DNA from: Candidatus Melainabacteria bacterium
Lineage (GTDB): Bacteria; Cyanobacteriota; Vampirovibrionia; Obscuribacterales; Obscuribacteraceae
Length of the DNA: 64,000 bases
Assembly: GCA_016716405.1 (NCBI GenBank)
Contig: JADJWK010000001.1
Location: 678,713 to 742,712 of the forward strand
Direction of reading: 5' to 3'
Position numbers and translations under genes: made by a program. Position 1 is the stretch's first letter; the number at the start of each line of letters is the position of its first letter. The notes under the pieces are model-generated. The model was given only the letters and a program-made list of their open reading frames with translations, searched no databases and was not told where the DNA came from. Below, one piece after another: positions 1 to 64,000 of this stretch.

Positions 1-284
1 TACATGCCTTCGACGTGGGTGCCGCTGTCCTGCTCGAAAACGCGCACGAACTGCTTGTCCGTGGGGACGGTCACCGAGGGATGTCCGTGGAGGGGACCCC
101 AGCACCAGGCGCAGAACTCGAAGTGTTCGGCGCAGGCGTCACACAGGGTGAAGTTGGGGCTGTCCGTCCAGGGCACGTGTGCGCTGGGAAGCTGAGACTG
201 CTGAACATGACTTGCTGCCTGGCAAGTTCCCCGCACCGAGGTGTCGGGTTTCTTTTCCTGGCAGGTTGAACAGAGCTTTGCCAT
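1..284 (-). CDS. Cys-rich hypothetical protein, 5' part only (ORF runs off window start); CxxC...CxxC-x5-CxxC pattern suggests a zinc ribbon
   Basis: Reverse-strand translation from ATG at 284 gives MAKLCSTCQEKK...CDACAEHFEFCAWCWGPLHG... with no stop before position 1. GGAGG lies 8 nt upstream of the ATG. Co-oriented with the prkA operon. Confidence 0.4.
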   Translation of the reverse strand, partial: MAKLCSTCQEKKPDTSVRGTCQAASHVQQSQLPSAHVPWTDSPNFTLCDACAEHFEFCAWCWGPLHGHPSVTVPTDKQFVRVFEQDSGTHVEGM

Positions 285-322
285 AGGTTGAACCTCCGGT
301 TAGGTTTGTCCTCGCTTGGGAC

Positions 323-1351
323 CTAGCGATGCCGGTGCTTGAGACCGCAGCCGACGTCGCAACGGGTCGAGCCGCCGAGCTCGCTCTCGAAACCCTCTTC
401 GATCATGAACTGCTTCATCGCGTCCTTCGAAGGAACGATGATGCGTCCCATGACCTGAGCCATCACCTTGTTGTGGACATCCCAGGGGTTGAGCTGGAAC
501 ATCACATAGGTGAAGCCGTCCGGGTTCGAGGGCACGCCCTCGGGGCTCTCTTCCTGAATCATGCGCACACCGACTGCCAGAAGCCCGTGGCTGGGAGCCC
601 AGGACCGCGACAGGGTGAGCGGGTTGACTTCATCAGGAGCGCTGGAAGAAGGTTCGGATGCCGCGACTGCGGCAACGACGGGATTGTCCCCGCCGTCCGA
701 ATCGTGACTCGGCTCGCCGCCTTCGACCTTGTCCGGAGACTGGGAGGCCAGAGCGGTGAGCGCCTCGATGGCGTCGGCCTGGGTCGGGCGATCGTCGTCG
801 GTGACCGGCGCCTGGGGAACGAAGCCGTACTTGGCGAGGTCGATGTCGACCTTCACCTCTTCGACGGGTTCGCCTTCGCCCTTGTCCAGCGACGAAAGCG
901 CCGGCGGGCTCTGCATGGTTCCCGGATGGAGCTGCTCGCGGATGTAATCCTCGAGGCTCAGGTCACCGGTGTAGGCCTCGAACTTGAAAGCCTTGCCTTC
1001 CGCGTCCTGGGTCAGGTAGTGCGGTTGGGGGCTCTCCACCATCTTCTGGCGGAGCATCGGGTCCATGCCGGCGGCGTTGGGCAGCTCGTAGGGACGCAGG
1101 GTCGTCTGGAGGAGCTCCCTCCCGTCGAGGAGGATGCGCACCTCGAGGGCCTGGCGGGCGCCGATGACGACACCGAAGTTGCCGTGGCCGACCATGCGGA
1201 AGTGGTTGGGCGGGTAGCCCTTCACGTCAAAACCGAAAGCGGGCATGCGGTTGCCGCCGAGGACTCCGACCATCACGTGTCGGGCGAAGCCACCCTTGTC
1301 GACGACAACCAGCCCGTTCGGAAGAGCGGGGATGCCTTTGTTCATCTTCAT
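323..1351 (-). CDS. Hypothetical protein, ~343 aa: N-terminal Gly/Val-rich globular domain, acidic Ser/Pro/Asp-rich low-complexity middle, C-terminal domain ending CDVGCG
   Basis: ORF track 323..1435. Start reassigned to ATG at 1351 (MKMNKGIPALPNG...) with AAGGAG 8 nt upstream. Immediately downstream of and co-oriented with spoVR. Confidence 0.6.
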   Translation of the reverse strand: MKMNKGIPALPNGLVVVDKGGFARHVMVGVLGGNRMPAFGFDVKGYPPNHFRMVGHGNFGVVIGARQALEVRILLDGRELLQTTLRPYELPNAAGMDPMLRQKMVESPQPHYLTQDAEGKAFKFEAYTGDLSLEDYIREQLHPGTMQSPPALSSLDKGEGEPVEEVKVDIDLAKYGFVPQAPVTDDDRPTQADAIEALTALASQSPDKVEGGEPSHDSDGGDNPVVAAVAASEPSSSAPDEVNPLTLSRSWAPSHGLLAVGVRMIQEESPEGVPSNPDGFTYVMFQLNPWDVHNKVMAQVMGRIIVPSKDAMKQFMIEEGFESELGGSTRCDVGCGLKHRHR

Positions 1352-1448
1352 ACTGAATCTCCTTAGCTGATAAGGTAATTGCCAGTTAGAACAGCGACGA
1401 GGGCGCAAGCCTTGCAGCCTGCGCCCCCGAAGCACTGTTACCGGCGGC

Positions 1449-3314
1449 TTACAGCCAGCGCTCCTTGACGGTCTTGCCGTTGTCGCAGGAGTACTGGTAC
1501 GGACGCGGCGGACCCCACGGACGCCCGTAAGCGTCGGTGAGGATCTCCATGGTCAGGAGCCTGACCGCGTCACCACAGAGCCGCCAGAAGTACCGCAGCG
1601 TCTGCCGCGCATAGCCCTGGCGAAGCGGACCGAAGTCCGGGTCGAACTCGTGACGGAGAGTCCAGGTCTGCGCGTTGTTGTGCCGGCCGGTGTCGACGAT
1701 CTTGATGTTGGGCAGCGCCTGCAGCCCCGTGCGGAGCAGCATCTGACGCTTGAAGGCGTGCTTGTCCTGGTCGTAGGCGGCAACCGTCTGGATGATTTGC
1801 ATCATCTGCATCAGCACCACCTGCGAAGCCGGGAACTTGGGCGCGCCGTACCCGAAGAAGCCGAGCCAGTCAGCCATCTGGATCTGGTTCATCCAGACCG
1901 AGACGACTTCGAACATCTCCTCGAGGGTCTCCGGGAGCCGGTCGCCCTCGAAGATGTAGTTCGGGTCCCAGCGGACCTGCTTGAGGTGACCGTTGATCAC
2001 CATGATCATCTTCTTGACCCAGCCCAGCGCCTTCTTGTGGAGGGACTCGAAGAAGTCCTCCGTGAGGAAGGTGTAGAACAGGCGCTGGTCGTCGAAGTGG
2101 TCCATGACTTCCAGCAGATAACTGCGGTCCCACTTGTCCACTTCCACCGTCTTCACCTCGTCGGTCTCCACCAGGTCACCCGCGATGCGATCGGGGTAAT
2201 TGCCGGTGGCGATGTCCTCGGCGGTGAGCAGCTTCAGCCGGTTGTAGGTCACGGTTTCCTTGCCGATGACCCGGCTGTGCTTCCGGTCGATGTAGTCGAT
2301 GATCGCTTCGCCCAGCGCGTAGGGGTCGCTGTACCAGTAGATCGGCCACGCGTCGTGCATGGTGTCATAGGCGGCAGCGTCGAGCATCTTGTCCATGCCC
2401 AGGCGGATCATGTCCAGCTCGGGCTCGTGCGGGATGCGCCGGTCGACAAAGTGCGAGACGCCTTCGTGGAGGGTCTTGGTGCGGCCCACCACCTGGGTGC
2501 TGTAGCGGTTTTCGAAGCGGGTCATCTCGATGATGCGCCGCGCCTCGTCCGGCAGATGCTTGGTGTTGTCCGGGTCCATCAGGAAGCCCAGCAGGTCGCC
2601 GGTGGGCATGATCGGGTGGCAGGAGAGGTGACGGACCGTGTCGCGGATGTCATCCTCGATGGCCTTGCGGTCGGGCTCGGTCTTGGCCAGCGTCCAGGCA
2701 TGCTTCAGGTTCTCGAGCTTTTCCTCGAGCTCCTTGCGCATCTCGGAGTCGGTGGGCTGTCCGACAGGCGTCGGCAGCGGTCCGGAGTAGTTCTCCAGCG
2801 CGTGAGCCGCGTCGGCATAGTACTCGTACCGGTCCCAACCCCACTCCTTGGGATTCTCGACCAGGCTGCGGACGAAGGCTTCGTCCTGGGCGAACCGATA
2901 GAGGGCGGTCGCCTGCTCGGTCTCCCGGTGCCAGCGGTTGTTGGTGAACAGGTGAACGTGACCCAGCCACGCGTGGATGATCACGTGGATGTGCATGACC
3001 AGGTCATTGGTCGAACCGAGGACGACTTCAGCCGGGTCCGAGATCGTTGCGAACTCGAACACGTGGCCGCCCTGGCCGCGCTGACGGCTCTGCTGAGCCG
3101 CCTTGCCGTACCACCACGCCGGGCGGCTGACGCCGACACCGAGCGGGTAGACGAGGTCGTCGAGGACCTGCTGGTCCGACTTGAGACGGAAGATCGCGCG
3201 GCACGGGTCGAGCCCGTACCGCTTTCCAACTGCCAGGATCCGCGGAACCATGATGTTCAGGTTGCGGACTACCTGGGCTTCCTGGGGATTGGAAGTCAGA
3301 ATTTTCGTATCCAT
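1449..3314 (-). CDS. spoVR: SpoVR/YcgB family protein
   Basis: 621-aa ORF with the conserved SpoVR-family layout. AAGGAG RBS before ATG at 3314. Last gene of the canonical prkA-yeaH-spoVR triad. Confidence 0.85.
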   Translation of the reverse strand: MDTKILTSNPQEAQVVRNLNIMVPRILAVGKRYGLDPCRAIFRLKSDQQVLDDLVYPLGVGVSRPAWWYGKAAQQSRQRGQGGHVFEFATISDPAEVVLGSTNDLVMHIHVIIHAWLGHVHLFTNNRWHRETEQATALYRFAQDEAFVRSLVENPKEWGWDRYEYYADAAHALENYSGPLPTPVGQPTDSEMRKELEEKLENLKHAWTLAKTEPDRKAIEDDIRDTVRHLSCHPIMPTGDLLGFLMDPDNTKHLPDEARRIIEMTRFENRYSTQVVGRTKTLHEGVSHFVDRRIPHEPELDMIRLGMDKMLDAAAYDTMHDAWPIYWYSDPYALGEAIIDYIDRKHSRVIGKETVTYNRLKLLTAEDIATGNYPDRIAGDLVETDEVKTVEVDKWDRSYLLEVMDHFDDQRLFYTFLTEDFFESLHKKALGWVKKMIMVINGHLKQVRWDPNYIFEGDRLPETLEEMFEVVSVWMNQIQMADWLGFFGYGAPKFPASQVVLMQMMQIIQTVAAYDQDKHAFKRQMLLRTGLQALPNIKIVDTGRHNNAQTWTLRHEFDPDFGPLRQGYARQTLRYFWRLCGDAVRLLTMEILTDAYGRPWGPPRPYQYSCDNGKTVKERWL

Positions 3315-3326
3315 AGTCGCAACTCC

Positions 3327-4745
3327 TTATTCAGATTCGGCGGAGCGGTCACCGGTCATGATCTTCATCATGGCCTCGGGGACGTCGTCGAGCGTTTTGC
3401 AGCGAGCCCAACCACAGTGTTGCCGGACATCGGACGGAGTGTTCTGAACGGAGCGCATGCCCTCGGTCATTCCACCCCAGCCCCAGCCCAGGTCCACTTC
3501 GCAGTAGCCGAAGTAGTTGAAACCGCCACGGATGAGCTTCGCGATCCAGCCGGAGATGACGTCCTCCCCATCGAAGGAGAAGCCGTCGGTGGCATGGAGC
3601 GAATACTTGTTCCAGGCGTCGCCGCCGAACTCGGCCTGGGCGATTTGCCAGGTGAGCTCGTGGGTCGGAGCGAAGGCGGTGCCTCCGTTTTCCCCGACGC
3701 GGAAGAAGTCGGCCTCGGACCGGATGCGCTCCGCCCGGTGGTTGTGGGCGATGTACACCACCGCGACGGTGTTGTACTTGGTGCGCAGCCAGATGAGGTT
3801 GAGCAGGAAGTAGAACTTGGCGATTGCCAGAGGTTCGCCAGCCATGGAGCCGGAGGTGTCCAGGTTCATGAACACCACGGCCTTGCTGTCCGGGTCCCAC
3901 CGCTCTTCCACCCGCTTGAAGCGGAGGTCGGTCTTGTGGAACGGGAAGTCTTCGGCGGACGGGTAGCTGTCGGGGGTGAGCCCGGGGAAGTCGTCGGGAC
4001 GAGCGTTGATCATCGTCTTGAAACGCTCGAGTCGCGCCTTGGCAGTTGCGACCTTGTCCCAGCGAGCCATCGGACCGGTCTTCTTGAGACCGCGCATCTT
4101 CATCGAGTAGACGAGAAGCTTGTCCTCATCCGTCTGCTTCAGGAACGGGAGGTCGAAGAGCAGCTTGAGCAGCTCGACGAACTCTTCGTAGGTGATGGGG
4201 AGATAGACGATGTCGGCATCGTCTTCACCGGCCTGGGAGCCACCGCCACCGCCACCAGCCTTGTCGCGGCCGGGCCACCAGGACGGCTCATCGATGCCGA
4301 TCGGCACTTCGATGTTGCCGCCGGCGGCGAAGGTGCTGGCGTTCATCGGCACGTAGATCATGCCGGACTCGCTGGCAACGAAACAGTCCCTCATCAGCTC
4401 ATGACTGAGAAGCAGATTGGCCAGCCGGGTGATCGGCTTGCCTTCGGTCATGTCCATGATGCCACTGTCACCACGGATAATCTGCTTCAAAACATCTTTG
4501 GTGATCTTCGGCTTGGCGCGCTCCATGAAGCGGCGCCTGTCGTCGATCGTACGGTCGAGATAGGCCGGTTGCGGAAGGACCACGGAAGTACGGGTCCTCT
4601 CCGGTGGAGAGTTCAGCCAGTCCACGAGCAGCGTCTGGAACTCCTGGTCAGGAGCCTGGGCTTCCGTGGTCGGCATGATTTCGCCATGCGGGGTCTCGCC
4701 AGCCTTCTTGTCGCCGTGAGGCTTCTTGAAGTCTTTCTTAGCCAT
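3327..4745 (-). CDS. yeaH: YeaH/YhbH family protein (DUF444, vWA-like)
   Basis: 472-aa ORF with Gly-rich GGGGGGS linker and vWA-like C-terminal half typical of YeaH/YhbH. Lies between prkA and spoVR as in E. coli yeaG-yeaH and B. subtilis prkA-yhbH. Confidence 0.85.
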   Translation of the reverse strand: MAKKDFKKPHGDKKAGETPHGEIMPTTEAQAPDQEFQTLLVDWLNSPPERTRTSVVLPQPAYLDRTIDDRRRFMERAKPKITKDVLKQIIRGDSGIMDMTEGKPITRLANLLLSHELMRDCFVASESGMIYVPMNASTFAAGGNIEVPIGIDEPSWWPGRDKAGGGGGGSQAGEDDADIVYLPITYEEFVELLKLLFDLPFLKQTDEDKLLVYSMKMRGLKKTGPMARWDKVATAKARLERFKTMINARPDDFPGLTPDSYPSAEDFPFHKTDLRFKRVEERWDPDSKAVVFMNLDTSGSMAGEPLAIAKFYFLLNLIWLRTKYNTVAVVYIAHNHRAERIRSEADFFRVGENGGTAFAPTHELTWQIAQAEFGGDAWNKYSLHATDGFSFDGEDVISGWIAKLIRGGFNYFGYCEVDLGWGWGGMTEGMRSVQNTPSDVRQHCGWARCKTLDDVPEAMMKIMTGDRSAESE

Positions 4746-4888
4746 TGATAACCTCCATCAGGACGTGCTACTTGCGTAGCCAGTCGGTTAGTTGAGAAGA
4801 CAGAAGGGGGGCGAGGTCACGATGGACCCCGCCCCCACGACTGATTCGCGAACCGCCGACTAGGCTGCGCCTAGGTCAGCGAGTTCGA

Positions 4889-7276
4889 TTAAGCGACCAG
4901 GAAGTCGCGCGTCATCGCCACCTCGACGAGCAGCTTCTCAGCCGTGTACTCGTCGTAGCCGTGCTCCTTGATGAGGCGTGCCTTGGCACCGTCGAGACGC
5001 TCCTTCTCCTCCTTGGTGAGGTTCGTGAGACCGATCACGCCGGTGATGTCCTTGGCCTGCCGCAGCACGTAGGATTCGATGCAGCGCTTCAGACCCTCGT
5101 GGCAGGTGTACGGGGGCTCCGACACACCGTGCTCATCCTTGTACGCGTCGACCGCCACCATGACGTTGGTGCGGAACTTGTCCGCCTGCGCCGTGTTGAT
5201 GGCGATGGTGTCGGCGCGCTCGATCTCCTGCAGGAAGCGCTCCATGTCCTGAGCGGTCAGGTACTGGCCGCCGGAGAAGCCCTGCTTCGGAGTCGTGCGG
5301 TTGAGGGACTTGATGTACTCCAGGTACTTCCGGAAGAAGTTCTGGCACAGGTCGGTGAAGTTCGGGATGAACGCCGCCTTGTACACCTTGGTCAGCTCGG
5401 GACGACGGAACTCGCGCTCCATCGGGCCCTGCAGCCAGCCGACCCACTTCTCCTTCGTCTTCTGGTCGAGACGGGGATCCTTGGAGAACCGCGCGATCAT
5501 GTGGTCACGCAGCTCGGCGACGGTGAAGCCCGCCGAGACGCGCTTGCCGGTCTCGAACTCCTGCCTGGCCTGAGCGGCCAGGTCGCCGAGGATGGAGTCC
5601 ATGTCGCGGGGCGACATGCCGTCCAGACCCTCGGTCCACGGAGCCTTCTCGCGAAGGGCGCGGAACTCGAGCTCGGTGCCCATGCCCGGCTGACGCACGG
5701 TCTCGCCCATGTAGGCGCGGAGGACCGGCATGAAGCCCAGGTTACCCTTGCTCGCCCAGTCGAGGTGAGTCGCCACCCGGAACATGCCGGTGTAGAGGCT
5801 CATCAGGGGCTCGCGGTGGACGCCGCCCTTGTCGGCGGGACGCCCGAAGGACGACAGCGAGTACAGCTTCTCCGTCACCGCCGCGGCCTGCTGCGGCTCG
5901 AGCGGATAGGTGAAGCTCACCCAGTGCAGACGGTCGTTGTGAGCGCGGTGGTCCGGATTGCTCCAGAACTTGTTCCACTGCTCGTCGTTGGAGTGGATGA
6001 TGATCATCCCCTCCCAGCCCACGCCCTGCTGGTGGTGGTTACCCAGCGGATCGGGCAGGGACAGGCGCTGACCTTCCAGACCCTCGAGCAGGATCCGGAA
6101 GCCCTCGGGCGGGTTGCGGAAGCCCTCGGTGAGGATGATCAGCTTGCCCTTGTTGAACACGCCGGACGGGCTGACGGTCCGCGGGTCGCGGTCGTCGTAG
6201 AGGCCCAGCGCCGAGATGTCGACGTCACCACGCCACACCTTCAGGTCGAAGTTGATGGGCTGCACTTCGGCAACGTCCACCATGCCCTCGCCTTCGGACA
6301 TGAACATGTTGTCGATGGGGAAATCGCCCAGGTCGACGGCGTACGACTCGTCGAAGTGGCCGTACTTCTCGTCGCCCTTGCGCTTGCCCTTCAGCTCGCC
6401 GTACTTCTCGGTGAGACCGGCGAGATCCATGACGTCGCGGTCGACCAGAGCCGGACCGAAGAACTCGCCCAGCACCACGTCCTGCGCCCAGGGGTCGGGG
6501 CGGACGAGCGCGTCGACGGTCGCCTTCGGCAGGTTCAGACCGAAGCACACGATCTTCACGAAGTCCTCCTCGCTCGCCATGACGATGGCGGCGAGTTCGG
6601 CGGCGCCGAGCTCCTGGCCGGCCTTGAAGCCGTGCTTCTTGGCGATGGAGCCGACCTCGGTGACGCTGAAGTCGAGAGCGGACTCGCCGCTCAGGTCCAG
6701 ACGCTCGATGATGCCGGTGAGCTCCTTGACCATGGCGTCACGACGACGCTTGGTCTTCTTCGCCGCGATGAGCTTGGGCAGGAAGAGCGCGTTCAGCGGG
6801 TTCGCCCACATCGGGGAGCCGCCCAGGAACGGGATGGGCTCGCGCCGACGCATGATCTTGTACTGGATCATGTTGACGAAGTCGGACTTGCCGGCGCCGG
6901 GCGAACCGGTGATGGCCAGTGCCTTCTTACGGGCACGACCGCCCTCGGCAGCCTGGTAGCCGTAGGAGTTGACGATCTTGTGGATCGGGTCCTCGACGCC
7001 GAAGAAGGCGTCGCAGCTGTTGTAGGCCGGCACTTCGTGGCCGGTCATGCGGAGCAGGGCTTCGGCGCGGGCCATGTTGAGACCGTCGCGCACGAAGAGG
7101 CGGTGGAAGGCCGCGTGGGTGGGCTCGACGTATGCCGGGTGCCGACGGACGACCTTCAGAAAGTCACGCAGGGTGGCCTTGAGACCTTCCTTCTCGAACG
7201 AGTACGGAAACGGGTCCTCAGGCAGGAACAGGTGCGGGTGGGATTCCCGCGTGTACAGGATGTTGTTACTGGACAT
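4889..7276 (-). CDS. prkA: PrkA family serine protein kinase (YeaG-like), AAA+ N-domain with intact P-loop GSPGAGKSD
   Basis: 795-aa ORF. Walker A ITGSPGAGKSDFV present. Overall PrkA/YeaG architecture (N-terminal AAA, C-terminal kinase-like). Confidence 0.9.
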   Translation of the reverse strand: MSSNNILYTRESHPHLFLPEDPFPYSFEKEGLKATLRDFLKVVRRHPAYVEPTHAAFHRLFVRDGLNMARAEALLRMTGHEVPAYNSCDAFFGVEDPIHKIVNSYGYQAAEGGRARKKALAITGSPGAGKSDFVNMIQYKIMRRREPIPFLGGSPMWANPLNALFLPKLIAAKKTKRRRDAMVKELTGIIERLDLSGESALDFSVTEVGSIAKKHGFKAGQELGAAELAAIVMASEEDFVKIVCFGLNLPKATVDALVRPDPWAQDVVLGEFFGPALVDRDVMDLAGLTEKYGELKGKRKGDEKYGHFDESYAVDLGDFPIDNMFMSEGEGMVDVAEVQPINFDLKVWRGDVDISALGLYDDRDPRTVSPSGVFNKGKLIILTEGFRNPPEGFRILLEGLEGQRLSLPDPLGNHHQQGVGWEGMIIIHSNDEQWNKFWSNPDHRAHNDRLHWVSFTYPLEPQQAAAVTEKLYSLSSFGRPADKGGVHREPLMSLYTGMFRVATHLDWASKGNLGFMPVLRAYMGETVRQPGMGTELEFRALREKAPWTEGLDGMSPRDMDSILGDLAAQARQEFETGKRVSAGFTVAELRDHMIARFSKDPRLDQKTKEKWVGWLQGPMEREFRRPELTKVYKAAFIPNFTDLCQNFFRKYLEYIKSLNRTTPKQGFSGGQYLTAQDMERFLQEIERADTIAINTAQADKFRTNVMVAVDAYKDEHGVSEPPYTCHEGLKRCIESYVLRQAKDITGVIGLTNLTKEEKERLDGAKARLIKEHGYDEYTAEKLLVEVAMTRDFLVA

Positions 7277-7293
7277 GATTGTGTCTCCTAGCT

Positions 7294-9570
7294 TTAGGCT
7301 TGATGCGACCAGACCTTGACGCGCTTGGCATACTCGAGAATCTGCTTCTGCCCCTTGGGGGTGTAGCCGAGCTTCTCGAGCAATTCCTTGGCGGTGAGCA
7401 GGCGAGCCCGCTCCTTTTCATCAAGGTCGGACACAACTTCGGTTGTGAGGAGTTTCTGGACTGCTTCGCCAATCTCGGTGTCGAGCTTGGTGCGAATCGC
7501 GTTGGCGAGCTCGGGAACGGTCTCCCAGGTCTCCCTGTACTCGCGTGCAAGGGCCTTGCGCCGTTCCTTATACTCTTCCGAATCGGGTTCGAGACCCTCG
7601 AGCTTCTGCTCGATGATTTCGTCCTTGCGGTCGGACAGCATGGTCTGAAGCGCCTTGCGGAACTTCTTCTCATCGTCGTCGAGGAACGCCCCCTTCGACT
7701 TGCCGACGCGGATGCGGTCGAGGTCATTGAGGAGGTCCTCGTTGACCGGAATTTCACCGAGCTTGCTGTGCCGGACCTTCTTATCGCCGACGGCGTAGCC
7801 GATGGCGTGCAGGACGTAGTCCTGGAAGAGCTCCTGAGCGCGCTCTTCGTAGTCCGGGGCAAACACGTGCAGGATCTGATGCTTCAGCAGACGGCGGTAC
7901 TCGGATTCGATGAGACCGGGCCTGCTGCTGGCTTCCGCCGCCCAGGATTCGTCGCCGGGCTTGGGAGAGCCGCCGAGCCACTTCTGGCACCGCTTCAGGA
8001 TGGCGGTCTGCTCGGGCGTCAGGTTGGTGGTGTCGACGAGCTTCTGGTGGATGACCTGCCGCAGGAGCATGATCGCTTCCAGCGCGGTCACCGACTGATC
8101 TCCTTCACGGCCGAGACCGTACTGGTTCAGCCGGGAAAGCAGGCTCATCATGAACCGCATGTCGAGCCCGGCCAGACCTTCGTCCGGACCGACGAGGCTC
8201 CACATCAGCTGCGGCGTGATGGCGACGTTGTCGGGCAGAGACTTGGCCTGCGCTCCCGGGACGGGACCACCGCTCCGGCTGCTGGCGATGCCGCCGCCGT
8301 AGCCACCGCTGCTCGTGCTGGCCTGCTCGGTGGCCCAGGTGTTGGACCAGTCGGAGCCGGTGCGGGGCTTGACCTTCACGTGCTCGCCCTGCAGCAAGCG
8401 CATCCGGTCGATGGGATCGATGAAGGGTTCACCTTCCTTGGGCACCGCATAGCGGCTGATGACGGCGAGGGTCGCAATCATCTTAAGAGCGAGCGGTCCG
8501 AACAGCGCCTTTTTCTCGTACCGTTCCATCTCGGTCAGGTAGGCGCGCTCCTCCTCCACACGGACCAGGTTGTACGGCAGCTTCAGCTGCTCGCTCCTGC
8601 CGGTGAAGGCATCCATGTCCGGAAGGGTCTTGAGGAACGTCTCGAACGCCCCACGGTTCGTGGAAGCGTACATGAAAACATCGAGCGGGCTCGGGGCAAC
8701 GGTCTCGTGACCGCTGCAGAGTCCGGGCAGTCGCCGGTACTGAGTGGCATCCAGGAGGATGAGCCGCTCATCGGTCTTGCCGGGCTCGACCTCGCGCTCC
8801 ATGAAAGCGTCGGGCATGGAGAGGATGCCGCGGTTCGCGCGCCGGAGGGCGGCGACCAGCGAGCAGTCCTGTCCCGGAACCCATTCGAAGATGCCGGCCG
8901 AACGGCGAGACAGGCGGATGCGCTCCACCTTGACCTCGGCCAGGGACGGCGTCTCCCTGGGATTGTCGAGATCACCCATGACTGCCGTGTAGCAGTGCTG
9001 GCAGGGCTCGCCGGCGGTAAGCAGCATGTGCTGGAGCACAGCGAGCTCGATACCGGCCGCTTCCGCCACGCCTGCCAGCTGCTCCTTGGACAGGAACTTG
9101 AGCAGGTTCAGGGGGTTCTCGTGGTCGGGGCAACCCTTGACCGCGTAGACAGTACCGTGGGACTCGAGAGCCCGGGCGATACCGTCCTGAAAGAAGTCCT
9201 TGCCGGAGGCAGGACCACCTTCAACAACCAGAAGCTTCTTGAGTTGTGCGCCACCACCGGCGGCGGGCTCGAGAAACCTCTTAATCAGCCTGTAGGCAAA
9301 GAGCTGGCTACCACAGACGTGCCGGAAGGCCTTCCACGAGGGGATGCCGATCTTCTTCAGGGTCTGAAGAAAGGCGCGGCGCTCGCAGTCGGTCTCCTGG
9401 TCGACCTCCTCTTCACCCATCGATTCGATGGCGCGAAGAATCACCGCCGGGGCGGTGTCGGCGTACTCCGGATGCTTCGCGAGGTCCCTGAGGAACTCGA
9501 CGTAGGTCTTCGGAGGTTCGCACAGAGGAGGTAGCGCAAGGGCTTTGCTCAGTCGGTCATCATTTTGCAT
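7294..9570 (-). CDS. Second PrkA-family paralogue with degenerate P-loop (GGPASGKD)
   Basis: ORF track 7294..9678. Start set to ATG at 9570 (MQNDDRLSK...) with GGAGG 9 nt upstream. Same domain order as prkA but the Walker A Ser/Thr is replaced by Asp. Confidence 0.8.
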   Translation of the reverse strand: MQNDDRLSKALALPPLCEPPKTYVEFLRDLAKHPEYADTAPAVILRAIESMGEEEVDQETDCERRAFLQTLKKIGIPSWKAFRHVCGSQLFAYRLIKRFLEPAAGGGAQLKKLLVVEGGPASGKDFFQDGIARALESHGTVYAVKGCPDHENPLNLLKFLSKEQLAGVAEAAGIELAVLQHMLLTAGEPCQHCYTAVMGDLDNPRETPSLAEVKVERIRLSRRSAGIFEWVPGQDCSLVAALRRANRGILSMPDAFMEREVEPGKTDERLILLDATQYRRLPGLCSGHETVAPSPLDVFMYASTNRGAFETFLKTLPDMDAFTGRSEQLKLPYNLVRVEEERAYLTEMERYEKKALFGPLALKMIATLAVISRYAVPKEGEPFIDPIDRMRLLQGEHVKVKPRTGSDWSNTWATEQASTSSGGYGGGIASSRSGGPVPGAQAKSLPDNVAITPQLMWSLVGPDEGLAGLDMRFMMSLLSRLNQYGLGREGDQSVTALEAIMLLRQVIHQKLVDTTNLTPEQTAILKRCQKWLGGSPKPGDESWAAEASSRPGLIESEYRRLLKHQILHVFAPDYEERAQELFQDYVLHAIGYAVGDKKVRHSKLGEIPVNEDLLNDLDRIRVGKSKGAFLDDDEKKFRKALQTMLSDRKDEIIEQKLEGLEPDSEEYKERRKALAREYRETWETVPELANAIRTKLDTEIGEAVQKLLTTEVVSDLDEKERARLLTAKELLEKLGYTPKGQKQILEYAKRVKVWSHQA

Positions 9571-10208
9571 GATGTCTAACCTCCATCTAGGTTGAGAGTT
9601 CGGCAGCCGTCTGGCCGCCTGACTGTCAGAAGTTGACAAACAGCTTGGAACTGAGAGCTCAGCACGAAGTACCCGCATGACTCACGCGAGAGCTCGTGCG
9701 AAAAGCCCGATGACGGAGCGACCTGTTTGCTTCGGTCGATTGTCCGCCAGGCAGTAAAGCCGCCCGAAACCAGCAGTGTCTACCGGGTCTCACAGGGGAA
9801 ACAACAACCAGAACCACGCGGTGGTCCTGGTCTGAGGTGTTTTCTGAGAAAGTTTGCTGGTTGAACGGGCTTTAGAGTTGGGTTTCCGAAGTGAATGGGA
9901 TCCGATAGATACATCTAAACTAACAAGAACGAGTCCAAGAGCAAAAATAACTATTGTCTATATTTCCCATATCCTTTGACAATTCTGAAGAAAAGCCTAA
10001 CCCTGGTTGTCGAGTGGTGGGATGCCGGGGTTCTTGACAACCAGAAAAGGTCAATCTGTTTGTTTTTGCGAGGCTTGCCAATAGACCGGAAAATGATCCT
10101 CTTGAGAGCCTATTTTGGGGTATATTGAGAGGCGTTTTTAGCCGCTTAAGCCCGCTTAATGCCTACCTTCACGGTGTTTAAGGAATGCGCGGGGGGTTAG
10201 CGAAGCTA

Positions 10209-11337
10209 TCAGAGGATTGCTTCTACCCCGTCAGCGCTAGCTTTATGGCGAAGGTAGGAATCGATAAATTGATCCAGGTCGCCATTCAGGACGGCCTCGA
10301 CATGGGGGGTCTCGGTCCTGGTTCGATTGTCCTTCACCATCCGGTCATCGAGCACGTACGAGCGTATGGCGTTTCCGAAAGAAGCTTGTACTGACTCGCC
10401 TTTCAGTCTTGCCAGCTCTTCCTCTCTTTCGGCGTGCTTGATCGCCAGGAGTTTCGAGCGGAGAAGCTCCATGGCCAGAGCGCGATTCTGTAGCTGGCTC
10501 CGCTCCTGCTGGCACTTGACGGCGATGCCGGTGGGTAAATGGACGATCCGGACAGCGGTCTCCACCTTGTTGACGTTCTGTCCGCCGGCTCCCCCGGAGC
10601 GCATGGTCTCGACCTCGATCTCATCGTCGGCAATCTCGATGAGGGATTCTATGTCATTCATGATCGGGGTCACGTCAACCGCTGCGAAGCTCGTCTGGCG
10701 GCTGTCGTTGCCAGCCTTGAAAGGGGACTTCCGGACCAGTCTGTGGACGCCTTTCTCGCAGGACATGTAGCCGTAGGCGAAAGGTCCCTCCACTTTGAAA
10801 GTGGCGCTCTTGAGACCGGCCTCCTCTCCAGGTGATTTGTCGATGATCTCGGTCTTGTAGCCTTTTACCTCGCACCATCTCAGGTACATGCGCAGGAGCA
10901 TCTCCGCCCAGTCCTGGGCGTCGGTGCCCCCGGCGCCGGCGTTGATGGTGACGATGGCGGAGGACTCGTCATACTCGCCGGATAGCAGGCGCTCGAGCTC
11001 ATAGCGCTCGAGATCGCGGTTGAGCCGATCCACCCCTTCTTTGATCTCTTTGACCACCGATTCGTCGTCTTCCTCGAGTCCCAGGTCGGCAAGGACTTTC
11101 AGATCCTCTGTGCTGGACAGCCAGGAGTCGTACATTTCCAGGGTCTTCTGCAGGCGGCTGAGAGCCCTGGTCGTTTGCTGGGCGGATTTCTGGTCTTGCC
11201 AGAAATCCGGATCCTGGGTCTCATTCTCCAGCTCGGCAATCTTTTCTTTTATAGAGTCAGGGTCAAAGATACTGGCTGACTTTCGTCAACCGCTCCTCGA
11301 TGGCATCCAGCTCTTTTCTCAAATCGGACAGCATCAT
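10209..11337 (-). CDS. prfB: Peptide chain release factor 2, expressed via programmed +1 ribosomal frameshift
   Basis: ORF 10209..11135 carries the GGQ motif and RF2 body. Upstream frame from ATG at 11337 encodes [24 protein letters not shown] then in-frame UGA within CTT TGA C (11269..11263). A +1 shift continues [14 protein letters not shown]... into the main ORF. Confidence 0.9.
11263..11269 (-). promoter_or_regulatory. prfB: prfB programmed +1 frameshift site CUU UGA C
   Basis: Canonical autoregulatory RF2 frameshift heptamer read directly on the minus strand. Confidence 0.85.
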
Positions 11338-11408
11338 GACAAACCTTTTCCAAGTCATCAGACATATTATATTGTTCTGGACTCAGCGGCCATGGAATAA
11401 GTAGGAAG

Positions 11409-12587
11409 ATGACGCGCTCGATCTGGCTGGACCAAACTGACGAACGACCCGGCAGGGGCGAATCGGGGCGTGCCGATGTCGTAATCGTCGGCGGAGGGCT
11501 TCTCGGCGCCTGTCTTGCTTATCATCTTTCCCGGCGACCGGGGCTTTCGGTGATCTTGCTCGAGTCCGGAGTGCTGGCCGGCGCTTCCTCCGGGCGCAAC
11601 GCCGGTTTCGTCCTGCGGGGGATTCAGACCTATTACAACGAATGTGTGAGACGATTCGGTAGGGACAGGGCGCAGTCCATATATTCTTTCGTTCAGGAAA
11701 GCCAGTCCATGCTGCGGGAATTCGCCGAGAAAGAAGGCATCGCTGTCGATGCCCGGGGGTCTTACCTTCTGGCTGCTTCCATCGAGGAGCTCGAGGAGCT
11801 GGAGGAGTCCAGCCAGCTTATGAAGGAAGACGGATTCGAAGTGGAGTTCTTGAAAGACGATCCCCTGGACCGTGACTATTACGGCGCTCTCTATAATCCC
11901 TGTGATTTCGGCATCAATCCGGTGCAGCTGGCGCGGCGGCTCCTGGCATCGGCCTCCGAGCAGGGCCGGCTTACGGTGCTCGAGGGAGAGCATGTTCTAC
12001 GAGTCACCAGGGACGGCCGGGAGGGTGCCCTGACAGTCCACAGCGTCGGGGGTACTTATCATTGCGACCGGGTCCTTTTCGCCACCAACGCTTTCAGCTG
12101 CCTGATCGATGACTGGTTCGAGGGCAAGTTCCACACGGTACGGGGTCAGATCCTGGTCACCGAGCCTCTCGAGAAGGAAGTGGTGGACCGGCTCTGTTAT
12201 GCCAATTATGGCTGGGTTTATTTCAGGCAGCTTCCGGACCGGCGTTTGCTCCTGGGAGGCAGGCGGCAGCTTTTCCTCGATGAGGAGGTGGGTTATGCCG
12301 ATATCATCACGCCATCGGTGCAGGCAGCCCTGGAGGACTATCTCCGGGACTATTTCCCCGAGGTGGTAGGGGCCGCCATAGACTATCGCTTTTCCGGTGT
12401 CATGGCATACACCGGAGACGGCTTGCCGCTTCTGGGAGAGCATCCGGAATTGAAGGGCTTATTCTTCGCCCTGGCTTTCAATGGTCATGGTCTCGGTTAT
12501 GCCATGAAAGTGGCGTCGCATCTCATATCCGTGGCTCTGGACGGAGCCGAGCCCGGCCTCTTCGATGCCGCCAGAGATCAGTCCTAG
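11409..12587 (+). CDS. FAD-dependent oxidoreductase (DAO family, glycine/D-amino-acid oxidase-like)
   Basis: N-terminal dinucleotide-binding motif VVIVGGGLLGACLAYHL...GRNAGFV. 392 aa. Confidence 0.8.
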   Translation: MTRSIWLDQTDERPGRGESGRADVVIVGGGLLGACLAYHLSRRPGLSVILLESGVLAGASSGRNAGFVLRGIQTYYNECVRRFGRDRAQSIYSFVQESQSMLREFAEKEGIAVDARGSYLLAASIEELEELEESSQLMKEDGFEVEFLKDDPLDRDYYGALYNPCDFGINPVQLARRLLASASEQGRLTVLEGEHVLRVTRDGREGALTVHSVGGTYHCDRVLFATNAFSCLIDDWFEGKFHTVRGQILVTEPLEKEVVDRLCYANYGWVYFRQLPDRRLLLGGRRQLFLDEEVGYADIITPSVQAALEDYLRDYFPEVVGAAIDYRFSGVMAYTGDGLPLLGEHPELKGLFFALAFNGHGLGYAMKVASHLISVALDGAEPGLFDAARDQS

Positions 12588-13726
12588 AGCAGGTGCGATG
12601 CCGGCTCGAAAGGCGAGTAGCCGTCGTCGTTGGGAATGACGCGCTGGCCTCCGACGAGCATGCCGGGCTTGGGGACTGACACTCCGCCTACCTTGACATC
12701 GACCGTGAGAACACAGGGAACATTGTCCAGTGCCGGGACGATGATGGCTATCGAAGATTCGCTGCAGGAGTTTATGGTCGCGGTGTTTCCATTGACCCTT
12801 ACCTCTATGTCTTTTCTGTCTTTAGAGAAATTCTTGCCGCTTATTGTGAGGATGCCACCCGGGTTGACGCTTACCATGTCCATTGAGGTGATCTCCGGCT
12901 TGCCGGCGATGGTGAGGGTGAAGGTCTTCATTTTCTGACCGGATACGGTGATTTCGACAGACTTGTCTTTGCCTGCCTTCAACTTGTCCGGGACCGTGAA
13001 TTCGATGAACTTGGGATCAGCCTTGCTGACTTCTGCGAGCTGTCCATCGACTTTGACTGTGATTGCTTTCTTGTCTTCAGGAAGATTTTTGCCGTTGGCT
13101 TTCACCTTGTCTCCGGCACCGGCGCGGGTAGGAGCCAGCCCGGTGATGCTGGGCTCCGCGGTGGTGGAGATCTGCCATTTGAATGCCGACCCGGCTGCTC
13201 CAAAGGCCTGGAATATGATCTGGGTGGAGCCGGAGGTCAGAGCGTTGGAAAGATCCATGGACAGGGTCGGCTTGCCTTTGAAATCAGCTTCCTTGAAAAG
13301 ATCACGTCCGGCCAGGGTGGCTCTCAGCCCTCTCAGGGGCTTGGTGCCGGAGCTGCCGTTCAGGACGCCCAGAGTGAGGGGGAGAAGCTCCTGTCCGGGT
13401 TGAAGAACTATGTAGTCGGCGAATTGCTCCCATTTGCCGCCGCCGGCGCAGACATGCTGTTTCGGCTTGACGATCAGGGCAGGCTTTTTCTTGGCTGTCT
13501 TGGTGCTGGTTTTGCCGGTATCTTTGGAATCTTTAGCGTCGGAGGCCTTGCCGTCGGCGTTTTTCTGATTGGCACTGCTGGTAGTGGCGGTTTTCACTTC
13601 TTGAGGCGCTTTTTCCTTGCCGTAGGTCTGGATGTACGGCGATTGAGCCCGGGCGGTCAGACCGCCTGCCGCAATCATTGCTACGGAAAGAGCCACTATA
13701 GATTTGAGTGATTTGCCTGCTAGCAT
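12584..13726 (-). CDS. Secreted protein with repeated IPT/TIG-like Ig-fold domains and Lys/Thr-rich linker
   Basis: Signal peptide MLAGKSLKSIVALSVAMIAAGGLTARAQS. Repeated ~80-aa beta-rich modules (…ITVSGQKMKTFTLTIAGKPEITS…, …ISGKNFSKDRKDIEVRVNGNTATINSCSESSIAIIVP…). Confidence 0.65.
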   Translation of the reverse strand: MLAGKSLKSIVALSVAMIAAGGLTARAQSPYIQTYGKEKAPQEVKTATTSSANQKNADGKASDAKDSKDTGKTSTKTAKKKPALIVKPKQHVCAGGGKWEQFADYIVLQPGQELLPLTLGVLNGSSGTKPLRGLRATLAGRDLFKEADFKGKPTLSMDLSNALTSGSTQIIFQAFGAAGSAFKWQISTTAEPSITGLAPTRAGAGDKVKANGKNLPEDKKAITVKVDGQLAEVSKADPKFIEFTVPDKLKAGKDKSVEITVSGQKMKTFTLTIAGKPEITSMDMVSVNPGGILTISGKNFSKDRKDIEVRVNGNTATINSCSESSIAIIVPALDNVPCVLTVDVKVGGVSVPKPGMLVGGQRVIPNDDGYSPFEPASHLL

Positions 13727-13815
13727 TTTCGCTAATTTCCTTTTCGATTAGACCGGACAGGGTCATTATAGATTCTTGCGCGGTCTTTTGCAGAAAACGG
13801 CTGCTGACATCCGGC

Positions 13816-14820
13816 TCAAAAAGTAACTGTTTCTTTGTGTCCGAGGAGGAACTCATCGATGTCGGCTGATGTGGGGAGAGCCGGTATGGCGCCGGCTTTC
13901 GTGCAGGCCAAACCGCCGATGGCGTTGGCCCGTTTGACGATGTTCTCCAGGGTGTTCAAGTCCAGTCCGTTGAGAGTGGCTTTACGGTCTTTGCTATCTT
14001 TTATATGACTGAGGAGCCCGGCGAGAATACCGGCATTGAATCCGTCCCCGGCGCCAGTGGCTTCCACCAGCTTGATAGAGAAGCCGGGTATGGTCCTGGC
14101 GGTCTTGGGAGTAGCAAAGAAGGCTCCTCTCGAGTCCAGGGTTATGATGAAGAGACTGAGGCCATTCTCTGATCGGAGCTTCTCGGCTTCTTTCAGGTCG
14201 GTTTTTCCGGTGAGAAACTCGAGCTCCGGTTCGTTGATCTTGACTATGTCTGCCCATGACAGCGAGTCGAGAATTGCTTTGCGGCAGGCTTCCGGCGAAG
14301 GCCAGAGGCTGAGACGTACATTAGGATCATAAGATATGAGCATGCCATTTTCCCTGGCCAGCTCGACTGCTCGCCTGGTAGCCGAGCGCGCCGGCTCCTC
14401 GATCAGCGAGATCGAGCCGAAATGGAGGACCGACGCGTTCTTGAAGAGCTCCGGCTTGAGGTCCTCGGCGGTGAGTCTCGTGTCCGCGCAGGAAATTCGC
14501 GAGAATTCGGCCAGTTTCCGATCCCCGGTGGAGGTGGTGACGACATAAGCCATGCGGGTCTGGGCCTGGCTGTCTTCAATGGTACAGTCGACGTTGATGC
14601 CGTTCTCCCTCAGGACGGATTTGAGCCAGATCCCGAACTCGTCCTTGGAGACTCGACCGATGAAAGCCGTATCGACGCCCTGCCTTGCCAGGCCGACCGC
14701 GGTGTTGGCCGGCGCTCCGCCAGGAGCCTTGGTAAAGGATTCGGCATCCGGGAGCTCGGCACCGACAGTGGTGCACACCCAGTCCACCAGAATCTCCCCG
14801 AGACAAAGTACGTCGGACAT
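13816..14820 (-). CDS. PfkB-family carbohydrate kinase (fructokinase/ribokinase-like)
   Basis: N-terminal LCLGEILVDW…GGAPAN and C-terminal GAGDGFNAG motifs of the ribokinase/PfkB superfamily. Confidence 0.85.
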   Translation of the reverse strand: MSDVLCLGEILVDWVCTTVGAELPDAESFTKAPGGAPANTAVGLARQGVDTAFIGRVSKDEFGIWLKSVLRENGINVDCTIEDSQAQTRMAYVVTTSTGDRKLAEFSRISCADTRLTAEDLKPELFKNASVLHFGSISLIEEPARSATRRAVELARENGMLISYDPNVRLSLWPSPEACRKAILDSLSWADIVKINEPELEFLTGKTDLKEAEKLRSENGLSLFIITLDSRGAFFATPKTARTIPGFSIKLVEATGAGDGFNAGILAGLLSHIKDSKDRKATLNGLDLNTLENIVKRANAIGGLACTKAGAIPALPTSADIDEFLLGHKETVTF

Positions 14821-15249
14821 GTTTTATCTCCTTTGAGTTACTTGCAGTATACCCGCCAAAGCCTGATCCCGTAACGGTCTTGTTCAATTAGGCCAGGTTG
14901 GCTACGCAAGCTGCGCCAACCTGGATGGACCGAACAAGTCAAGAATTAAGGAGCCGGTTCTCCGGTGCGGTTTTATTGACGTCAAGAGGAAAAGGCAGGC
15001 CTGTGCATGTATTGCAGGATGCTGCCCGATTCCTGGCCGAATCCTGCCCGAATCCTCGCGGGTCTCTGGTTTGTTGCACGAGCTTTCCGGTAGGCCTAGG
15101 GTAGAAATATCTCGCAATATCAATCTCAGATCAGGCACAGGGCAACAAACCAGGCAAATTCTCCCGACTTTTCCACGATGCTCCTCGAGCGTCCGGTTTG
15201 GCCCGTGCCCTCAATCCACCTGATGGTGATCGTCGAAAGGAGACACGTC

Positions 15250-15768
15250 ATGAAAAAGCAAAATGACGGCACCATCACCCTCAGGCAGCTCCGTAACTGG
15301 TGCTCCGAGGCGCATGGTGCCCAGACTTACGGAGAGTTTCCGTATTCCTTCCATCTCAGCGCCGTGGAAGCAGTGGCAATTCGTTTCGGCTTCCGCAGCA
15401 GGACCGTTCGAATGGCATGCTGGGCTCACGACGTTCTGGAGGATACGGCAAGGAAATCAAAGGATATGCTGTCAGCCGGATTTCCCCGGCGGGTAGTGAG
15501 CATCGCTGAAGCCGTCACCGACGAGCCTGGCGATACCCGCGAAGAAAGAAAGCAGAAGACCTATCCGAAAATCGCCGGAGACAGGCTGGCTATCATCGTG
15601 AAGTTGTGCGACCGGATTGCCAATGTCGAGAGTTCGCGTATGCGCTCGAGACGCAAGTACCGGCGCTATCAAGAGGAGCACCGAAGCTTCAAGGCTCACC
15701 TCTTCAACCCGCGCGATCGCAAGCTGTTGCCGCTCTGGCAGCACCTGGAGAGGATTCTGGAAGGTTAG
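15250..15768 (+). CDS. Small HD-domain hydrolase, RelA/SpoT-type (p)ppGpp hydrolase-like (small alarmone hydrolase candidate)
   Basis: HDVLEDT motif (HD of the SpoT hydrolase family). Start moved to ATG 15250 (MKKQNDG) with AAGGAG RBS. ~172 aa with no synthetase domain. Confidence 0.7.
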   Translation: MKKQNDGTITLRQLRNWCSEAHGAQTYGEFPYSFHLSAVEAVAIRFGFRSRTVRMACWAHDVLEDTARKSKDMLSAGFPRRVVSIAEAVTDEPGDTREERKQKTYPKIAGDRLAIIVKLCDRIANVESSRMRSRRKYRRYQEEHRSFKAHLFNPRDRKLLPLWQHLERILEG

Positions 15769-16208
15769 ACAAGTGATCGGGAGCGCATCCCGGTCTCTTG
15801 CTCTCCATCCTGATCCTCTTCATTTTTCCGATTGTCTAACTGTAGAGAATAGTAAGTGCCGGAAAGAGCTATCTGCGCCTGACACTGTAACAGATACCGG
15901 TCTTTCCAGGGCTGTGCTCAACCAGGTCCTGGTTTGCCCTGGCTCGAATCAGGGCTGTGACTGGCATTTCAGGCCCGGCCGCAGTTAGCGCGAACGGTTA
16001 AACATTAGCGCGGGTGCGCCAGGCTGGCTTCGAGCTGGTCAGCGCATAATCCGTAAATCTTCTTGAGCGGTACCGAGGCCGGCAATAAGCTCCAGTCTTA
16101 TCTCAATCAACAGCTCTCGATGCAGGAGGAATCAGGAAAAAACAAGAACGTCTGTAATCCGAGACACTCGCATCCCAACATTTAGCAAACGAAGAGGAGC
16201 CAGGCTCT

Positions 16209-17432
16209 ATGAGTCGAACCCATGGTAATGATTTTCACTTGCTTCTGAGCGAGCTTGCCGCTCTGGTCGAAGAGGCGACCCGGTTGCTTGCGGTCCTCGC
16301 CGGTCTCGTCGAGGCATGCAAGCGGGTAGATGCCGAGATCGAGCCGTCCGCCTGGACTGATCTGATCGAGCAGAATCTGGGCGACCAGAGAGGGCTGGAC
16401 ATCGTTTCGGCTAGCCGTCTCGAGACCGTGCTCAGACATCAGGCGGTTTATTACAGCTATCACTCCCGGCGCCACGAGCTACGTGCTGTGCGGGATCGCA
16501 TTGTCGGTCTCGAGAAACAGCTCATCGCCATGCTCGCCGATCCTTCTGTCGTGGCGCCCGGGTCTGAATGGCGAACGGTGATCATAGCCGCTCTGCTCGC
16601 CGCCGACGAAGCGGCAGCAGCCAGCCCTTCTTACGAAGGCACTATGCCCTGTCCCCTGGATATGGACCGGGATCACTTCAGTCTCGTGGCGATCAAGAAG
16701 GCATTTGCCGACCTGATCAAGTATCTGGACAAGCGACCTCAGCGCAAATGCCGTGCCATGAGCCTGACCACCAGTCTGAAAGGGCTCTATTCCTGCAGGC
16801 CTGCAGTCTTGCCGGAAGCGCTCGGTGAGGATGGAGCGGTCCGGGAGATGCGGCAGGTCGCCGGCCTTGCTTTCGTTGATACTGCTAGTGGTGAGCATCC
16901 GCATCTGGCCGCTCTGCCCGCCCGCTTGAAGGAGCTCAGGGACCTGGTGGAAGCAGCCAATCGGGCCGCCGAGCAGTTTCGCAAAGGCGCCAAGGCTGAG
17001 CTGAACGAACGCGACTACGCCCGGCGTCTCGTGGAGGTGCTGGATGCGGGTCTCAGCGACTTCCCTCCCCTCGAGAGCCGCCAGCGCCAGGAGCAGAGCC
17101 GGTATGCCTACGAGAAGTCCAGGAACGCGGTGCTTCTGGCGGTTATGAAGGCGGAGAGCGCTCGCCTGGAAGTGGTTGAGGGTCTCCTGGCAGCGGCGGC
17201 GGAGACCGAGGCTCTGGACGGCGAGATCGAGCGCGATCACCGGGCTACCTGTGAAAAGCTCTTCACTCGCCGCCTCGCTATCCTCCTCTGTCTCGAGGCC
17301 GATGTGCTCATCAGAGAAGCTGGCCGGTGTCTGTCTGCCGCCTACCAGGTTGTCCAGGACGATGTCTCGGACGGACGAGGCAAAGCTGCCCTGGAAGCCC
17401 GATTCTCAGAAGTCGTTAAACGCTTGAGCTGA
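16209..17432 (+). CDS. Hypothetical all-alpha protein (407 aa)
   Basis: Long ORF with GC3-rich codon usage, followed by a clean rho-independent terminator. No recognisable motif. Confidence 0.6.
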   Translation: MSRTHGNDFHLLLSELAALVEEATRLLAVLAGLVEACKRVDAEIEPSAWTDLIEQNLGDQRGLDIVSASRLETVLRHQAVYYSYHSRRHELRAVRDRIVGLEKQLIAMLADPSVVAPGSEWRTVIIAALLAADEAAAASPSYEGTMPCPLDMDRDHFSLVAIKKAFADLIKYLDKRPQRKCRAMSLTTSLKGLYSCRPAVLPEALGEDGAVREMRQVAGLAFVDTASGEHPHLAALPARLKELRDLVEAANRAAEQFRKGAKAELNERDYARRLVEVLDAGLSDFPPLESRQRQEQSRYAYEKSRNAVLLAVMKAESARLEVVEGLLAAAAETEALDGEIERDHRATCEKLFTRRLAILLCLEADVLIREAGRCLSAAYQVVQDDVSDGRGKAALEARFSEVVKRLS

Positions 17433-17437
17433 TTTCG

Positions 17438-17480
17438 ATCGGGACCGAATCAAGTATTCGGTCCCGATTTTTCTTGTTTT
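17438..17480 (+). terminator. Rho-independent terminator (12-bp perfect stem ATCGGGACCGAA/TTCGGTCCCGAT + U-tract)
   Basis: atcgggaccgaa tcaagta ttcggtcccgat tttttcttgtttt directly after the stop of the 16209..17432 gene. Confidence 0.85.
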
Positions 17481-17581
17481 GAAAAATACTATAACGCATA
17501 AAAGAAAATGTCTCGAAAAGAGAAAGCAGTGGATCTTCGCCGGCAACCGGCCGGTTTGAGATCCACTGCTTTCAATCAAGC

Positions 17582-18427
17582 TCAGGCGGAATGCTCGTCC
17601 ATGTTATCCATGGCTTCGCAAGGGTTGTCCGCGGCGGCGCTGAAATCGACATTGCCGGCGTTGCGCTTGCGACGGATCAGCCTGTTGATCACACGCTCCT
17701 CGACCTCGAGCCAGTTGCCCGACCGGAAGAGACGGAACTTGCTTTCCGGGAACCGGTCGTTTGGTCCGGCAAGGCTGGTCTCCAGGGGCAGATAGACGAA
17801 GTTGGTCTTCGCCAGGGCCGCCCCGTCGGAGCGCACGCTATTGCCGATGAACGCCGAGTAGCGCGGGTGCACATCCAGGTCTTCGATATATTCACCGACC
17901 AGCTCAGCCTTGTTCTCGTTGAGGGTGATGATGATGTCGTCGAAGACCGAGGCGAGCCCGCTCTGGCGAATCTTGTACTTCTGCGCTTCCCTGCTTCCCA
18001 CAGTCACGGCGACGATGAGGAAGTTGTGGCGAGCGCGGGTGAGTACCGGCAGAGCATTTGGAAAGAGCTCCGGCTGGTTGAAGAAAGGGGCGCTGCCGAT
18101 ACGCTGGCAGATCAGTGCCACTTCCCGGTTCTGGCGCTTCCCGAAGGTCTTGCACAGGATTCCGTAGGCTTCGGCGATGGCTTTGCCGAAATTCTCGCGT
18201 TCGAAGCCGCGGTGAGGCATGGAGCCGTAATATGACTGCTCGAGGGTTTGCCGGGCGATCTTCTTGTCGAAGCCGCACAGCGCCATGAGCGTCGCAAACT
18301 CGTTGACGGCGGAGTCGAAGTACTTCTGGCACTCCATTACCGTCCCGTCAATGTCAACAAACAAGGCAGCGATCTTGCCACCCGGAGCACACATGTTGCG
18401 CTCGGGAGTGTGGCAGTTCTTTCTCAT
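17582..18427 (-). CDS. HAD-superfamily hydrolase
   Basis: Motif I FVDIDGT (DxDxT) near the N-terminus. 281 aa. Confidence 0.75.
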   Translation of the reverse strand: MRKNCHTPERNMCAPGGKIAALFVDIDGTVMECQKYFDSAVNEFATLMALCGFDKKIARQTLEQSYYGSMPHRGFERENFGKAIAEAYGILCKTFGKRQNREVALICQRIGSAPFFNQPELFPNALPVLTRARHNFLIVAVTVGSREAQKYKIRQSGLASVFDDIIITLNENKAELVGEYIEDLDVHPRYSAFIGNSVRSDGAALAKTNFVYLPLETSLAGPNDRFPESKFRLFRSGNWLEVEERVINRLIRRKRNAGNVDFSAAADNPCEAMDNMDEHSA

Positions 18428-18782
18428 CTTGGTTTCCTTTTTCTCTTTGCTGAAAACTTCAGGTACAGCTCCAACCCGCCAGTATCCATACGCGCTGGTT
18501 CCATAGGCTTCTCCCGCCTGACCGCTGGTCGGGGAAAAGATGAGACGGCTCGTTTAGATGAGTACTTTGGGTCTAAGTCCTGAATTCAAAAATAAAATGA
18601 CAACTAGAAACTAGAACACCGGTGCCTGATGAAATAAGGTGGTAGTCAAGGGTTGGAGGCGATTGCGGTTTTGTTTCGACCGCCTGACAACAGCGTCAAA
18701 GCAGCAAATCCGGGCATTCTGCTGGAAATGCACCACTGGCGGTTCAACAATTGTTGCCTGTCGGGCAGCTAGCGCAGCCTGT

Positions 18783-19409
18783 TTACTTGAAGGCCTTGAT
18801 CTGGCTGAAGAAGGCTTTGGCAGCCTCGACATCGATGGGACGATCGTTGTCGCTGTTCAGAGCCATGAGCAGGAAGACTTTCTCGTTGCTGGGCATCACA
18901 CAACCGAGCAGCGCTGGCATATCGGTTCCTTTCGAATTGAGGACTCCGGTGAGATAGGGCATCTCGATTCCGGCTACCGGCATGGTTCCTTTGTCCTTTA
19001 CCGCCATTGAGCTTGTTTCGCCGGATCCGGTGGGAACCCGGCTGGCGATCTGCTCGACCATCTCTTCGGCGGTGACTTTTTCTTTCTCGGCTTTCATCTT
19101 GATGAATGAGTAGGTCGTCTTTGTTGTTTCGTCCTCCACCGAAGCGAGAGTGAAGAAACCGGCGATATCGAAGCCCATGGTGTATTTGTAGTCCTCTCCC
19201 AGGGGCTCCTCGAAAACAACCAGACCGTCGACTAATTTTTTGACGTTCTCAGGATTTGTCGCTTGAGAGCTGAAGTTCCAGAGGAATATGGCGCCCAGAC
19301 CGAGCCCACCGATAGTCAGTATGAAGAGGGCGACCAGGACCCCAATCAGCCATTTGGCCCAGGTAGCCAGGCCGAAATTGTTTCTCGTTTGCCGTCGCAC
19401 TTGCATCAT
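18783..19409 (-). CDS. Membrane-anchored hypothetical protein (N-terminal TM, periplasmic domain)
   Basis: N-terminal hydrophobic helix WLIGVLVALFILTIGGLGLGAIFLW. 208 aa. Confidence 0.55.
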   Translation of the reverse strand: MMQVRRQTRNNFGLATWAKWLIGVLVALFILTIGGLGLGAIFLWNFSSQATNPENVKKLVDGLVVFEEPLGEDYKYTMGFDIAGFFTLASVEDETTKTTYSFIKMKAEKEKVTAEEMVEQIASRVPTGSGETSSMAVKDKGTMPVAGIEMPYLTGVLNSKGTDMPALLGCVMPSNEKVFLLMALNSDNDRPIDVEAAKAFFSQIKAFK

Positions 19410-19879
19410 ATTTTCCTCTGAGAGTCAGAAAGCCGCATGCCAGGGCAAGTTTAGCACCTGTAAACAGTACTGTGATAGTTCAGCCATGTCCGCCTTCGCG
19501 CTAGCTTCTGGCAACCCCTCCGGGAATTCGTATATACGGGTGTTTCGCTCGAGTCTTTGTTCGCGGGCACTCCGGATATGCGATGGATGTTTTTCAAGGG
19601 GGCGCCGGGCCTTGCTTATACATTGCCTTTATTTTTTGCGCTAGGGACTCTCCTGTTACATAGCTTTAGCCGGAGCCCATTTCATTGATTCGGTATTTCC
19701 GGATCAGTTTCACTTCAGGAGCATTCTGTTCGTTCTGCGATTTATTCCTTTTTTTTCGAAAAGCCTTCCAAACACTCAAGTTTTCTTCCGGCCGCTTCCG
19801 ATTTCATCGGGCGTCTCAAGGCAGCTTGCTCGTGAATGTCGGCTTTTCGATTCTCAACAACTTTTCTAGGGGAACGAAA

Positions 19880-20203
19880 ATGAGTCAAGTAATCCATGTG
19901 GACGAGTCGAATTTTCCGTCGGTTGTCGTGGAATCCGACATTCCGGTGGTTCTGGATTTCTATGCGCCCTGGTGCGGACCCTGCCGCCGCCTGGCGCCGG
20001 AGCTGGACAAGCTCGCTGTCGAATTCGCCGGTTCGGTGAAGATCGTCAAAGTCAATGTCGACGAGAACTCGAAACTCGCCGACGCATATCAGGTCCGTGG
20101 TCTGCCCACCATTCTCTTCATGAAGGACGGCGAGGTCGTGGACCAGCATGCCGGACTTCTCAGCCTGGCTCAGCTCCGATCTTACGTGCTGCGCCTTCAA
20201 TAA
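19880..20203 (+). CDS. trxA: Thioredoxin
   Basis: WCGPC active site. ~107 aa from ATG 19880 (MSQVIHVDESNF…). The longer track ORF 19685 has an implausible N-extension. Confidence 0.9.
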   Translation: MSQVIHVDESNFPSVVVESDIPVVLDFYAPWCGPCRRLAPELDKLAVEFAGSVKIVKVNVDENSKLADAYQVRGLPTILFMKDGEVVDQHAGLLSLAQLRSYVLRLQ

Positions 20204-20223
20204 GCCCGAGAAAGGGAGTCCGG

Positions 20224-21045
20224 ATGATGCGCAAGTATTTGAGAAGGGTCCTGATGATGGTCCTGCCTGCCATTGTCGTGGCTCTTATGTCCGTGCCTAT
20301 GGCTAACGCCCAGGGACGCTTCGACAATTTCGGCAGCTTCCGTCGCATCGAGGCTGTCGAACCTGATACCGCTGCCGGTGAGGTGACTCGCTCGAACGAG
20401 TATCTCGGCGATACTCTTCTGCGTACCACGGTGCGTTACCAGAACGGTTCGGTGAGGATCCAGGAGTATCTTCCCGGCGGAGTAATCAGGGCGGAGGTGC
20501 TTACCGATTCCGGAGGCGCCTCCACCGTCAAGCTTTTCACCGCCGACGGCAAGGGTATTGCCCGGCTCACCAGGATCGAGAAAGGTCGAATCGAGCAGAC
20601 CGTTTACCGCAGTGACGGCAGAACTCTCTGGACCCGCAGCGTGATCACGCAGTCCGGATCCGGTCCGTCGCAGCGTCAGGTCGACTACTTCGACCCATCC
20701 GGTCGCCTGCGCGTGCACCGGGAATTCGATGCTTCCGGTGTGATGAACGTCACGGTCTACGATGGGCAGGGAACGGTCGCCTACAAGCAGCGATGGCTAT
20801 CCGGAGTGAGCGGCTATGTGCTGGTCATGGTGGAAGAGCCCCTGCCGGGCAAGCGATCACGCCGTCTTTACCTGACCGGAAGCCAGGTCGATCGGTGCGA
20901 GTATCTTCGCAGTGATGGCACCGTCTCTTCGACGGAGCCCGGCCTCAGCTCTCCGCTGGACCCTTCGCGCCTGAGTGAGTACGCGCCCGGCGACGACCCT
21001 TCCATCCCGGACGGCATCGAGCCCGACCGCAGAATCAGGCGCTAG
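20224..21045 (+). CDS. Secreted hypothetical protein
   Basis: ATG 20224 (MMRKYLRRVLMMVLPAIVVALMSVPMANA signal peptide) with AAGGGAG RBS. In a different frame from the overlapping track ORF 19972. Confidence 0.65.
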   Translation: MMRKYLRRVLMMVLPAIVVALMSVPMANAQGRFDNFGSFRRIEAVEPDTAAGEVTRSNEYLGDTLLRTTVRYQNGSVRIQEYLPGGVIRAEVLTDSGGASTVKLFTADGKGIARLTRIEKGRIEQTVYRSDGRTLWTRSVITQSGSGPSQRQVDYFDPSGRLRVHREFDASGVMNVTVYDGQGTVAYKQRWLSGVSGYVLVMVEEPLPGKRSRRLYLTGSQVDRCEYLRSDGTVSSTEPGLSSPLDPSRLSEYAPGDDPSIPDGIEPDRRIRR

Positions 21046-21056
21046 TTTCCGTCTTT

Positions 21057-21097
21057 GAGCTCCCCGGCGATCCAGCCACGACCCGGGGAGCTTTTAT
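21057..21097 (+). terminator. Rho-independent terminator after 20224..21045
   Basis: gagctccccgg…ccggggagc stem followed by ttttatctct. Confidence 0.7.
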
Positions 21098-21213
21098 CTC
21101 TGAAGAGAAATACGAAAACATATAGTAAAAAATATGACTGTGAGGTCAAAAATTCTCCGAGAATTTTGACGCTACAGTCATATTGGTCCGGCGTATGTCC
21201 AACATGGGCTCGC

Positions 21214-23403
<2,190 letters not shown>

Positions 23404-23493
23404 GAGCGTATTCTAACTAAATCTATTTAAGAAATCCCGAAAGATGTCAGGGGGCGCGGCTTTATATGTATAATCCTGACGAGGTCCGGGTTT

Positions 23494-24375
23494 ATGTTTG
23501 AGAATCGCAGCAAAATCTTTCTGGGAATCTGTCTGTCCCTGATCCTTGTCCTGTCGAGTGCGGCAGGCGCTCTGGCCGGACAGCCGGCGGTGGAGCCGCA
23601 GACCCTCGCTCTGATTCAAAAGCTCGCCAGCAAGCCTGAGCTCATGCATATAGGTTATCTCCAGTATCTCATCGGCCTGCCCGAAAACTGGCGCGCCCAG
23701 CGGGGGCTGTCGAAGAAGACTTATTTCTGGTACCAGGAGCCCCGCCGGCATGTGGCTTACCAGCTGGATCAGGCTGGTCCCCTGTCCGGAAGCGTCACCA
23801 CCTCGAATTTCACCATCAATGTCCCCAATTCCCGGATAACCTTCAAGGATGTGGAAAAGCTTTTCGGCACAGGACATCGCGAGACTTTCGATCATCGCGC
23901 TTATCCAACCAGGGTGATCGCCGTCTCGCCTACTACTCATATCGCTTTCGTCCAGCCTCACGACTCTTTCAGGGTCAACCGCATAGTGATCGGCTATCAG
24001 GGACCGCCCCTGCCTGCACCGTCCCGAGATGATCTGGAGCTCGCTTACAATTTCCGCAAAGCCGAGGCCCTGATGGCCTGCCAGAACGGACGGGGCGAGA
24101 CGGGGATTCCTTTCTTGCAGGCAGATCTGGCGAGGCAGCCCGATAATGCCAGGCTTCATCTCCATTTAGCCCAGGCATACAAGAGCCACCTGATGCTCAA
24201 CGAGGCTATCGAGTCTTACAATCAGGCCATGCGTCTTTCCGGTGGAGACCCGGCGGTGGTCGCCGCCTGCCAGGCCGGTCTCGTGGAGCTCAAGGTCCTG
24301 CCGGCTGGCACTGTCAAGAATCAGGGCAGAAAGAGCTATCTGGCTGGTCATCAGGCAGACGGTCTGGGCCTGTGA
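23494..24375 (+). CDS. Secreted TPR-like repeat protein
   Basis: Signal peptide MFENRSKIFLGICLSLILVLSSAAGALA. C-terminal TPR-like helices (…LHLHLAQAYKSHLMLNEAIESYNQAMRL…). Confidence 0.6.
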   Translation: MFENRSKIFLGICLSLILVLSSAAGALAGQPAVEPQTLALIQKLASKPELMHIGYLQYLIGLPENWRAQRGLSKKTYFWYQEPRRHVAYQLDQAGPLSGSVTTSNFTINVPNSRITFKDVEKLFGTGHRETFDHRAYPTRVIAVSPTTHIAFVQPHDSFRVNRIVIGYQGPPLPAPSRDDLELAYNFRKAEALMACQNGRGETGIPFLQADLARQPDNARLHLHLAQAYKSHLMLNEAIESYNQAMRLSGGDPAVVAACQAGLVELKVLPAGTVKNQGRKSYLAGHQADGLGL

Positions 24376-24501
24376 CTGTGTCGGGGCTGAAAAATGTTGA
24401 TATTGCCGGGTTTCCAGAGTTCTGTTCGAGATTAAATCCGCTTGACATTGACCGGGGCTGTGGTCTAATTGAGTACGTATTGTTCCCACAATGGTGACCT
24501 G

Positions 24502-24936
24502 ATGTCTGCACAAGGACAAGGCAGTATTTTCGAAGCCCCGATCAACGAGCAGTTCCGCACCAGCGATGCCGGGGCAGGAATTGGCGGCGATCGCAATCCT
24601 TTCACGGATATCCTGGATGACATCCAGAAGAATGGCCTCGACGAAGGTGTTCGCCAGTTGCGGGATGGCATGATCGCCATGGGTGGGGGAGAGGCTGCCG
24701 ACCCGGTCGGGCAGGGATTTCCTCCCGGGGATTCGGTCATGGATATGAAGGCCGCTGCCGAGAAGGGCGATGCCAATTTCGCTCAGGCCAATCAGGGCGA
24801 AGTCAGTAAAGACTCTCAATTCGCCAAGCTGGGAGCAGTCGGCGCTATGATGATGTCGGAGCTCTCGCCGGAGAATCAAGCCAAGCAGAGGCAGACAGAG
24901 TTGCACTGGGCGGAGCTCGAGAAGAACATCGCCTGA
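24502..24936 (+). CDS. Hypothetical protein (~144 aa)
   Basis: ORF 24469..24936 (TTG in track). ATG at 24502 (MSAQGQG…) preferred. A TTGACA-N17-CTAATT promoter-like element lies at ~24454. Confidence 0.45.
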   Translation: MSAQGQGSIFEAPINEQFRTSDAGAGIGGDRNPFTDILDDIQKNGLDEGVRQLRDGMIAMGGGEAADPVGQGFPPGDSVMDMKAAAEKGDANFAQANQGEVSKDSQFAKLGAVGAMMMSELSPENQAKQRQTELHWAELEKNIA

Positions 24937-25038
24937 CACAGATAGAAATTCAAATACGAGAAATCCGAGCCCCGGCTCGGATTTTTTTAGTTTTACAAGG
25001 CATAGGTAAATGCTGCGAAGTATGATTTCATTTCCTTT

Positions 25039-26076
25039 ATGACATACAGACCGACCGGAAAAAAGAAAGCCGTGTGGTCCGGGAAGAATGCCGTTCTCCT
25101 GATTCATGGCGGAGCCGGAGCGATCAATCCGGATAAGCTCGAAGGCAGAAAGGAGAAGCAGTGCCTGGACAAGCTCCGGCAGTCCCTGATAGCCGGCCAG
25201 AAGGTGCTCAGCTCCGGAGGCAGCAGTCTCGATGCCGTGGTGGCGGCGGTAAAGGTCCTCGAGGATTCCACCCTGTTCAATGCCGGGAAAGGCTCCTGTC
25301 TCACCCGCTCGGGCAAGGTCGAGATGGACGCGGCGATCATGGACGGCGCCACCGGGGCCAGTGGAGCCGTCACCGGGCTCAATTGCGTGCGTAATCCGAT
25401 TACGGCTGCCAGGGCTGTGATGGAGCACAGCAACCATGTTTTGTTTTGCGGCAGGGGGGCCAACTCATTTGCTCGCAAGACGGCTCGAAAGGCTGGCTTG
25501 AAAATCGTCGATCCCAGTTATTTCGTTACCCAGAAAAGCTGGCGGGATCTGGAGCGAATTCTCAAAGCCGAGAAAGAGGCTGCCCGCACCGGGATATCTG
25601 TGGACGCTCTGACCACCGGCGCCTCCCAGGGCGATGGAGCCTCGCCATGGTTCTGCGGCAGTCATAAATATGGCACCGTAGGCGCGGTGGGTCTGGATGA
25701 CAGAGGCAATCTCGCCGCTGCCACATCCACCGGGGGCACTACCGGAAAGGACCCCGGCAGAGTGGGGGACTCGCCTATAATCGGCGCCGGGACCTTCGCC
25801 GACAACGGCAGCTGTGCTGTGTCTGCCACCGGGCATGGCGAGTATTTCATGCGCTGTGTGGCCGCGCACCAGATCAGTGTGCTGATCAAGCATTGCGGCG
25901 GCGACGTAGCCGCCGCTGCCGAGAAGGTGATTTTCGATTCGGTCGGTCGTGCTGGTGGCTCTGGTGGTGTCATAGTGCTTGATTCTCTCGGCAATTTTGC
26001 CACTCCATTCAATACCAGGGGCATGTTCCGGGGGGTGCTCGGGAAAAATGGCGAGATTGAAGTCGCGATTTTTTGA
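25039..26076 (+). CDS. Isoaspartyl peptidase / L-asparaginase (Ntn-hydrolase, plant-type)
   Basis: HGGAG near the N-terminus. Autoproteolytic site GTVGAVGLD (Thr nucleophile). GAG…GGTTGKDPGRVGDSPIIGAG motif. Confidence 0.85.
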   Translation: MTYRPTGKKKAVWSGKNAVLLIHGGAGAINPDKLEGRKEKQCLDKLRQSLIAGQKVLSSGGSSLDAVVAAVKVLEDSTLFNAGKGSCLTRSGKVEMDAAIMDGATGASGAVTGLNCVRNPITAARAVMEHSNHVLFCGRGANSFARKTARKAGLKIVDPSYFVTQKSWRDLERILKAEKEAARTGISVDALTTGASQGDGASPWFCGSHKYGTVGAVGLDDRGNLAAATSTGGTTGKDPGRVGDSPIIGAGTFADNGSCAVSATGHGEYFMRCVAAHQISVLIKHCGGDVAAAAEKVIFDSVGRAGGSGGVIVLDSLGNFATPFNTRGMFRGVLGKNGEIEVAIF

Positions 26077-27211
26077 GATTGCCATTCTTGCCGGGTTTGC
26101 TTGCTTCCTGCGGGCTTTTCCCGCCGAGTCGAAAGAGGCGAGACCCTATCGCTCCCGGCATCTGGAGCAGGGTCTCTCTGCTCTCGACAGGAAGGACTAC
26201 CGGGAAGCCCTCAGACAGTTCCAGTTTGCCGCAGTCGACAATCCTCGCTCTGCCGTGGCGCATCTCGGGCGGGCCAGGGCCTATCATGCCCTGGGCAGGA
26301 AGAATCAGGCACTCGGGGAAGTGACCAGGGCGATCAAGCTTGATCCGAAATGCGCCGATGCCTATTTCTTGAGAGCAAAGCTCTATGAGTCCAGGAAAGA
26401 TCCGGGCCGAGTCGTGGAGGATGCCGGCCAGGCAATCCGGTACAATCCCGGGATGGTCGAGGCATACTGTCTGAGAGCCAAGGCTTATTATATGAGCAGC
26501 GAGATCGACTCCGGCAAGGACAATACCAGGGCCGGTATCAATGATTTGAAGACGGCCATCCGGCTCGACCCGAAATGCTCGGATGCTTACGAATATCTCG
26601 GGGTCTGGCAGTGCGCGCGCAAGGAATACAAGGAGGCCCTGAAAAGTTTCAATAAGGCTATCGAGCTCTCTCCGAAAGAAGACAAGCTTTATCACTACAG
26701 GAGCATGATTTACAGCGGTCTCAAGCAATACGACAAGGCTCTGGTGGACACGAGCCATTATCTCGAACTCAATCCGCACGATGGCAAGGCCTGGTTGATT
26801 CGGGGCAGTCTGTACGAGCAGATCGGGGACCGCAAGAAAGCCTATGACGACTACAGCAAGGCGATTGCGGTAGGAGGAGGCAGAGAGTTCAGGGCTTTCT
26901 TCCAGCGTGGCAAGCTGGCCATGAGGCTGGGCAAGTATCAGGTGGCGAGAGACGACTTCAACAAGATTATCCAGGCCAATGGCTTTGACGACGAAGCTTT
27001 CAAAGGTCGTGGTGATGCTTACATGGCTCTGGGCGACTATGCTCTGGCGGTCAGCGATTATAGCGAGGCAATTTCTCTGTGTCCGAATGTGCCGGCTTAT
27101 TACCAGGCACGCTCGCAAGCTTATCTCAGGGCAGGCAGGAAAGATCTGGCCGGCAAGGACGCTTCCAGGGCTGCCGAGCTCAAGGCCAAACCCGCAGTGG
27201 AAAAGATCTAG
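26048..27211 (+). CDS. TPR-repeat protein with signal peptide
   Basis: At least 8 tandem 34-aa TPR units (AxxxxxxAYxxxG pattern). Start chosen at ATG 26048 (MARLKSRFFEIAILAGFACF…). Confidence 0.7.
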   Translation: MARLKSRFFEIAILAGFACFLRAFPAESKEARPYRSRHLEQGLSALDRKDYREALRQFQFAAVDNPRSAVAHLGRARAYHALGRKNQALGEVTRAIKLDPKCADAYFLRAKLYESRKDPGRVVEDAGQAIRYNPGMVEAYCLRAKAYYMSSEIDSGKDNTRAGINDLKTAIRLDPKCSDAYEYLGVWQCARKEYKEALKSFNKAIELSPKEDKLYHYRSMIYSGLKQYDKALVDTSHYLELNPHDGKAWLIRGSLYEQIGDRKKAYDDYSKAIAVGGGREFRAFFQRGKLAMRLGKYQVARDDFNKIIQANGFDDEAFKGRGDAYMALGDYALAVSDYSEAISLCPNVPAYYQARSQAYLRAGRKDLAGKDASRAAELKAKPAVEKI

Positions 27212-27217
27212 AGCGCA

Positions 27218-27550
27218 TCAGGGCAAGAAACAGGACACCAGGTTGAAAGGCAGGTCCTTCGCGATTCGGGCGAGCCTGACCACATAGGGATACTGGCTGG
27301 AAGAACGAACATCCTGAACGATCCGGTCACGATCCGGGACACCTGCCACAGCCATGGAGGGAGAATTGTTTAATCGTCCTTTCATGAGCGAGCCGAAAAG
27401 ATAAGAGGTGTAAATACGAGCGGTTTTTGCCGAGACCATTTCAGCCGAGGTCAGGACGAGACGATGAAGCCACAACCAGACAACCATCGAAAGGGAATTT
27501 ACAGCCAGGATCGCCAGAAAGAGAAAGGCGAAAATGGATTCGATGATCAT
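27218..27550 (-). CDS. Small single-TM membrane protein, paralogue A (flanks the flotillin/CYTH cluster)
   Basis: 110 aa with an N-terminal TM helix then a conserved soluble part. Clear paralogue of 33295..33633 (VVWLWLHRLVLTS…YLFGSLMKGR…DRDRIVQDVRSSSQYPYV… vs VVWIWLHNLVLAS…YLFGDLMKGR…DRDKVVKTVRGSSQYRYI…). Confidence 0.6.
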   Translation of the reverse strand: MIIESIFAFLFLAILAVNSLSMVVWLWLHRLVLTSAEMVSAKTARIYTSYLFGSLMKGRLNNSPSMAVAGVPDRDRIVQDVRSSSQYPYVVRLARIAKDLPFNLVSCFLP

Positions 27551-27948
27551 GGTCGGGTCTCCGTAAGCATAAAGACATGGACGTGCCTGTGCTGAATCTG
27601 TTCCCCGAAATCTTTCTCGGGAAACTGTCCGGCCCGGGAAGTATTAGACGGTGCGCAAGGTGAGCTAGGGTTAAACTGTCAAATCTTTTCGTAATTGCAC
27701 GTAGATAAGCTGTGAGCCAGAGCTTCGATCATGAGGTGCTATTTCAAAGCGCACAAGCTCTTTCAGGTTTCTTGATCGAGATCATTCTCGGTTTGGTTAT
27801 CAAGAGGAAGTTCTGGTAGGCAGGAGTTATATCTCGTTCCTTAATTTCTGGTGCAAGCAACTGACTGACTAACCACCGACAACCCCTCTGCTCTTCTTCT
27901 CCAGCCGCCACGCTGGCGAAGATTTGCCCGGAAGCGAAGGAGAATCGC

Positions 27949-28461
27949 ATGTTCGTCTCACTCGAGCGTCCTCTTCCCGACAAGCATGTCAGCCTCATGG
28001 CTCGCAATCTCGCCGGCGAGGCGGACTACCAGCCCGGGCGCTTCCAGTTCGACTCGGAGCGCGCCAGGGTGCAGGCCGCTGTCAGCACGGTCAACCATGA
28101 CCTGGCTTTCCGCAGCCACAAGCTCTTCGGAATCGTCTTCAACCAGTTCGACTGGGCCGGCACCAGCGGCTGGGAGATCTGGAGCGACAATACCGTGCAC
28201 CTGCTGGTCTTCGCACTCGCCGTCGCCAGGCGACTCGACCAGCCTCTCAATGTGCATGCCGACCTCATGGAGCGGATTCTGGTGGCGGCATCTGTGAGCG
28301 GCATCAAGATCGACTTCGACTTCAGCAAGCCGCTTTCGGACTTGCATCCTGGCGACGAGACCGGGCATCTGGAGAAGGCTATCGGCAATGGCGAGTACTT
28401 CGCCATCACCGATGCGGTCTTCCCGGAGGAGGTCAGACAGCTCCTTGCGGCGCATGCCTGA
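27949..28461 (+). CDS. Hypothetical protein (170 aa), first gene of the island operon
   Basis: AAGGAG RBS 7 nt upstream of ATG. No recognisable motif. Confidence 0.55.
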   Translation: MFVSLERPLPDKHVSLMARNLAGEADYQPGRFQFDSERARVQAAVSTVNHDLAFRSHKLFGIVFNQFDWAGTSGWEIWSDNTVHLLVFALAVARRLDQPLNVHADLMERILVAASVSGIKIDFDFSKPLSDLHPGDETGHLEKAIGNGEYFAITDAVFPEEVRQLLAAHA

Positions 28462-28634
28462 AGGCCTCATTCATACATCATCCTGAACCTGCGCCAAAAG
28501 GCAGGGGAGGCCGGGTCGCCTGGCGGTCCGGTGCTGGTCGGCTCAAACGGGAGCCGACTGGGGAAACCTGATGGTTACCAGATTGCGCTGCTGTAGCAGC
28601 CGGTCTTTCGTTTAACTCAACCCGGGAAACTACC

Positions 28635-28901
28635 ATGAAAAACCCAAACGCAGTACCTGAAGAGCAGTTCGACGTCGAGGCTTTCGAGCGCGAGACCGGC
28701 TGGAGCTGGAACGACGCGGTGGACGAAGCCGCGACCGTTCAGCGCGAGAACCGGCTCTTCGGTGGTCGCCGCTATCGCAATCGCCGCCGCGAGAGCTTCG
28801 CCCGGCGCTTCAAGCGCCTCACCGGCTGGGCCTACGGCGACGCCCTGGACCTGGCTGCCGAGCTGCAGCGTGAGCGCCGCATCTTCGGATGCGTCGCCTG
28901 A
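28635..28901 (+). CDS. Small basic protein built from two ~25-aa tandem repeats (TGWxxxDAxDxAAxxQRExRxFG)
   Basis: ETGWSWNDAVDEAATVQRENRLFGG / RLTGWAYGDALDLAAELQRERRIFG with an Arg-rich spacer. Weak RBS. Confidence 0.45.
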   Translation: MKNPNAVPEEQFDVEAFERETGWSWNDAVDEAATVQRENRLFGGRRYRNRRRESFARRFKRLTGWAYGDALDLAAELQRERRIFGCVA

Positions 28902-28966
28902 CGCGTCACCGGGGCGCCGGTTTCAGAACCGGTGCCCCTCTACTTTTCTCTTGAGGAGATTCAGTC

Positions 28967-29515
28967 ATGATCAGAATCACGATGAGTCGAGACCGTGACG
29001 GAGAGCACTTCGACCAGGGCAGCCGGCAGGAGGCTCCCCTGGAGGCCCTGCGGGTCCTGGTGCAGGCGGAGCTCGGCTTCGGTGCCGAGATCACCGAGGC
29101 CAGCGGCTCCCGCCTGGTGGTCGTCACCAGAGTGCTCGCCTGTGTCGATACCACCATCTTCGAAGGGACCCCGGAGGAGATGGAGGCACTCAACCAGACC
29201 GCGTACTACTACCTGGCGGCCTGCCAGGAGCAGGACACGGTCATGGAAGGCGTTCTGGCCGACCTGGCCAGGCTCCCCAACAACGCCGGCGGCAACCCTC
29301 TCATCATCAGCATGGCAGCTCCCATGTTGATGGGACGCAACCGTCTGGCTCTCGCCAGCATGCGCGCCATGGGGATCGCCGACGAGCATGATGTCGCCGC
29401 CGGAATGCTCATGGGGCTCGGGGACCTGTTCAGCGCTTTCCAGCTGATGGAGGAGAACCCCGGAATGAGCCTGGCTGCGGTCAGCGCTGCGGTGTCACCA
29501 GCGGTGGCAGCCTGA
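28967..29515 (+). CDS. Hypothetical protein (182 aa)
   Basis: GAGGAG RBS. Ala/Met-rich C-terminal half. No motif recognised. Confidence 0.55.
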   Translation: MIRITMSRDRDGEHFDQGSRQEAPLEALRVLVQAELGFGAEITEASGSRLVVVTRVLACVDTTIFEGTPEEMEALNQTAYYYLAACQEQDTVMEGVLADLARLPNNAGGNPLIISMAAPMLMGRNRLALASMRAMGIADEHDVAAGMLMGLGDLFSAFQLMEENPGMSLAAVSAAVSPAVAA

Positions 29516-29579
29516 GAGGTTTTCGCGGGCGCGAGCCGGGACAAGCCGGCTCGCGCTCATTGCTCTAACGGAGGCACCA

Positions 29580-30296
29580 ATGTCTGAGCAGTTTGAAGTC
29601 GAGCGAAAGTACGCCCTCGGCAAAGGCGACCTGGCTCGGGTGAGGAAGCGTCTCACCGAGGAGGGCTTCGTCTTCGTGGGCACCAGGCACCAGCAGGATC
29701 ACTTCGTTCCCGGCACCCGCAAGCACGAGCTGCTTCGGGTGCGCAGGGAAGGCACGCAACATTTCGCTCTCACGTTCAAGGAGCGGATTGTCATCGATGG
29801 GGAGAAGACCCGCCGCGAAAGCGAGCCGGAGATTCATCCCATTGCCGCGCACCTGATTGTCGAGGCGGCATCCCGGGAGCTGCGCGCTCCTCTGCCGACT
29901 CTCTACAAGAAGCGTCGCGACTTCAAGCGCGCCTGGGGCGGCTTTGTCGCCCACGTAGTCCTGGATTACGTGCCAGAGCTCGGCGAGCTCTTCTCCAGCT
30001 ATTTCATGGAGGTGGAGATCATCGTCGAGGATGCCGGCGAAGTGGCTCGCGCCAAGAAGCTGGTCAAGAAGATCGCAGAGCGGCTGCTGGGCGAGAAGCG
30101 CAAGCGCAACAAGCTCAGCTACCGGCGCATGCTCTTCAAGACCCTGAAGGCGAGAAAGCGCTTCCCGAAGCGCTGGAGTCGCCTCACCGGCAAGAAGAAG
30201 GGACGTCTCGATCCTCGTGACACCGGTGCCATCGGTTTCAGCCCGACTGGCCAGAAGGTGAAGCAGTCGAAGAGGTCTCGCAAGAAGGCCGCCTGA
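29580..30296 (+). CDS. CYTH-domain protein (triphosphate tunnel metalloenzyme, CyaB/ThTPase-like) with poly-basic C-terminal tail
   Basis: N-terminal EXEXK signature FEVERKYAL. ~170-aa CYTH-sized core then a 60-aa K/R-rich tail (KRKRNKLSYRR…KKKGRL…KRSRKKAA). GGAGG RBS. Confidence 0.55.
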   Translation: MSEQFEVERKYALGKGDLARVRKRLTEEGFVFVGTRHQQDHFVPGTRKHELLRVRREGTQHFALTFKERIVIDGEKTRRESEPEIHPIAAHLIVEAASRELRAPLPTLYKKRRDFKRAWGGFVAHVVLDYVPELGELFSSYFMEVEIIVEDAGEVARAKKLVKKIAERLLGEKRKRNKLSYRRMLFKTLKARKRFPKRWSRLTGKKKGRLDPRDTGAIGFSPTGQKVKQSKRSRKKAA

Positions 30297-30386
30297 AAGG
30301 GCGTTTCGCGACGGTCCTACCCGCCTCCGGCTCGTTCCGGGGGCGGATAGCGGCCTGCGCGCAGAGCAACAAGAAGATCTGTCGCT

Positions 30387-30425
30387 TGGAGCATCCTTTG
30401 CGGTGCTCCATCCTTTCTTCTTTTC
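30387..30425 (+). terminator. Probable rho-independent terminator after the CYTH gene
   Basis: TGGAGCA…TGCTCCA stem followed by tcctttcttcttttc. Confidence 0.55.
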
Positions 30426-30914
30426 AATCTGGAGAGAAGGCGACTATAGCAGGTAGTAAAATGGCGCAATCATAAGGAGTGTATTTACGATTCGTGACCC
30501 AGCCTCTTTGCATATTTTCACAATGCCTCTCCAGTGAGGCTTGCAGGGTTTGCGCCAGGATCGACCAGGGACCTCTCGGACCTCGCCACATTGCCCGTGC
30601 TCCTTTCCGGGACCCCCTTCCCAGGATCGATGCTAGCTTCGCGAGGCAGCTGGCTGGGAGCCGATACCGCATTTCTTTACAACCGTGGAATCAGGTATCT
30701 ACCGTCCTTCTATAATCCAGGCTCTGATTCCACGCCTTCATCCGGAAGTCCGCCCAGCACCTTCGAACTACCCAGTTCCTGCAATTTGAGCATCTACCAC
30801 CGATGGATTGCCACCGGTAGGAAAGCTCGCGGGCGTGTGGAGCGTGCGAATCACTACTGCAGCGCGAGCGTTGGGCTCTCGCTGGACAGTACCCAGTCAA
30901 CTAGGTAAAGAACT

Positions 30915-33086
30915 ATGCAAGACGTGATGAGTCTCCTCTATCTGGCGCCCTTCGTTGTGGTGGGCGTCCTTCTGGTCGCGTGGCTGTTCCTCTGTGTCAA
31001 GAACATCCGCTCGACCGAAATCGGTATCGTCGAACAGCGATACATCGGCAAGAAACTCCCGACCGGCCGGGCGTATGCGCTTCCGGGCGAGATCGGTATC
31101 CAGGTTCGCTATCTGGATCCGGGCTTTCGCTTCCTTCTCTGGCCCTTCCAGCGCCTGGTGAAACGACAGCCGTTCCTGGTGATCCACGAGAACCAGATCG
31201 GTATCGTCACCGCCACCGACGGCAAGCAGCTGGCTTCGGACCGCATCTTCGCGGACGACGAGGCCGGCGACAAGCACGACAACTTCCAGAACCCCATGGG
31301 CTTCTTCGAGGATGGCGGTGTCCGCGGCAAGCAGCTGCGCTTCCTCACCAACGGTACCTGGAAGATCCATCCCTTCCTCTTCCAGGTCCAGACGGTCAAC
31401 AAGACCGTCATCCCGGAGGGCAAGGTCGGTCTGGTGACCGCCGAAGACGGCGCCTCTCTCGAGCCCGGACAGTTCCTGGGCAAGTCGGTCGACGGCCATG
31501 ACTCCTTCCAGCGTCCGGAGCGCTTCCTGCGCCAGGGCGGTCAGAAGGGCCCCCAGATCGACATCATCCGCCCCGGCACCTACAACATCCACACCGACAT
31601 GTTCAAGGTGCAGGTGGTGGCGGCTGTGGCCATCGACAAGGAGCACGTCGGCGTCGTCGAAGCGAACGCAGGCAAGCCCCTGCACAAGGGCGATGTCGTC
31701 GCCGAGACGCCTGACATGCCGCTGCACAACGCGTTCCAGGACGGTCAGAAGTTCCTGGACTCCGGCGGTATCCGCGGCCCGCAGGAATCCGTCCTGGCTC
31801 CCGGTACCTATTACATCAACACCATGCTGTTCGATGTGAAGCCGGCGCCCCAGCAGGTCATCCGTCAGGGTGAGGCCGGCGTCCTCATCTCGAACATCGG
31901 CAAGGACCCGGCGGGTCTCGAAGACGACCAGCCGCCCTTCCCCGGTGCCAGCGACGATATCACCGTCGCCTCGGAAGACCCGGAGGAGAAGCGCCTGAAC
32001 AAGGGCGTCCGCCAGCGGCATGTGGTGCCTGAGGGCTACCGCGGTATCCAGAAGAATGTGCTGGGCCCCGGCAAGTACAACATCAACCCGCTCGCCTACA
32101 CCGTGGTGATCATCCCGACCACCACCCGGTCCATCGCCTGGACCGCGGACAAGACGGACGAGGAAGACCGCTACTTCAACCCGTTCGCCGTCGTCTCGCA
32201 TGACGGCTTCGAGATGCGGATCGAGATCGGCTGCCAGTATCGCATCCTGCCCGAGAACGCACCCTATGTGGTGCAGAAGCTCGGCTCGATCGCGGAGCTG
32301 GAAGCCAACGTCCTGCACCCGCAGATCGACGGCATCGTCCGGGCTCAGGTCTCCAAGTCCATCGCCATCAAGTACCAGCAGAACCGCGCCGAGGAGCAGA
32401 CCGCTGCCGAGGAAGCGGTGCGTACCGATCTCGCGAAGTATCGCGTCGACATCGTCTCGGTCATGATCCGCAACATCGTGCTGCCCGAGGATCTGATGCG
32501 GACCACGCAGCAGAAGAACCTCGCCGACCTCGAGAAGGACATGTGGGACGCGAAGCGCGACGCCGAAACGCAGCGTATCGCGTTCGAGTCCACCAAGGCC
32601 AAGGCTGACCAGCAGGCGTCTCTGATGAAGGCCCAGGTCGGCATCGAGATCGCCGAGCACGAGGCGAAGCAGAAGGAGAAGCGCGCCCAGGGTACGGCCG
32701 CGCAAATCCGCATCGAGGCGGAAGCCGAAGCCGGCAAGATCAAGCAGGTCGGTGATGCCGAAGCCGGTGTCATCAAGACCAAGGGTGAAGCCACCGGCGA
32801 TGCCTACGATCGCCAGGTCGCGGCTCTCACCGCCGAAGGCGTCTCGGCCATCGAGATCATCACCCGTATCGCCGCAGCCAATCTCCGGATCACTCCGGAC
32901 GTTCTGGTGTCCGGCGGCAACGGTGCCGGTGACGGCAACGGTCTCGTGCAGCTGCTCCTGGCCAACCTGGTCAAGCAGTCCCTGGACGGTGGCAAGACCA
33001 TCGCGGCGCCGGCCACGGTCGTCGCCGACGAACCGGCTGCCGACGCCGGTGCGAGCGACGAGGGCGCTGACGCGTCCAAGAAGTAA
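30915..33086 (+). CDS. Flotillin-family SPFH (band-7) membrane scaffold protein, 723 aa
   Basis: N-terminal TM (LLYLAPFVVVGVLLVAWLF). SPFH core. C-terminal EA-repeat coiled coil (IRIEAEAEAGKIKQVGDAEAGVIKTKGEA) and flotillin tail …VSGGNGAGDGNG…. Confidence 0.85.
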   Translation: MQDVMSLLYLAPFVVVGVLLVAWLFLCVKNIRSTEIGIVEQRYIGKKLPTGRAYALPGEIGIQVRYLDPGFRFLLWPFQRLVKRQPFLVIHENQIGIVTATDGKQLASDRIFADDEAGDKHDNFQNPMGFFEDGGVRGKQLRFLTNGTWKIHPFLFQVQTVNKTVIPEGKVGLVTAEDGASLEPGQFLGKSVDGHDSFQRPERFLRQGGQKGPQIDIIRPGTYNIHTDMFKVQVVAAVAIDKEHVGVVEANAGKPLHKGDVVAETPDMPLHNAFQDGQKFLDSGGIRGPQESVLAPGTYYINTMLFDVKPAPQQVIRQGEAGVLISNIGKDPAGLEDDQPPFPGASDDITVASEDPEEKRLNKGVRQRHVVPEGYRGIQKNVLGPGKYNINPLAYTVVIIPTTTRSIAWTADKTDEEDRYFNPFAVVSHDGFEMRIEIGCQYRILPENAPYVVQKLGSIAELEANVLHPQIDGIVRAQVSKSIAIKYQQNRAEEQTAAEEAVRTDLAKYRVDIVSVMIRNIVLPEDLMRTTQQKNLADLEKDMWDAKRDAETQRIAFESTKAKADQQASLMKAQVGIEIAEHEAKQKEKRAQGTAAQIRIEAEAEAGKIKQVGDAEAGVIKTKGEATGDAYDRQVAALTAEGVSAIEIITRIAAANLRITPDVLVSGGNGAGDGNGLVQLLLANLVKQSLDGGKTIAAPATVVADEPAADAGASDEGADASKK

Positions 33087-33143
33087 TCGACTCATCCCTT
33101 GCGGTGCCGTAGCGAAAGCTGCGGCACCCCGTTCCTGAGTTCG

Positions 33144-33186
33144 GTCGGGAGCTCCTTGCCTGGAGCTCCCGACCTTTTCCTCTTTC
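33144..33186 (+). terminator. Rho-independent terminator after flotillin (preceded by a GAAA-tetraloop hairpin at 33092..33117)
   Basis: gtcgggagctcc ttgcc tggagctcccgac followed by cttttcctctttcg. Confidence 0.8.
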
Positions 33187-33294
33187 GTCTTCTGGGGGGA
33201 GTTAACGATATGAAATAGTAAAAGTTCAGACAAAAAAGACAGCCACAGGGCCGATAGAGATTTCTCTCCATCGGCCCTAAAAGAACGGCCTTGC

Positions 33295-33633
33295 CTACTT
33301 GTGCAGCAGGTAAGGCACGATGTTGACCGGCAGGTCGCGCACCAGGGATGCGAGACCTTCGATGTACCGGTACTGGGAGGAGCCTCTCACGGTCTTCACG
33401 ACCTTGTCGCGGTCGATATTGCCGGCGGCTAGCAAGGAAGGTCCGCGATAGAAGCGGCCTTTCATGAGGTCGCCGAAGAGATAGCCGGCGTAGAGGCTGG
33501 CCGTCCTGTCGCCGATCAGTGCGTCTGAAGCCAGCACCAGGTTGTGGAGCCAGATCCAGACGACAGTCGAAACGACATTGACGACCACGGTCGCCGCCAC
33601 CAGGGCAGCGAGTATGGTTGCGTAGGTGCTCAT
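33295..33633 (-). CDS. Small single-TM membrane protein, paralogue B (flanks the flotillin/CYTH cluster)
   Basis: Track ORF 33295..33801. Start reassigned to ATG 33633 (MSTYATILAALVAATVVV…), giving 112 aa colinear with paralogue A. Confidence 0.6.
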   Translation of the reverse strand: MSTYATILAALVAATVVVNVVSTVVWIWLHNLVLASDALIGDRTASLYAGYLFGDLMKGRFYRGPSLLAAGNIDRDKVVKTVRGSSQYRYIEGLASLVRDLPVNIVPYLLHK

Positions 33634-34477
33634 GGCGGTTGATCCTTTCCAGTGGAGCCGTTTCAACAAAAATCGGTCGCAGGCGTAGACCCTCCAGTCC
33701 GCCTGAGCGGATGGAGAGAGACATGAATAGTGCCCTGCCTGCTGGTTGTCGGTAAGTCTTTCAGGTGAAATGGAAGCGAGAATATGAGTCGACACTAACA
33801 AAAGCTGATCAGATCTGGAAATCAGCTCAGGCTCATGAACGAAACCGGAAGCTCTTATTCGACGAGAGCTTCCGAGTTCAATTCAGATCTGAGCGAATAT
33901 AGAGCGGGCGGGATTCAGTGGGGCGATCACGTAGGTTTCAAAGCTAGCGAGACTACACGAAGGCGTCTAATATCGCTATGTCCCATTCGATCCACGAACC
34001 GTATTCCCGGCTCTCCCAGACTGGATTTTTCGGTTGGTGAGCTAGCTAGCGTATCTGACTTGCCGCATGGTAACCGGTTTGTGGTGGTCCTCTTCTCGGG
34101 GGGATGCGCCGATCCTGGATGTCAAGAAGAAGCCGGGGCGCGGCTTATGAGCCCTTTTTGAGATTGTCATGCTCAATCGCGATGTTAGGGTGGGTTGTCA
34201 TTTAGTTTTGAATTCTGGAAATACAGGCTGGTCAGCTAATTCCACACTTGAATCATGATCTCCGGGGTGTTCCTACATCTTCGGACTTCGAACAGATCAG
34301 CCTGCTCAATAACAGTACAAGAGTGGGTGCCTTTCGAGGCACTCTTGGTGATGCTCTCACCATCGGCGTTTGCTCCTCGGTCGTACGGGGCCACGTGCGC
34401 TCTTGGCTTTTCTCGCAAGAAGTCGGACACGAGCAGTTCTCTCGAGAACTTCTTCCTGTTCGGCAGAAAGGACAACC

Positions 34478-35962
34478 ATGAGAAAAACAAGATCAGAGCG
34501 GAAGACGAGCCCCAGTCAGCCGCCGAAAATCAAGATACACACACTCGGAGCCGCCGGCGAAGTAACCGGCTCGCTCAATCTCGTCGAAGTCATGGACGGA
34601 CCGAGTATCACACGATTTCTGCTCGATGTCGGCATGCATCAGGAGAATGACAATATCAACAAGAGTCATCGCCTGCCGCGGGGTATCACTGCCGGTGACA
34701 TCGACTTCGTCATCATCAGTCACGCCCACATCGATCACAGCGGATACCTGCCGAAGCTTATCAAAGACGGCTTCAAGGGATTCGCATATACCCATGCCGC
34801 TACCCGGGATCTCCTGCGCTTTCTTCTGCCTGATTCCGGCCGCCTGCAAGAGCTGGCTGCCGACAGGGAGAACGCAGCTCTCAAGGGCAAGCGGCGTTGG
34901 GTCAAGCCTCTCTATACGGCAGCCGATGCCCGGGCCAGCCTTACACGAATCAAGGTCTGGTCCTATGGGCGCAAATACCAGATGAGAGGCGGCATCACCG
35001 TGAAGCTCACGGAAGCATGCCATATCCTGGGCGCAGCTGTTGTCACTGTCACCATTGGCACGGGCAAAGCGAAGAAAACGATCTGTTTCACCGGCAACGT
35101 CGGTCGAGCGGATATGCCGATCATCGGCAATTTGCAGCCGGTTCGCCAGGCCGATCTGATCATCAGCGAGTCGACATACGGTAACAAGCTTCATCAGAAG
35201 CGTGACCGTCTCGAGTATCTCGCCGACCTGATCAATCGTGCCTATCGCCGGGCCAAAAATCGCCACCGCGAGTACGGATACGGCGTCATCACTATTCCCG
35301 CCTTCGCGGTGGGACGAGTGCAGACGGTGCTGTACGACCTGCGTGAGCTGATGGCCGCCGGACGAATCCCGGAGATTCCGGTGTTCGTCGATAGCCCCAT
35401 GGCTATAGAGGCTACCAAGGTTCACCGCAAGCACAAGAGCCTCTACAACGACCGGGGACGCACCCTGGTCGATGAGGGGATCGATCCCTTCGCCACGCCG
35501 CGCTACAAAGAATGCCGGCGCTGGTCCGACTCCCGCGCCCTGGCCAAACCGGCTCGCGAGCCATTGATTGTCATCGGCAGCAGCGGCATGGCCGCTGGTG
35601 GGCGTATCCTCGCCCATCTGGAAACACGTCTTCCCGGCAGCAATAACACCGTGATCTTCGTCGGCTATCAGGGGACAGGCGCTCTCGGCCACACCCTGGT
35701 CAACGAGAAGCCATCCTCGGTCCTGATTCACGGCAAGTCTGTCGAGGTTCGCGCCACCGTCGAGTATATGTCCGACTATTCAGGCCATGCCGACTACAGC
35801 GAAATCATCGCCTGGCTCAAGCTCTTCGCCAAAAGACCGGAGCGCTTGCTCCTGGTCCATGGCGACCCCGATGCCCTGTCGCAGTTCCGGCAGCACATCA
35901 AGGACGCGCTGCCAGGCTGGAAAGTCACCATCCCTCATTCGAGGCAGAGCTTCGAGCTCTGA
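34478..35962 (+). CDS. MBL-fold beta-CASP ribonuclease (RNase J-like/CPSF-like)
   Basis: HAHIDHSGYLP (HxHxDH) metallo-beta-lactamase motif. Beta-CASP-type C-terminal region. Start at ATG 34478 (MRKTRSERK…) with AAAGGA RBS. Confidence 0.8.
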   Translation: MRKTRSERKTSPSQPPKIKIHTLGAAGEVTGSLNLVEVMDGPSITRFLLDVGMHQENDNINKSHRLPRGITAGDIDFVIISHAHIDHSGYLPKLIKDGFKGFAYTHAATRDLLRFLLPDSGRLQELAADRENAALKGKRRWVKPLYTAADARASLTRIKVWSYGRKYQMRGGITVKLTEACHILGAAVVTVTIGTGKAKKTICFTGNVGRADMPIIGNLQPVRQADLIISESTYGNKLHQKRDRLEYLADLINRAYRRAKNRHREYGYGVITIPAFAVGRVQTVLYDLRELMAAGRIPEIPVFVDSPMAIEATKVHRKHKSLYNDRGRTLVDEGIDPFATPRYKECRRWSDSRALAKPAREPLIVIGSSGMAAGGRILAHLETRLPGSNNTVIFVGYQGTGALGHTLVNEKPSSVLIHGKSVEVRATVEYMSDYSGHADYSEIIAWLKLFAKRPERLLLVHGDPDALSQFRQHIKDALPGWKVTIPHSRQSFEL

Positions 35963-35975
35963 TCGGCAACTGGAG

Positions 35976-36215
35976 ATGATTGCCATGACGGCGAAAATTC
36001 AGGCTCACCAGGTCCGCAAGACGGGACTGGGCGTCAGCAGCCGAATCTACTGGGAATCCACAGTGTCGGCCGAGCCGATCACCTGGTCGGATGCCCGAGA
36101 AGCGCAGTCTGAGGCGGGTTACAGCCCACTCGGCTACGACTTCTTCGACTTCCAATGCCAGGCAGTCGAAGGCGGCTACCAGGCCACCTGGTCTTGCGCC
36201 GCCAGCTGCGACTGA
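35976..36215 (+). CDS. Small hypothetical protein (~79 aa)
   Basis: ATG 35976 13 nt after the RNase stop, with GGAG just upstream (MIAMTAKIQAHQV…). No motif. Confidence 0.35.
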   Translation: MIAMTAKIQAHQVRKTGLGVSSRIYWESTVSAEPITWSDAREAQSEAGYSPLGYDFFDFQCQAVEGGYQATWSCAASCD

Positions 36216-36375
36216 CATTTGTCGCGATCGATTCATCGAGGTCCGGACCAGGCTAAGCCGGTATCGGACCTCGATGTTTCGTCTTCGATCGCAATATACT
36301 ATAAAAAATAATATAAATTGCCGGAAAAAGAGATGGCGGAACGGCATGAGCCGCGCCACCATCTCGCAAATCACC

Positions 36376-36756
36376 TCAGCGAGCGTAGATGAATTGCCCG
36401 TTCAGGGACCAGTAGCCCCATGCCTGGTAAGGTTCGTACCAGAACACTGTGACTTCTCTTGTGAGCCATCGCCAGCAGCAGCCGTCGAAGACCCGTTCGC
36501 GCACGATGATCCTGTAGGCCGCCGGTGGAGCCGGTCGATAGTAGTATTCGCGCTCTGCTTCATCGGCGATGATGGCGCCTGTGCCAGCACCGATCGTGCC
36601 GCCAATCACGGCACCGCGCCAGGGGTTTCGGCTGTCGATCACAGCTCCTGCCACGGCACCGACAGTGGCACCCAGTCCGGCACCGCGCTGCATGGTCGCG
36701 GAACAGCCCATGAGTGTCAGGGCGAGAGCCAGAAGAAGAATCGGTCTTACGCTCAT
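36376..36756 (-). CDS. Glycine-zipper lipoprotein
   Basis: Lipobox LTLMGCS. Gly-zipper GAGLGATVGAVAGAVI…GAVIGGTIGAGTGAII. Confidence 0.7.
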   Translation of the reverse strand: MSVRPILLLALALTLMGCSATMQRGAGLGATVGAVAGAVIDSRNPWRGAVIGGTIGAGTGAIIADEAEREYYYRPAPPAAYRIIVRERVFDGCCWRWLTREVTVFWYEPYQAWGYWSLNGQFIYAR

Positions 36757-36855
36757 TGGTGGTTGCCCTCTCTGTTTGAGGTTGAGGTGTCGAGATCACG
36801 CAAGCTCAGAGCATTACCTCGAGTCGCGTGATCTCGCTTTTGCCGGGAAGCCCGA

Positions 36856-37389
36856 TCAGTTGCCCGTGTCCGGCTGAGCATCCGGCTGGTTGTCCGGAGC
36901 CGCCGGCTGGGGAGACTTCTCGATGCTGATCTCCATGAGGGGCGCGTTCGGATCCTGGAATGCCTGGAGCAGCCTTTCGAGCTGGTCCTTGCTCAGGGCT
37001 CCGGGGATGCCTCCGGCGAGGAAGCGACCGCCGCCCTGGGGATTCAGATAGATCGTCACCGGCACCGAGCGCAGTCCGAAGAGCTGTGCGACAGTCGGGT
37101 TGGCCTGGAGGTCGACCGAGACGAATTTGATCTTGCCGGCGTTGGCATCGGCGGCATGATGGAAAACCGGCCGATAGGCGTCGCAGGGATCGCAGCCCGG
37201 AGCGTGGGCGAAGATGAGCACCGGGGTGGTGGCATCCACGACTTCCTTCTCGAAGGTCGCTTCGGTCACCGAAATTACGTTGGGCGACGTGTAAGAACGT
37301 GCCCGAGAGTTCATGACATTGACAGCCACCACAGTGACTGCCACCAGGGCGATGATGATCGCCGTGTAGAGCTTATGGGTGTTGGACAT
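36856..37389 (-). CDS. Membrane-anchored thioredoxin-fold protein (C-D-P-C active site)
   Basis: Start ATG 37389 (MSNTHKLYTAIIIALVAVTVVAV… TM) with AAGGAA RBS. APGCDPC motif. Pro-rich C-terminal tail. Confidence 0.7.
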   Translation of the reverse strand: MSNTHKLYTAIIIALVAVTVVAVNVMNSRARSYTSPNVISVTEATFEKEVVDATTPVLIFAHAPGCDPCDAYRPVFHHAADANAGKIKFVSVDLQANPTVAQLFGLRSVPVTIYLNPQGGGRFLAGGIPGALSKDQLERLLQAFQDPNAPLMEISIEKSPQPAAPDNQPDAQPDTGN

Positions 37390-37505
37390 TTGCTTGGTTC
37401 CTTGCTTATCAGAGCAATTTGAGGAGTCGGAGCCGGTAATCATTGCCGGCTCCGTTGTTGCGGGCGGTCGTCTCCGCTTGCGGAGACGACCGACAAATCA
37501 CTGGC

Positions 37506-38429
37506 CTATCGCTTTGCGTTAGCCAGAGTCAGGGGCTCGCGCTCGGGAGCATTGGGCGGCACCGCCCGGAAAGCCTCGAAGCGACCGGCGACGACGTCGT
37601 CCACGGCGACGACGATGTCGCCGTTGACCATGCGCGTGCCCTTGGGGAAGGCCCTGCCGACCACGGCCTTGGGCACGAACTTCGAGAGCCCGGCCGGGAT
37701 CTCGTCGGAGTAGTTGACGGTGCTGCCGCCTTCCATACGGTAGCTACCGGCGAAGACCGTGTGATCCAGGTCCACGACGGCATCGAGGTCCGGAACCGAA
37801 CCATCGTGGCCGTCGAGAGTGTAGATCATGAAGTATTCCGGGTACCGGGGCGTGTAAGCGTAGGCCACCGGCTTGGACTCGCCCTTGTCGGCATCGCTGA
37901 AGCAGGCGACTGCGAAGGGGCAGTCGTACCAGGCTTCGAGCTGGTCGAAGAGGGCCCGGGTCAGAGGCGGGCGCTTGGCAGCGGGGACCGCCTCGACGGC
38001 GTCCGGAATGAGGGATGCGCGGGTGGCGAGCACCAGGGTGTAGATGTCGAACTGCTGGATGATCACCTGGTCGCCCATTCCCTTGGAGCCGCGCAAGCCA
38101 CCACGGGAGCGCCGGCGCGGCGGCGCGAGGGCGCGGCGCACGTCGGCCAGCAGGTCGGGAGTGTCCGCGGTCTCGGTGAGCAGGCGGATGCTCTTGAAGT
38201 CGTCGGTCATGATCGGGATGACCAGAGCGTTGCCGCTGGCTTTGCGGCCGGTCCAGTTGGCCGGTGCCGAGGCGCCGCGACGGCGCGGAGAGCGGGAGGT
38301 CGCTGCCTGGCTGGATGCGCCTGTCGGGCTGACGACGTTCTGGTAGAAGATGACGTGGGTCCTGTGGTCGGCCTCATAGAGACCGGTGACGGTGTTGCCG
38401 AAACTGACTGGTGCGATTGAGATGCACAT
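37506..38429 (-). CDS. Hypothetical protein (307 aa)
   Basis: AAGGAAG RBS before ATG 38429. Arg/Pro-rich low-complexity segment. No motif recognised. Confidence 0.55.
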   Translation of the reverse strand: MCISIAPVSFGNTVTGLYEADHRTHVIFYQNVVSPTGASSQAATSRSPRRRGASAPANWTGRKASGNALVIPIMTDDFKSIRLLTETADTPDLLADVRRALAPPRRRSRGGLRGSKGMGDQVIIQQFDIYTLVLATRASLIPDAVEAVPAAKRPPLTRALFDQLEAWYDCPFAVACFSDADKGESKPVAYAYTPRYPEYFMIYTLDGHDGSVPDLDAVVDLDHTVFAGSYRMEGGSTVNYSDEIPAGLSKFVPKAVVGRAFPKGTRMVNGDIVVAVDDVVAGRFEAFRAVPPNAPEREPLTLANAKR

Positions 38430-38602
38430 GGTTCTTCCTTAGTGGTTCGGGGTCGTTCGGCCCCCGGTATGTCCATTTCTTGTCGATTGCCGGGGGAGAC
38501 TTGAGAGACATGCACTGCTGTCTCTCTCAAGCAAGAGCAGCTTGAGCGTTGGACGGTGCCGGAGGAAATCGGCACGAAGTGGCTACCCGTGAGTGGTGAC
38601 CC

Positions 38603-39214
38603 TCAGTGACGGTCTCGGTAATAGCCGTTACCGTCAAGAATCGAGTTGACCCTCGCCGGGACGAGATAACGCACCGAGCGCCCAGCCGCGATCCACTCTC
38701 GCACCATCGTGGAGGAGAGCGGAAAGAGCGGGCACTCGATGAACGCCATATCAGCGCCCGGCACCATCTTTTTCCAGATACGACGCCGGTAGGCGGTGTT
38801 CTTGTAACGACGCGGGCAGACCAGGATGCGGCAGAGTGAGAGGAACTCGTCCCGCCGGTCATAGTCTGCCAGGACCCGGAGATTGTCGTCTCCGATGATG
38901 AAATTGAGCCGGACCTCGCCTCTGTAGAGTTCGGTCAGCTCGTAAAGAGTGTCGATCGACCAGGTCGTACCGGGCCGATCGATCTCCAGCCTGCACGCTT
39001 CGAATCCGGTTTCGGCTTCGATGCCCGCCTCGACCATCTCGAAACGCTCTTCCCGCCCGAGCAAGCCATCCTTCTTGTGGGGAGGGCTACCGGATGGGAT
39101 GAACAGCACTTTCGAGAGATTGTGCTGCTCCCGGGCGAGTTGACCGACCAGGAGATGCAGGTTGTGAATCGGGTTGAAGGTACCACCCATGATACCTATC
39201 TGGTTCGTGCGCAT
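38603..39214 (-). CDS. nadD: Nicotinate-nucleotide adenylyltransferase
   Basis: GGTFNPIH (HxGH-type nucleotidyltransferase). ~200 aa. Confidence 0.85.
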   Translation of the reverse strand: MRTNQIGIMGGTFNPIHNLHLLVGQLAREQHNLSKVLFIPSGSPPHKKDGLLGREERFEMVEAGIEAETGFEACRLEIDRPGTTWSIDTLYELTELYRGEVRLNFIIGDDNLRVLADYDRRDEFLSLCRILVCPRRYKNTAYRRRIWKKMVPGADMAFIECPLFPLSSTMVREWIAAGRSVRYLVPARVNSILDGNGYYRDRH

Positions 39215-39263
39215 GGTTCGCGTTTCCCGGTTCGGTTATGTCGAGAGCCTCCGAGTTCGGAGT

Positions 39264-40481
39264 TCAAATTCGTTTCTCATCCCCGCTCTTCGAGTAGAGG
39301 TAGAGTGCTGTAGCCAGGACGCAGGCGGCGGCGCCGGCCTGCATTGTGACCGCCGGTCCGAGCCTCTCGACGAGCCATCCGAACACCGGTCCGCCGATGG
39401 CGAACATCCCGAAGTAGGAGTACATCCAGAAGACCGTGGAGATGACGCCCCTCATCCTGTCCTCGACATAGCTCTGCACCATGGCATGGCTGCCGATCAG
39501 GACGATGGTCATGGAGAAGCCCACCGGGACGATCATCGCCATGGAGAGCGCGACACTGCTGGAGCCGGCGAAGAGTGCCAGAAAAATCCCGTAGGAGAAT
39601 CCCGCCACTCCCACATAGCGGGGAAGCGCTGCGGCTCGGAGCTTCGTTGCTGTGACATAGGCGAGGATCAGGGAGCCGATCATGGCTCCTGTCTCGGAGG
39701 CTGCCACCAGCAATCCGTTGGTCGTCTCGTTCCCGTGCAGCTGGTTGGTGAAGACCGGCATGAGCGGGATATAGACGCCGCAGAAGCTGAAGACAGCCAC
39801 CATCAAGAGGAGTCTTCTGATCGACCTGTTTCCGTAGGCGAAGGCGAACGCTTCGCGGAGCCCCGGATTGTCGGACTCTTCTCTGGGTTTCGGGTGGATG
39901 CGGCGGAGGGTGACGAGCTCGAACAGATAGGTGAGGGCGTTGACCGCAAAACAGGCTGTCGCCCCCAGGGTTCCGAGCATGACCGCTGCCAGAGCCGGAC
40001 CGGCTACTCTGCCCGAGTAGAAGAGCAGGCTGTCCAGCGAGAAGGCGTTCATGACGTCCTCATCGCTGACCAGCTGGGGAATGACGGCGAACCGCGCCGG
40101 GATTTCGAAGGCCACGATCAGACCGAAGACTGCCGAGAGCACGTAGAGGTGCCAGACGGCTAGATGTCCGGTGATCGAGAGCGTCAGCCAGGTCAAAGAG
40201 ACTGCGAGCGCTGCTCGCTGGGTCCAGACGATGATTTTCTTGCGGTCGAAACGGTCGGCGGCGAATCCACCGATGATGCCCAGGGTGAGCATCGGAATCT
40301 GGAAACAAAACAGGATCGAGCCGAGTACGAAGCTGGAACCGGTCATCTGGTATGCGATCCAGGCGACGACGATTTCCTGCATCAGAGACCCGGTCAGAGA
40401 AGCAATCACTCCCAGGCAGTACCAGCGGAATGCCGGATGCTTCAGGGAGCTGAACGTCGCTTTCATCAAGCTGTTATCCAT
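39264..40481 (-). CDS. MFS transporter
   Basis: 405-aa 12-TM-type hydrophobicity. GGFAADRFDRKK loop 2-3 motif. Confidence 0.85.
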   Translation of the reverse strand: MDNSLMKATFSSLKHPAFRWYCLGVIASLTGSLMQEIVVAWIAYQMTGSSFVLGSILFCFQIPMLTLGIIGGFAADRFDRKKIIVWTQRAALAVSLTWLTLSITGHLAVWHLYVLSAVFGLIVAFEIPARFAVIPQLVSDEDVMNAFSLDSLLFYSGRVAGPALAAVMLGTLGATACFAVNALTYLFELVTLRRIHPKPREESDNPGLREAFAFAYGNRSIRRLLLMVAVFSFCGVYIPLMPVFTNQLHGNETTNGLLVAASETGAMIGSLILAYVTATKLRAAALPRYVGVAGFSYGIFLALFAGSSSVALSMAMIVPVGFSMTIVLIGSHAMVQSYVEDRMRGVISTVFWMYSYFGMFAIGGPVFGWLVERLGPAVTMQAGAAACVLATALYLYSKSGDEKRI

Positions 40482-40494
40482 AACGACTCCCTGC

Positions 40495-40950
40495 TCAGGA
40501 GCTCGCCTCGCCCTCGAGTCTGGCTCTCAAAGCCATGAGGCGTGAGACGAATTCCTGCTCGGTGAGGACGGTCCGCTTCGGATCGTTCTTGCCGATGCTG
40601 TGAGTGAGCACCGCTTTGCCGGTGGCCAGGAGCGCCCTCCGGGCGGCCTGGTTTTGCTCGAAAAGCGCGGTGAAGGCTTCGTCGAGCAGGTCCTGGAACT
40701 CTTTGGAATCCCGTTCGATTGGCTCACCCTGCCACCAGAGTGTCTGGGTGCGCCACCATTTCTTGCCTTTTCCCTTGAACTTGGCGGCCTTGCCGACCAG
40801 CGTCATGACATGCCGCTGCATCTCGGGCGATTTGAACTTCAAGCCCTGCAGAAGCCCTTCCATCGACGCAGCAGGGATGCCGCGGAAGACGAAAGGACGG
40901 GGCGAGAAGTTGCTCAAGCTGGCGGCTTTCGAGCCGGATCTGATGTCCAT
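40495..40950 (-). CDS. NADAR (YbiA/DUF1768) domain protein
   Basis: LSNFSP…F.FRGIPAASMEGLLQGLKF pattern resembles the YbiA/NADAR N-terminal signature. ~150 aa. Confidence 0.5.
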   Translation of the reverse strand: MDIRSGSKAASLSNFSPRPFVFRGIPAASMEGLLQGLKFKSPEMQRHVMTLVGKAAKFKGKGKKWWRTQTLWWQGEPIERDSKEFQDLLDEAFTALFEQNQAARRALLATGKAVLTHSIGKNDPKRTVLTEQEFVSRLMALRARLEGEASS

Positions 40951-41345
40951 GGTTCTCTCCTTTCGTCTTGTTCGTGCCAGCCCGCATATGAGTCAAAGCT
41001 CCTGCGCCACCGGTGGGTGACGTCTGGGAGGTGTGCAGCTGGCTGGGCAGAGGAATCTAGGGAAGTGACTTATGAGATCGTGTAGACATGAATGTCAAGA
41101 ACATAGCTCTGAGCCTGATCGCAATTCAATTCACGAATTCCAGTACTTCACGAAATGTCTCTAATTAGGAGACATGCGAAAATCCGGTTCTGGACTCGAC
41201 GTCGTAATAGTCATAATGGTTTAGAACTTTTGTGAGAGGGCCTTCAGGCGCCGGGCTTGCTGCGATCCGTCCTAGCGCGGTTGACGCAAGCTTTCCAGGG
41301 GCGCATGCCGGGGCTCCGTAAATGATACTGTAAGTGGTGGCGTAG

Positions 41346-41780
41346 CTATTTGCCCGAAGGTCTCGGCGGCAAGATAATCATATTCTTGATGTCACAGCCG
41401 GCGGCCGCATCCATTACGGACACCACATGCTTCTGGAGAGCGTCTTCGTCGGATGCCAGGATAAGGGGCAGCTCGGCTTCGGGATTCTTGGCCTGCTCGG
41501 CTTTGATCGCGTCCATAATCGCCTTGGTATCAGGTGGATCTATCGGGGCGCCATTGATCGATATCCTGCCATCGGCGGTGACATTGGCTTCCACCTTGGG
41601 CTTGTCGTCTTTGGGTGGTGTCTGGGCTGTCGATATCCCCGGAGGGGACACTTTCAGGACGGCCTGATTGACCAGGGGCGCGATCAGGATCATGATGACC
41701 AGCAGGACGAGAAAGACGTCTGTCAGAGGCGTCACGTTGATCTCGGTGAAAACTTCACCTGCCTTACCGCCCATCGACAT
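41346..41780 (-). CDS. ExbD/TolR biopolymer transport protein (orphan)
   Basis: EINVTPLTDVFLVLLVIMIL TM-anchored ExbD signature. Confidence 0.8.
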   Translation of the reverse strand: MSMGGKAGEVFTEINVTPLTDVFLVLLVIMILIAPLVNQAVLKVSPPGISTAQTPPKDDKPKVEANVTADGRISINGAPIDPPDTKAIMDAIKAEQAKNPEAELPLILASDEDALQKHVVSVMDAAAGCDIKNMIILPPRPSGK

Positions 41781-42276
41781 ATGCCAGTTTCTCCTTGTCT
41801 AAGCTTTACGCTCAGGGTCATCTTATCGCTTGTCCGGCACTTCTGCCACCAGGTATACCCGGTATTTGAAGCTCTTGATGGGCTTCAATATCTGATGGAG
41901 CTGCGCTAGCTCTCTTGCAGTCTGATGTTCCGGCTCCGGGACCGGACCGAGGCGGACTCGAGACTGGCTGTCATGGTGCACAGCCTATTATTATTACATG
42001 CTTTTTATAGGCAAGATGAATTTGGAAGGCTTCCGCCATTGCTTATGTCAAGAAGCCTTTACTAGGGTTAAGGAGTAATTCCCTCGATTTCCTTCTCTAC
42101 CCCCGACCAGAAACCAAAGACTCAAGCCCGTCGACCAGAAGCAGGTTAGACCGCTCGTGCTCAGCGAGGCGAAGAGACTGGAATCGATATTTCTCAGGGC
42201 GGAGCTCGGGTGAGCTCTCGCCGATACTACGTCCAGAAGCTGCCATGGGCAGCTGAAAACGGTTGGAGACTGTAAC

Positions 42277-43377
42277 ATGAGTAATACAAAATCCCGTTAT
42301 TCTGTACTGGGCAAGCGCAAGATGCAGGCGAAGCCGAAAATTCTCATCCACGAACACCTGGACTGCTCCCCGGAGCCTCTCAGGATGCTGACTCGCTGGG
42401 ATGAGATTGGCTTCGGCAAGGCCAAGATCGCTTTCCCGGCAGATGTGGTGACACCCTGGCAGGAGGCTAAAGAGGCCGCCGGCTGGGACCGCCGACGTCT
42501 GCGCACTCTGGCTGCAGCGCGCTACCAGAAGTTTATCGCCTCCTATGCCCAGGCGTCCCTGGCCAACTATGTCCAGGCCATCGTCGACCATGTCCTGCCC
42601 CTGATGCAGACCCAGGATGACCTCCTGGCCATCACCCGGGACAGGATTGCCACTGCCGTCAAGGACGGTATCATCGGTATGGAGTTGCGCTTTGCGCCTC
42701 AGCTTCACACCATGGGCGGTCTCAGCCTCGACGAGGTGATGGAGCCTGTCATCGAAGGCATCTCGGCATCGCCTTTCCCGGTGAAGCTGATCGTCTGCGC
42801 TCTCCGTCACGAGGATCGCGATATGGCTTTCCGCCTCGCCGATCTCAGCCTCCGCTATCGTCGTCATGTCGGCGTCTTCGACCTGGCGGCCGACGAGGAG
42901 CTCAATCCCGGGGTGCTTCCCTGGTGGATCGATGCTGCGGAGTATGTGCGCGAGAAGAGCCGGGGCCGTATCGACCTGACCATCCATCTGACCGAGACCC
43001 GCAAGCCCACGGCCACCGATATCAAGCTCATCGCCGCTCACAAGATCCGGCGTATCGGGCACGGTATCAAGGGCGACTGGGGCCAGTACCTGGAAGTCTG
43101 CCCGACCTCCAACGAGGTTACCGGCCAGGTGGCTTCCTACAAGGACCATCCCATCGATCGCTTCCTTAAGGAAGGCAAGCTCGTCACCGTCAACACCGAC
43201 GGCACCCTCTTCACCGAGGTGCAGCTCAGCGACGAGTATCGCAAGCTGCAGCGCGCTTTCGGCTGGGGCGACCGCGAGTTCCTCCAAGTCAACCTCAACG
43301 CCGTGGCTGCCTCCTCCTTCTCGAAGGCGGTGAAAGCCCAGCTTCGCAGGAAGCTGCGTGAAGGTTACAGCGGCTGA
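42277..43377 (+). CDS. Adenosine deaminase family metallo-hydrolase
   Basis: HEHLD near the N-terminus. HLTE and RIGHG motifs. TIM-barrel amidohydrolase length. Confidence 0.8.
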   Translation: MSNTKSRYSVLGKRKMQAKPKILIHEHLDCSPEPLRMLTRWDEIGFGKAKIAFPADVVTPWQEAKEAAGWDRRRLRTLAAARYQKFIASYAQASLANYVQAIVDHVLPLMQTQDDLLAITRDRIATAVKDGIIGMELRFAPQLHTMGGLSLDEVMEPVIEGISASPFPVKLIVCALRHEDRDMAFRLADLSLRYRRHVGVFDLAADEELNPGVLPWWIDAAEYVREKSRGRIDLTIHLTETRKPTATDIKLIAAHKIRRIGHGIKGDWGQYLEVCPTSNEVTGQVASYKDHPIDRFLKEGKLVTVNTDGTLFTEVQLSDEYRKLQRAFGWGDREFLQVNLNAVAASSFSKAVKAQLRRKLREGYSG

Positions 43378-43536
43378 TGCCTAGTTCGATTACGATTCAG
43401 ACCCCCCGGGGTCTGTCTCGTAATCTCTTATTCTTCAAACTACTAAATCATATAGGATAGCATATTGGCATGATGATCTGGTTCTTGGAATAAATTTCGG
43501 TGCTTTTTTATTCTTCAAACTATATCGTCAGCCGTT

Positions 43537-44061
43537 TTGATAGAGTTTGAGAAAACAATTCGATGGCACAGGAGCCAGGATTTGCTAGATAACGTAGTTG
43601 CTAGAGACGAGCTTACTGGACTGGCAGAGGACCTGCGAAAGTCCGGAAAGAAGATTGTCACCACCAACGGCTGTTTCGATATCCTGCATGTCGGTCATAC
43701 CCGCATTCTCAAGCAGGCCAGGTCTCTGGGTGATGTTCTCGTGGTCGGAATCAATAGCGATGCTTCGGTGCGCCGGCTCAAAGGCCCTACAAGACCGATA
43801 AACAGCCAGGAGGACCGGGCTGAGGTCCTGGCTGGCCTTGCCTGTGTGGACTATGTGACTATCTTCGATGAGGATACGCCGGTGGAATTTCTCAAAGAGA
43901 TCAAACCGGACATTCATGTGAAAGGCAGCGACTATCGCCCGGAAGACCTCGAGGAGACACCGGTGGTGGAGTCTTTCGGAGGCCGGGTGCACATCCTTGC
44001 TCTGGTTCCGGGAAAGAGCACCAGTGGTGTTGTGGACCGCATTGCCGGCGGCCAACCTTAA
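43537..44061 (+). CDS. D-beta-D-heptose 1-phosphate adenylyltransferase (RfaE domain II / cytidylyltransferase-like)
   Basis: GCFDILHVGH nucleotidyltransferase motif. ~170 aa, standalone. Confidence 0.8.
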   Translation: MIEFEKTIRWHRSQDLLDNVVARDELTGLAEDLRKSGKKIVTTNGCFDILHVGHTRILKQARSLGDVLVVGINSDASVRRLKGPTRPINSQEDRAEVLAGLACVDYVTIFDEDTPVEFLKEIKPDIHVKGSDYRPEDLEETPVVESFGGRVHILALVPGKSTSGVVDRIAGGQP

Positions 44062-44112
44062 GCGAAAAGGACGGCTAGAAGCCGTCCTTTCGATTCCTGA
44101 TTGTCCTGTCGC

Positions 44113-45429
44113 TTATTGCGATTTCTGCTCCAGGGTAGCCAGACGGCGGCGGGCGTCTTCGCTGTAGTCTGCCTTGTCCGAGACTTTCAGAGCTTTGGTG
44201 AATTGCTCTTTGGCGTCTTCGAGACGGTTCTCGCGGCTCATGATCAGACCGGTGCGGTAGTAGGCTTCACCCAGGCGGCTGTCGCTCTCGGTGGCTTTCT
44301 GATATTGATCCAGAGCCTTGTCGTATTCTTTTCTCATCTCGTAGGCGGCGCCAAGGTTGTAGTGGGCGGTGGCCAGGTCATCTTTGAGGGAGATGGCGGT
44401 CTGCCAGTTCTTGATGGCGCCGTCCAGGTCGTTCTTGGCTCTCAGGGCGGCCCCTATGCCGTTATAGGTGATGGCGTCCTGAGGATTGATCGCCAGGGCC
44501 TTGCGGAACTCGGCGATGGCCTCGTCGTAGCGATGCTGCTGGTTATAGATGAGACCGAGGTTGCAATGGGCCTGACCGAGCTCCGGGTTGGCTTTGAGAG
44601 CCAGACCGTATTCTTCGATGGCTTGATCGAGCTTGCCGGCCAGATGCAGCTTGATTGCCCGGTTGTAGCAGGCCACGGCATCCCCGGGGGTCTCATCCGC
44701 TGTTGCTGCGGCTCGGGCTGGAGCTTGCTGTTGCTCGGGCTCTTGCGCTTGCTCCTGTACCGGCTCCTGCTCTTGCTCCAGCTTCAGATCCTGCTCTTGA
44801 GGCTGAGCCTGGGTCGCTACCGGTGCTTCGTAGGTGGTGGTCATGGTGTTCTGAGCAGCGCGGGTCGGTACTGGAGCACCTGTGGAGCCTGCCGGATTGT
44901 TGCTTACCGGCTGCACCGCATTGTTAGTGTTTTCCTGTGAGGAAAGCCAGTCCCAACCTCCCGGCTGTTCGCTCGCCGCGCCCGTCGCCGCTGGTGCCGC
45001 TGCCGGTTTGGATTGAGTGGTGGCGGCTGCCGCGAAGGCGCTGTCCGGTGCCGGTGCCGGTGCCGGGGTTTGACCTATAGCCTTGGGAAGCTGCGAGGGA
45101 TCGACCTTGATCGGTGTAATGTGATCGGGTCCCGTCTTTTCGAGACCGAGAATGCCCGGAACTTTGATGGCCTTTTGCTGGATCACCTGGTTGGGGTCGA
45201 CTCCGTCGGGAACAGCGATGGTCCGGGGAGTACCCCAGCTTTCGGCGGCTTTGCTGTGCTCCTTGGTTTGCTCCAGAGCCTTGAGAGCGTCCTCGTAGGT
45301 GAACTCTTTGACCGGAGCCTGATCCGCATGTGCGGCCATGGGCGTGAGAAGGGTGATAAGGCTGCCAGCAACCAGAGCAGCAAGCTTGATTGCGAGATTC
45401 TGTTCGAGTTTTTGCAGATTCAGTGCCAT
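44113..45429 (-). CDS. Secreted TPR-repeat protein with Pro/Gln/Ala-rich linker
   Basis: Start ATG 45429 (MALNLQKLEQNLAIKLAALVAG… signal). C-terminal TPR units (…AHCNLGLIYNQQHRYDEAIAEFRKALAINPQD…). Confidence 0.7.
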   Translation of the reverse strand: MALNLQKLEQNLAIKLAALVAGSLITLLTPMAAHADQAPVKEFTYEDALKALEQTKEHSKAAESWGTPRTIAVPDGVDPNQVIQQKAIKVPGILGLEKTGPDHITPIKVDPSQLPKAIGQTPAPAPAPDSAFAAAATTQSKPAAAPAATGAASEQPGGWDWLSSQENTNNAVQPVSNNPAGSTGAPVPTRAAQNTMTTTYEAPVATQAQPQEQDLKLEQEQEPVQEQAQEPEQQQAPARAAATADETPGDAVACYNRAIKLHLAGKLDQAIEEYGLALKANPELGQAHCNLGLIYNQQHRYDEAIAEFRKALAINPQDAITYNGIGAALRAKNDLDGAIKNWQTAISLKDDLATAHYNLGAAYEMRKEYDKALDQYQKATESDSRLGEAYYRTGLIMSRENRLEDAKEQFTKALKVSDKADYSEDARRRLATLEQKSQ

Positions 45430-45595
45430 CGCCGATAAACTCCACGAAACTAAATTCAAATAAGCAAGTGGCAAAGTCTACTCCACCCGGCGACTGTTTC
45501 CAAGCATTTTTGTTTAAGTTATAAGCCGTCTCTACCACCCGGGCTCCGTTCTCGACTATGATAGGGAGGCTGCCGCCGCATTCCGGGTTTCAGGC

Positions 45596-46039
45596 ATGAT
45601 CTTGAATATGAGAATTCTTATAGCTTCAGCCCTGATGCTGCACTTGCTCCAGGCTCTGCCTGTGGACGCCAGAGACAGCATTCCTGATCGACTCTTTCGC
45701 AATCGCAGGGCTCCCGCGTTCATCGAAGAGCCTCACGCTCCCAGGCGAGACGGCCTCGTCCCGCCACCGGCGGAGAATGCCTACTTCCCTGTCAGGGAGG
45801 ACGGTCAGCCTTATATGCTCAATGTCGATACCTCGGTCAATTTGACCACTGCCCTCAATCGTTTTTATTACGATCCCAAGTGGAGGGGCGAGGTCTGGTC
45901 GCCTTACGATCAGGTGAGCGCCATCGAGCGAGCCACCAGGTTGATGAGCACATGGAAAGAGTATGATGAGTTCAGCGAGCTGCGCATATTCAACAAATGG
46001 CATAAATTCTGGGAACGCGCTTCCGGTTTCGGTCCCTGA
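45596..46039 (+). CDS. Secreted hypothetical protein
   Basis: Signal-like N-terminus MRILIASALMLHLLQALPVDA. 147 aa. Confidence 0.5.
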   Translation: MILNMRILIASALMLHLLQALPVDARDSIPDRLFRNRRAPAFIEEPHAPRRDGLVPPPAENAYFPVREDGQPYMLNVDTSVNLTTALNRFYYDPKWRGEVWSPYDQVSAIERATRLMSTWKEYDEFSELRIFNKWHKFWERASGFGP

Positions 46040-46075
46040 TCTGCAGCCCCTCGCTAGAAGAGGTCAGGAGGATTC

Positions 46076-46489
46076 ATGTCCGAGCTCAGAGTCGATCACA
46101 TAGCGGTGGCTGTGCACAATCTCGAGGATTCCCTCGAGTTTTACACCGGCAGCCTCAAGGCCCGATGCATTTGCGTCGAGACCGTGGAAGAGCAGGGAGT
46201 CCGAGTTGCCAAGCTCGATATGGGAAATACCCATATCGAGCTGCTCGAGCCTCTGTCAGAAGATACTCCGGTGGGACGTTTCCTGGCCAAGCGCGGTCAG
46301 GGACTGCATCACATCTGTCTGGGAGTCCCGGACATCGATCGCGAGCTTGCTTGCTTGAAGGAGAACGGTGTGAGGCTCATCGACGAGACCGCCAGGATCG
46401 GCGCCGAGGGCGCCAGAATCGCTTTCGTCCATCCGGCGAGTACCGGCGGCGTGCTCATGGAGCTCTCCCAACCCCTGGAAGATCAATAG
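46076..46489 (+). CDS. Methylmalonyl-CoA epimerase (VOC/glyoxalase fold)
   Basis: VDHIAVAV…HIELLEP…GLHHICLGV motifs. Confidence 0.8.
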   Translation: MSELRVDHIAVAVHNLEDSLEFYTGSLKARCICVETVEEQGVRVAKLDMGNTHIELLEPLSEDTPVGRFLAKRGQGLHHICLGVPDIDRELACLKENGVRLIDETARIGAEGARIAFVHPASTGGVLMELSQPLEDQ

Positions 46490-46624
46490 TGGAAGAGCAT
46501 TAGCTCTACGATACAAATATTAGGGGAATATCTAAAAATCACCCGATCCGGGGTGATTGCTGATACCTTATGCAAATATTCAGCCCGACCCAAACCAAGC
46601 AAGCGGAGGCGTAGGTAGAACGAC

Positions 46625-47692
46625 ATGCCAGTTATGACAGAACTGTCTAAAATCGAGAAAGCGCTGGGCGATAAGAGCGCTTATTTTCTCGATCACAAAT
46701 CAAAGGGAATCGACAAGGACCTGCTTCATCTTCCCGGTCCCGATTTCGTCGATAGAATCTCGGCGATCACCGATCGCAATCCTCAGGTCCTCAGAAGTCT
46801 GCATTCACTCTTCAATCACGGTCGCCTGGCGGGCTCCGGCTATCTGTCGATCCTCCCCGTCGATCAGGGTATCGAGCACTCCGGTGGTGCCTCCTTCGCC
46901 AAGAACCCTCTTTATTTCGACGGCGAGAACATCGTCAAACTGGCTATCGAAGGCGGTTGCAACGCTGTTGCTACCACATTCGGCGTGCTGGGCTCGGTGG
47001 CAAGAAAGTATGCTCACAAGATTCCTTTCATCGTCAAGATCAATCACAACCAGTTTCTGACCTACCCCAACACCTACGATCAGATCATGTTCGGCAATAT
47101 CCGTCAGGCCTGGGAGCTCGGAGCTGTGGCTGTGGGAGCCACGATTTATTTCGGCTCGGAAGAGTCCACCAGACAGATCCAGGAGGTGGCGGAAGCCTTC
47201 CATGAAGCTCATGAGATGGGCATGGCCACCATCCTCTGGTGCTATCTGAGAAACTCCGGATTCAAAAAGGACGGTGTGGACTATCACACCGCTGCCGACC
47301 TCACCGCCCAGGCAAACCATCTCGGCGTCACTATCGAAGCCGACATCATCAAGCAGAAGCTTCCGGAGAACAATGGCGGCTACAATGCCCTCGACTTCGG
47401 CAAGACCGATGCCAGGGTATATTCCGAGCTGACAACCGATCACCCCATCGACATGACTCGCTATCAAGTGGCTAATTGCTACATGGGCCGCGCCGGTCTG
47501 ATCAACTCTGGTGGAGCTTCCGGTGCAAACGATCTCGAGCAGGCGATCATGACTGCGGTAATCAACAAGCGTGCCGGAGGCATGGGTCTCATCTCGGGCC
47601 GCAAAGCCTTCCAGAAGCCGATGAAAGACGGCATCGAGCTCCTCAATGCCATCCAGGATGTTTATCTCTGCAAAGAGGTCACCATCGCCTGA
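46625..47692 (+). CDS. fbaB: Class I fructose-bisphosphate aldolase (FbaB/DhnA type)
   Basis: Long-range similarity recalled to E. coli FbaB ([60 protein letters not shown]). Confidence 0.9.
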
Positions 47693-47721
47693 AGCGGTGC
47701 TTGAGGCACTACAAAACCGAA

Positions 47722-47754
47722 GCCCCGGGCGAATTCGCCCGGGGCTTTCTTCTT
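47722..47754 (+). terminator. Rho-independent terminator (shared by convergent genes)
   Basis: gccccgggcgaattcgcccggggc perfect palindromic stem + tttcttctt. Confidence 0.85.
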
Positions 47755-47772
47755 GATCTCGCTGGCGACGTC

Positions 47773-48447
47773 TCAGACCTTCTTGTGAATAACCTTGGCC
47801 GTCGCTTCATGCTTCTCGACCACGGCACCGTCTTCGGCGGTGATTTCGCAGTTGCCGTAGGCTTCTACCTTGACGCCTTCCTTGGCGAGGACTTTGGAGT
47901 TCTCGTAGGCTTTGACGGTGGCGTTGCCGCTGGCTGTGACCTGGCTTTCGCCCAGGGCCATGACTATACAGTTGCCGCTCACTTCGACTTTGACCTGTTT
48001 GTTGGCGAGGACGGTGCAGTTGCCGTCGGCTCTGACCAGGACGCGGTCGGTGGCGTGAACGGCGACGTTGCCGTGGGCATCAATCTCGCAGTTTTCGCTG
48101 GCGAGGACGTTGGCGCTGCCATTGGCATCGACTTTGCAGTTGTTGCTGGCGATTACCCGGGTGGTGTCGAATGCCTTGATGACGGCATCGGCTTTGGCGG
48201 TCACTGTGGTCTGCCCGTAGGCTTCGACCTGACAGGTGTCATGAGCCCAGATCTTGCTTTGATCGTAGGCTTTCACCTTGCAGGCGTCATAGACATACAG
48301 GTTGGCGGTTTGCTGGGCAATCGCCTCGCCGCCGCGCTGATGCTTGGTTCCGTAAAGGTACAGCCCGACCCGATCGGCAGCTTGAGAGGCGAGGGTAGTG
48401 AGGGCCAAGACCATGGTGATAAGTGCTATTTTGAGTCGCATGAGCAA
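47773..48447 (-). CDS. Secreted octapeptide-repeat protein (≥20 consecutive A-x-[DGN]-x-[CST]-x-[VI]-x units, Cys-ladder)
   Basis: Signal peptide MLMRLKIALITMVLALTTLASQA. Then VYDACKVK/AYDQSKIW/AHDTCQVE/AYGQTTVT/…/AYGNCEIT with strict 8-aa period. Confidence 0.7.
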   Translation of the reverse strand: MLMRLKIALITMVLALTTLASQAADRVGLYLYGTKHQRGGEAIAQQTANLYVYDACKVKAYDQSKIWAHDTCQVEAYGQTTVTAKADAVIKAFDTTRVIASNNCKVDANGSANVLASENCEIDAHGNVAVHATDRVLVRADGNCTVLANKQVKVEVSGNCIVMALGESQVTASGNATVKAYENSKVLAKEGVKVEAYGNCEITAEDGAVVEKHEATAKVIHKKV

Positions 48448-49466
48448 TTTCCTATTCGGGGGTTCGGCTAGCCGGATACAAACTGAGATTGAGGATAGTT
48501 TAGCTTAGCACTCCGCAATTCGCTTCGCCATGAAAGCGCATTTCTAGTCTAATTTCGGGCTTGCTCCAGCTCCTTTTCAGGAGCCAGACTCCTCGCTTTG
48601 CGATAACTGTCCCAGGCGCTATCCTGCGAGCCCAGGCTTCTCAAGAGAGCGATAACTTTGTCCACCAGTTTCGACATCATTCGTTCACCTCTGATGTCCA
48701 GTCGTTGATTCCGTTTCTACTTTCTACCCGCCGCAATCAAGCAATCGCGCTTGACAGCCGCTTTCTGGTGATTACAAGACATGTTTTCGGCAAAGCTAGA
48801 AGCTGTAGGGTTGCTTACTATACCGGCGGACTATTCGACATCGGTTGTCAGAGCGGGCGTTAATGGTTCGCGCAACTGCACTGCAGTCAGGCGATTTCTC
48901 TAATTTCTTCTCGAAAGTAAGACTGGCCAGGTTTTTTGGGTTTTCGCTCCGAACCGTAGAATAGATCGAGAAATGGGATGAAGCGACAGCGTTCCTGGTT
49001 CCGCTGGATTCCCCGGGCGGCTGCGCGCTCCTGTCTCGATTCGAATTGATATCTCAAACGCTATCAAAACAGCAAATGATATCGTTTGAGATATCAAAAA
49101 CCACCGGAAATGATTTCTCAAAAGGTATCATGCCAAATTGAGCTACTATGTTTCACTGAACAGAAGGCTCTTAGTCCCCTCGAAACGAGCTTCCTCCGGG
49201 GAAGAGAGAAAAACTCTCTCTCGGCTCTCAGGGGAAGAGAGAAAAACCCGGGAAACTCTCTTGCCGACGCCCCAAATGAGGAAGATCCCCGGCCTGCGTT
49301 TTCTTTTCGACGTTTGGGGGACCCCAAAAAGGTCCAAGAGTCCACATGCCGAACAACAAATCTTCCCGCTTGGATACTATATACATGAATAGAAGCGGAC
49401 GAAAAAAGTCAGAGAATTGGAAAGTCGGATAGCGCGGCTCGCTTCTCGCTTCCGGGAAGGGGCTCT

Positions 49467-50018
49467 TCAGTCCATTGACCACAAAAGGGATCGAAGCTCG
49501 TCCAGAGTGAAATACTGATTTTGCCGCCGCATGAAAAATTCCAGCATCTCGAATTCCTTTGGGCGCAGGTCGAGGACAGTACCGTCTAAGCGAGCCAATT
49601 TCAGGCGGCTGCTCAATTCCAGCCCTCGGACTTCGATCAGGTCATCCTTGTAAATACCGGGACGTCTGAGGAGGGCGGAGACTCTCATCATCAACTCACG
49701 CATGTCGAAGGGCTTGGCAAGATAGTCATCGGCGCCGAATCCGAAACCTTGCTCTTTGTCCTCGATGGATGCCAGACCGGTCAGCATGAGTACCGGAGCA
49801 TTCCCGGATTGAGCTCTATAGAGTCTGCAAACTTCATAGCCGCTCAGGTCGGGAAGCAGCACATCCAGGATAATCAGCTCATAGCTGAATTCCCTGAGTC
49901 TCTCCAGTGCTTCCTGTCCGCTTTTGACAAGTTCGACGGTGTGGCAGTCTCTCTCGAAAGCGGCTTTCAGCGAGATTCCGGTTGCATTGTGATCCTCTGC
50001 CAGGAGAATTTTTGCCAC
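49467..50018 (-). CDS. OmpR/PhoB-family response regulator lacking the C-terminal wing (probable truncated/pseudo orphan RR)
   Basis: Complete receiver domain (…LILDVLLPDLSGYEV…). Winged-helix starts (LRPKEFEMLEFFMRRQNQYFTLDELRSLLWSMD) but stops ~35 aa before the expected RTVDVHI/RLRKK wing. No histidine kinase adjacent. Confidence 0.55.
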   Translation of the reverse strand: MAKILLAEDHNATGISLKAAFERDCHTVELVKSGQEALERLREFSYELIILDVLLPDLSGYEVCRLYRAQSGNAPVLMLTGLASIEDKEQGFGFGADDYLAKPFDMRELMMRVSALLRRPGIYKDDLIEVRGLELSSRLKLARLDGTVLDLRPKEFEMLEFFMRRQNQYFTLDELRSLLWSMD

Positions 50019-50477
50019 GCAGATGTACCCGATCGCCTGATTCTTTCATGAGTATACCCGTATGCCATCTCATGGTGCTCTTTTGTATGCCTGCCCGAAT
50101 AGCGCATGCAAGTTTCAAACCTTGCCCGGGTTGTTAGCCGTCGACTTCTTCCAGGTGTGATTCCGGAAAGGCATTTCGCTCAAAATTGACCTGTTGGATC
50201 AAGTTTCTTCCAAGAAAGTTGATCCAGAAGGTCGTCTTCAGGACTTTCTTGATCATCTGGATCAGGTTTTTTCCGAAAATCTTGATCTAGATGATCAAGT
50301 TGTCCTGGTCTGGATACGACATTCCGGTAGCTCAACACCCTCCTGTCTGTGTGTCTTTCAGCTTTTGGTATGCTCTTTTGAGAGATACTATAAATAATAG
50401 TGAAAAATGACATGAACGAAGAATGAAAGGTAGCGGTGGCATAGCCGCTGCTACCCTCATCTTCGCCCGGAGCTCTC

Positions 50478-50852
50478 TCAAATGAGCGGCAGGTTGCCGC
50501 TCAGCTCATCGACCTCCGATTCACTGGCGGGCCCGAGGGCCAGGGCAGTGTAAGTCTTGACCCCAGCAAACTCGGTCTTGCCGAGATCCATCACCAGGTA
50601 GTGGTTGATTCCCTGGTCTACCGCCTGACGGTAAAGCTCCAGGAGCTCGACCTCGCTGTTTACGCTGACGACGATCTTGCGAAAGTTATCAGCCAACCAG
50701 GCGAGGATATCCGGGCTGTCCTTGAGTCTGGGAACCGGTCCGCTACGATCGAGAATCGCTTCCTGAGCAGCATGAGCAGCCTGGGCTGCGAGCTTGCCCT
50801 TGCGCATTCCCAGATCTTTGCGAACGATAATGACCATCTTGGGGTTGGCCAT
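50478..50852 (-). CDS. Peptidyl-tRNA hydrolase, PTH2 type
   Basis: KMVIIVRKDLGMRKGKLAAQAAHAA matches the archaeal/eukaryal Pth2 N-terminal signature. 124 aa. Confidence 0.65.
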   Translation of the reverse strand: MANPKMVIIVRKDLGMRKGKLAAQAAHAAQEAILDRSGPVPRLKDSPDILAWLADNFRKIVVSVNSEVELLELYRQAVDQGINHYLVMDLGKTEFAGVKTYTALALGPASESEVDELSGNLPLI

Positions 50853-50952
50853 GTTTCCTCCTTATCTGTTGGAAAAAGGACAGAGCCCGGGGCGGGTGAG
50901 CCGGCGCGAGCCAGCCTTCCCGCCCCGGACGTCTGCGAGCCGGACCAGGACG

Positions 50953-53442
50953 CTAGGCTGACGCCAGCGCCCACCTCTGGCCTCTTCCTGGACCCTCTTC
51001 CGCGACCACCGGCTGGAAGTCGATCAGCTCACCCTTGGCGACGGCGCTCAGAGTCATGCCGCGCTTGAATGTCTCACCGATGATGCCGTCCGCCAGCGGG
51101 TTCTCCATGAGCCGCTGGACGGCACGCTTCATCGGCCTGGCACCGTAGACGGGGTCGAAGCCCGTCTCGACGAGAAGCTCGATGGCGGAGGCATCCACCG
51201 CCAGCGAGATGCGATGCTCGCTCAGCAGCCGCTCTTTCAGCTCATCCACCAGCATCTCGACGATCACCTCGATATGGTCTCTGGTCAGACCGTCGAAGAA
51301 AATCATCTCATCGAGTCGGTTGATGAACTCGGCGGAGAACAGCTGCTTCACCGCCTCGAGCGCCTTCTCGGAGTTGACACCGAATCTGGCGCCGAAACCG
51401 ATACCGTTTCGCCGGGCTTCCTGGGCACCGGCATTGGTGGTCATGATCAGGATGATGTTGCGGAAGTCGATGGTTCGACCCTCGCCGTCGGTGAGCCGGC
51501 CGTCGTCCATGACCTGGAGCAGGACGTTGAAGATGTCCGGGTGCGCCTTCTCGATCTCGTCGAGCAGGAGCACGCTGTACGGCTTGCGCCGAATAGCTTC
51601 GGTGAGCAGCCCGCCGTTGCCGAAGCCGACATAACCAGGAGGAGCGCCGATCAAGCGCGAGACCGAGTGCCGCTCCATAAACTCGGACATGTCGAAGCGC
51701 ACCAGGTCCTTGATCTTGCCGGTGCGGATGAGCTGCAGAACCCGAGCCACCTGGGTCTTGCCGACACCGGTGGGACCGAGGAAAAGGAAGCAGCCGGCGG
51801 GGCGGTTGGGATCGCGCAGATTGGCGCGAGCCCGGCGCACAGCCTGGCTGACCGCCTTGATCGCGGCATCCTGACCGACCACCTTCTTGCCCATCTCCCC
51901 TTCCATGCCGAGCAGTTTGACCCGCTCGTCCTTCTCCATCTCCCCGCCGGGCACACCGGTGATCTCGCTCACCAGAGCGGCGATGTGTCGATAGAGCAGG
52001 TCGGGCTGCGGCCTGGCGTCAGCCGGCCCGGCTAGCAGGCGCGGCACCGGCATGGAGCGCAGGACGCGCTGCAGGAGCGACTCCTGCATCGCCGGAGGTG
52101 CGGCCAGGAGGGCCACCGGTCTGAAAGCCTCGCGTTCCAGAGCTAGTGCGGAAGCCGCCTCGTCGATCAGGTCGATGGCTTTGTCCGGCAACTGGCGCTC
52201 GCCGATATAGCGATCGGAAAGCAGAGCCGCCGCCTCGATGGCGTCATCGCCGATGAGCAGACGATGGTGCTTCTCGAGGACCGGGCGCAGGCCCTTGATG
52301 ATCTCGATGGTCTCGGGCACGGTGGCCGCCTCCACGTTCACCTCCTGGAAGCGCCGGTTGAGAGCGGCATCTTTCTGGAAGTGCTTGCGGAACTCGTCCA
52401 CCGTGGTGGCGCCCATGATGGTGAGCTCACCCCTGGAAAGGGCAGGCTTCAGGATGTTGGAGGCGTCGAGACCGCCGGATGAGCCGCCCCCGCCGACCAG
52501 CGTGTGAAGCTCGTCGATGAAGAGCAGGATATTGCTCTCTTTCGCCTCTTTGACCACGAGGAGAATGCGCTCCTCGAACTCGCCCCGATACTTGGTGCCG
52601 GCCACCAGGGTGGCCAGCTCGATCTGGACGAGGCGCCGGTCCTTCAGGCAAGCCGGGACCTTGCCCGCGGCGATTCGAGCGGCAATGCCTTCGGCGATTG
52701 CCGTCTTGCCGACACCGGGGTCACCAACCAGGAGCGGGTTGTTCTTGGTGCGCCGGCCGAGAATGCGGATCGACCGGTTGACCTCTTTCTCGCGTCCGAC
52801 CAGACGATCGAGCTTCCCTTCTCGAGCCAGCTTGGTGAGATCGCGCCCGAATGTGTCCAGGGTGGGCGTCTTGGATGCCGGTGGGAGGGGCTGGCTGCCG
52901 TCGGCGGTAGAGCCTTCCGGGACTCCGCCGGCGGTCTCGAGCTGCTTGCGCCCGGCGCCGGCAGCGCTCGGCCCGGGTCGCCGTTCCAGTGTGCCTGCCT
53001 CGAGGTAGCTGATGATCACCTCGTGCACCTCGGCCGTGTGCACCTTGAGCCTGGCCAGGGCCGCTTTGACCTGGCTGTCCTCGAGGATGCCCAGGAGCAT
53101 GTGTGGCGTCTGACTGTAGTCCTTGCCCTGAGCCTCGGCCTGCTTGCCGGCCTGCTCGTAGGCCTTGTAAAGCTCTGCGGAGAAGACGATCTTGCCTTCC
53201 TCGTTGCGCACGCTCTTGGTCTGTGTCGAGAGTGCGATATTGTGCCTGGCACCGAGCAAGGCTTCGACCGCAGGAAGCAGCCGGCTCGAGTCGACGTCGA
53301 AGTGAGCGAGGATCAGAGCCGCGTCGGACTGCCGCTGCCTGGTCATCGACAGCAGCATGACCACAGGCGTGACGTGGTTGAGACCAAACGCCGCTGCGTC
53401 CCTGCCAGCAAGCTCGATGAGATTAGGTGTAGGACTCGACAT
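50953..53442 (-). CDS. Clp-family AAA+ chaperone ATPase (ClpA/ClpC-like, two NBDs, no ClpB M-domain)
   Basis: Two Walker A sites [10 protein letters not shown] and [10 protein letters not shown]-terminal Clp-N repeats. 829 aa. Confidence 0.9.
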
Positions 53443-53858
53443 AGGATATCTCCTTTTGTCATTTGAGAGATCGACCGGGTGTTGATCCGGTCCGGTTAAC
53501 GAATGGTGGTCCCCGATTCGATTCCAGAGCCCGTAGCTATCTCCGCCAGCGAAGCCGCTGGGGATATGAGCTGTAAGCGCGCTGGAGTCGAGATTTCTGG
53601 GTCTTGTCCGGGTCTTGTGAGGATGTCTCTAGAGCGGAAGGAAAACCATTCGATAAATCCTGACTATCAGAAGAGAGTCTGAAAACCTAAAAAACTTATG
53701 TTACATCGATCCCCTTTACAACCTTTAACACTACGTATTCATAAAGGTTCGCGGATTTCGGGGCTCTCGGAAAGCTACTATATAAAGAAATAGAAGTAAC
53801 TAGAAAAAAGGCTGCCTCGATGAAGAGGCAGCCTTCCGGCCGGGGTGAGTCCTGTCTA

Positions 53859-55867
53859 TTACCCGGCCTTGTTGCGACCAAGGATACTGTCCCAGATCTC
53901 CCTGGCGGTCTTGAGCATGCCGCCAACCCAGGCGATGACCGGGGCGAAGACGGTACGGTGCACGACCATGTACACCGACACGAAGACATTCCAGATGCCT
54001 TCGAAGCCGCTCCAGAAGAAGTTGTAGATACCGACCAGAACCGGACGCAGCCAGGGCGTCAGGAGGAGGTCAGCCGGGAGCTTGACGATGATATAGGCCA
54101 CCGGGAAGAGCACCCAGGTGACCACGGAGCCGGCGGTCAGACCGATGAGGGCGGCGACCCACCAGTACGCTTCGTTGAGCAGGTAGAGGTTGTAGCCTGC
54201 ATAGAGCGCGGCGGCGATGCCGGCAGCGAAGCCGAGAGCCGAAGCGCCGATGCCCTTCAGGACCTTTGCCAGGAGCAGGTAGGTGATGAAGCCCAGGAAG
54301 GCGAAACCTGCCAGCAAAGCGATGGTCTTGATGCCCGGAGCCGCAGCCCAGGCTGCAAGACGCGGCCAGGCCTGCCAGATGGCGAGACCGACCAGGGTCA
54401 AGTTGGTACCGTGGGCGAAGAGCTCCCGGTAGGCGGTGGTGTCATCGTAAGAGCGCCTGATGACATGCTTGTCCCACCAGTCGGAGACCGAGCGTGCGGC
54501 CTTCTCCGTTTGCTCGTGCAGCCAGTCGAGACCCTTGCCGGCCGGCGTGGAGAGCCATGAGCGGGTGATCAGGCGCAGCAGGCTGTAGAGGACCGGGACG
54601 CCCAGGGTGAAGGTGAGGACCACGCCGCCGGCAAGAGCGGGCCAGAAAACGACACCCTGCCAGGCACCATGGAAGGTGCTGTAGATGCCGTAGCCTGCCG
54701 CGGCTGCGCCTGCAAGACCGGTAGCCACAGCGCCGGCGTCGCTGTCGAAGAGCTCTCCGAGGGCCACCCAGGCAGCCAGGAAGACCAGGATGGCGGCGGT
54801 GTAGACCGCATAGCCCGGCAGCACCGCGAAGACCGACACGCCGAAGAGGGCGACCATGCCCAGGGCGGCGGCGGCGACGAGGGCGGCGAGATTGCCGTAG
54901 AAGGTCCGGTATTCGCTGTCCTTCTCGTCATAGGTGTTCTCCAGCATCCACCTGACGCCTTCGAGAAGGGTCTTGATCAGACCGCTCTTGAGAAGACCAT
55001 GGACTGCCGGATAGACGTAGGCGAGACCGAGACCGAATTCCAGGACACAGGCGATATAGGTCGCCCAGACCGGCAGACCCAGGGCGGATACTGCCGCGGT
55101 GCTCAGGGGCAGGGCGGTGTAGACGCCGGATGCTGTTAGAGCCACGGCGGCGAAGTGCAGGTCGCCGTGCTCGAGGAGCTGGAAGAGGAGCACTGCCAGG
55201 ACCAGACCGATGACGCCGCCTGCCATCCAGCTGGCTACAGCCGGAGTGAGGGCGCTGCCCACCGCGGGCACGAGGGGAAGCAGCAGGGCATGTACGGCGA
55301 TGGCCCCCCAGACACCGAGTCCGAGGACGCCGGCGCCGGTCAGAAAGACCATCACGCTCTTCACCCATTGAGAGCCCTTGTCCTTGTCCTCCACGTAAGC
55401 CCAGAGCTTGCCGGAGCCCGGAAGAGCCGAGAGGAGCTCGATGGTGGTGTCGCAGAGCGGCTTGCCCAGGTCTTTGGCGCAGCGATTGGTGAACTTGAAG
55501 AACTTCTCCAGTCCTCTGTAGACCGGGTCAACCACGTAGAGGAAGGCTGCCGGCCAGATGATGTTGAAGGTGAGAAGGAATGCCACGATTCCCGCCGGGA
55601 ACCAGGCGAAGATGCTCCAGCCCATGGTCCAGCCGATATGACCGGAGGTCAGCACGGCGGCGCCGAGACCGAGAGCGAAGCCGAAAAGACCGTTGAAGAT
55701 GCCCCGCACCCAGCCGCGGTAGGCCTCCTTGCTCAGGCTCTTGCCGAGCTCGTAGAGCGGCATGACCAGCAGGGTCGCCGGTACCAGGAAGAGCAGGGCC
55801 AGAAACCGAAGGATCGGGTTTTTCGGGAGCTTCTCACTGTCGAGTGTGCGTCGAACTGTTGCGAACA
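53859..55867 (-). CDS. Large polytopic membrane protein (~669 aa, ≥14 predicted TM segments), unknown family
   Basis: Track ORF 53859..56141. Start set to ATG 55867 (MFATVRRTLDSEK…) with GAGGAAA RBS. Gly/Ala/Leu/Trp-rich hydrophobic segments throughout. Confidence 0.6.
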
Positions 55868-56261
55868 TAGGTTTTCCTCGTTCCGAATTAGTTAGAGTCC
55901 GCATCCCGATTGATTCGAGACGCGTCGGCGGTCGGACCGTCAGGTCGACCGAAAGGCAGAACCAGACTTTTTCCGCTGATGGCGGACAGATTGCGTGACG
56001 GGCTCTTGTGCTTATGGCGTTTAGAGTGTCGGGGTAAGCGGCTGTCTGTGTATGTCTGGTTCCAGAAAATGAAAAGCGATTGATCGAGAGTCTATGTTGT
56101 CTGGAAGTACAAAGCCATAGAAGTGACATTCTGGTTAACAAGAGTTATTCGTCAAGGCCTTGTGGAGCTGCGCTAGGGTCGGTTTGTGCTCAACGATATA
56201 ATATAGGATAATGCCGGGAGGCGACAAAGCGCACCGTATGTGGTGTGCTTTGCCGGGGCGA

Positions 56262-56774
56262 TTAATAGACCAGAATATGGTGAATGGCCTGGTGGATCAG
56301 CTCGAATTCTCTATCGGCGCCGGCAAGACCGGCAACCGGTCGCAATTTCCTGGAGCCGGAGTGACACAGGGAGCAGGGGCTCAAAGGTGTTACCCTGCAT
56401 CCGGAGGCGGTCTTGACCGTGGAGTTGTTTCCGACCATGGCCTGGCAACCGGCTTCGAGATCGAGATGGCTGCCCTCGCAGGCGAGTATGGTGGCATTCC
56501 TACCCGCCTTTATCCGGGAGCCCGGATAAGCCACAGTTATCGAGCCGGGTGGACAGATTGCCCGGTCTTTGACGAAGAGACAGCGTTTGGGCTCCGGCTT
56601 CGTCCTTCTCAGATCGAGGACTATACATTCGTCGTCCTTTTCGATGCTGGAGGCACCCTGGTCCACGACAATCGACCGGCGCCGGGCTTTCACCCTGGAG
56701 CCGGCCCTGGCGAAGACGATGGAAAATGGTTCGGCGTTGACTTCGGTGCCGTAACCGGCGGTTTGAATTTTCAT
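56262..56774 (-). CDS. Hypothetical protein with beta-strand-rich repeats (170 aa)
   Basis: Start ATG 56774 (MKIQTAGYG…) with AAGGAG RBS. Repeated G-S-R-[VI]-K-A / G-x-x-x-V segments and several Cys. Confidence 0.5.
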   Translation of the reverse strand: MKIQTAGYGTEVNAEPFSIVFARAGSRVKARRRSIVVDQGASSIEKDDECIVLDLRRTKPEPKRCLFVKDRAICPPGSITVAYPGSRIKAGRNATILACEGSHLDLEAGCQAMVGNNSTVKTASGCRVTPLSPCSLCHSGSRKLRPVAGLAGADREFELIHQAIHHILVY

Positions 56775-57309
56775 TCTTCTTCTCCTTGTAAAACGGCAAA
56801 AGACCCGCACATGCGGGTCTTTTGCCTGGTACGTCCGTTTTGTTCTATGTCCGTTTCAATGGAGCTCTATGGATATCCTCAACCTCCTCCCGGCGGCTTC
56901 CATCATCAGTTCTTCGATCGGCGGAAAGTCCACTGGTTATGTCTATGCGTAATCTCTAAATCCTCGTAGTGCGCCGGGCGATGGGCATTGCTTCAGTGTT
57001 CCATTGATGGTGACCTGGCAGTCTATGGTTGCGGGTGTTCTCGTCCTTGCTCGGCTTGGGTATTCGATAGCTCCAATCTGAGGCAAGCCGGAGTGCCAGG
57101 GCAATATTCAGGCCTTGACGAAACTGTTTGCTAGCCACAAAGGCTGGTGGTGCAAACCGAAAAGGTGACAGGAAGCGCGGCTGCGTGATCTTGACGAGAA
57201 TGAGGTTTTAAGCAAAAATACTATAAGATAAAGTAGAAAGCCCGCCAAGAGGCAAAGCCAGAGACCCTCTGGGGGACGCTTGCTTTGCCAGACGAATCAG
57301 TGGTGTTCA

Positions 57310-58026
57310 TCAACTGACGAAGATCCGGCGCATGATTCGGCTCTTTCCGAATACGGTTAGAGAGCCGACCACTTTGTCGGGTGACGCGCCGACGAAGGCT
57401 AGCCGGTATTCGATGGTGGCCTTGCCGTTCTGATTGTCCGAAGAGAAAACAGCGCTCTGGGTCTGAGAGGGCTCCAGAACGAACCGCACTTTGCCTTCCC
57501 GAATAAACTTGATCACGAAGGTGGCGCGGTCGTGGGAGTTATCGAACGCGACGAGGGCGGGTTTCTCGAGAAGCATGACGTCCCGGTTGCTGTTGGTGAG
57601 CTCCAGCCGGCGGGTAGCTCTGTCGTTGAAGAAATTCTCGATGAGCTGGGCGTCAGCGTGAACACCGATGATTTCTTTCCAATCGGAGCGTCCTTTCCGC
57701 TTCAAGAGCACCGTGAGCCCGACCCGGACTGTGGGTGGGACGATGGAAAGCGGTGTGGGCTCATGCAGGCCTGGAAAGCCGAAACGATCGATCAGGCTTG
57801 CTACGGACCGGCGCATCCTGAGAGTGAGCCAGATACCGACGAGCAGGGTAAAAACGAGCTGGGTCCAGAAGCCCAGGATATCCTCGGGCGAGGATGTCTC
57901 CACTAGAGGCGCCAGAATCCACGAGAGGATCAGGCGAATCAGCAGATAGGCCAGGACAAGGGCAACGGGGAAGGTGACAAGTACCGAGAGCCTCCGAAGA
58001 GCGGGGCTCGTGTTGGTGGTAGACAT
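57310..58026 (-). CDS. Membrane protein, N-terminal 2-TM hairpin + cytoplasmic domain (bacterial PH-like?)
   Basis: TM segments LSVLVTFPVALVLAYLLIRLIL and LVFTLLVGIWLTL. 238 aa. Confidence 0.55.
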   Translation of the reverse strand: MSTTNTSPALRRLSVLVTFPVALVLAYLLIRLILSWILAPLVETSSPEDILGFWTQLVFTLLVGIWLTLRMRRSVASLIDRFGFPGLHEPTPLSIVPPTVRVGLTVLLKRKGRSDWKEIIGVHADAQLIENFFNDRATRRLELTNSNRDVMLLEKPALVAFDNSHDRATFVIKFIREGKVRFVLEPSQTQSAVFSSDNQNGKATIEYRLAFVGASPDKVVGSLTVFGKSRIMRRIFVS

Positions 58027-58909
58027 GGAACGATCTCCAGTCAGGTTGCCACAAAGGGCAACTATAACGAAGGTTTCTGGTGTTAGTGACGGGGTTGAGC
58101 GGGAAGTCTTGAAGTCAAAACACGAAATTCAGGAATACCGGCAATATATTCAGCCAGGTAAGCCTCTTACAAGAGAGAATCTGATCATGGTCGCCGCCTG
58201 GTCAATCAGGTCGCTCATTCTGCTGCTTGCCGGAGGATTTTGTGCAAACAGCACACAGGCTGCGCAGGTAGCGCAGCCTGTAAGAAATCTCGAGCTGACC
58301 GGCGGGATCGGAGTCGCTTAGCTTATGCGTCCCAGCGAGTCTTGCTTCCTTGTCTTTCTGGACCTGGTGGTCTCGGATGGTTTCCAGAGAACTTCGCAGA
58401 CGCCATTGCTGCAGCGGGCTCGTTCTCTCTCTTCTTTGCTCGAGGCTCTGCCTTCCAGTTCCGCTTTGACGGTGGCGGACAGACCTTTGAACTGGTTGTC
58501 TCCCAGGGGCTCCGGTTTCATTCTAGGACTCCTACTAGCCTCGAATACGAGGTTGCGGTGTTTCACACCACCTCAGGGAAAGATTTCCCGCGATTCTGAC
58601 CGGAAAATATATTCCACATTTGGGGCGAATTGACTACATCAAAAATTGAATCTAGTACTACCATCGAGGCACATATTAGCAGCCAGGATCGAGTATGCAA
58701 GGGTATATCCCCCGGTTATCAGACTTCTCGGGAAGTGGGTCCGGGAGCGCCTGCTGGATGTCAGGCGGGTTTACCAATTGCAACGATCGATCTTTTTTGC
58801 CGCTTTGCAACGGCTGAAATTTTCTTATTCCCTAAGAATTGAGCGGGTCTTTCTGTCTCTGATAACCGGGCATCAGGGTTTGTCGACTTGGGTCGACTTG
58901 GTAAGATCC

Positions 58910-59434
58910 ATGGTGTCTTCTCGTCTCGGTACGGGCGATTTGAAAAACTGTCCGATGTGCGCCAAGAGTTTGAGCCTGCTTCCAATCGGAGGCAAAGACA
59001 GGCTGGCCTGCAAATTCTGCGAGTTCGTGCACTGGGACAATCCGAAGCCTGTGACCGCTACCCTGGTGCCCATGGCGAGCGGCTTAGTCCTGGTCAAGCG
59101 CAAGTTCGAGCCTTTCGTCAATGACTGGTGCCTGCCCGGTGGTTTCATGGAAGCCAGCGAGAATCCCGAGGAGTCAGCGGCGCGAGAGGTATACGAGGAG
59201 ACCGGCTTGAAGGTAGAGATCAGGGATCTTCTGGGGGCTTTCTCACCGGGCCGGGGCATCAATGTCGTGATTCTGTTCTATCTGGCCAGGGCAGCTTCTG
59301 GCCGGATGAAAGCCGGCGATGATGCCAGCGAGGTCCGCTCTTTCCAGTTCCATGAGCTGCCTGGCAATATCGCCTTCGAGCTGCATCGAAAGATGATCGC
59401 GCAGTTTTTCGAGGGGAACGGGCGCTCTCGTTAA
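58910..59434 (+). CDS. NUDIX hydrolase with N-terminal C4 zinc ribbon
   Basis: Nudix box GGFMEASENPEESAAREVYEETGL. CPMC…CKFC ribbon. An alternative upstream start at 58646 would add ~88 aa. Confidence 0.65.
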   Translation: MVSSRLGTGDLKNCPMCAKSLSLLPIGGKDRLACKFCEFVHWDNPKPVTATLVPMASGLVLVKRKFEPFVNDWCLPGGFMEASENPEESAAREVYEETGLKVEIRDLLGAFSPGRGINVVILFYLARAASGRMKAGDDASEVRSFQFHELPGNIAFELHRKMIAQFFEGNGRSR

Positions 59435-60399
59435 GTCTTATTAGCCGGAGGCTGTCCGGGGATCTTCGAGGCTAGAGCCTCGACCAGTTCGTCCACTCCG
59501 TCAATGCCCCCGCCGATCAAATAAGCCCATTTCTGCGTGCGGATCAGGAAGCCGTCCGGCAGGAGCGGCATTGTCGGTTTGACGCTGAGCACCTGGTTCC
59601 AGGTGAGGATGCGCTTGAAAAAGAGGGTCTGAAGGGTGAGCTCGCCGGGTGACACGGTGATCTGTCTGGGCATGAGCAGGATCATGATGGTACGCCAGGC
59701 GACCAGGGCGGTGATCAGGATGCAGAAGATGAGCACAATTAGTATGTCTTCACTCTTTTGAACACTGGCTCTCAAATCGAGGAAAAAGCACCAGAAAACC
59801 ACCGCGAACGTGATACCGATGAAAGCCTGGACGAATTGAAAAGTGAGAGCGATGGGGTCCTGGGAAAATCGAGAAAGCGGGCTAGATCTGCCCCCGGCGC
59901 TCAGAGGCAGACGGCTGCGAATGGTCTCCACGAGCTTGTCCACTTCGTTCAGCCAGATAGGAAAGGAGAGCTCTCCGTCATCGTGCTCCACGACATAGCG
60001 CTGCCAGTTCCAGTTCGAGCGCCTCTTCACCGCCTTAATTGAACGCCAGGCGCAACGCTCCTGACGGAACAGAGCCCGTGCCCTCAATCCCTCGTCCTCC
60101 ACAAGGACCGAATGAGTGATAAAGCCATAAGCTGGCAGCGTCAAGAAGGCAATGATGGCCAGGGCTATGATGACGACCTTGAATGTGGCGGGCAAACCGA
60201 GGAAATGACCGAGCAGGTGGAGTATGATTGGCAGCAGGATGAGCAGAATCATCACCGTAGCTTCGGAGAGGACTCTGGCCAGAACCATGGCCCGCAACCG
60301 GTACTTGACTATTGGCTGATTCGAGCCAGGCTTGTTCACTTGCTTTTTTGCTTGCTTTTTTACTTGCTGCACTAGCTCTGCAAGTCTTGTCGATGTCAA
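59431..60399 (-). CDS. Hypothetical integral membrane protein (322 aa)
   Basis: Multiple hydrophobic helices (VMILLILLPIILHLLGHFLGL, VVIIALAIIAFLTLPAYGFI, ITFAVVFWCFFL, LIVLIFCILITALVAW). Confidence 0.55.
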   Translation of the reverse strand: MTSTRLAELVQQVKKQAKKQVNKPGSNQPIVKYRLRAMVLARVLSEATVMILLILLPIILHLLGHFLGLPATFKVVIIALAIIAFLTLPAYGFITHSVLVEDEGLRARALFRQERCAWRSIKAVKRRSNWNWQRYVVEHDDGELSFPIWLNEVDKLVETIRSRLPLSAGGRSSPLSRFSQDPIALTFQFVQAFIGITFAVVFWCFFLDLRASVQKSEDILIVLIFCILITALVAWRTIMILLMPRQITVSPGELTLQTLFFKRILTWNQVLSVKPTMPLLPDGFLIRTQKWAYLIGGGIDGVDELVEALASKIPGQPPANKT

Positions 60400-60637
60400 G
60401 AAAACCGGACGAAGCCCGCTCCGGAAGCCGCTTGAGAGCCAGTGCTAACCATAGTGGATACTTAAGCTTTCTGCAATTCAAAATACTTGAAATCAGAAGA
60501 TATCAATCGATATTGTTTGCCAGTCTGTTTCTTCCGAACTTTTTCTCGATACCAACCAAATATCAATCCTTACCCGCCTCAACTAACCGGCTTTACGCGC
60601 GCATACCAGCGTGGCAGCCTCAAATGCAGGAGTTGTT

Positions 60638-62038
60638 ATGAATTCAGTACCTGATGTTTCGACTCGACTGGAGTCAGATTCCATGGGGACCGTCGCGGTG
60701 CCTGCCGGCGCCTACTTCGGAGCCAGCACCCAGCGAGCTCTGGACAATTTCCCCATCAGCGATTTACGCATGCCTGAGGAGTTCCTGGTCAGTCTGGCGA
60801 GAATCAAGTTTGCCGCCGCCGAGGTCAACTGTCTCGAAGGCATTCTCTCGCGTGAGCAGGCCGAGGCTATCAAGGCTGCCTGCCGCGAGGTTATCGATGG
60901 AAAGTTTTTCGACCAGTTCGGCGTCGACGTTTTTCAGACCGGCTCAGGCACGTCGACGAATATGAACATGAACGAGGTCCTGGCTCGACGGGCACGCGAG
61001 ATTGCCGGTCTCGATGCCGGTAAGAAGGCTGCCATCCATCCCAACGATCATGTCAACGCCAGCCAATCATCCAATGACGTCATCCCCTCGGCTCTGCACC
61101 TGAGCGCTCTCATCCTGATCGAGACAGCGCTCTTGCCTGCTCTCGACGACCTGGTGGCAAGCCTTCGCAAGAAATCTCGCCAGTTTCGGAGAGTCGTGAA
61201 ATCAGGGCGCACCCATCTCAACGATGCGACGCCGGTGACCCTGGGCCAGGAGTTTTCCGGCTACGCCGCCCAGGTGAGCGAGGCCAGGAAGGCCATCAAA
61301 CAGGCCGCCTCCAGACTGGCTTGCCTCACCATCGGCGGTACCGCTGTCGGCACTGGCGTCAATGCGCCCCGCTCTTTCGGTCGAGATGTCTGTGCGCTTC
61401 TGGCAAGCGATCTCGATCTGCCGGTGCGCAAGACGGGCAATCATTTTCGCAGCCAGTCCACGGTGGACGATGCGGTGGCGGCAAGCGGCGCCCTCAAGAT
61501 GCTGGCGGTGGCTCTCATCAAGATCGGCAACGATATTCGCTGGATGGGCAGTGGCCCCCGGGCGGGTCTCGGCGAGCTGCTCATTCCGGCGGTGCAGCCC
61601 GGTAGCTCGATCATGCCCGGCAAGGTCAATCCGGTCATCGCCGAGTCGGTTCTGATGGTGGCTGTGCAAGTGATCGGCAACGATGCCGCAATTACGGTGG
61701 CCGGTCAGACAGGCAATTTCGAGCTGAATGTGATGCTTCCGCTGGTGGCATACAACCTGCTCCAGTCCATCCGCCTGCTCAGCTCCGCCTGCAATAACCT
61801 CCGGACCAGGCTCATCGACGGTCTCGAGCAGACCGGACGCGGACCCCAGCAGGCAGGCAATAGCGTCGCCCTGGCCACCTCGCTAGCGCCGGTGATCGGC
61901 TACGATGAAGCGGCTCGGATTGCCAAGATAGCCGTTGCGACGGGCGAGTCAGTGTTCGATGTCGCCCGTCGCGAGACTTCCCTGCCTGTCGGGCAGTTGA
62001 AAACCCTTCTCGATCCGGCGTCCATGACCAGGCGCTGA
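60638..62038 (+). CDS. aspA: Aspartate ammonia-lyase (fumarase/aspartase class II family)
   Basis: GSSIMPGKVNPVIAE signature (the VNPVI variant favours aspartase over FumC's VNPTQ). AGGAG RBS before ATG 60638. Confidence 0.8.
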   Translation: MNSVPDVSTRLESDSMGTVAVPAGAYFGASTQRALDNFPISDLRMPEEFLVSLARIKFAAAEVNCLEGILSREQAEAIKAACREVIDGKFFDQFGVDVFQTGSGTSTNMNMNEVLARRAREIAGLDAGKKAAIHPNDHVNASQSSNDVIPSALHLSALILIETALLPALDDLVASLRKKSRQFRRVVKSGRTHLNDATPVTLGQEFSGYAAQVSEARKAIKQAASRLACLTIGGTAVGTGVNAPRSFGRDVCALLASDLDLPVRKTGNHFRSQSTVDDAVAASGALKMLAVALIKIGNDIRWMGSGPRAGLGELLIPAVQPGSSIMPGKVNPVIAESVLMVAVQVIGNDAAITVAGQTGNFELNVMLPLVAYNLLQSIRLLSSACNNLRTRLIDGLEQTGRGPQQAGNSVALATSLAPVIGYDEAARIAKIAVATGESVFDVARRETSLPVGQLKTLLDPASMTRR

Positions 62039-62071
62039 GAGGGTCGTAGCGAACAGTCAATGGAGAATGCC

Positions 62072-62284
62072 ATGAAGACCGAGCAAAGTGATTTCCGGGT
62101 CGGTGACCGGGTGGAGATCCTGCGTTACCGCAAGGAGATTGCCTGGGGTGATCGCAAGCCCCAGCGATTTGGTTTCATCACCAGCATCGATGGTGCTTAC
62201 ATCCTGATCCGCCCGCGCTGGTGGAAAGCCGGCGAGCTCATCGAGCGGTATCCCTCTGAGATCAGGCACGCGCCTGGCAAGTAG
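62072..62284 (+). CDS. Small hypothetical protein (~70 aa)
   Basis: GGAG RBS 7 nt before ATG 62072 (MKTEQSDFRVGDRVEIL…). Followed by a strong terminator. Confidence 0.45.
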   Translation: MKTEQSDFRVGDRVEILRYRKEIAWGDRKPQRFGFITSIDGAYILIRPRWWKAGELIERYPSEIRHAPGK

Positions 62285-62294
62285 GTGATTTTTC

Positions 62295-62345
62295 GAAATG
62301 CGGATGGAGCCGGTTGCTTCCATCCGCATTTCTCCTCTGTTTGGC
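62295..62345 (+). terminator. Rho-independent terminator
   Basis: aaatgcggatgga…tccatccgcattt 13-bp stem then ctcctctgtttgg. Confidence 0.8.
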
Positions 62346-62936
62346 AAAAACTATAGAGCACAGTACAGCTCGAATATCGCTGCTCACCCGGCATTTATTG
62401 CAGGGTTCACAGGAGTGGTTTTGATGTCGCTGGTGGTGGCGGAGCATGTCGATTTTCGTCTTCGACGTATTAGCCGGGGCTTATCTCGGGGCATCGCAGG
62501 GGGCTTAACAATTGCTTTATATATCTTTGTGCTGAGCTCCTAGCGAAGCTGGCGCAATAGCTCTCAAGCCAGAAACCATGCCAGATCACTGACTCAAGGA
62601 CCTCCGAATTCATGGTTTGTCAGAAAACTATCATCTGGTCATCTATTGCTTTGGTTGTCATGAATTCAGATATCTAGAGTTATCCACTTTCCATAACTCA
62701 GCAAAAAGAACCTTACAAAGAAACTGCTGCTCACTCATCCAAACCACGTACCGGCGCATTCCCGACGCGCGGGTGATACCGACTCCTCGAGTCGAATCTC
62801 TAGCGGCGTGGCTTTTCGCAAGCAGACGCCGGCGCCCTTCCAACGGTGCGCTCAGCGTCTGATTACCAAAATCCGCGCCTGAAGCCCGCAGAGGCTTCGG
62901 GGCTTATCTGGACTCCAACTGGCCCGGAGGTTGCCT

Positions 62937-64000
62937 ATGCACGACTACAACTTCTTACAGGACCTGCTGGTGATATTCGGATTTGGACTGGTGGCCGTTG
63001 TCGCCTTCCATCGTCTGAATCTCCCGGCTGTCCTCGCTTTTCTTGTTACCGGCGTCTTCCTCGGACCATACGGCTTCAAGGTCGTCGACAACGTGTCGTC
63101 GATCGAGGCCCTGGCTGAGGTGGGCATCGTTCTGCTTCTGTTTACCCTGGGAATCGAGTTCTCCATCTCGCATTTCATGCGGATGCGGCGATTCCTGCTG
63201 ATTGGCGGCGCACTGCAGGTCGGTCTCACCATCGCCCTGACGGTGGCTATCGGGTACTTCCTGAGTGTGCCCACGTCCCTGGCGTTCTTCATCGGCATGC
63301 TGCTGTCCATCAGCAGCACCGCCCTGGTGCTCCGGCTCCTGGAAGGACGCAATGAGCTGGACTCTGCTCACGGCCGCAACTCCCTGACCATCCTCATCTT
63401 CCAGGACCTCTGCATCGTGCCGATGGTTCTCATCACTCCCTTTCTGGGCGGCAAAGATGTGCCGATGATGGAGCTGGTCTGGATTGCCGGCAAGGCCCTG
63501 ATCTTCGTAGGCTGCGCGTTTACCATCGTGAGGTTCTGTCTGCCCTGGATTCTCAACCACGTGGCTCAGACCCGGAAGAGAGAAGCCTTCGTGCTCACCT
63601 CGATCTTCCTCTGTCTGGGTACTGCCTGGGCGACCTCCCATGTCGGGCTCTCCATGGCTCTGGGTGCCTTCATCGCCGGCATGCTCCTGTCCGAGTCCAA
63701 GTTCAGCCATCAGGCTCTCGGCGATATCGTACCCTTCCGGGAGCTCTTCAACTGTCTGGTGTTCGTGTCCATCGGCATGCTGTTCGATGTGCGAACCCTG
63801 TTGCAGATGCCTCTCCTGGTGGGGGTCTGCCTGCTGGTGGTCGTCGTCACGAAGGCGATGATCGCTGCCGGCGTGACCCGCCTGTTCCGGCACTCGGTCA
63901 AGGTCTCGATCCTCACCGGCGTGGCTCTCTGCCAGACGAGCGAGTTCTCTTTCGTGCTCGGCAAGGTGGGACTTGCCTCCGGTGTCATCGACGCTACCAC
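62937..64000 (+). CDS. Monovalent cation:proton antiporter (CPA2/Kef-type), 5' portion; continues past window end
   Basis: ATG 62937 with GGAGG RBS. MHDYNFLQDLLVIFGFGLVAVVAFHRLNLPAVLAFLVTGVFLGPYGF… typical KefB/YbaL N-terminus. No stop before 64000, so absent from the ORF track. Confidence 0.8.
   Translation, partial: MHDYNFLQDLLVIFGFGLVAVVAFHRLNLPAVLAFLVTGVFLGPYGFKVVDNVSSIEALAEVGIVLLLFTLGIEFSISHFMRMRRFLLIGGALQVGLTIALTVAIGYFLSVPTSLAFFIGMLLSISSTALVLRLLEGRNELDSAHGRNSLTILIFQDLCIVPMVLITPFLGGKDVPMMELVWIAGKALIFVGCAFTIVRFCLPWILNHVAQTRKREAFVLTSIFLCLGTAWATSHVGLSMALGAFIAGMLLSESKFSHQALGDIVPFRELFNCLVFVSIGMLFDVRTLLQMPLLVGVCLLVVVVTKAMIAAGVTRLFRHSVKVSILTGVALCQTSEFSFVLGKVGLASGVIDAT

Follow-up and report, generated by a model that had tools for sequence, protein, structure and literature searches.

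A six-gene PrkA-YeaH-SpoVR cluster with two PrkA paralogues and two lineage-specific genes in the Obscuribacterales

The window analysed here is the whole 64,000-nucleotide stretch taken from contig JADJWK010000001.1 of a Candidatus Melainabacteria bacterium (positions 678,713 to 742,712). Six genes lie on the minus strand in its first 9,570 nucleotides:

7294..9570, minus strand: prkA2, 758 aa, with an AAA+ domain and a PrkA C-terminal domain
4889..7276, minus strand: prkA1, 795 aa, the more canonical PrkA paralogue
3327..4745, minus strand: yeaH / DUF444, 472 aa
1449..3314, minus strand: spoVR / ycgB family, 621 aa
323..1351, minus strand: g5, 342 aa, lineage-specific
1..284, minus strand: g6, first 94 codons only, running past the window end

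The spacers are 17 nt (prkA2-prkA1), 143 nt (prkA1-yeaH), 12 nt (yeaH-spoVR), 97 nt (spoVR-g5) and 38 nt (g5-g6). The start of prkA2 at 9570 has GGAGG upstream, and its 758 aa agree with orthologues of 755-771 aa. An earlier note on this DNA had described six co-oriented genes in this region, and all six ORFs are present on the minus strand. Among them are the second PrkA, which is strongly diverged and lies immediately upstream of the more canonical copy, and a Cys-rich, zinc-ribbon-like gene running off the window, which is g6. Two of its details are corrected here – it gave g5 as 343 aa, and the spacing of both genes after spoVR as 13-40 bp.

Fifteen related loci repeat the order A2-A1-YeaH-SpoVR-g5-g6, with proteins as little as 20-35% identical to those of the window; the six-gene arrangement is far beyond chance. 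All sufficiently long related loci save one have the six genes in identical order, and the gene content is also kept in all partial loci; the deep-branching loci L026-L029 keep the module, with g6 absent. The matches came from 17 species genomes, 13 of which are labelled as Obscuribacterales/Obscuribacteraceae or Melainabacteria, two as Proteobacteria or Chloroflexota, and two only as 'bacterium'. Comparison of these sequences indicates that the gene set and its order are vertically inherited throughout the Obscuribacterales. The possibility, raised in the earlier note, that the two downstream genes are not conserved beside spoVR in any relative is contradicted by the neighbourhoods compared, in which g5 and g6 are conserved partners. 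Among plasmid records from other phyla with a PrkA match, PrkA was single-copy in 73 of 73, with no tandem PrkA.

Both PrkA proteins belong to the PrkA family, PrkA1 with Pfam scores of 105.3 bits (PF08298) and 90 bits (PF06798) and PrkA2 with 59.5 and 40 bits, all above the gathering cut-off of 25. Against NCBIfam NF011999, the E. coli YeaG-type equivalog with a cut-off of 576, they score 109.5 and 50.1 bits, both below it, and by these scores they are distant subfamilies relative to that equivalog. Of ca. 80 PrkA representatives from outside the Obscuribacterales, most fit the PrkA1 profile with a higher score than that of PrkA2. The motifs of the two proteins are as follows:

6884-6907, minus strand: PrkA1 Walker A, GSPGAGKS (aa 124-131)
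6161-6253, minus strand: PrkA1 counterpart, by alignment, of the pore-loop region of YeaG (aa 342-372)
9196..9219, minus strand: PrkA2 Walker A, GGPASGKD (aa 118-125), in which Asp takes the place of the Ser/Thr that coordinates Mg
8992..9132, minus strand: PrkA2 Cys/His cluster, CPDHENP ... PCQHC (C147, H150, C190, C193)
8803..8835, minus strand: PrkA2 Walker B region, NRGILSMPDAF (aa 246-256), in which the acid is Asp
8596..8673, minus strand: PrkA2 sensor-1 MYASTN (N305) and putative arginine finger AFTGR (R325), from alignment to E. coli YeaG

The two paralogues are 25% identical over 142 aa. In the related loci the upstream copy always scores as A2 and the downstream copy as A1; the pair is unseparated in more than 20 loci, with a spacing of 12-85 nt, and in L029 it is duplicated as a unit. 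PrkA1 and PrkA2 are ancient paralogues that co-diverge. The Walker B of PrkA1 reads LIILTEGF. P-loop glycines are substituted in the PrkA1 of L022, L023, L027 and L029a, and in L023 a G to A change is found in the P-loop of both paralogues. In the neighbour-joining tree the A1 and A2 topologies mirror each other, as is equally expected for any two vertically inherited neighbours.

A search of 5.8e9 proteins retrieved 40 orthologues of PrkA2, and its motif positions were assigned by aligning it with E. coli YeaG in MAFFT, not from a structure. As the earlier note had reported, Asp replaces the Walker A Ser/Thr; GKD is found in 38 of the 40 close orthologues and departs from the consensus GxxxxGK[S/T]. 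Across 30 sequences G118, G123, K124, N305 and R325 are invariant, and both D125 and the Walker B acid, D254, are at least 90% conserved. The Walker A Ser/Thr is the one nucleotide-site residue that PrkA2 has not kept. The two acidic positions covary – GKD in Walker A goes with PD.F (Asp) in Walker B, and GKS with E.F (Glu). In deeper branches of PrkA2 the residue after GK is Ser, Thr, Gly or Asn, which includes canonical GKS/GKT, and it is in the A2 clade only that this residue varies (D/N/S/T/G). This pattern indicates that GKD is fixed in a derived subclade, and is not decay. A canonical-type PrkA with GKD was seen once outside the lineage (P0213), at a contig end where the context is uninformative.

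Two further features distinguish PrkA2 from the window's PrkA1. C147, C190 and C193 are invariant in the 30 sequences, and the CPMHEEP motif of the solved PrkA 9xip matches the Cys/His motif of PrkA2, which is lost in the window's PrkA1; the cluster is probably a Zn site. All PrkA2 sequences also lack a hairpin of ca. 25 residues that aligns with the YeaG pore-loop region and is present in the alignment in YeaG and PrkA1. Bacillus PrkA has been described as a Clade-3-type AAA+ protein whose pore loop 1 is carried by a hairpin lying between Walker A and Walker B (PMC13001217). By analogy, the segment absent from PrkA2 may be the carrier of pore loop 1, which is our reading of the Bacillus description and not a direct mapping.

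The remaining members of the known module were identified by their Pfam scores: SpoVR matches PF04293 at 95.3 bits (cut-off 27), and YeaH matches PF04285 at 159 bits, above threshold, and contains one motif of interest:

3846-3860, minus strand: YeaH DxSxS motif, DTSGS (aa 296-300)

This motif we take to be a putative vWA-type MIDAS site. Neither SpoVR nor YeaH has sequence-detectable relatives among solved structures; PrkA has one (9xip/9xiq/9xir), for which a literature search found no paper.

The g5 gene directly follows spoVR in every cluster, and its product is 100% identical to one Candidatus Melainabacteria MAG protein. It encodes a β-sandwich into which a disordered, acidic stretch rich in Ser, Pro, Asp and Ala is inserted (about aa 145-250), and ends in a short tail:

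326-361, minus strand: g5 C-terminal Cys/His tail, CDVGCGLKHRHR, 12 residues

The C-terminal 'CDVGCG domain' proposed in the earlier note is this 12-residue tail, in which only C335 and H341 are conserved. The part of g6 within the window encodes a double zinc ribbon (CxxC at aa 5-8, 48-51 and 58-61, plus C21). Full-length orthologues, of about 180-195 aa, add a chagasin-like domain beyond the zinc ribbons, and the family has the chagasin-type Ig-like β-sandwich fold. Of its 51 members, 20 match PF09394 at E<=1, the best at 2.2e-5, and the closest orthologue of the window's g6 has no match; judged by its full-length orthologues, g6 combines a double zinc ribbon with a chagasin-like (I42) domain. 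It is confined to one subclade, and is absent from L023 as well as from the deep-branching modules. Neither the g5 nor the g6 family has members elsewhere among the 5.8e9 proteins.

The inhibitory loops of chagasin and related ICP proteins carry the motifs NPTTG, GxGG and RPW. All three are absent from the g6 sequences, which have D-R-[FYW]-S...W, G-Q-Y-G-T-R-E and [YW] in their place. Unlike chagasin / ICP (MEROPS I42, PF09394), g6 has no signal peptide and has an N-terminal double zinc ribbon, and its cluster encodes no papain-like (C1) peptidase. A secreted 154-aa ORF in L027 looks chagasin-like by eye, without Pfam support.

A possible transcription or RNA-processing signal divides the cluster after prkA1:

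4807..4836, minus strand: 12-bp, GC-rich hairpin with a U-rich tail behind it, within the 143-nt spacer between prkA1 and yeaH

It probably acts as an attenuator or terminator inside the cluster, or as a site of RNA processing. A strong hairpin is found in the corresponding spacer of seven other loci, with no conservation of its sequence. No sigma-54 site was found in the 638-nt leader, and no Rfam family in nt 1-12000. The one sigma-70-like site seen does not exceed chance expectation. This hairpin, the deletion in the pore-loop region of PrkA2 and the chagasin-like fold of g6 were all absent from the earlier note.

The cluster contains the three families of the bacterial triad PrkA/YeaG - YeaH/YhbH (DUF444) - SpoVR/YcgB, in the same order and on the same strand (yeaGH and ycgB in E. 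coli; prkA-yhbH and spoVR in B. subtilis). The cluster differs from the triad in having two PrkA genes instead of one, two lineage-specific genes after spoVR, and a hairpin between the PrkA pair and the remaining genes. The yeaG, yeaH and ycgB genes are co-fit in six bacteria, where they act together (10.1101/072470). PrkA itself is an AAA+ ATPase that oligomerises and has a kinase-like domain at its C-terminus; whether it works as a kinase, as a Lon-like protease or as an ATPase lacking both functions is disputed (PMC13001217; PMC9512850). In haloarchaea, a pair of neighbouring PrkA genes together with DUF444 and SpoVR is a signature of all genomes (Anderson et al. 2011, PMC3102087), and, judged by published gene content, that cluster resembles this one in having tandem PrkA beside DUF444 and SpoVR lineage-wide. 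It belongs to another domain of life, and g5 and g6 are not reported there. With the adjacent double PrkA beside DUF444 and SpoVR already published for haloarchaea (PMC3102087), the arrangement is less novel than the earlier note suggests. No haloarchaeal record was found among the 40 listed of the plasmid PrkA matches, nor among the named genera, and among the PrkA2 matches only P0269 (pI 4.7) nears haloarchaeal acidity. Literature searched under the gene names prkA1/prkA2 gave no relevant match.

Two other systems serve as functional comparisons. Heteromeric AAA+ rings with unequal sites are encoded, as here, by side-by-side paralogous AAA+ genes of which one has a non-standard Walker A, and MoxR-vWA pairs have a DxSxS partner comparable to the YeaH motif DTSGS read as MIDAS. 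The kinase-like C-terminal domain of PrkA is absent from both systems.

The region is the Obscuribacterales form of the PrkA-YeaH-SpoVR module, with six co-oriented genes, and we see about an even chance that it works through a mixed PrkA ring with g5 and g6 as adaptors, regulators or clients. PrkA1 and PrkA2 would form one hetero-oligomeric AAA+ ring, with PrkA2 as a nucleotide-binding, functionally specialised subunit and PrkA1 as the supplier of substrate-engaging loops; the latter role is uncertain because the pore-loop position of PrkA1 is without the aromatic residue reported for Bacillus PrkA (PMC13001217). Asp125 and the shortened Walker B Asp of PrkA2 may re-shape Mg2+/ATP handling, with slow or regulatory hydrolysis the probable result. 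A fully standard site would be needed in one subunit type only, leaving the P-loop of either paralogue free to drift, which may be why subclades differ in the paralogue that deviates. A strict rule of one good site per pair fits poorly, because L023 has the G to A change in both P-loops. By analogy with MoxR-vWA pairs, YeaH may dock through its putative MIDAS site, and SpoVR may work with PrkA and YeaH as in other bacteria. The g5 and g6 proteins could be lineage-specific adaptors, regulators or clients, g6 being perhaps a protease-inhibitor scaffold re-purposed as a protein-binding module, and the hairpin after prkA1 probably raises the expression of PrkA relative to YeaH, SpoVR, g5 and g6. 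A bolder version is decidedly doubtful: that the two PrkAs are an obligate hetero-hexameric engine with unequal ATP sites, that g6, derived from chagasin, joins g5 in gating proteolysis or protein remodelling by PrkA-YeaH-SpoVR, and that the module is a regulated protease/unfoldase whose Obscuribacterales version has a built-in inhibitor.

The earlier note suggested that PrkA2, with a degenerate P-loop, is a pseudo-ATPase regulatory paralogue; on this reading it would be catalytically dead and would only regulate or scaffold PrkA1. The replacement of the Mg-coordinating Ser/Thr by Asp (Asn or Gly in some relatives), the deletion at the place of the YeaG pore-loop region in the alignment, and Pfam and NCBIfam scores much below those of PrkA1 are consistent with a dead subunit. 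A dead site would be expected to lose the Walker A Gly and Lys, the Walker B acid, the sensor-1 Asn and the Arg, yet all of these are invariant or nearly so; the change to Asp is fixed in a subclade and covaries with a compensatory-looking E to D change in Walker B, deeper PrkA2 sequences have GKS or GKT, and in other subclades it is PrkA1 that has the deviating P-loop. These points argue against degeneracy, and we regard a dead PrkA2 as unlikely.

The two PrkAs might instead be independent homo-oligomeric machines with separate clients (subfunctionalisation), adjacent only through shared regulation, with g5 and g6 as clients or unrelated co-regulated stress proteins. Their extreme divergence (25% identity), their differing insertions and deletions, the self-oligomerisation of Bacillus PrkA with ATP (PMC13001217) and the lone PrkA in all of the matched plasmid records from other phyla would fit separate machines. 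This too seems improbable: the pair stays together at close spacing in more than 20 loci and was duplicated as a pair in L029, drift of the P-loop in either paralogue is easier if the partner compensates, and the Arg kept in PrkA2 points to action in trans within a ring. As for g5 and g6, synteny is generally high in this lineage, because the surrounding prfB, DAO, TIG and PfkB genes are likewise syntenic in many relatives, and g6 is missing from L023 and the deep-branching modules, so both could be functionally unrelated neighbours kept through synteny alone. Against this, g5 still adjoins spoVR at 20-30% identity where the flanks have changed (L028, L029, and L026 with prfB inverted), and neither family occurs outside these loci in the proteins searched, which makes mere neighbourhood very unlikely.

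Bacteria and haloarchaea widely carry the PrkA-YeaH-SpoVR module, which matters for starvation survival and sporulation. A long-fixed module with two co-evolving PrkAs is a natural experiment that can show which subunit requires which features of the ATPase, and g5 and g6 are two new candidate partners, g6 with a protease-inhibitor fold. If the reading of a built-in inhibitor were true, it would bear directly on the dispute over PrkA as kinase, protease or neither. The hosts are uncultured, non-photosynthetic relatives of cyanobacteria, and the mechanistic steps are all inferred.

Two other origins or functions of the region were considered and rejected. A screen for anti-phage defence with PADLOC gave only noise (E about 0.007). 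Recent horizontal transfer was rejected as the source of the high GC content of the operon – an equal GC excess, together with synteny, is found in five genomes of very different GC.

The PrkA cluster on the minus strand of the window is real and strongly conserved, and it is a larger version of a known module, the PrkA-YeaH-SpoVR triad. The genes of this well-known triad show co-fitness in six bacteria (10.1101/072470); compared with it, the Obscuribacterales module is enlarged by a second PrkA gene and by two genes after spoVR, g5 and g6. The arrangement described in the earlier note – tandem PrkA genes, YeaH, SpoVR and two extra genes – was borne out by the ORFs and Pfam matches, with small corrections, as follows.

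10209–11135, minus strand: peptide chain release factor gene upstream of prkA2, probably prfB; PCRF and RF-1 domains in syntenic relatives
7294–9570, minus strand: prkA2, the divergent upstream paralogue, 758 aa; PF08298 (59.5 bits), PF06798 (40 bits)
4889–7276, minus strand: prkA1, the more canonical downstream paralogue, 795 aa; PF08298 (105 bits), PF06798 (90 bits)
3327–4745, minus strand: yeaH (DUF444), 472 aa; PF04285 (159 bits)
1449–3314, minus strand: spoVR, 621 aa; PF04293 (95 bits)
323–1351, minus strand: g5, 342 aa; no family
1–284, minus strand: g6, 94 codons, the 3' part lying beyond the window end; no family

The spacers from prkA2 to g6 are, in order, 17, 143, 12, 97 and 38 nt, so that the cluster is tightly packed except behind prkA1 and behind spoVR. 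Neither g5 nor g6 matched a named family in Pfam or NCBIfam searches; a protein with 100% identity to g5 occurs in a Candidatus Melainabacteria MAG. A pair of neighboring PrkA genes next to DUF444 and SpoVR has been published as a signature of all haloarchaea (PMC3102087), so the double PrkA of the Obscuribacterales is not unprecedented. A literature search found no paper linking Melainabacteria with PrkA or SpoVR, and three things are new here: the description of this layout for Obscuribacterales, the way in which the motifs of the PrkA pair have evolved, and the two accessory families.

Seventeen genomes, counting one per species, were matched in a scan with the PrkA2 alignment: 13 labeled Obscuribacterales, Obscuribacteraceae or Melainabacteria, two labeled Proteobacteria or Chloroflexota, and two labeled only 'bacterium'. 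Profile HMMs were built for the six families and run on all fetched loci to score gene order. The order PrkA2-PrkA1-YeaH-SpoVR-g5-g6 was found in all sufficiently long loci (15), with one exception, the complete Melainabacteria genome CP064963.1 (L023, 17886–19581), in which g5 is present and the place of g6 is taken by an unrelated ORF of 285 aa that has no Pfam match. The flanking genes for prfB, a DAO oxidase, a TIG-domain protein and a PfkB kinase are often syntenic in relatives too. Conserved order together with frequently syntenic flanks points to vertical inheritance of the cluster. The families are small – 40 (PrkA2), 39 (g5) and 55 (g6) sequences among 5.8 billion proteins.

In five genomes (the window, L001, L003, L004 and L005), whose genome-wide GC ranges from ca. 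37% to 58%, the GC content of the cluster (1–9570 in the window) is 6–11 points above that of its flanks (9571–64000 in the window). Recent transfer as the source of this excess is excluded by the synteny; amino-acid composition and expression level are candidate causes. Near the PrkA cluster in several relatives (L028, 8962–12239; L026, 1800–6988; L007, 15785–20543) are genes for an FtsH-like AAA/M41 protease, a thioredoxin-like protein, MoxR (AAA_3/AAA_5), vWA and DUF58 proteins; these neighbors may be a coincidence or part of a wider proteostasis neighborhood.

An exhaustive phmmer search with PrkA2 against 1.84 billion representatives gave ca. 20 full-length PrkA2-like cluster representatives before dropping to ordinary PrkAs. 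Four of the most distant contexts (L026–L029) all have the order PrkA2-PrkA1-DUF444-SpoVR followed by a protein of ca. 200 aa, which matched the g5 HMM weakly in two loci and was assigned to g5 by eye in the other two; all four share the C-terminal motif AVAxNVHR ... C.C..H. g6 was not found in these four loci. One of them, L029 (metagenomic contig, 1–18660), carries two module copies in divergent orientation, one of each deep module type. In a neighbor-joining tree all upstream copies, all downstream copies and the ordinary PrkAs form three separate clades, and the branching within the PrkA1 clade mirrors that within the PrkA2 clade. Because the two clades are separate and their topologies mirrored, the duplication is, as read from this tree, older than the diversification of the lineage, and the two paralogs evolve together as one unit.

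As an AAA+ ATPase, PrkA forms oligomers, and its kinase and protease activities are disputed (PMC13001217, PMC9512850). The Walker A motif is GSPGAGKS in PrkA1 and GGPASGKD in PrkA2, and the earlier note called the latter a degenerate P-loop that suggests a pseudo-ATPase. The alignments do not support that label. The Asp is found in 38 of the 40 close PrkA2 orthologs, the two most distant having Ser, and judging from these alignments it is not random decay. In an alignment of 30 PrkA2 proteins, G118, G123 and K124 (Walker A), N305 (sensor 1) and R325 (the putative Arg finger) are invariant, while conservation is at least 90% at D125 and at D254, the acidic residue of Walker B. The Walker A motif also covaries with Walker B – GKD is always paired with 'PD.F', and GKS with 'E.F' – which we read as a compensatory pair.

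Apart from two exceptions, PrkA1 and ca. 65 ordinary PrkA representatives with a readable Walker A have S or T after GK; the wider PrkA2 clade has D, N, S, T or G there. Odd PrkA2 P-loops also include GKN, GPPGSAKS and GKG (in loci L017 and L023 and homologs P0146 and P0149). In other subclades it is PrkA1 whose P-loop is non-canonical: GPKGSSKS (L022), GPKGAAKS (L023), GGPSTFKS (L027) and GGPSTAKS (L029a). The PrkA2 paired with it is canonical in L022, L027 and L029a, and in L023 it deviates as well (GPPGSAKS). A P-loop that is labile in either member of a strict pair would be expected if PrkA1 and PrkA2 shared one ring in which a standard nucleotide site is required of one subunit type only. 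PrkA2 would be better described as a putative specialized subunit of a probable hetero-oligomer than as a pseudo-ATPase.

Two further features bear on the paralogs. A block of ca. 25 residues, present in E. coli PrkA (YeaG) and PrkA1 and absent from every PrkA2, separates them cleanly; following the description of Bacillus PrkA (PMC13001217), we read it as the pore-loop hairpin. PrkA2 has an invariant Cys/His cluster, CPDHENP ... PCQHC (C..H ... C..C; 8992–9132, minus strand), probably a Zn site. The motif recurs in the solved PrkA structure 9xip and in a few PrkA1 proteins (L004, L022), and is lost in the window PrkA1 and E. coli YeaG.

For g6, the structure of P0045, the closest full-length ortholog (85% identity over the 94 residues in the window), was modeled with a pLDDT of 90. 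In the model, a double zinc ribbon at the N-terminus, with seven Cys that are invariant in the family, precedes a C-terminal β-sandwich. Its top seven Foldseek matches are all members of I42, the chagasin/ICP family of cysteine-peptidase inhibitors (E 1.7e-8 to 2.3e-5), and 20 of 51 g6 family members touch the corresponding PF09394 at E≤1. What we take to be the three canonical I42 inhibitory loop motifs (NPTTG, GxGG, RPW) are absent from the g6 sequences, which also lack a signal peptide; g6 is therefore filed under a predicted chagasin-like fold and is not classed as a proven I42 inhibitor.

The six genes probably do not form one simple operon, with either a partial stop of transcription after the PrkA pair or processing of the RNA there. 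In the prkA1-yeaH spacer a U-rich tail follows a 12-bp GC hairpin (4807–4836, minus strand), and a strong hairpin was found in this spacer in all eight loci folded (the window, L001, L003, L004, L005, L026, L028 and L029). These GC-rich hairpins are often followed by a U-rich tail and share no sequence similarity; the element resembles a conserved internal attenuator/terminator or a processing site at which the cluster is split. Another inverted repeat rich in GC, GGGCGCAgGC ... GCtTGCGCCC, was noticed by eye in the 97-nt spoVR-g5 spacer (1352–1448, minus strand).

The leader between prfB and prkA2 (9571–10208, 638 nt) gave no match to Rfam; it lacks a sigma-54 site, and its promoter matches do not exceed chance. 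It is lower in GC (ca. 52–57%) and contains a hairpin at 9806–9832; relatives have a comparably long gap of ca. 500–1000 nt. The prfB ORF in frame is only 308 aa, a length that would presumably agree with the programmed +1 frameshift usually present close to the 5' end.
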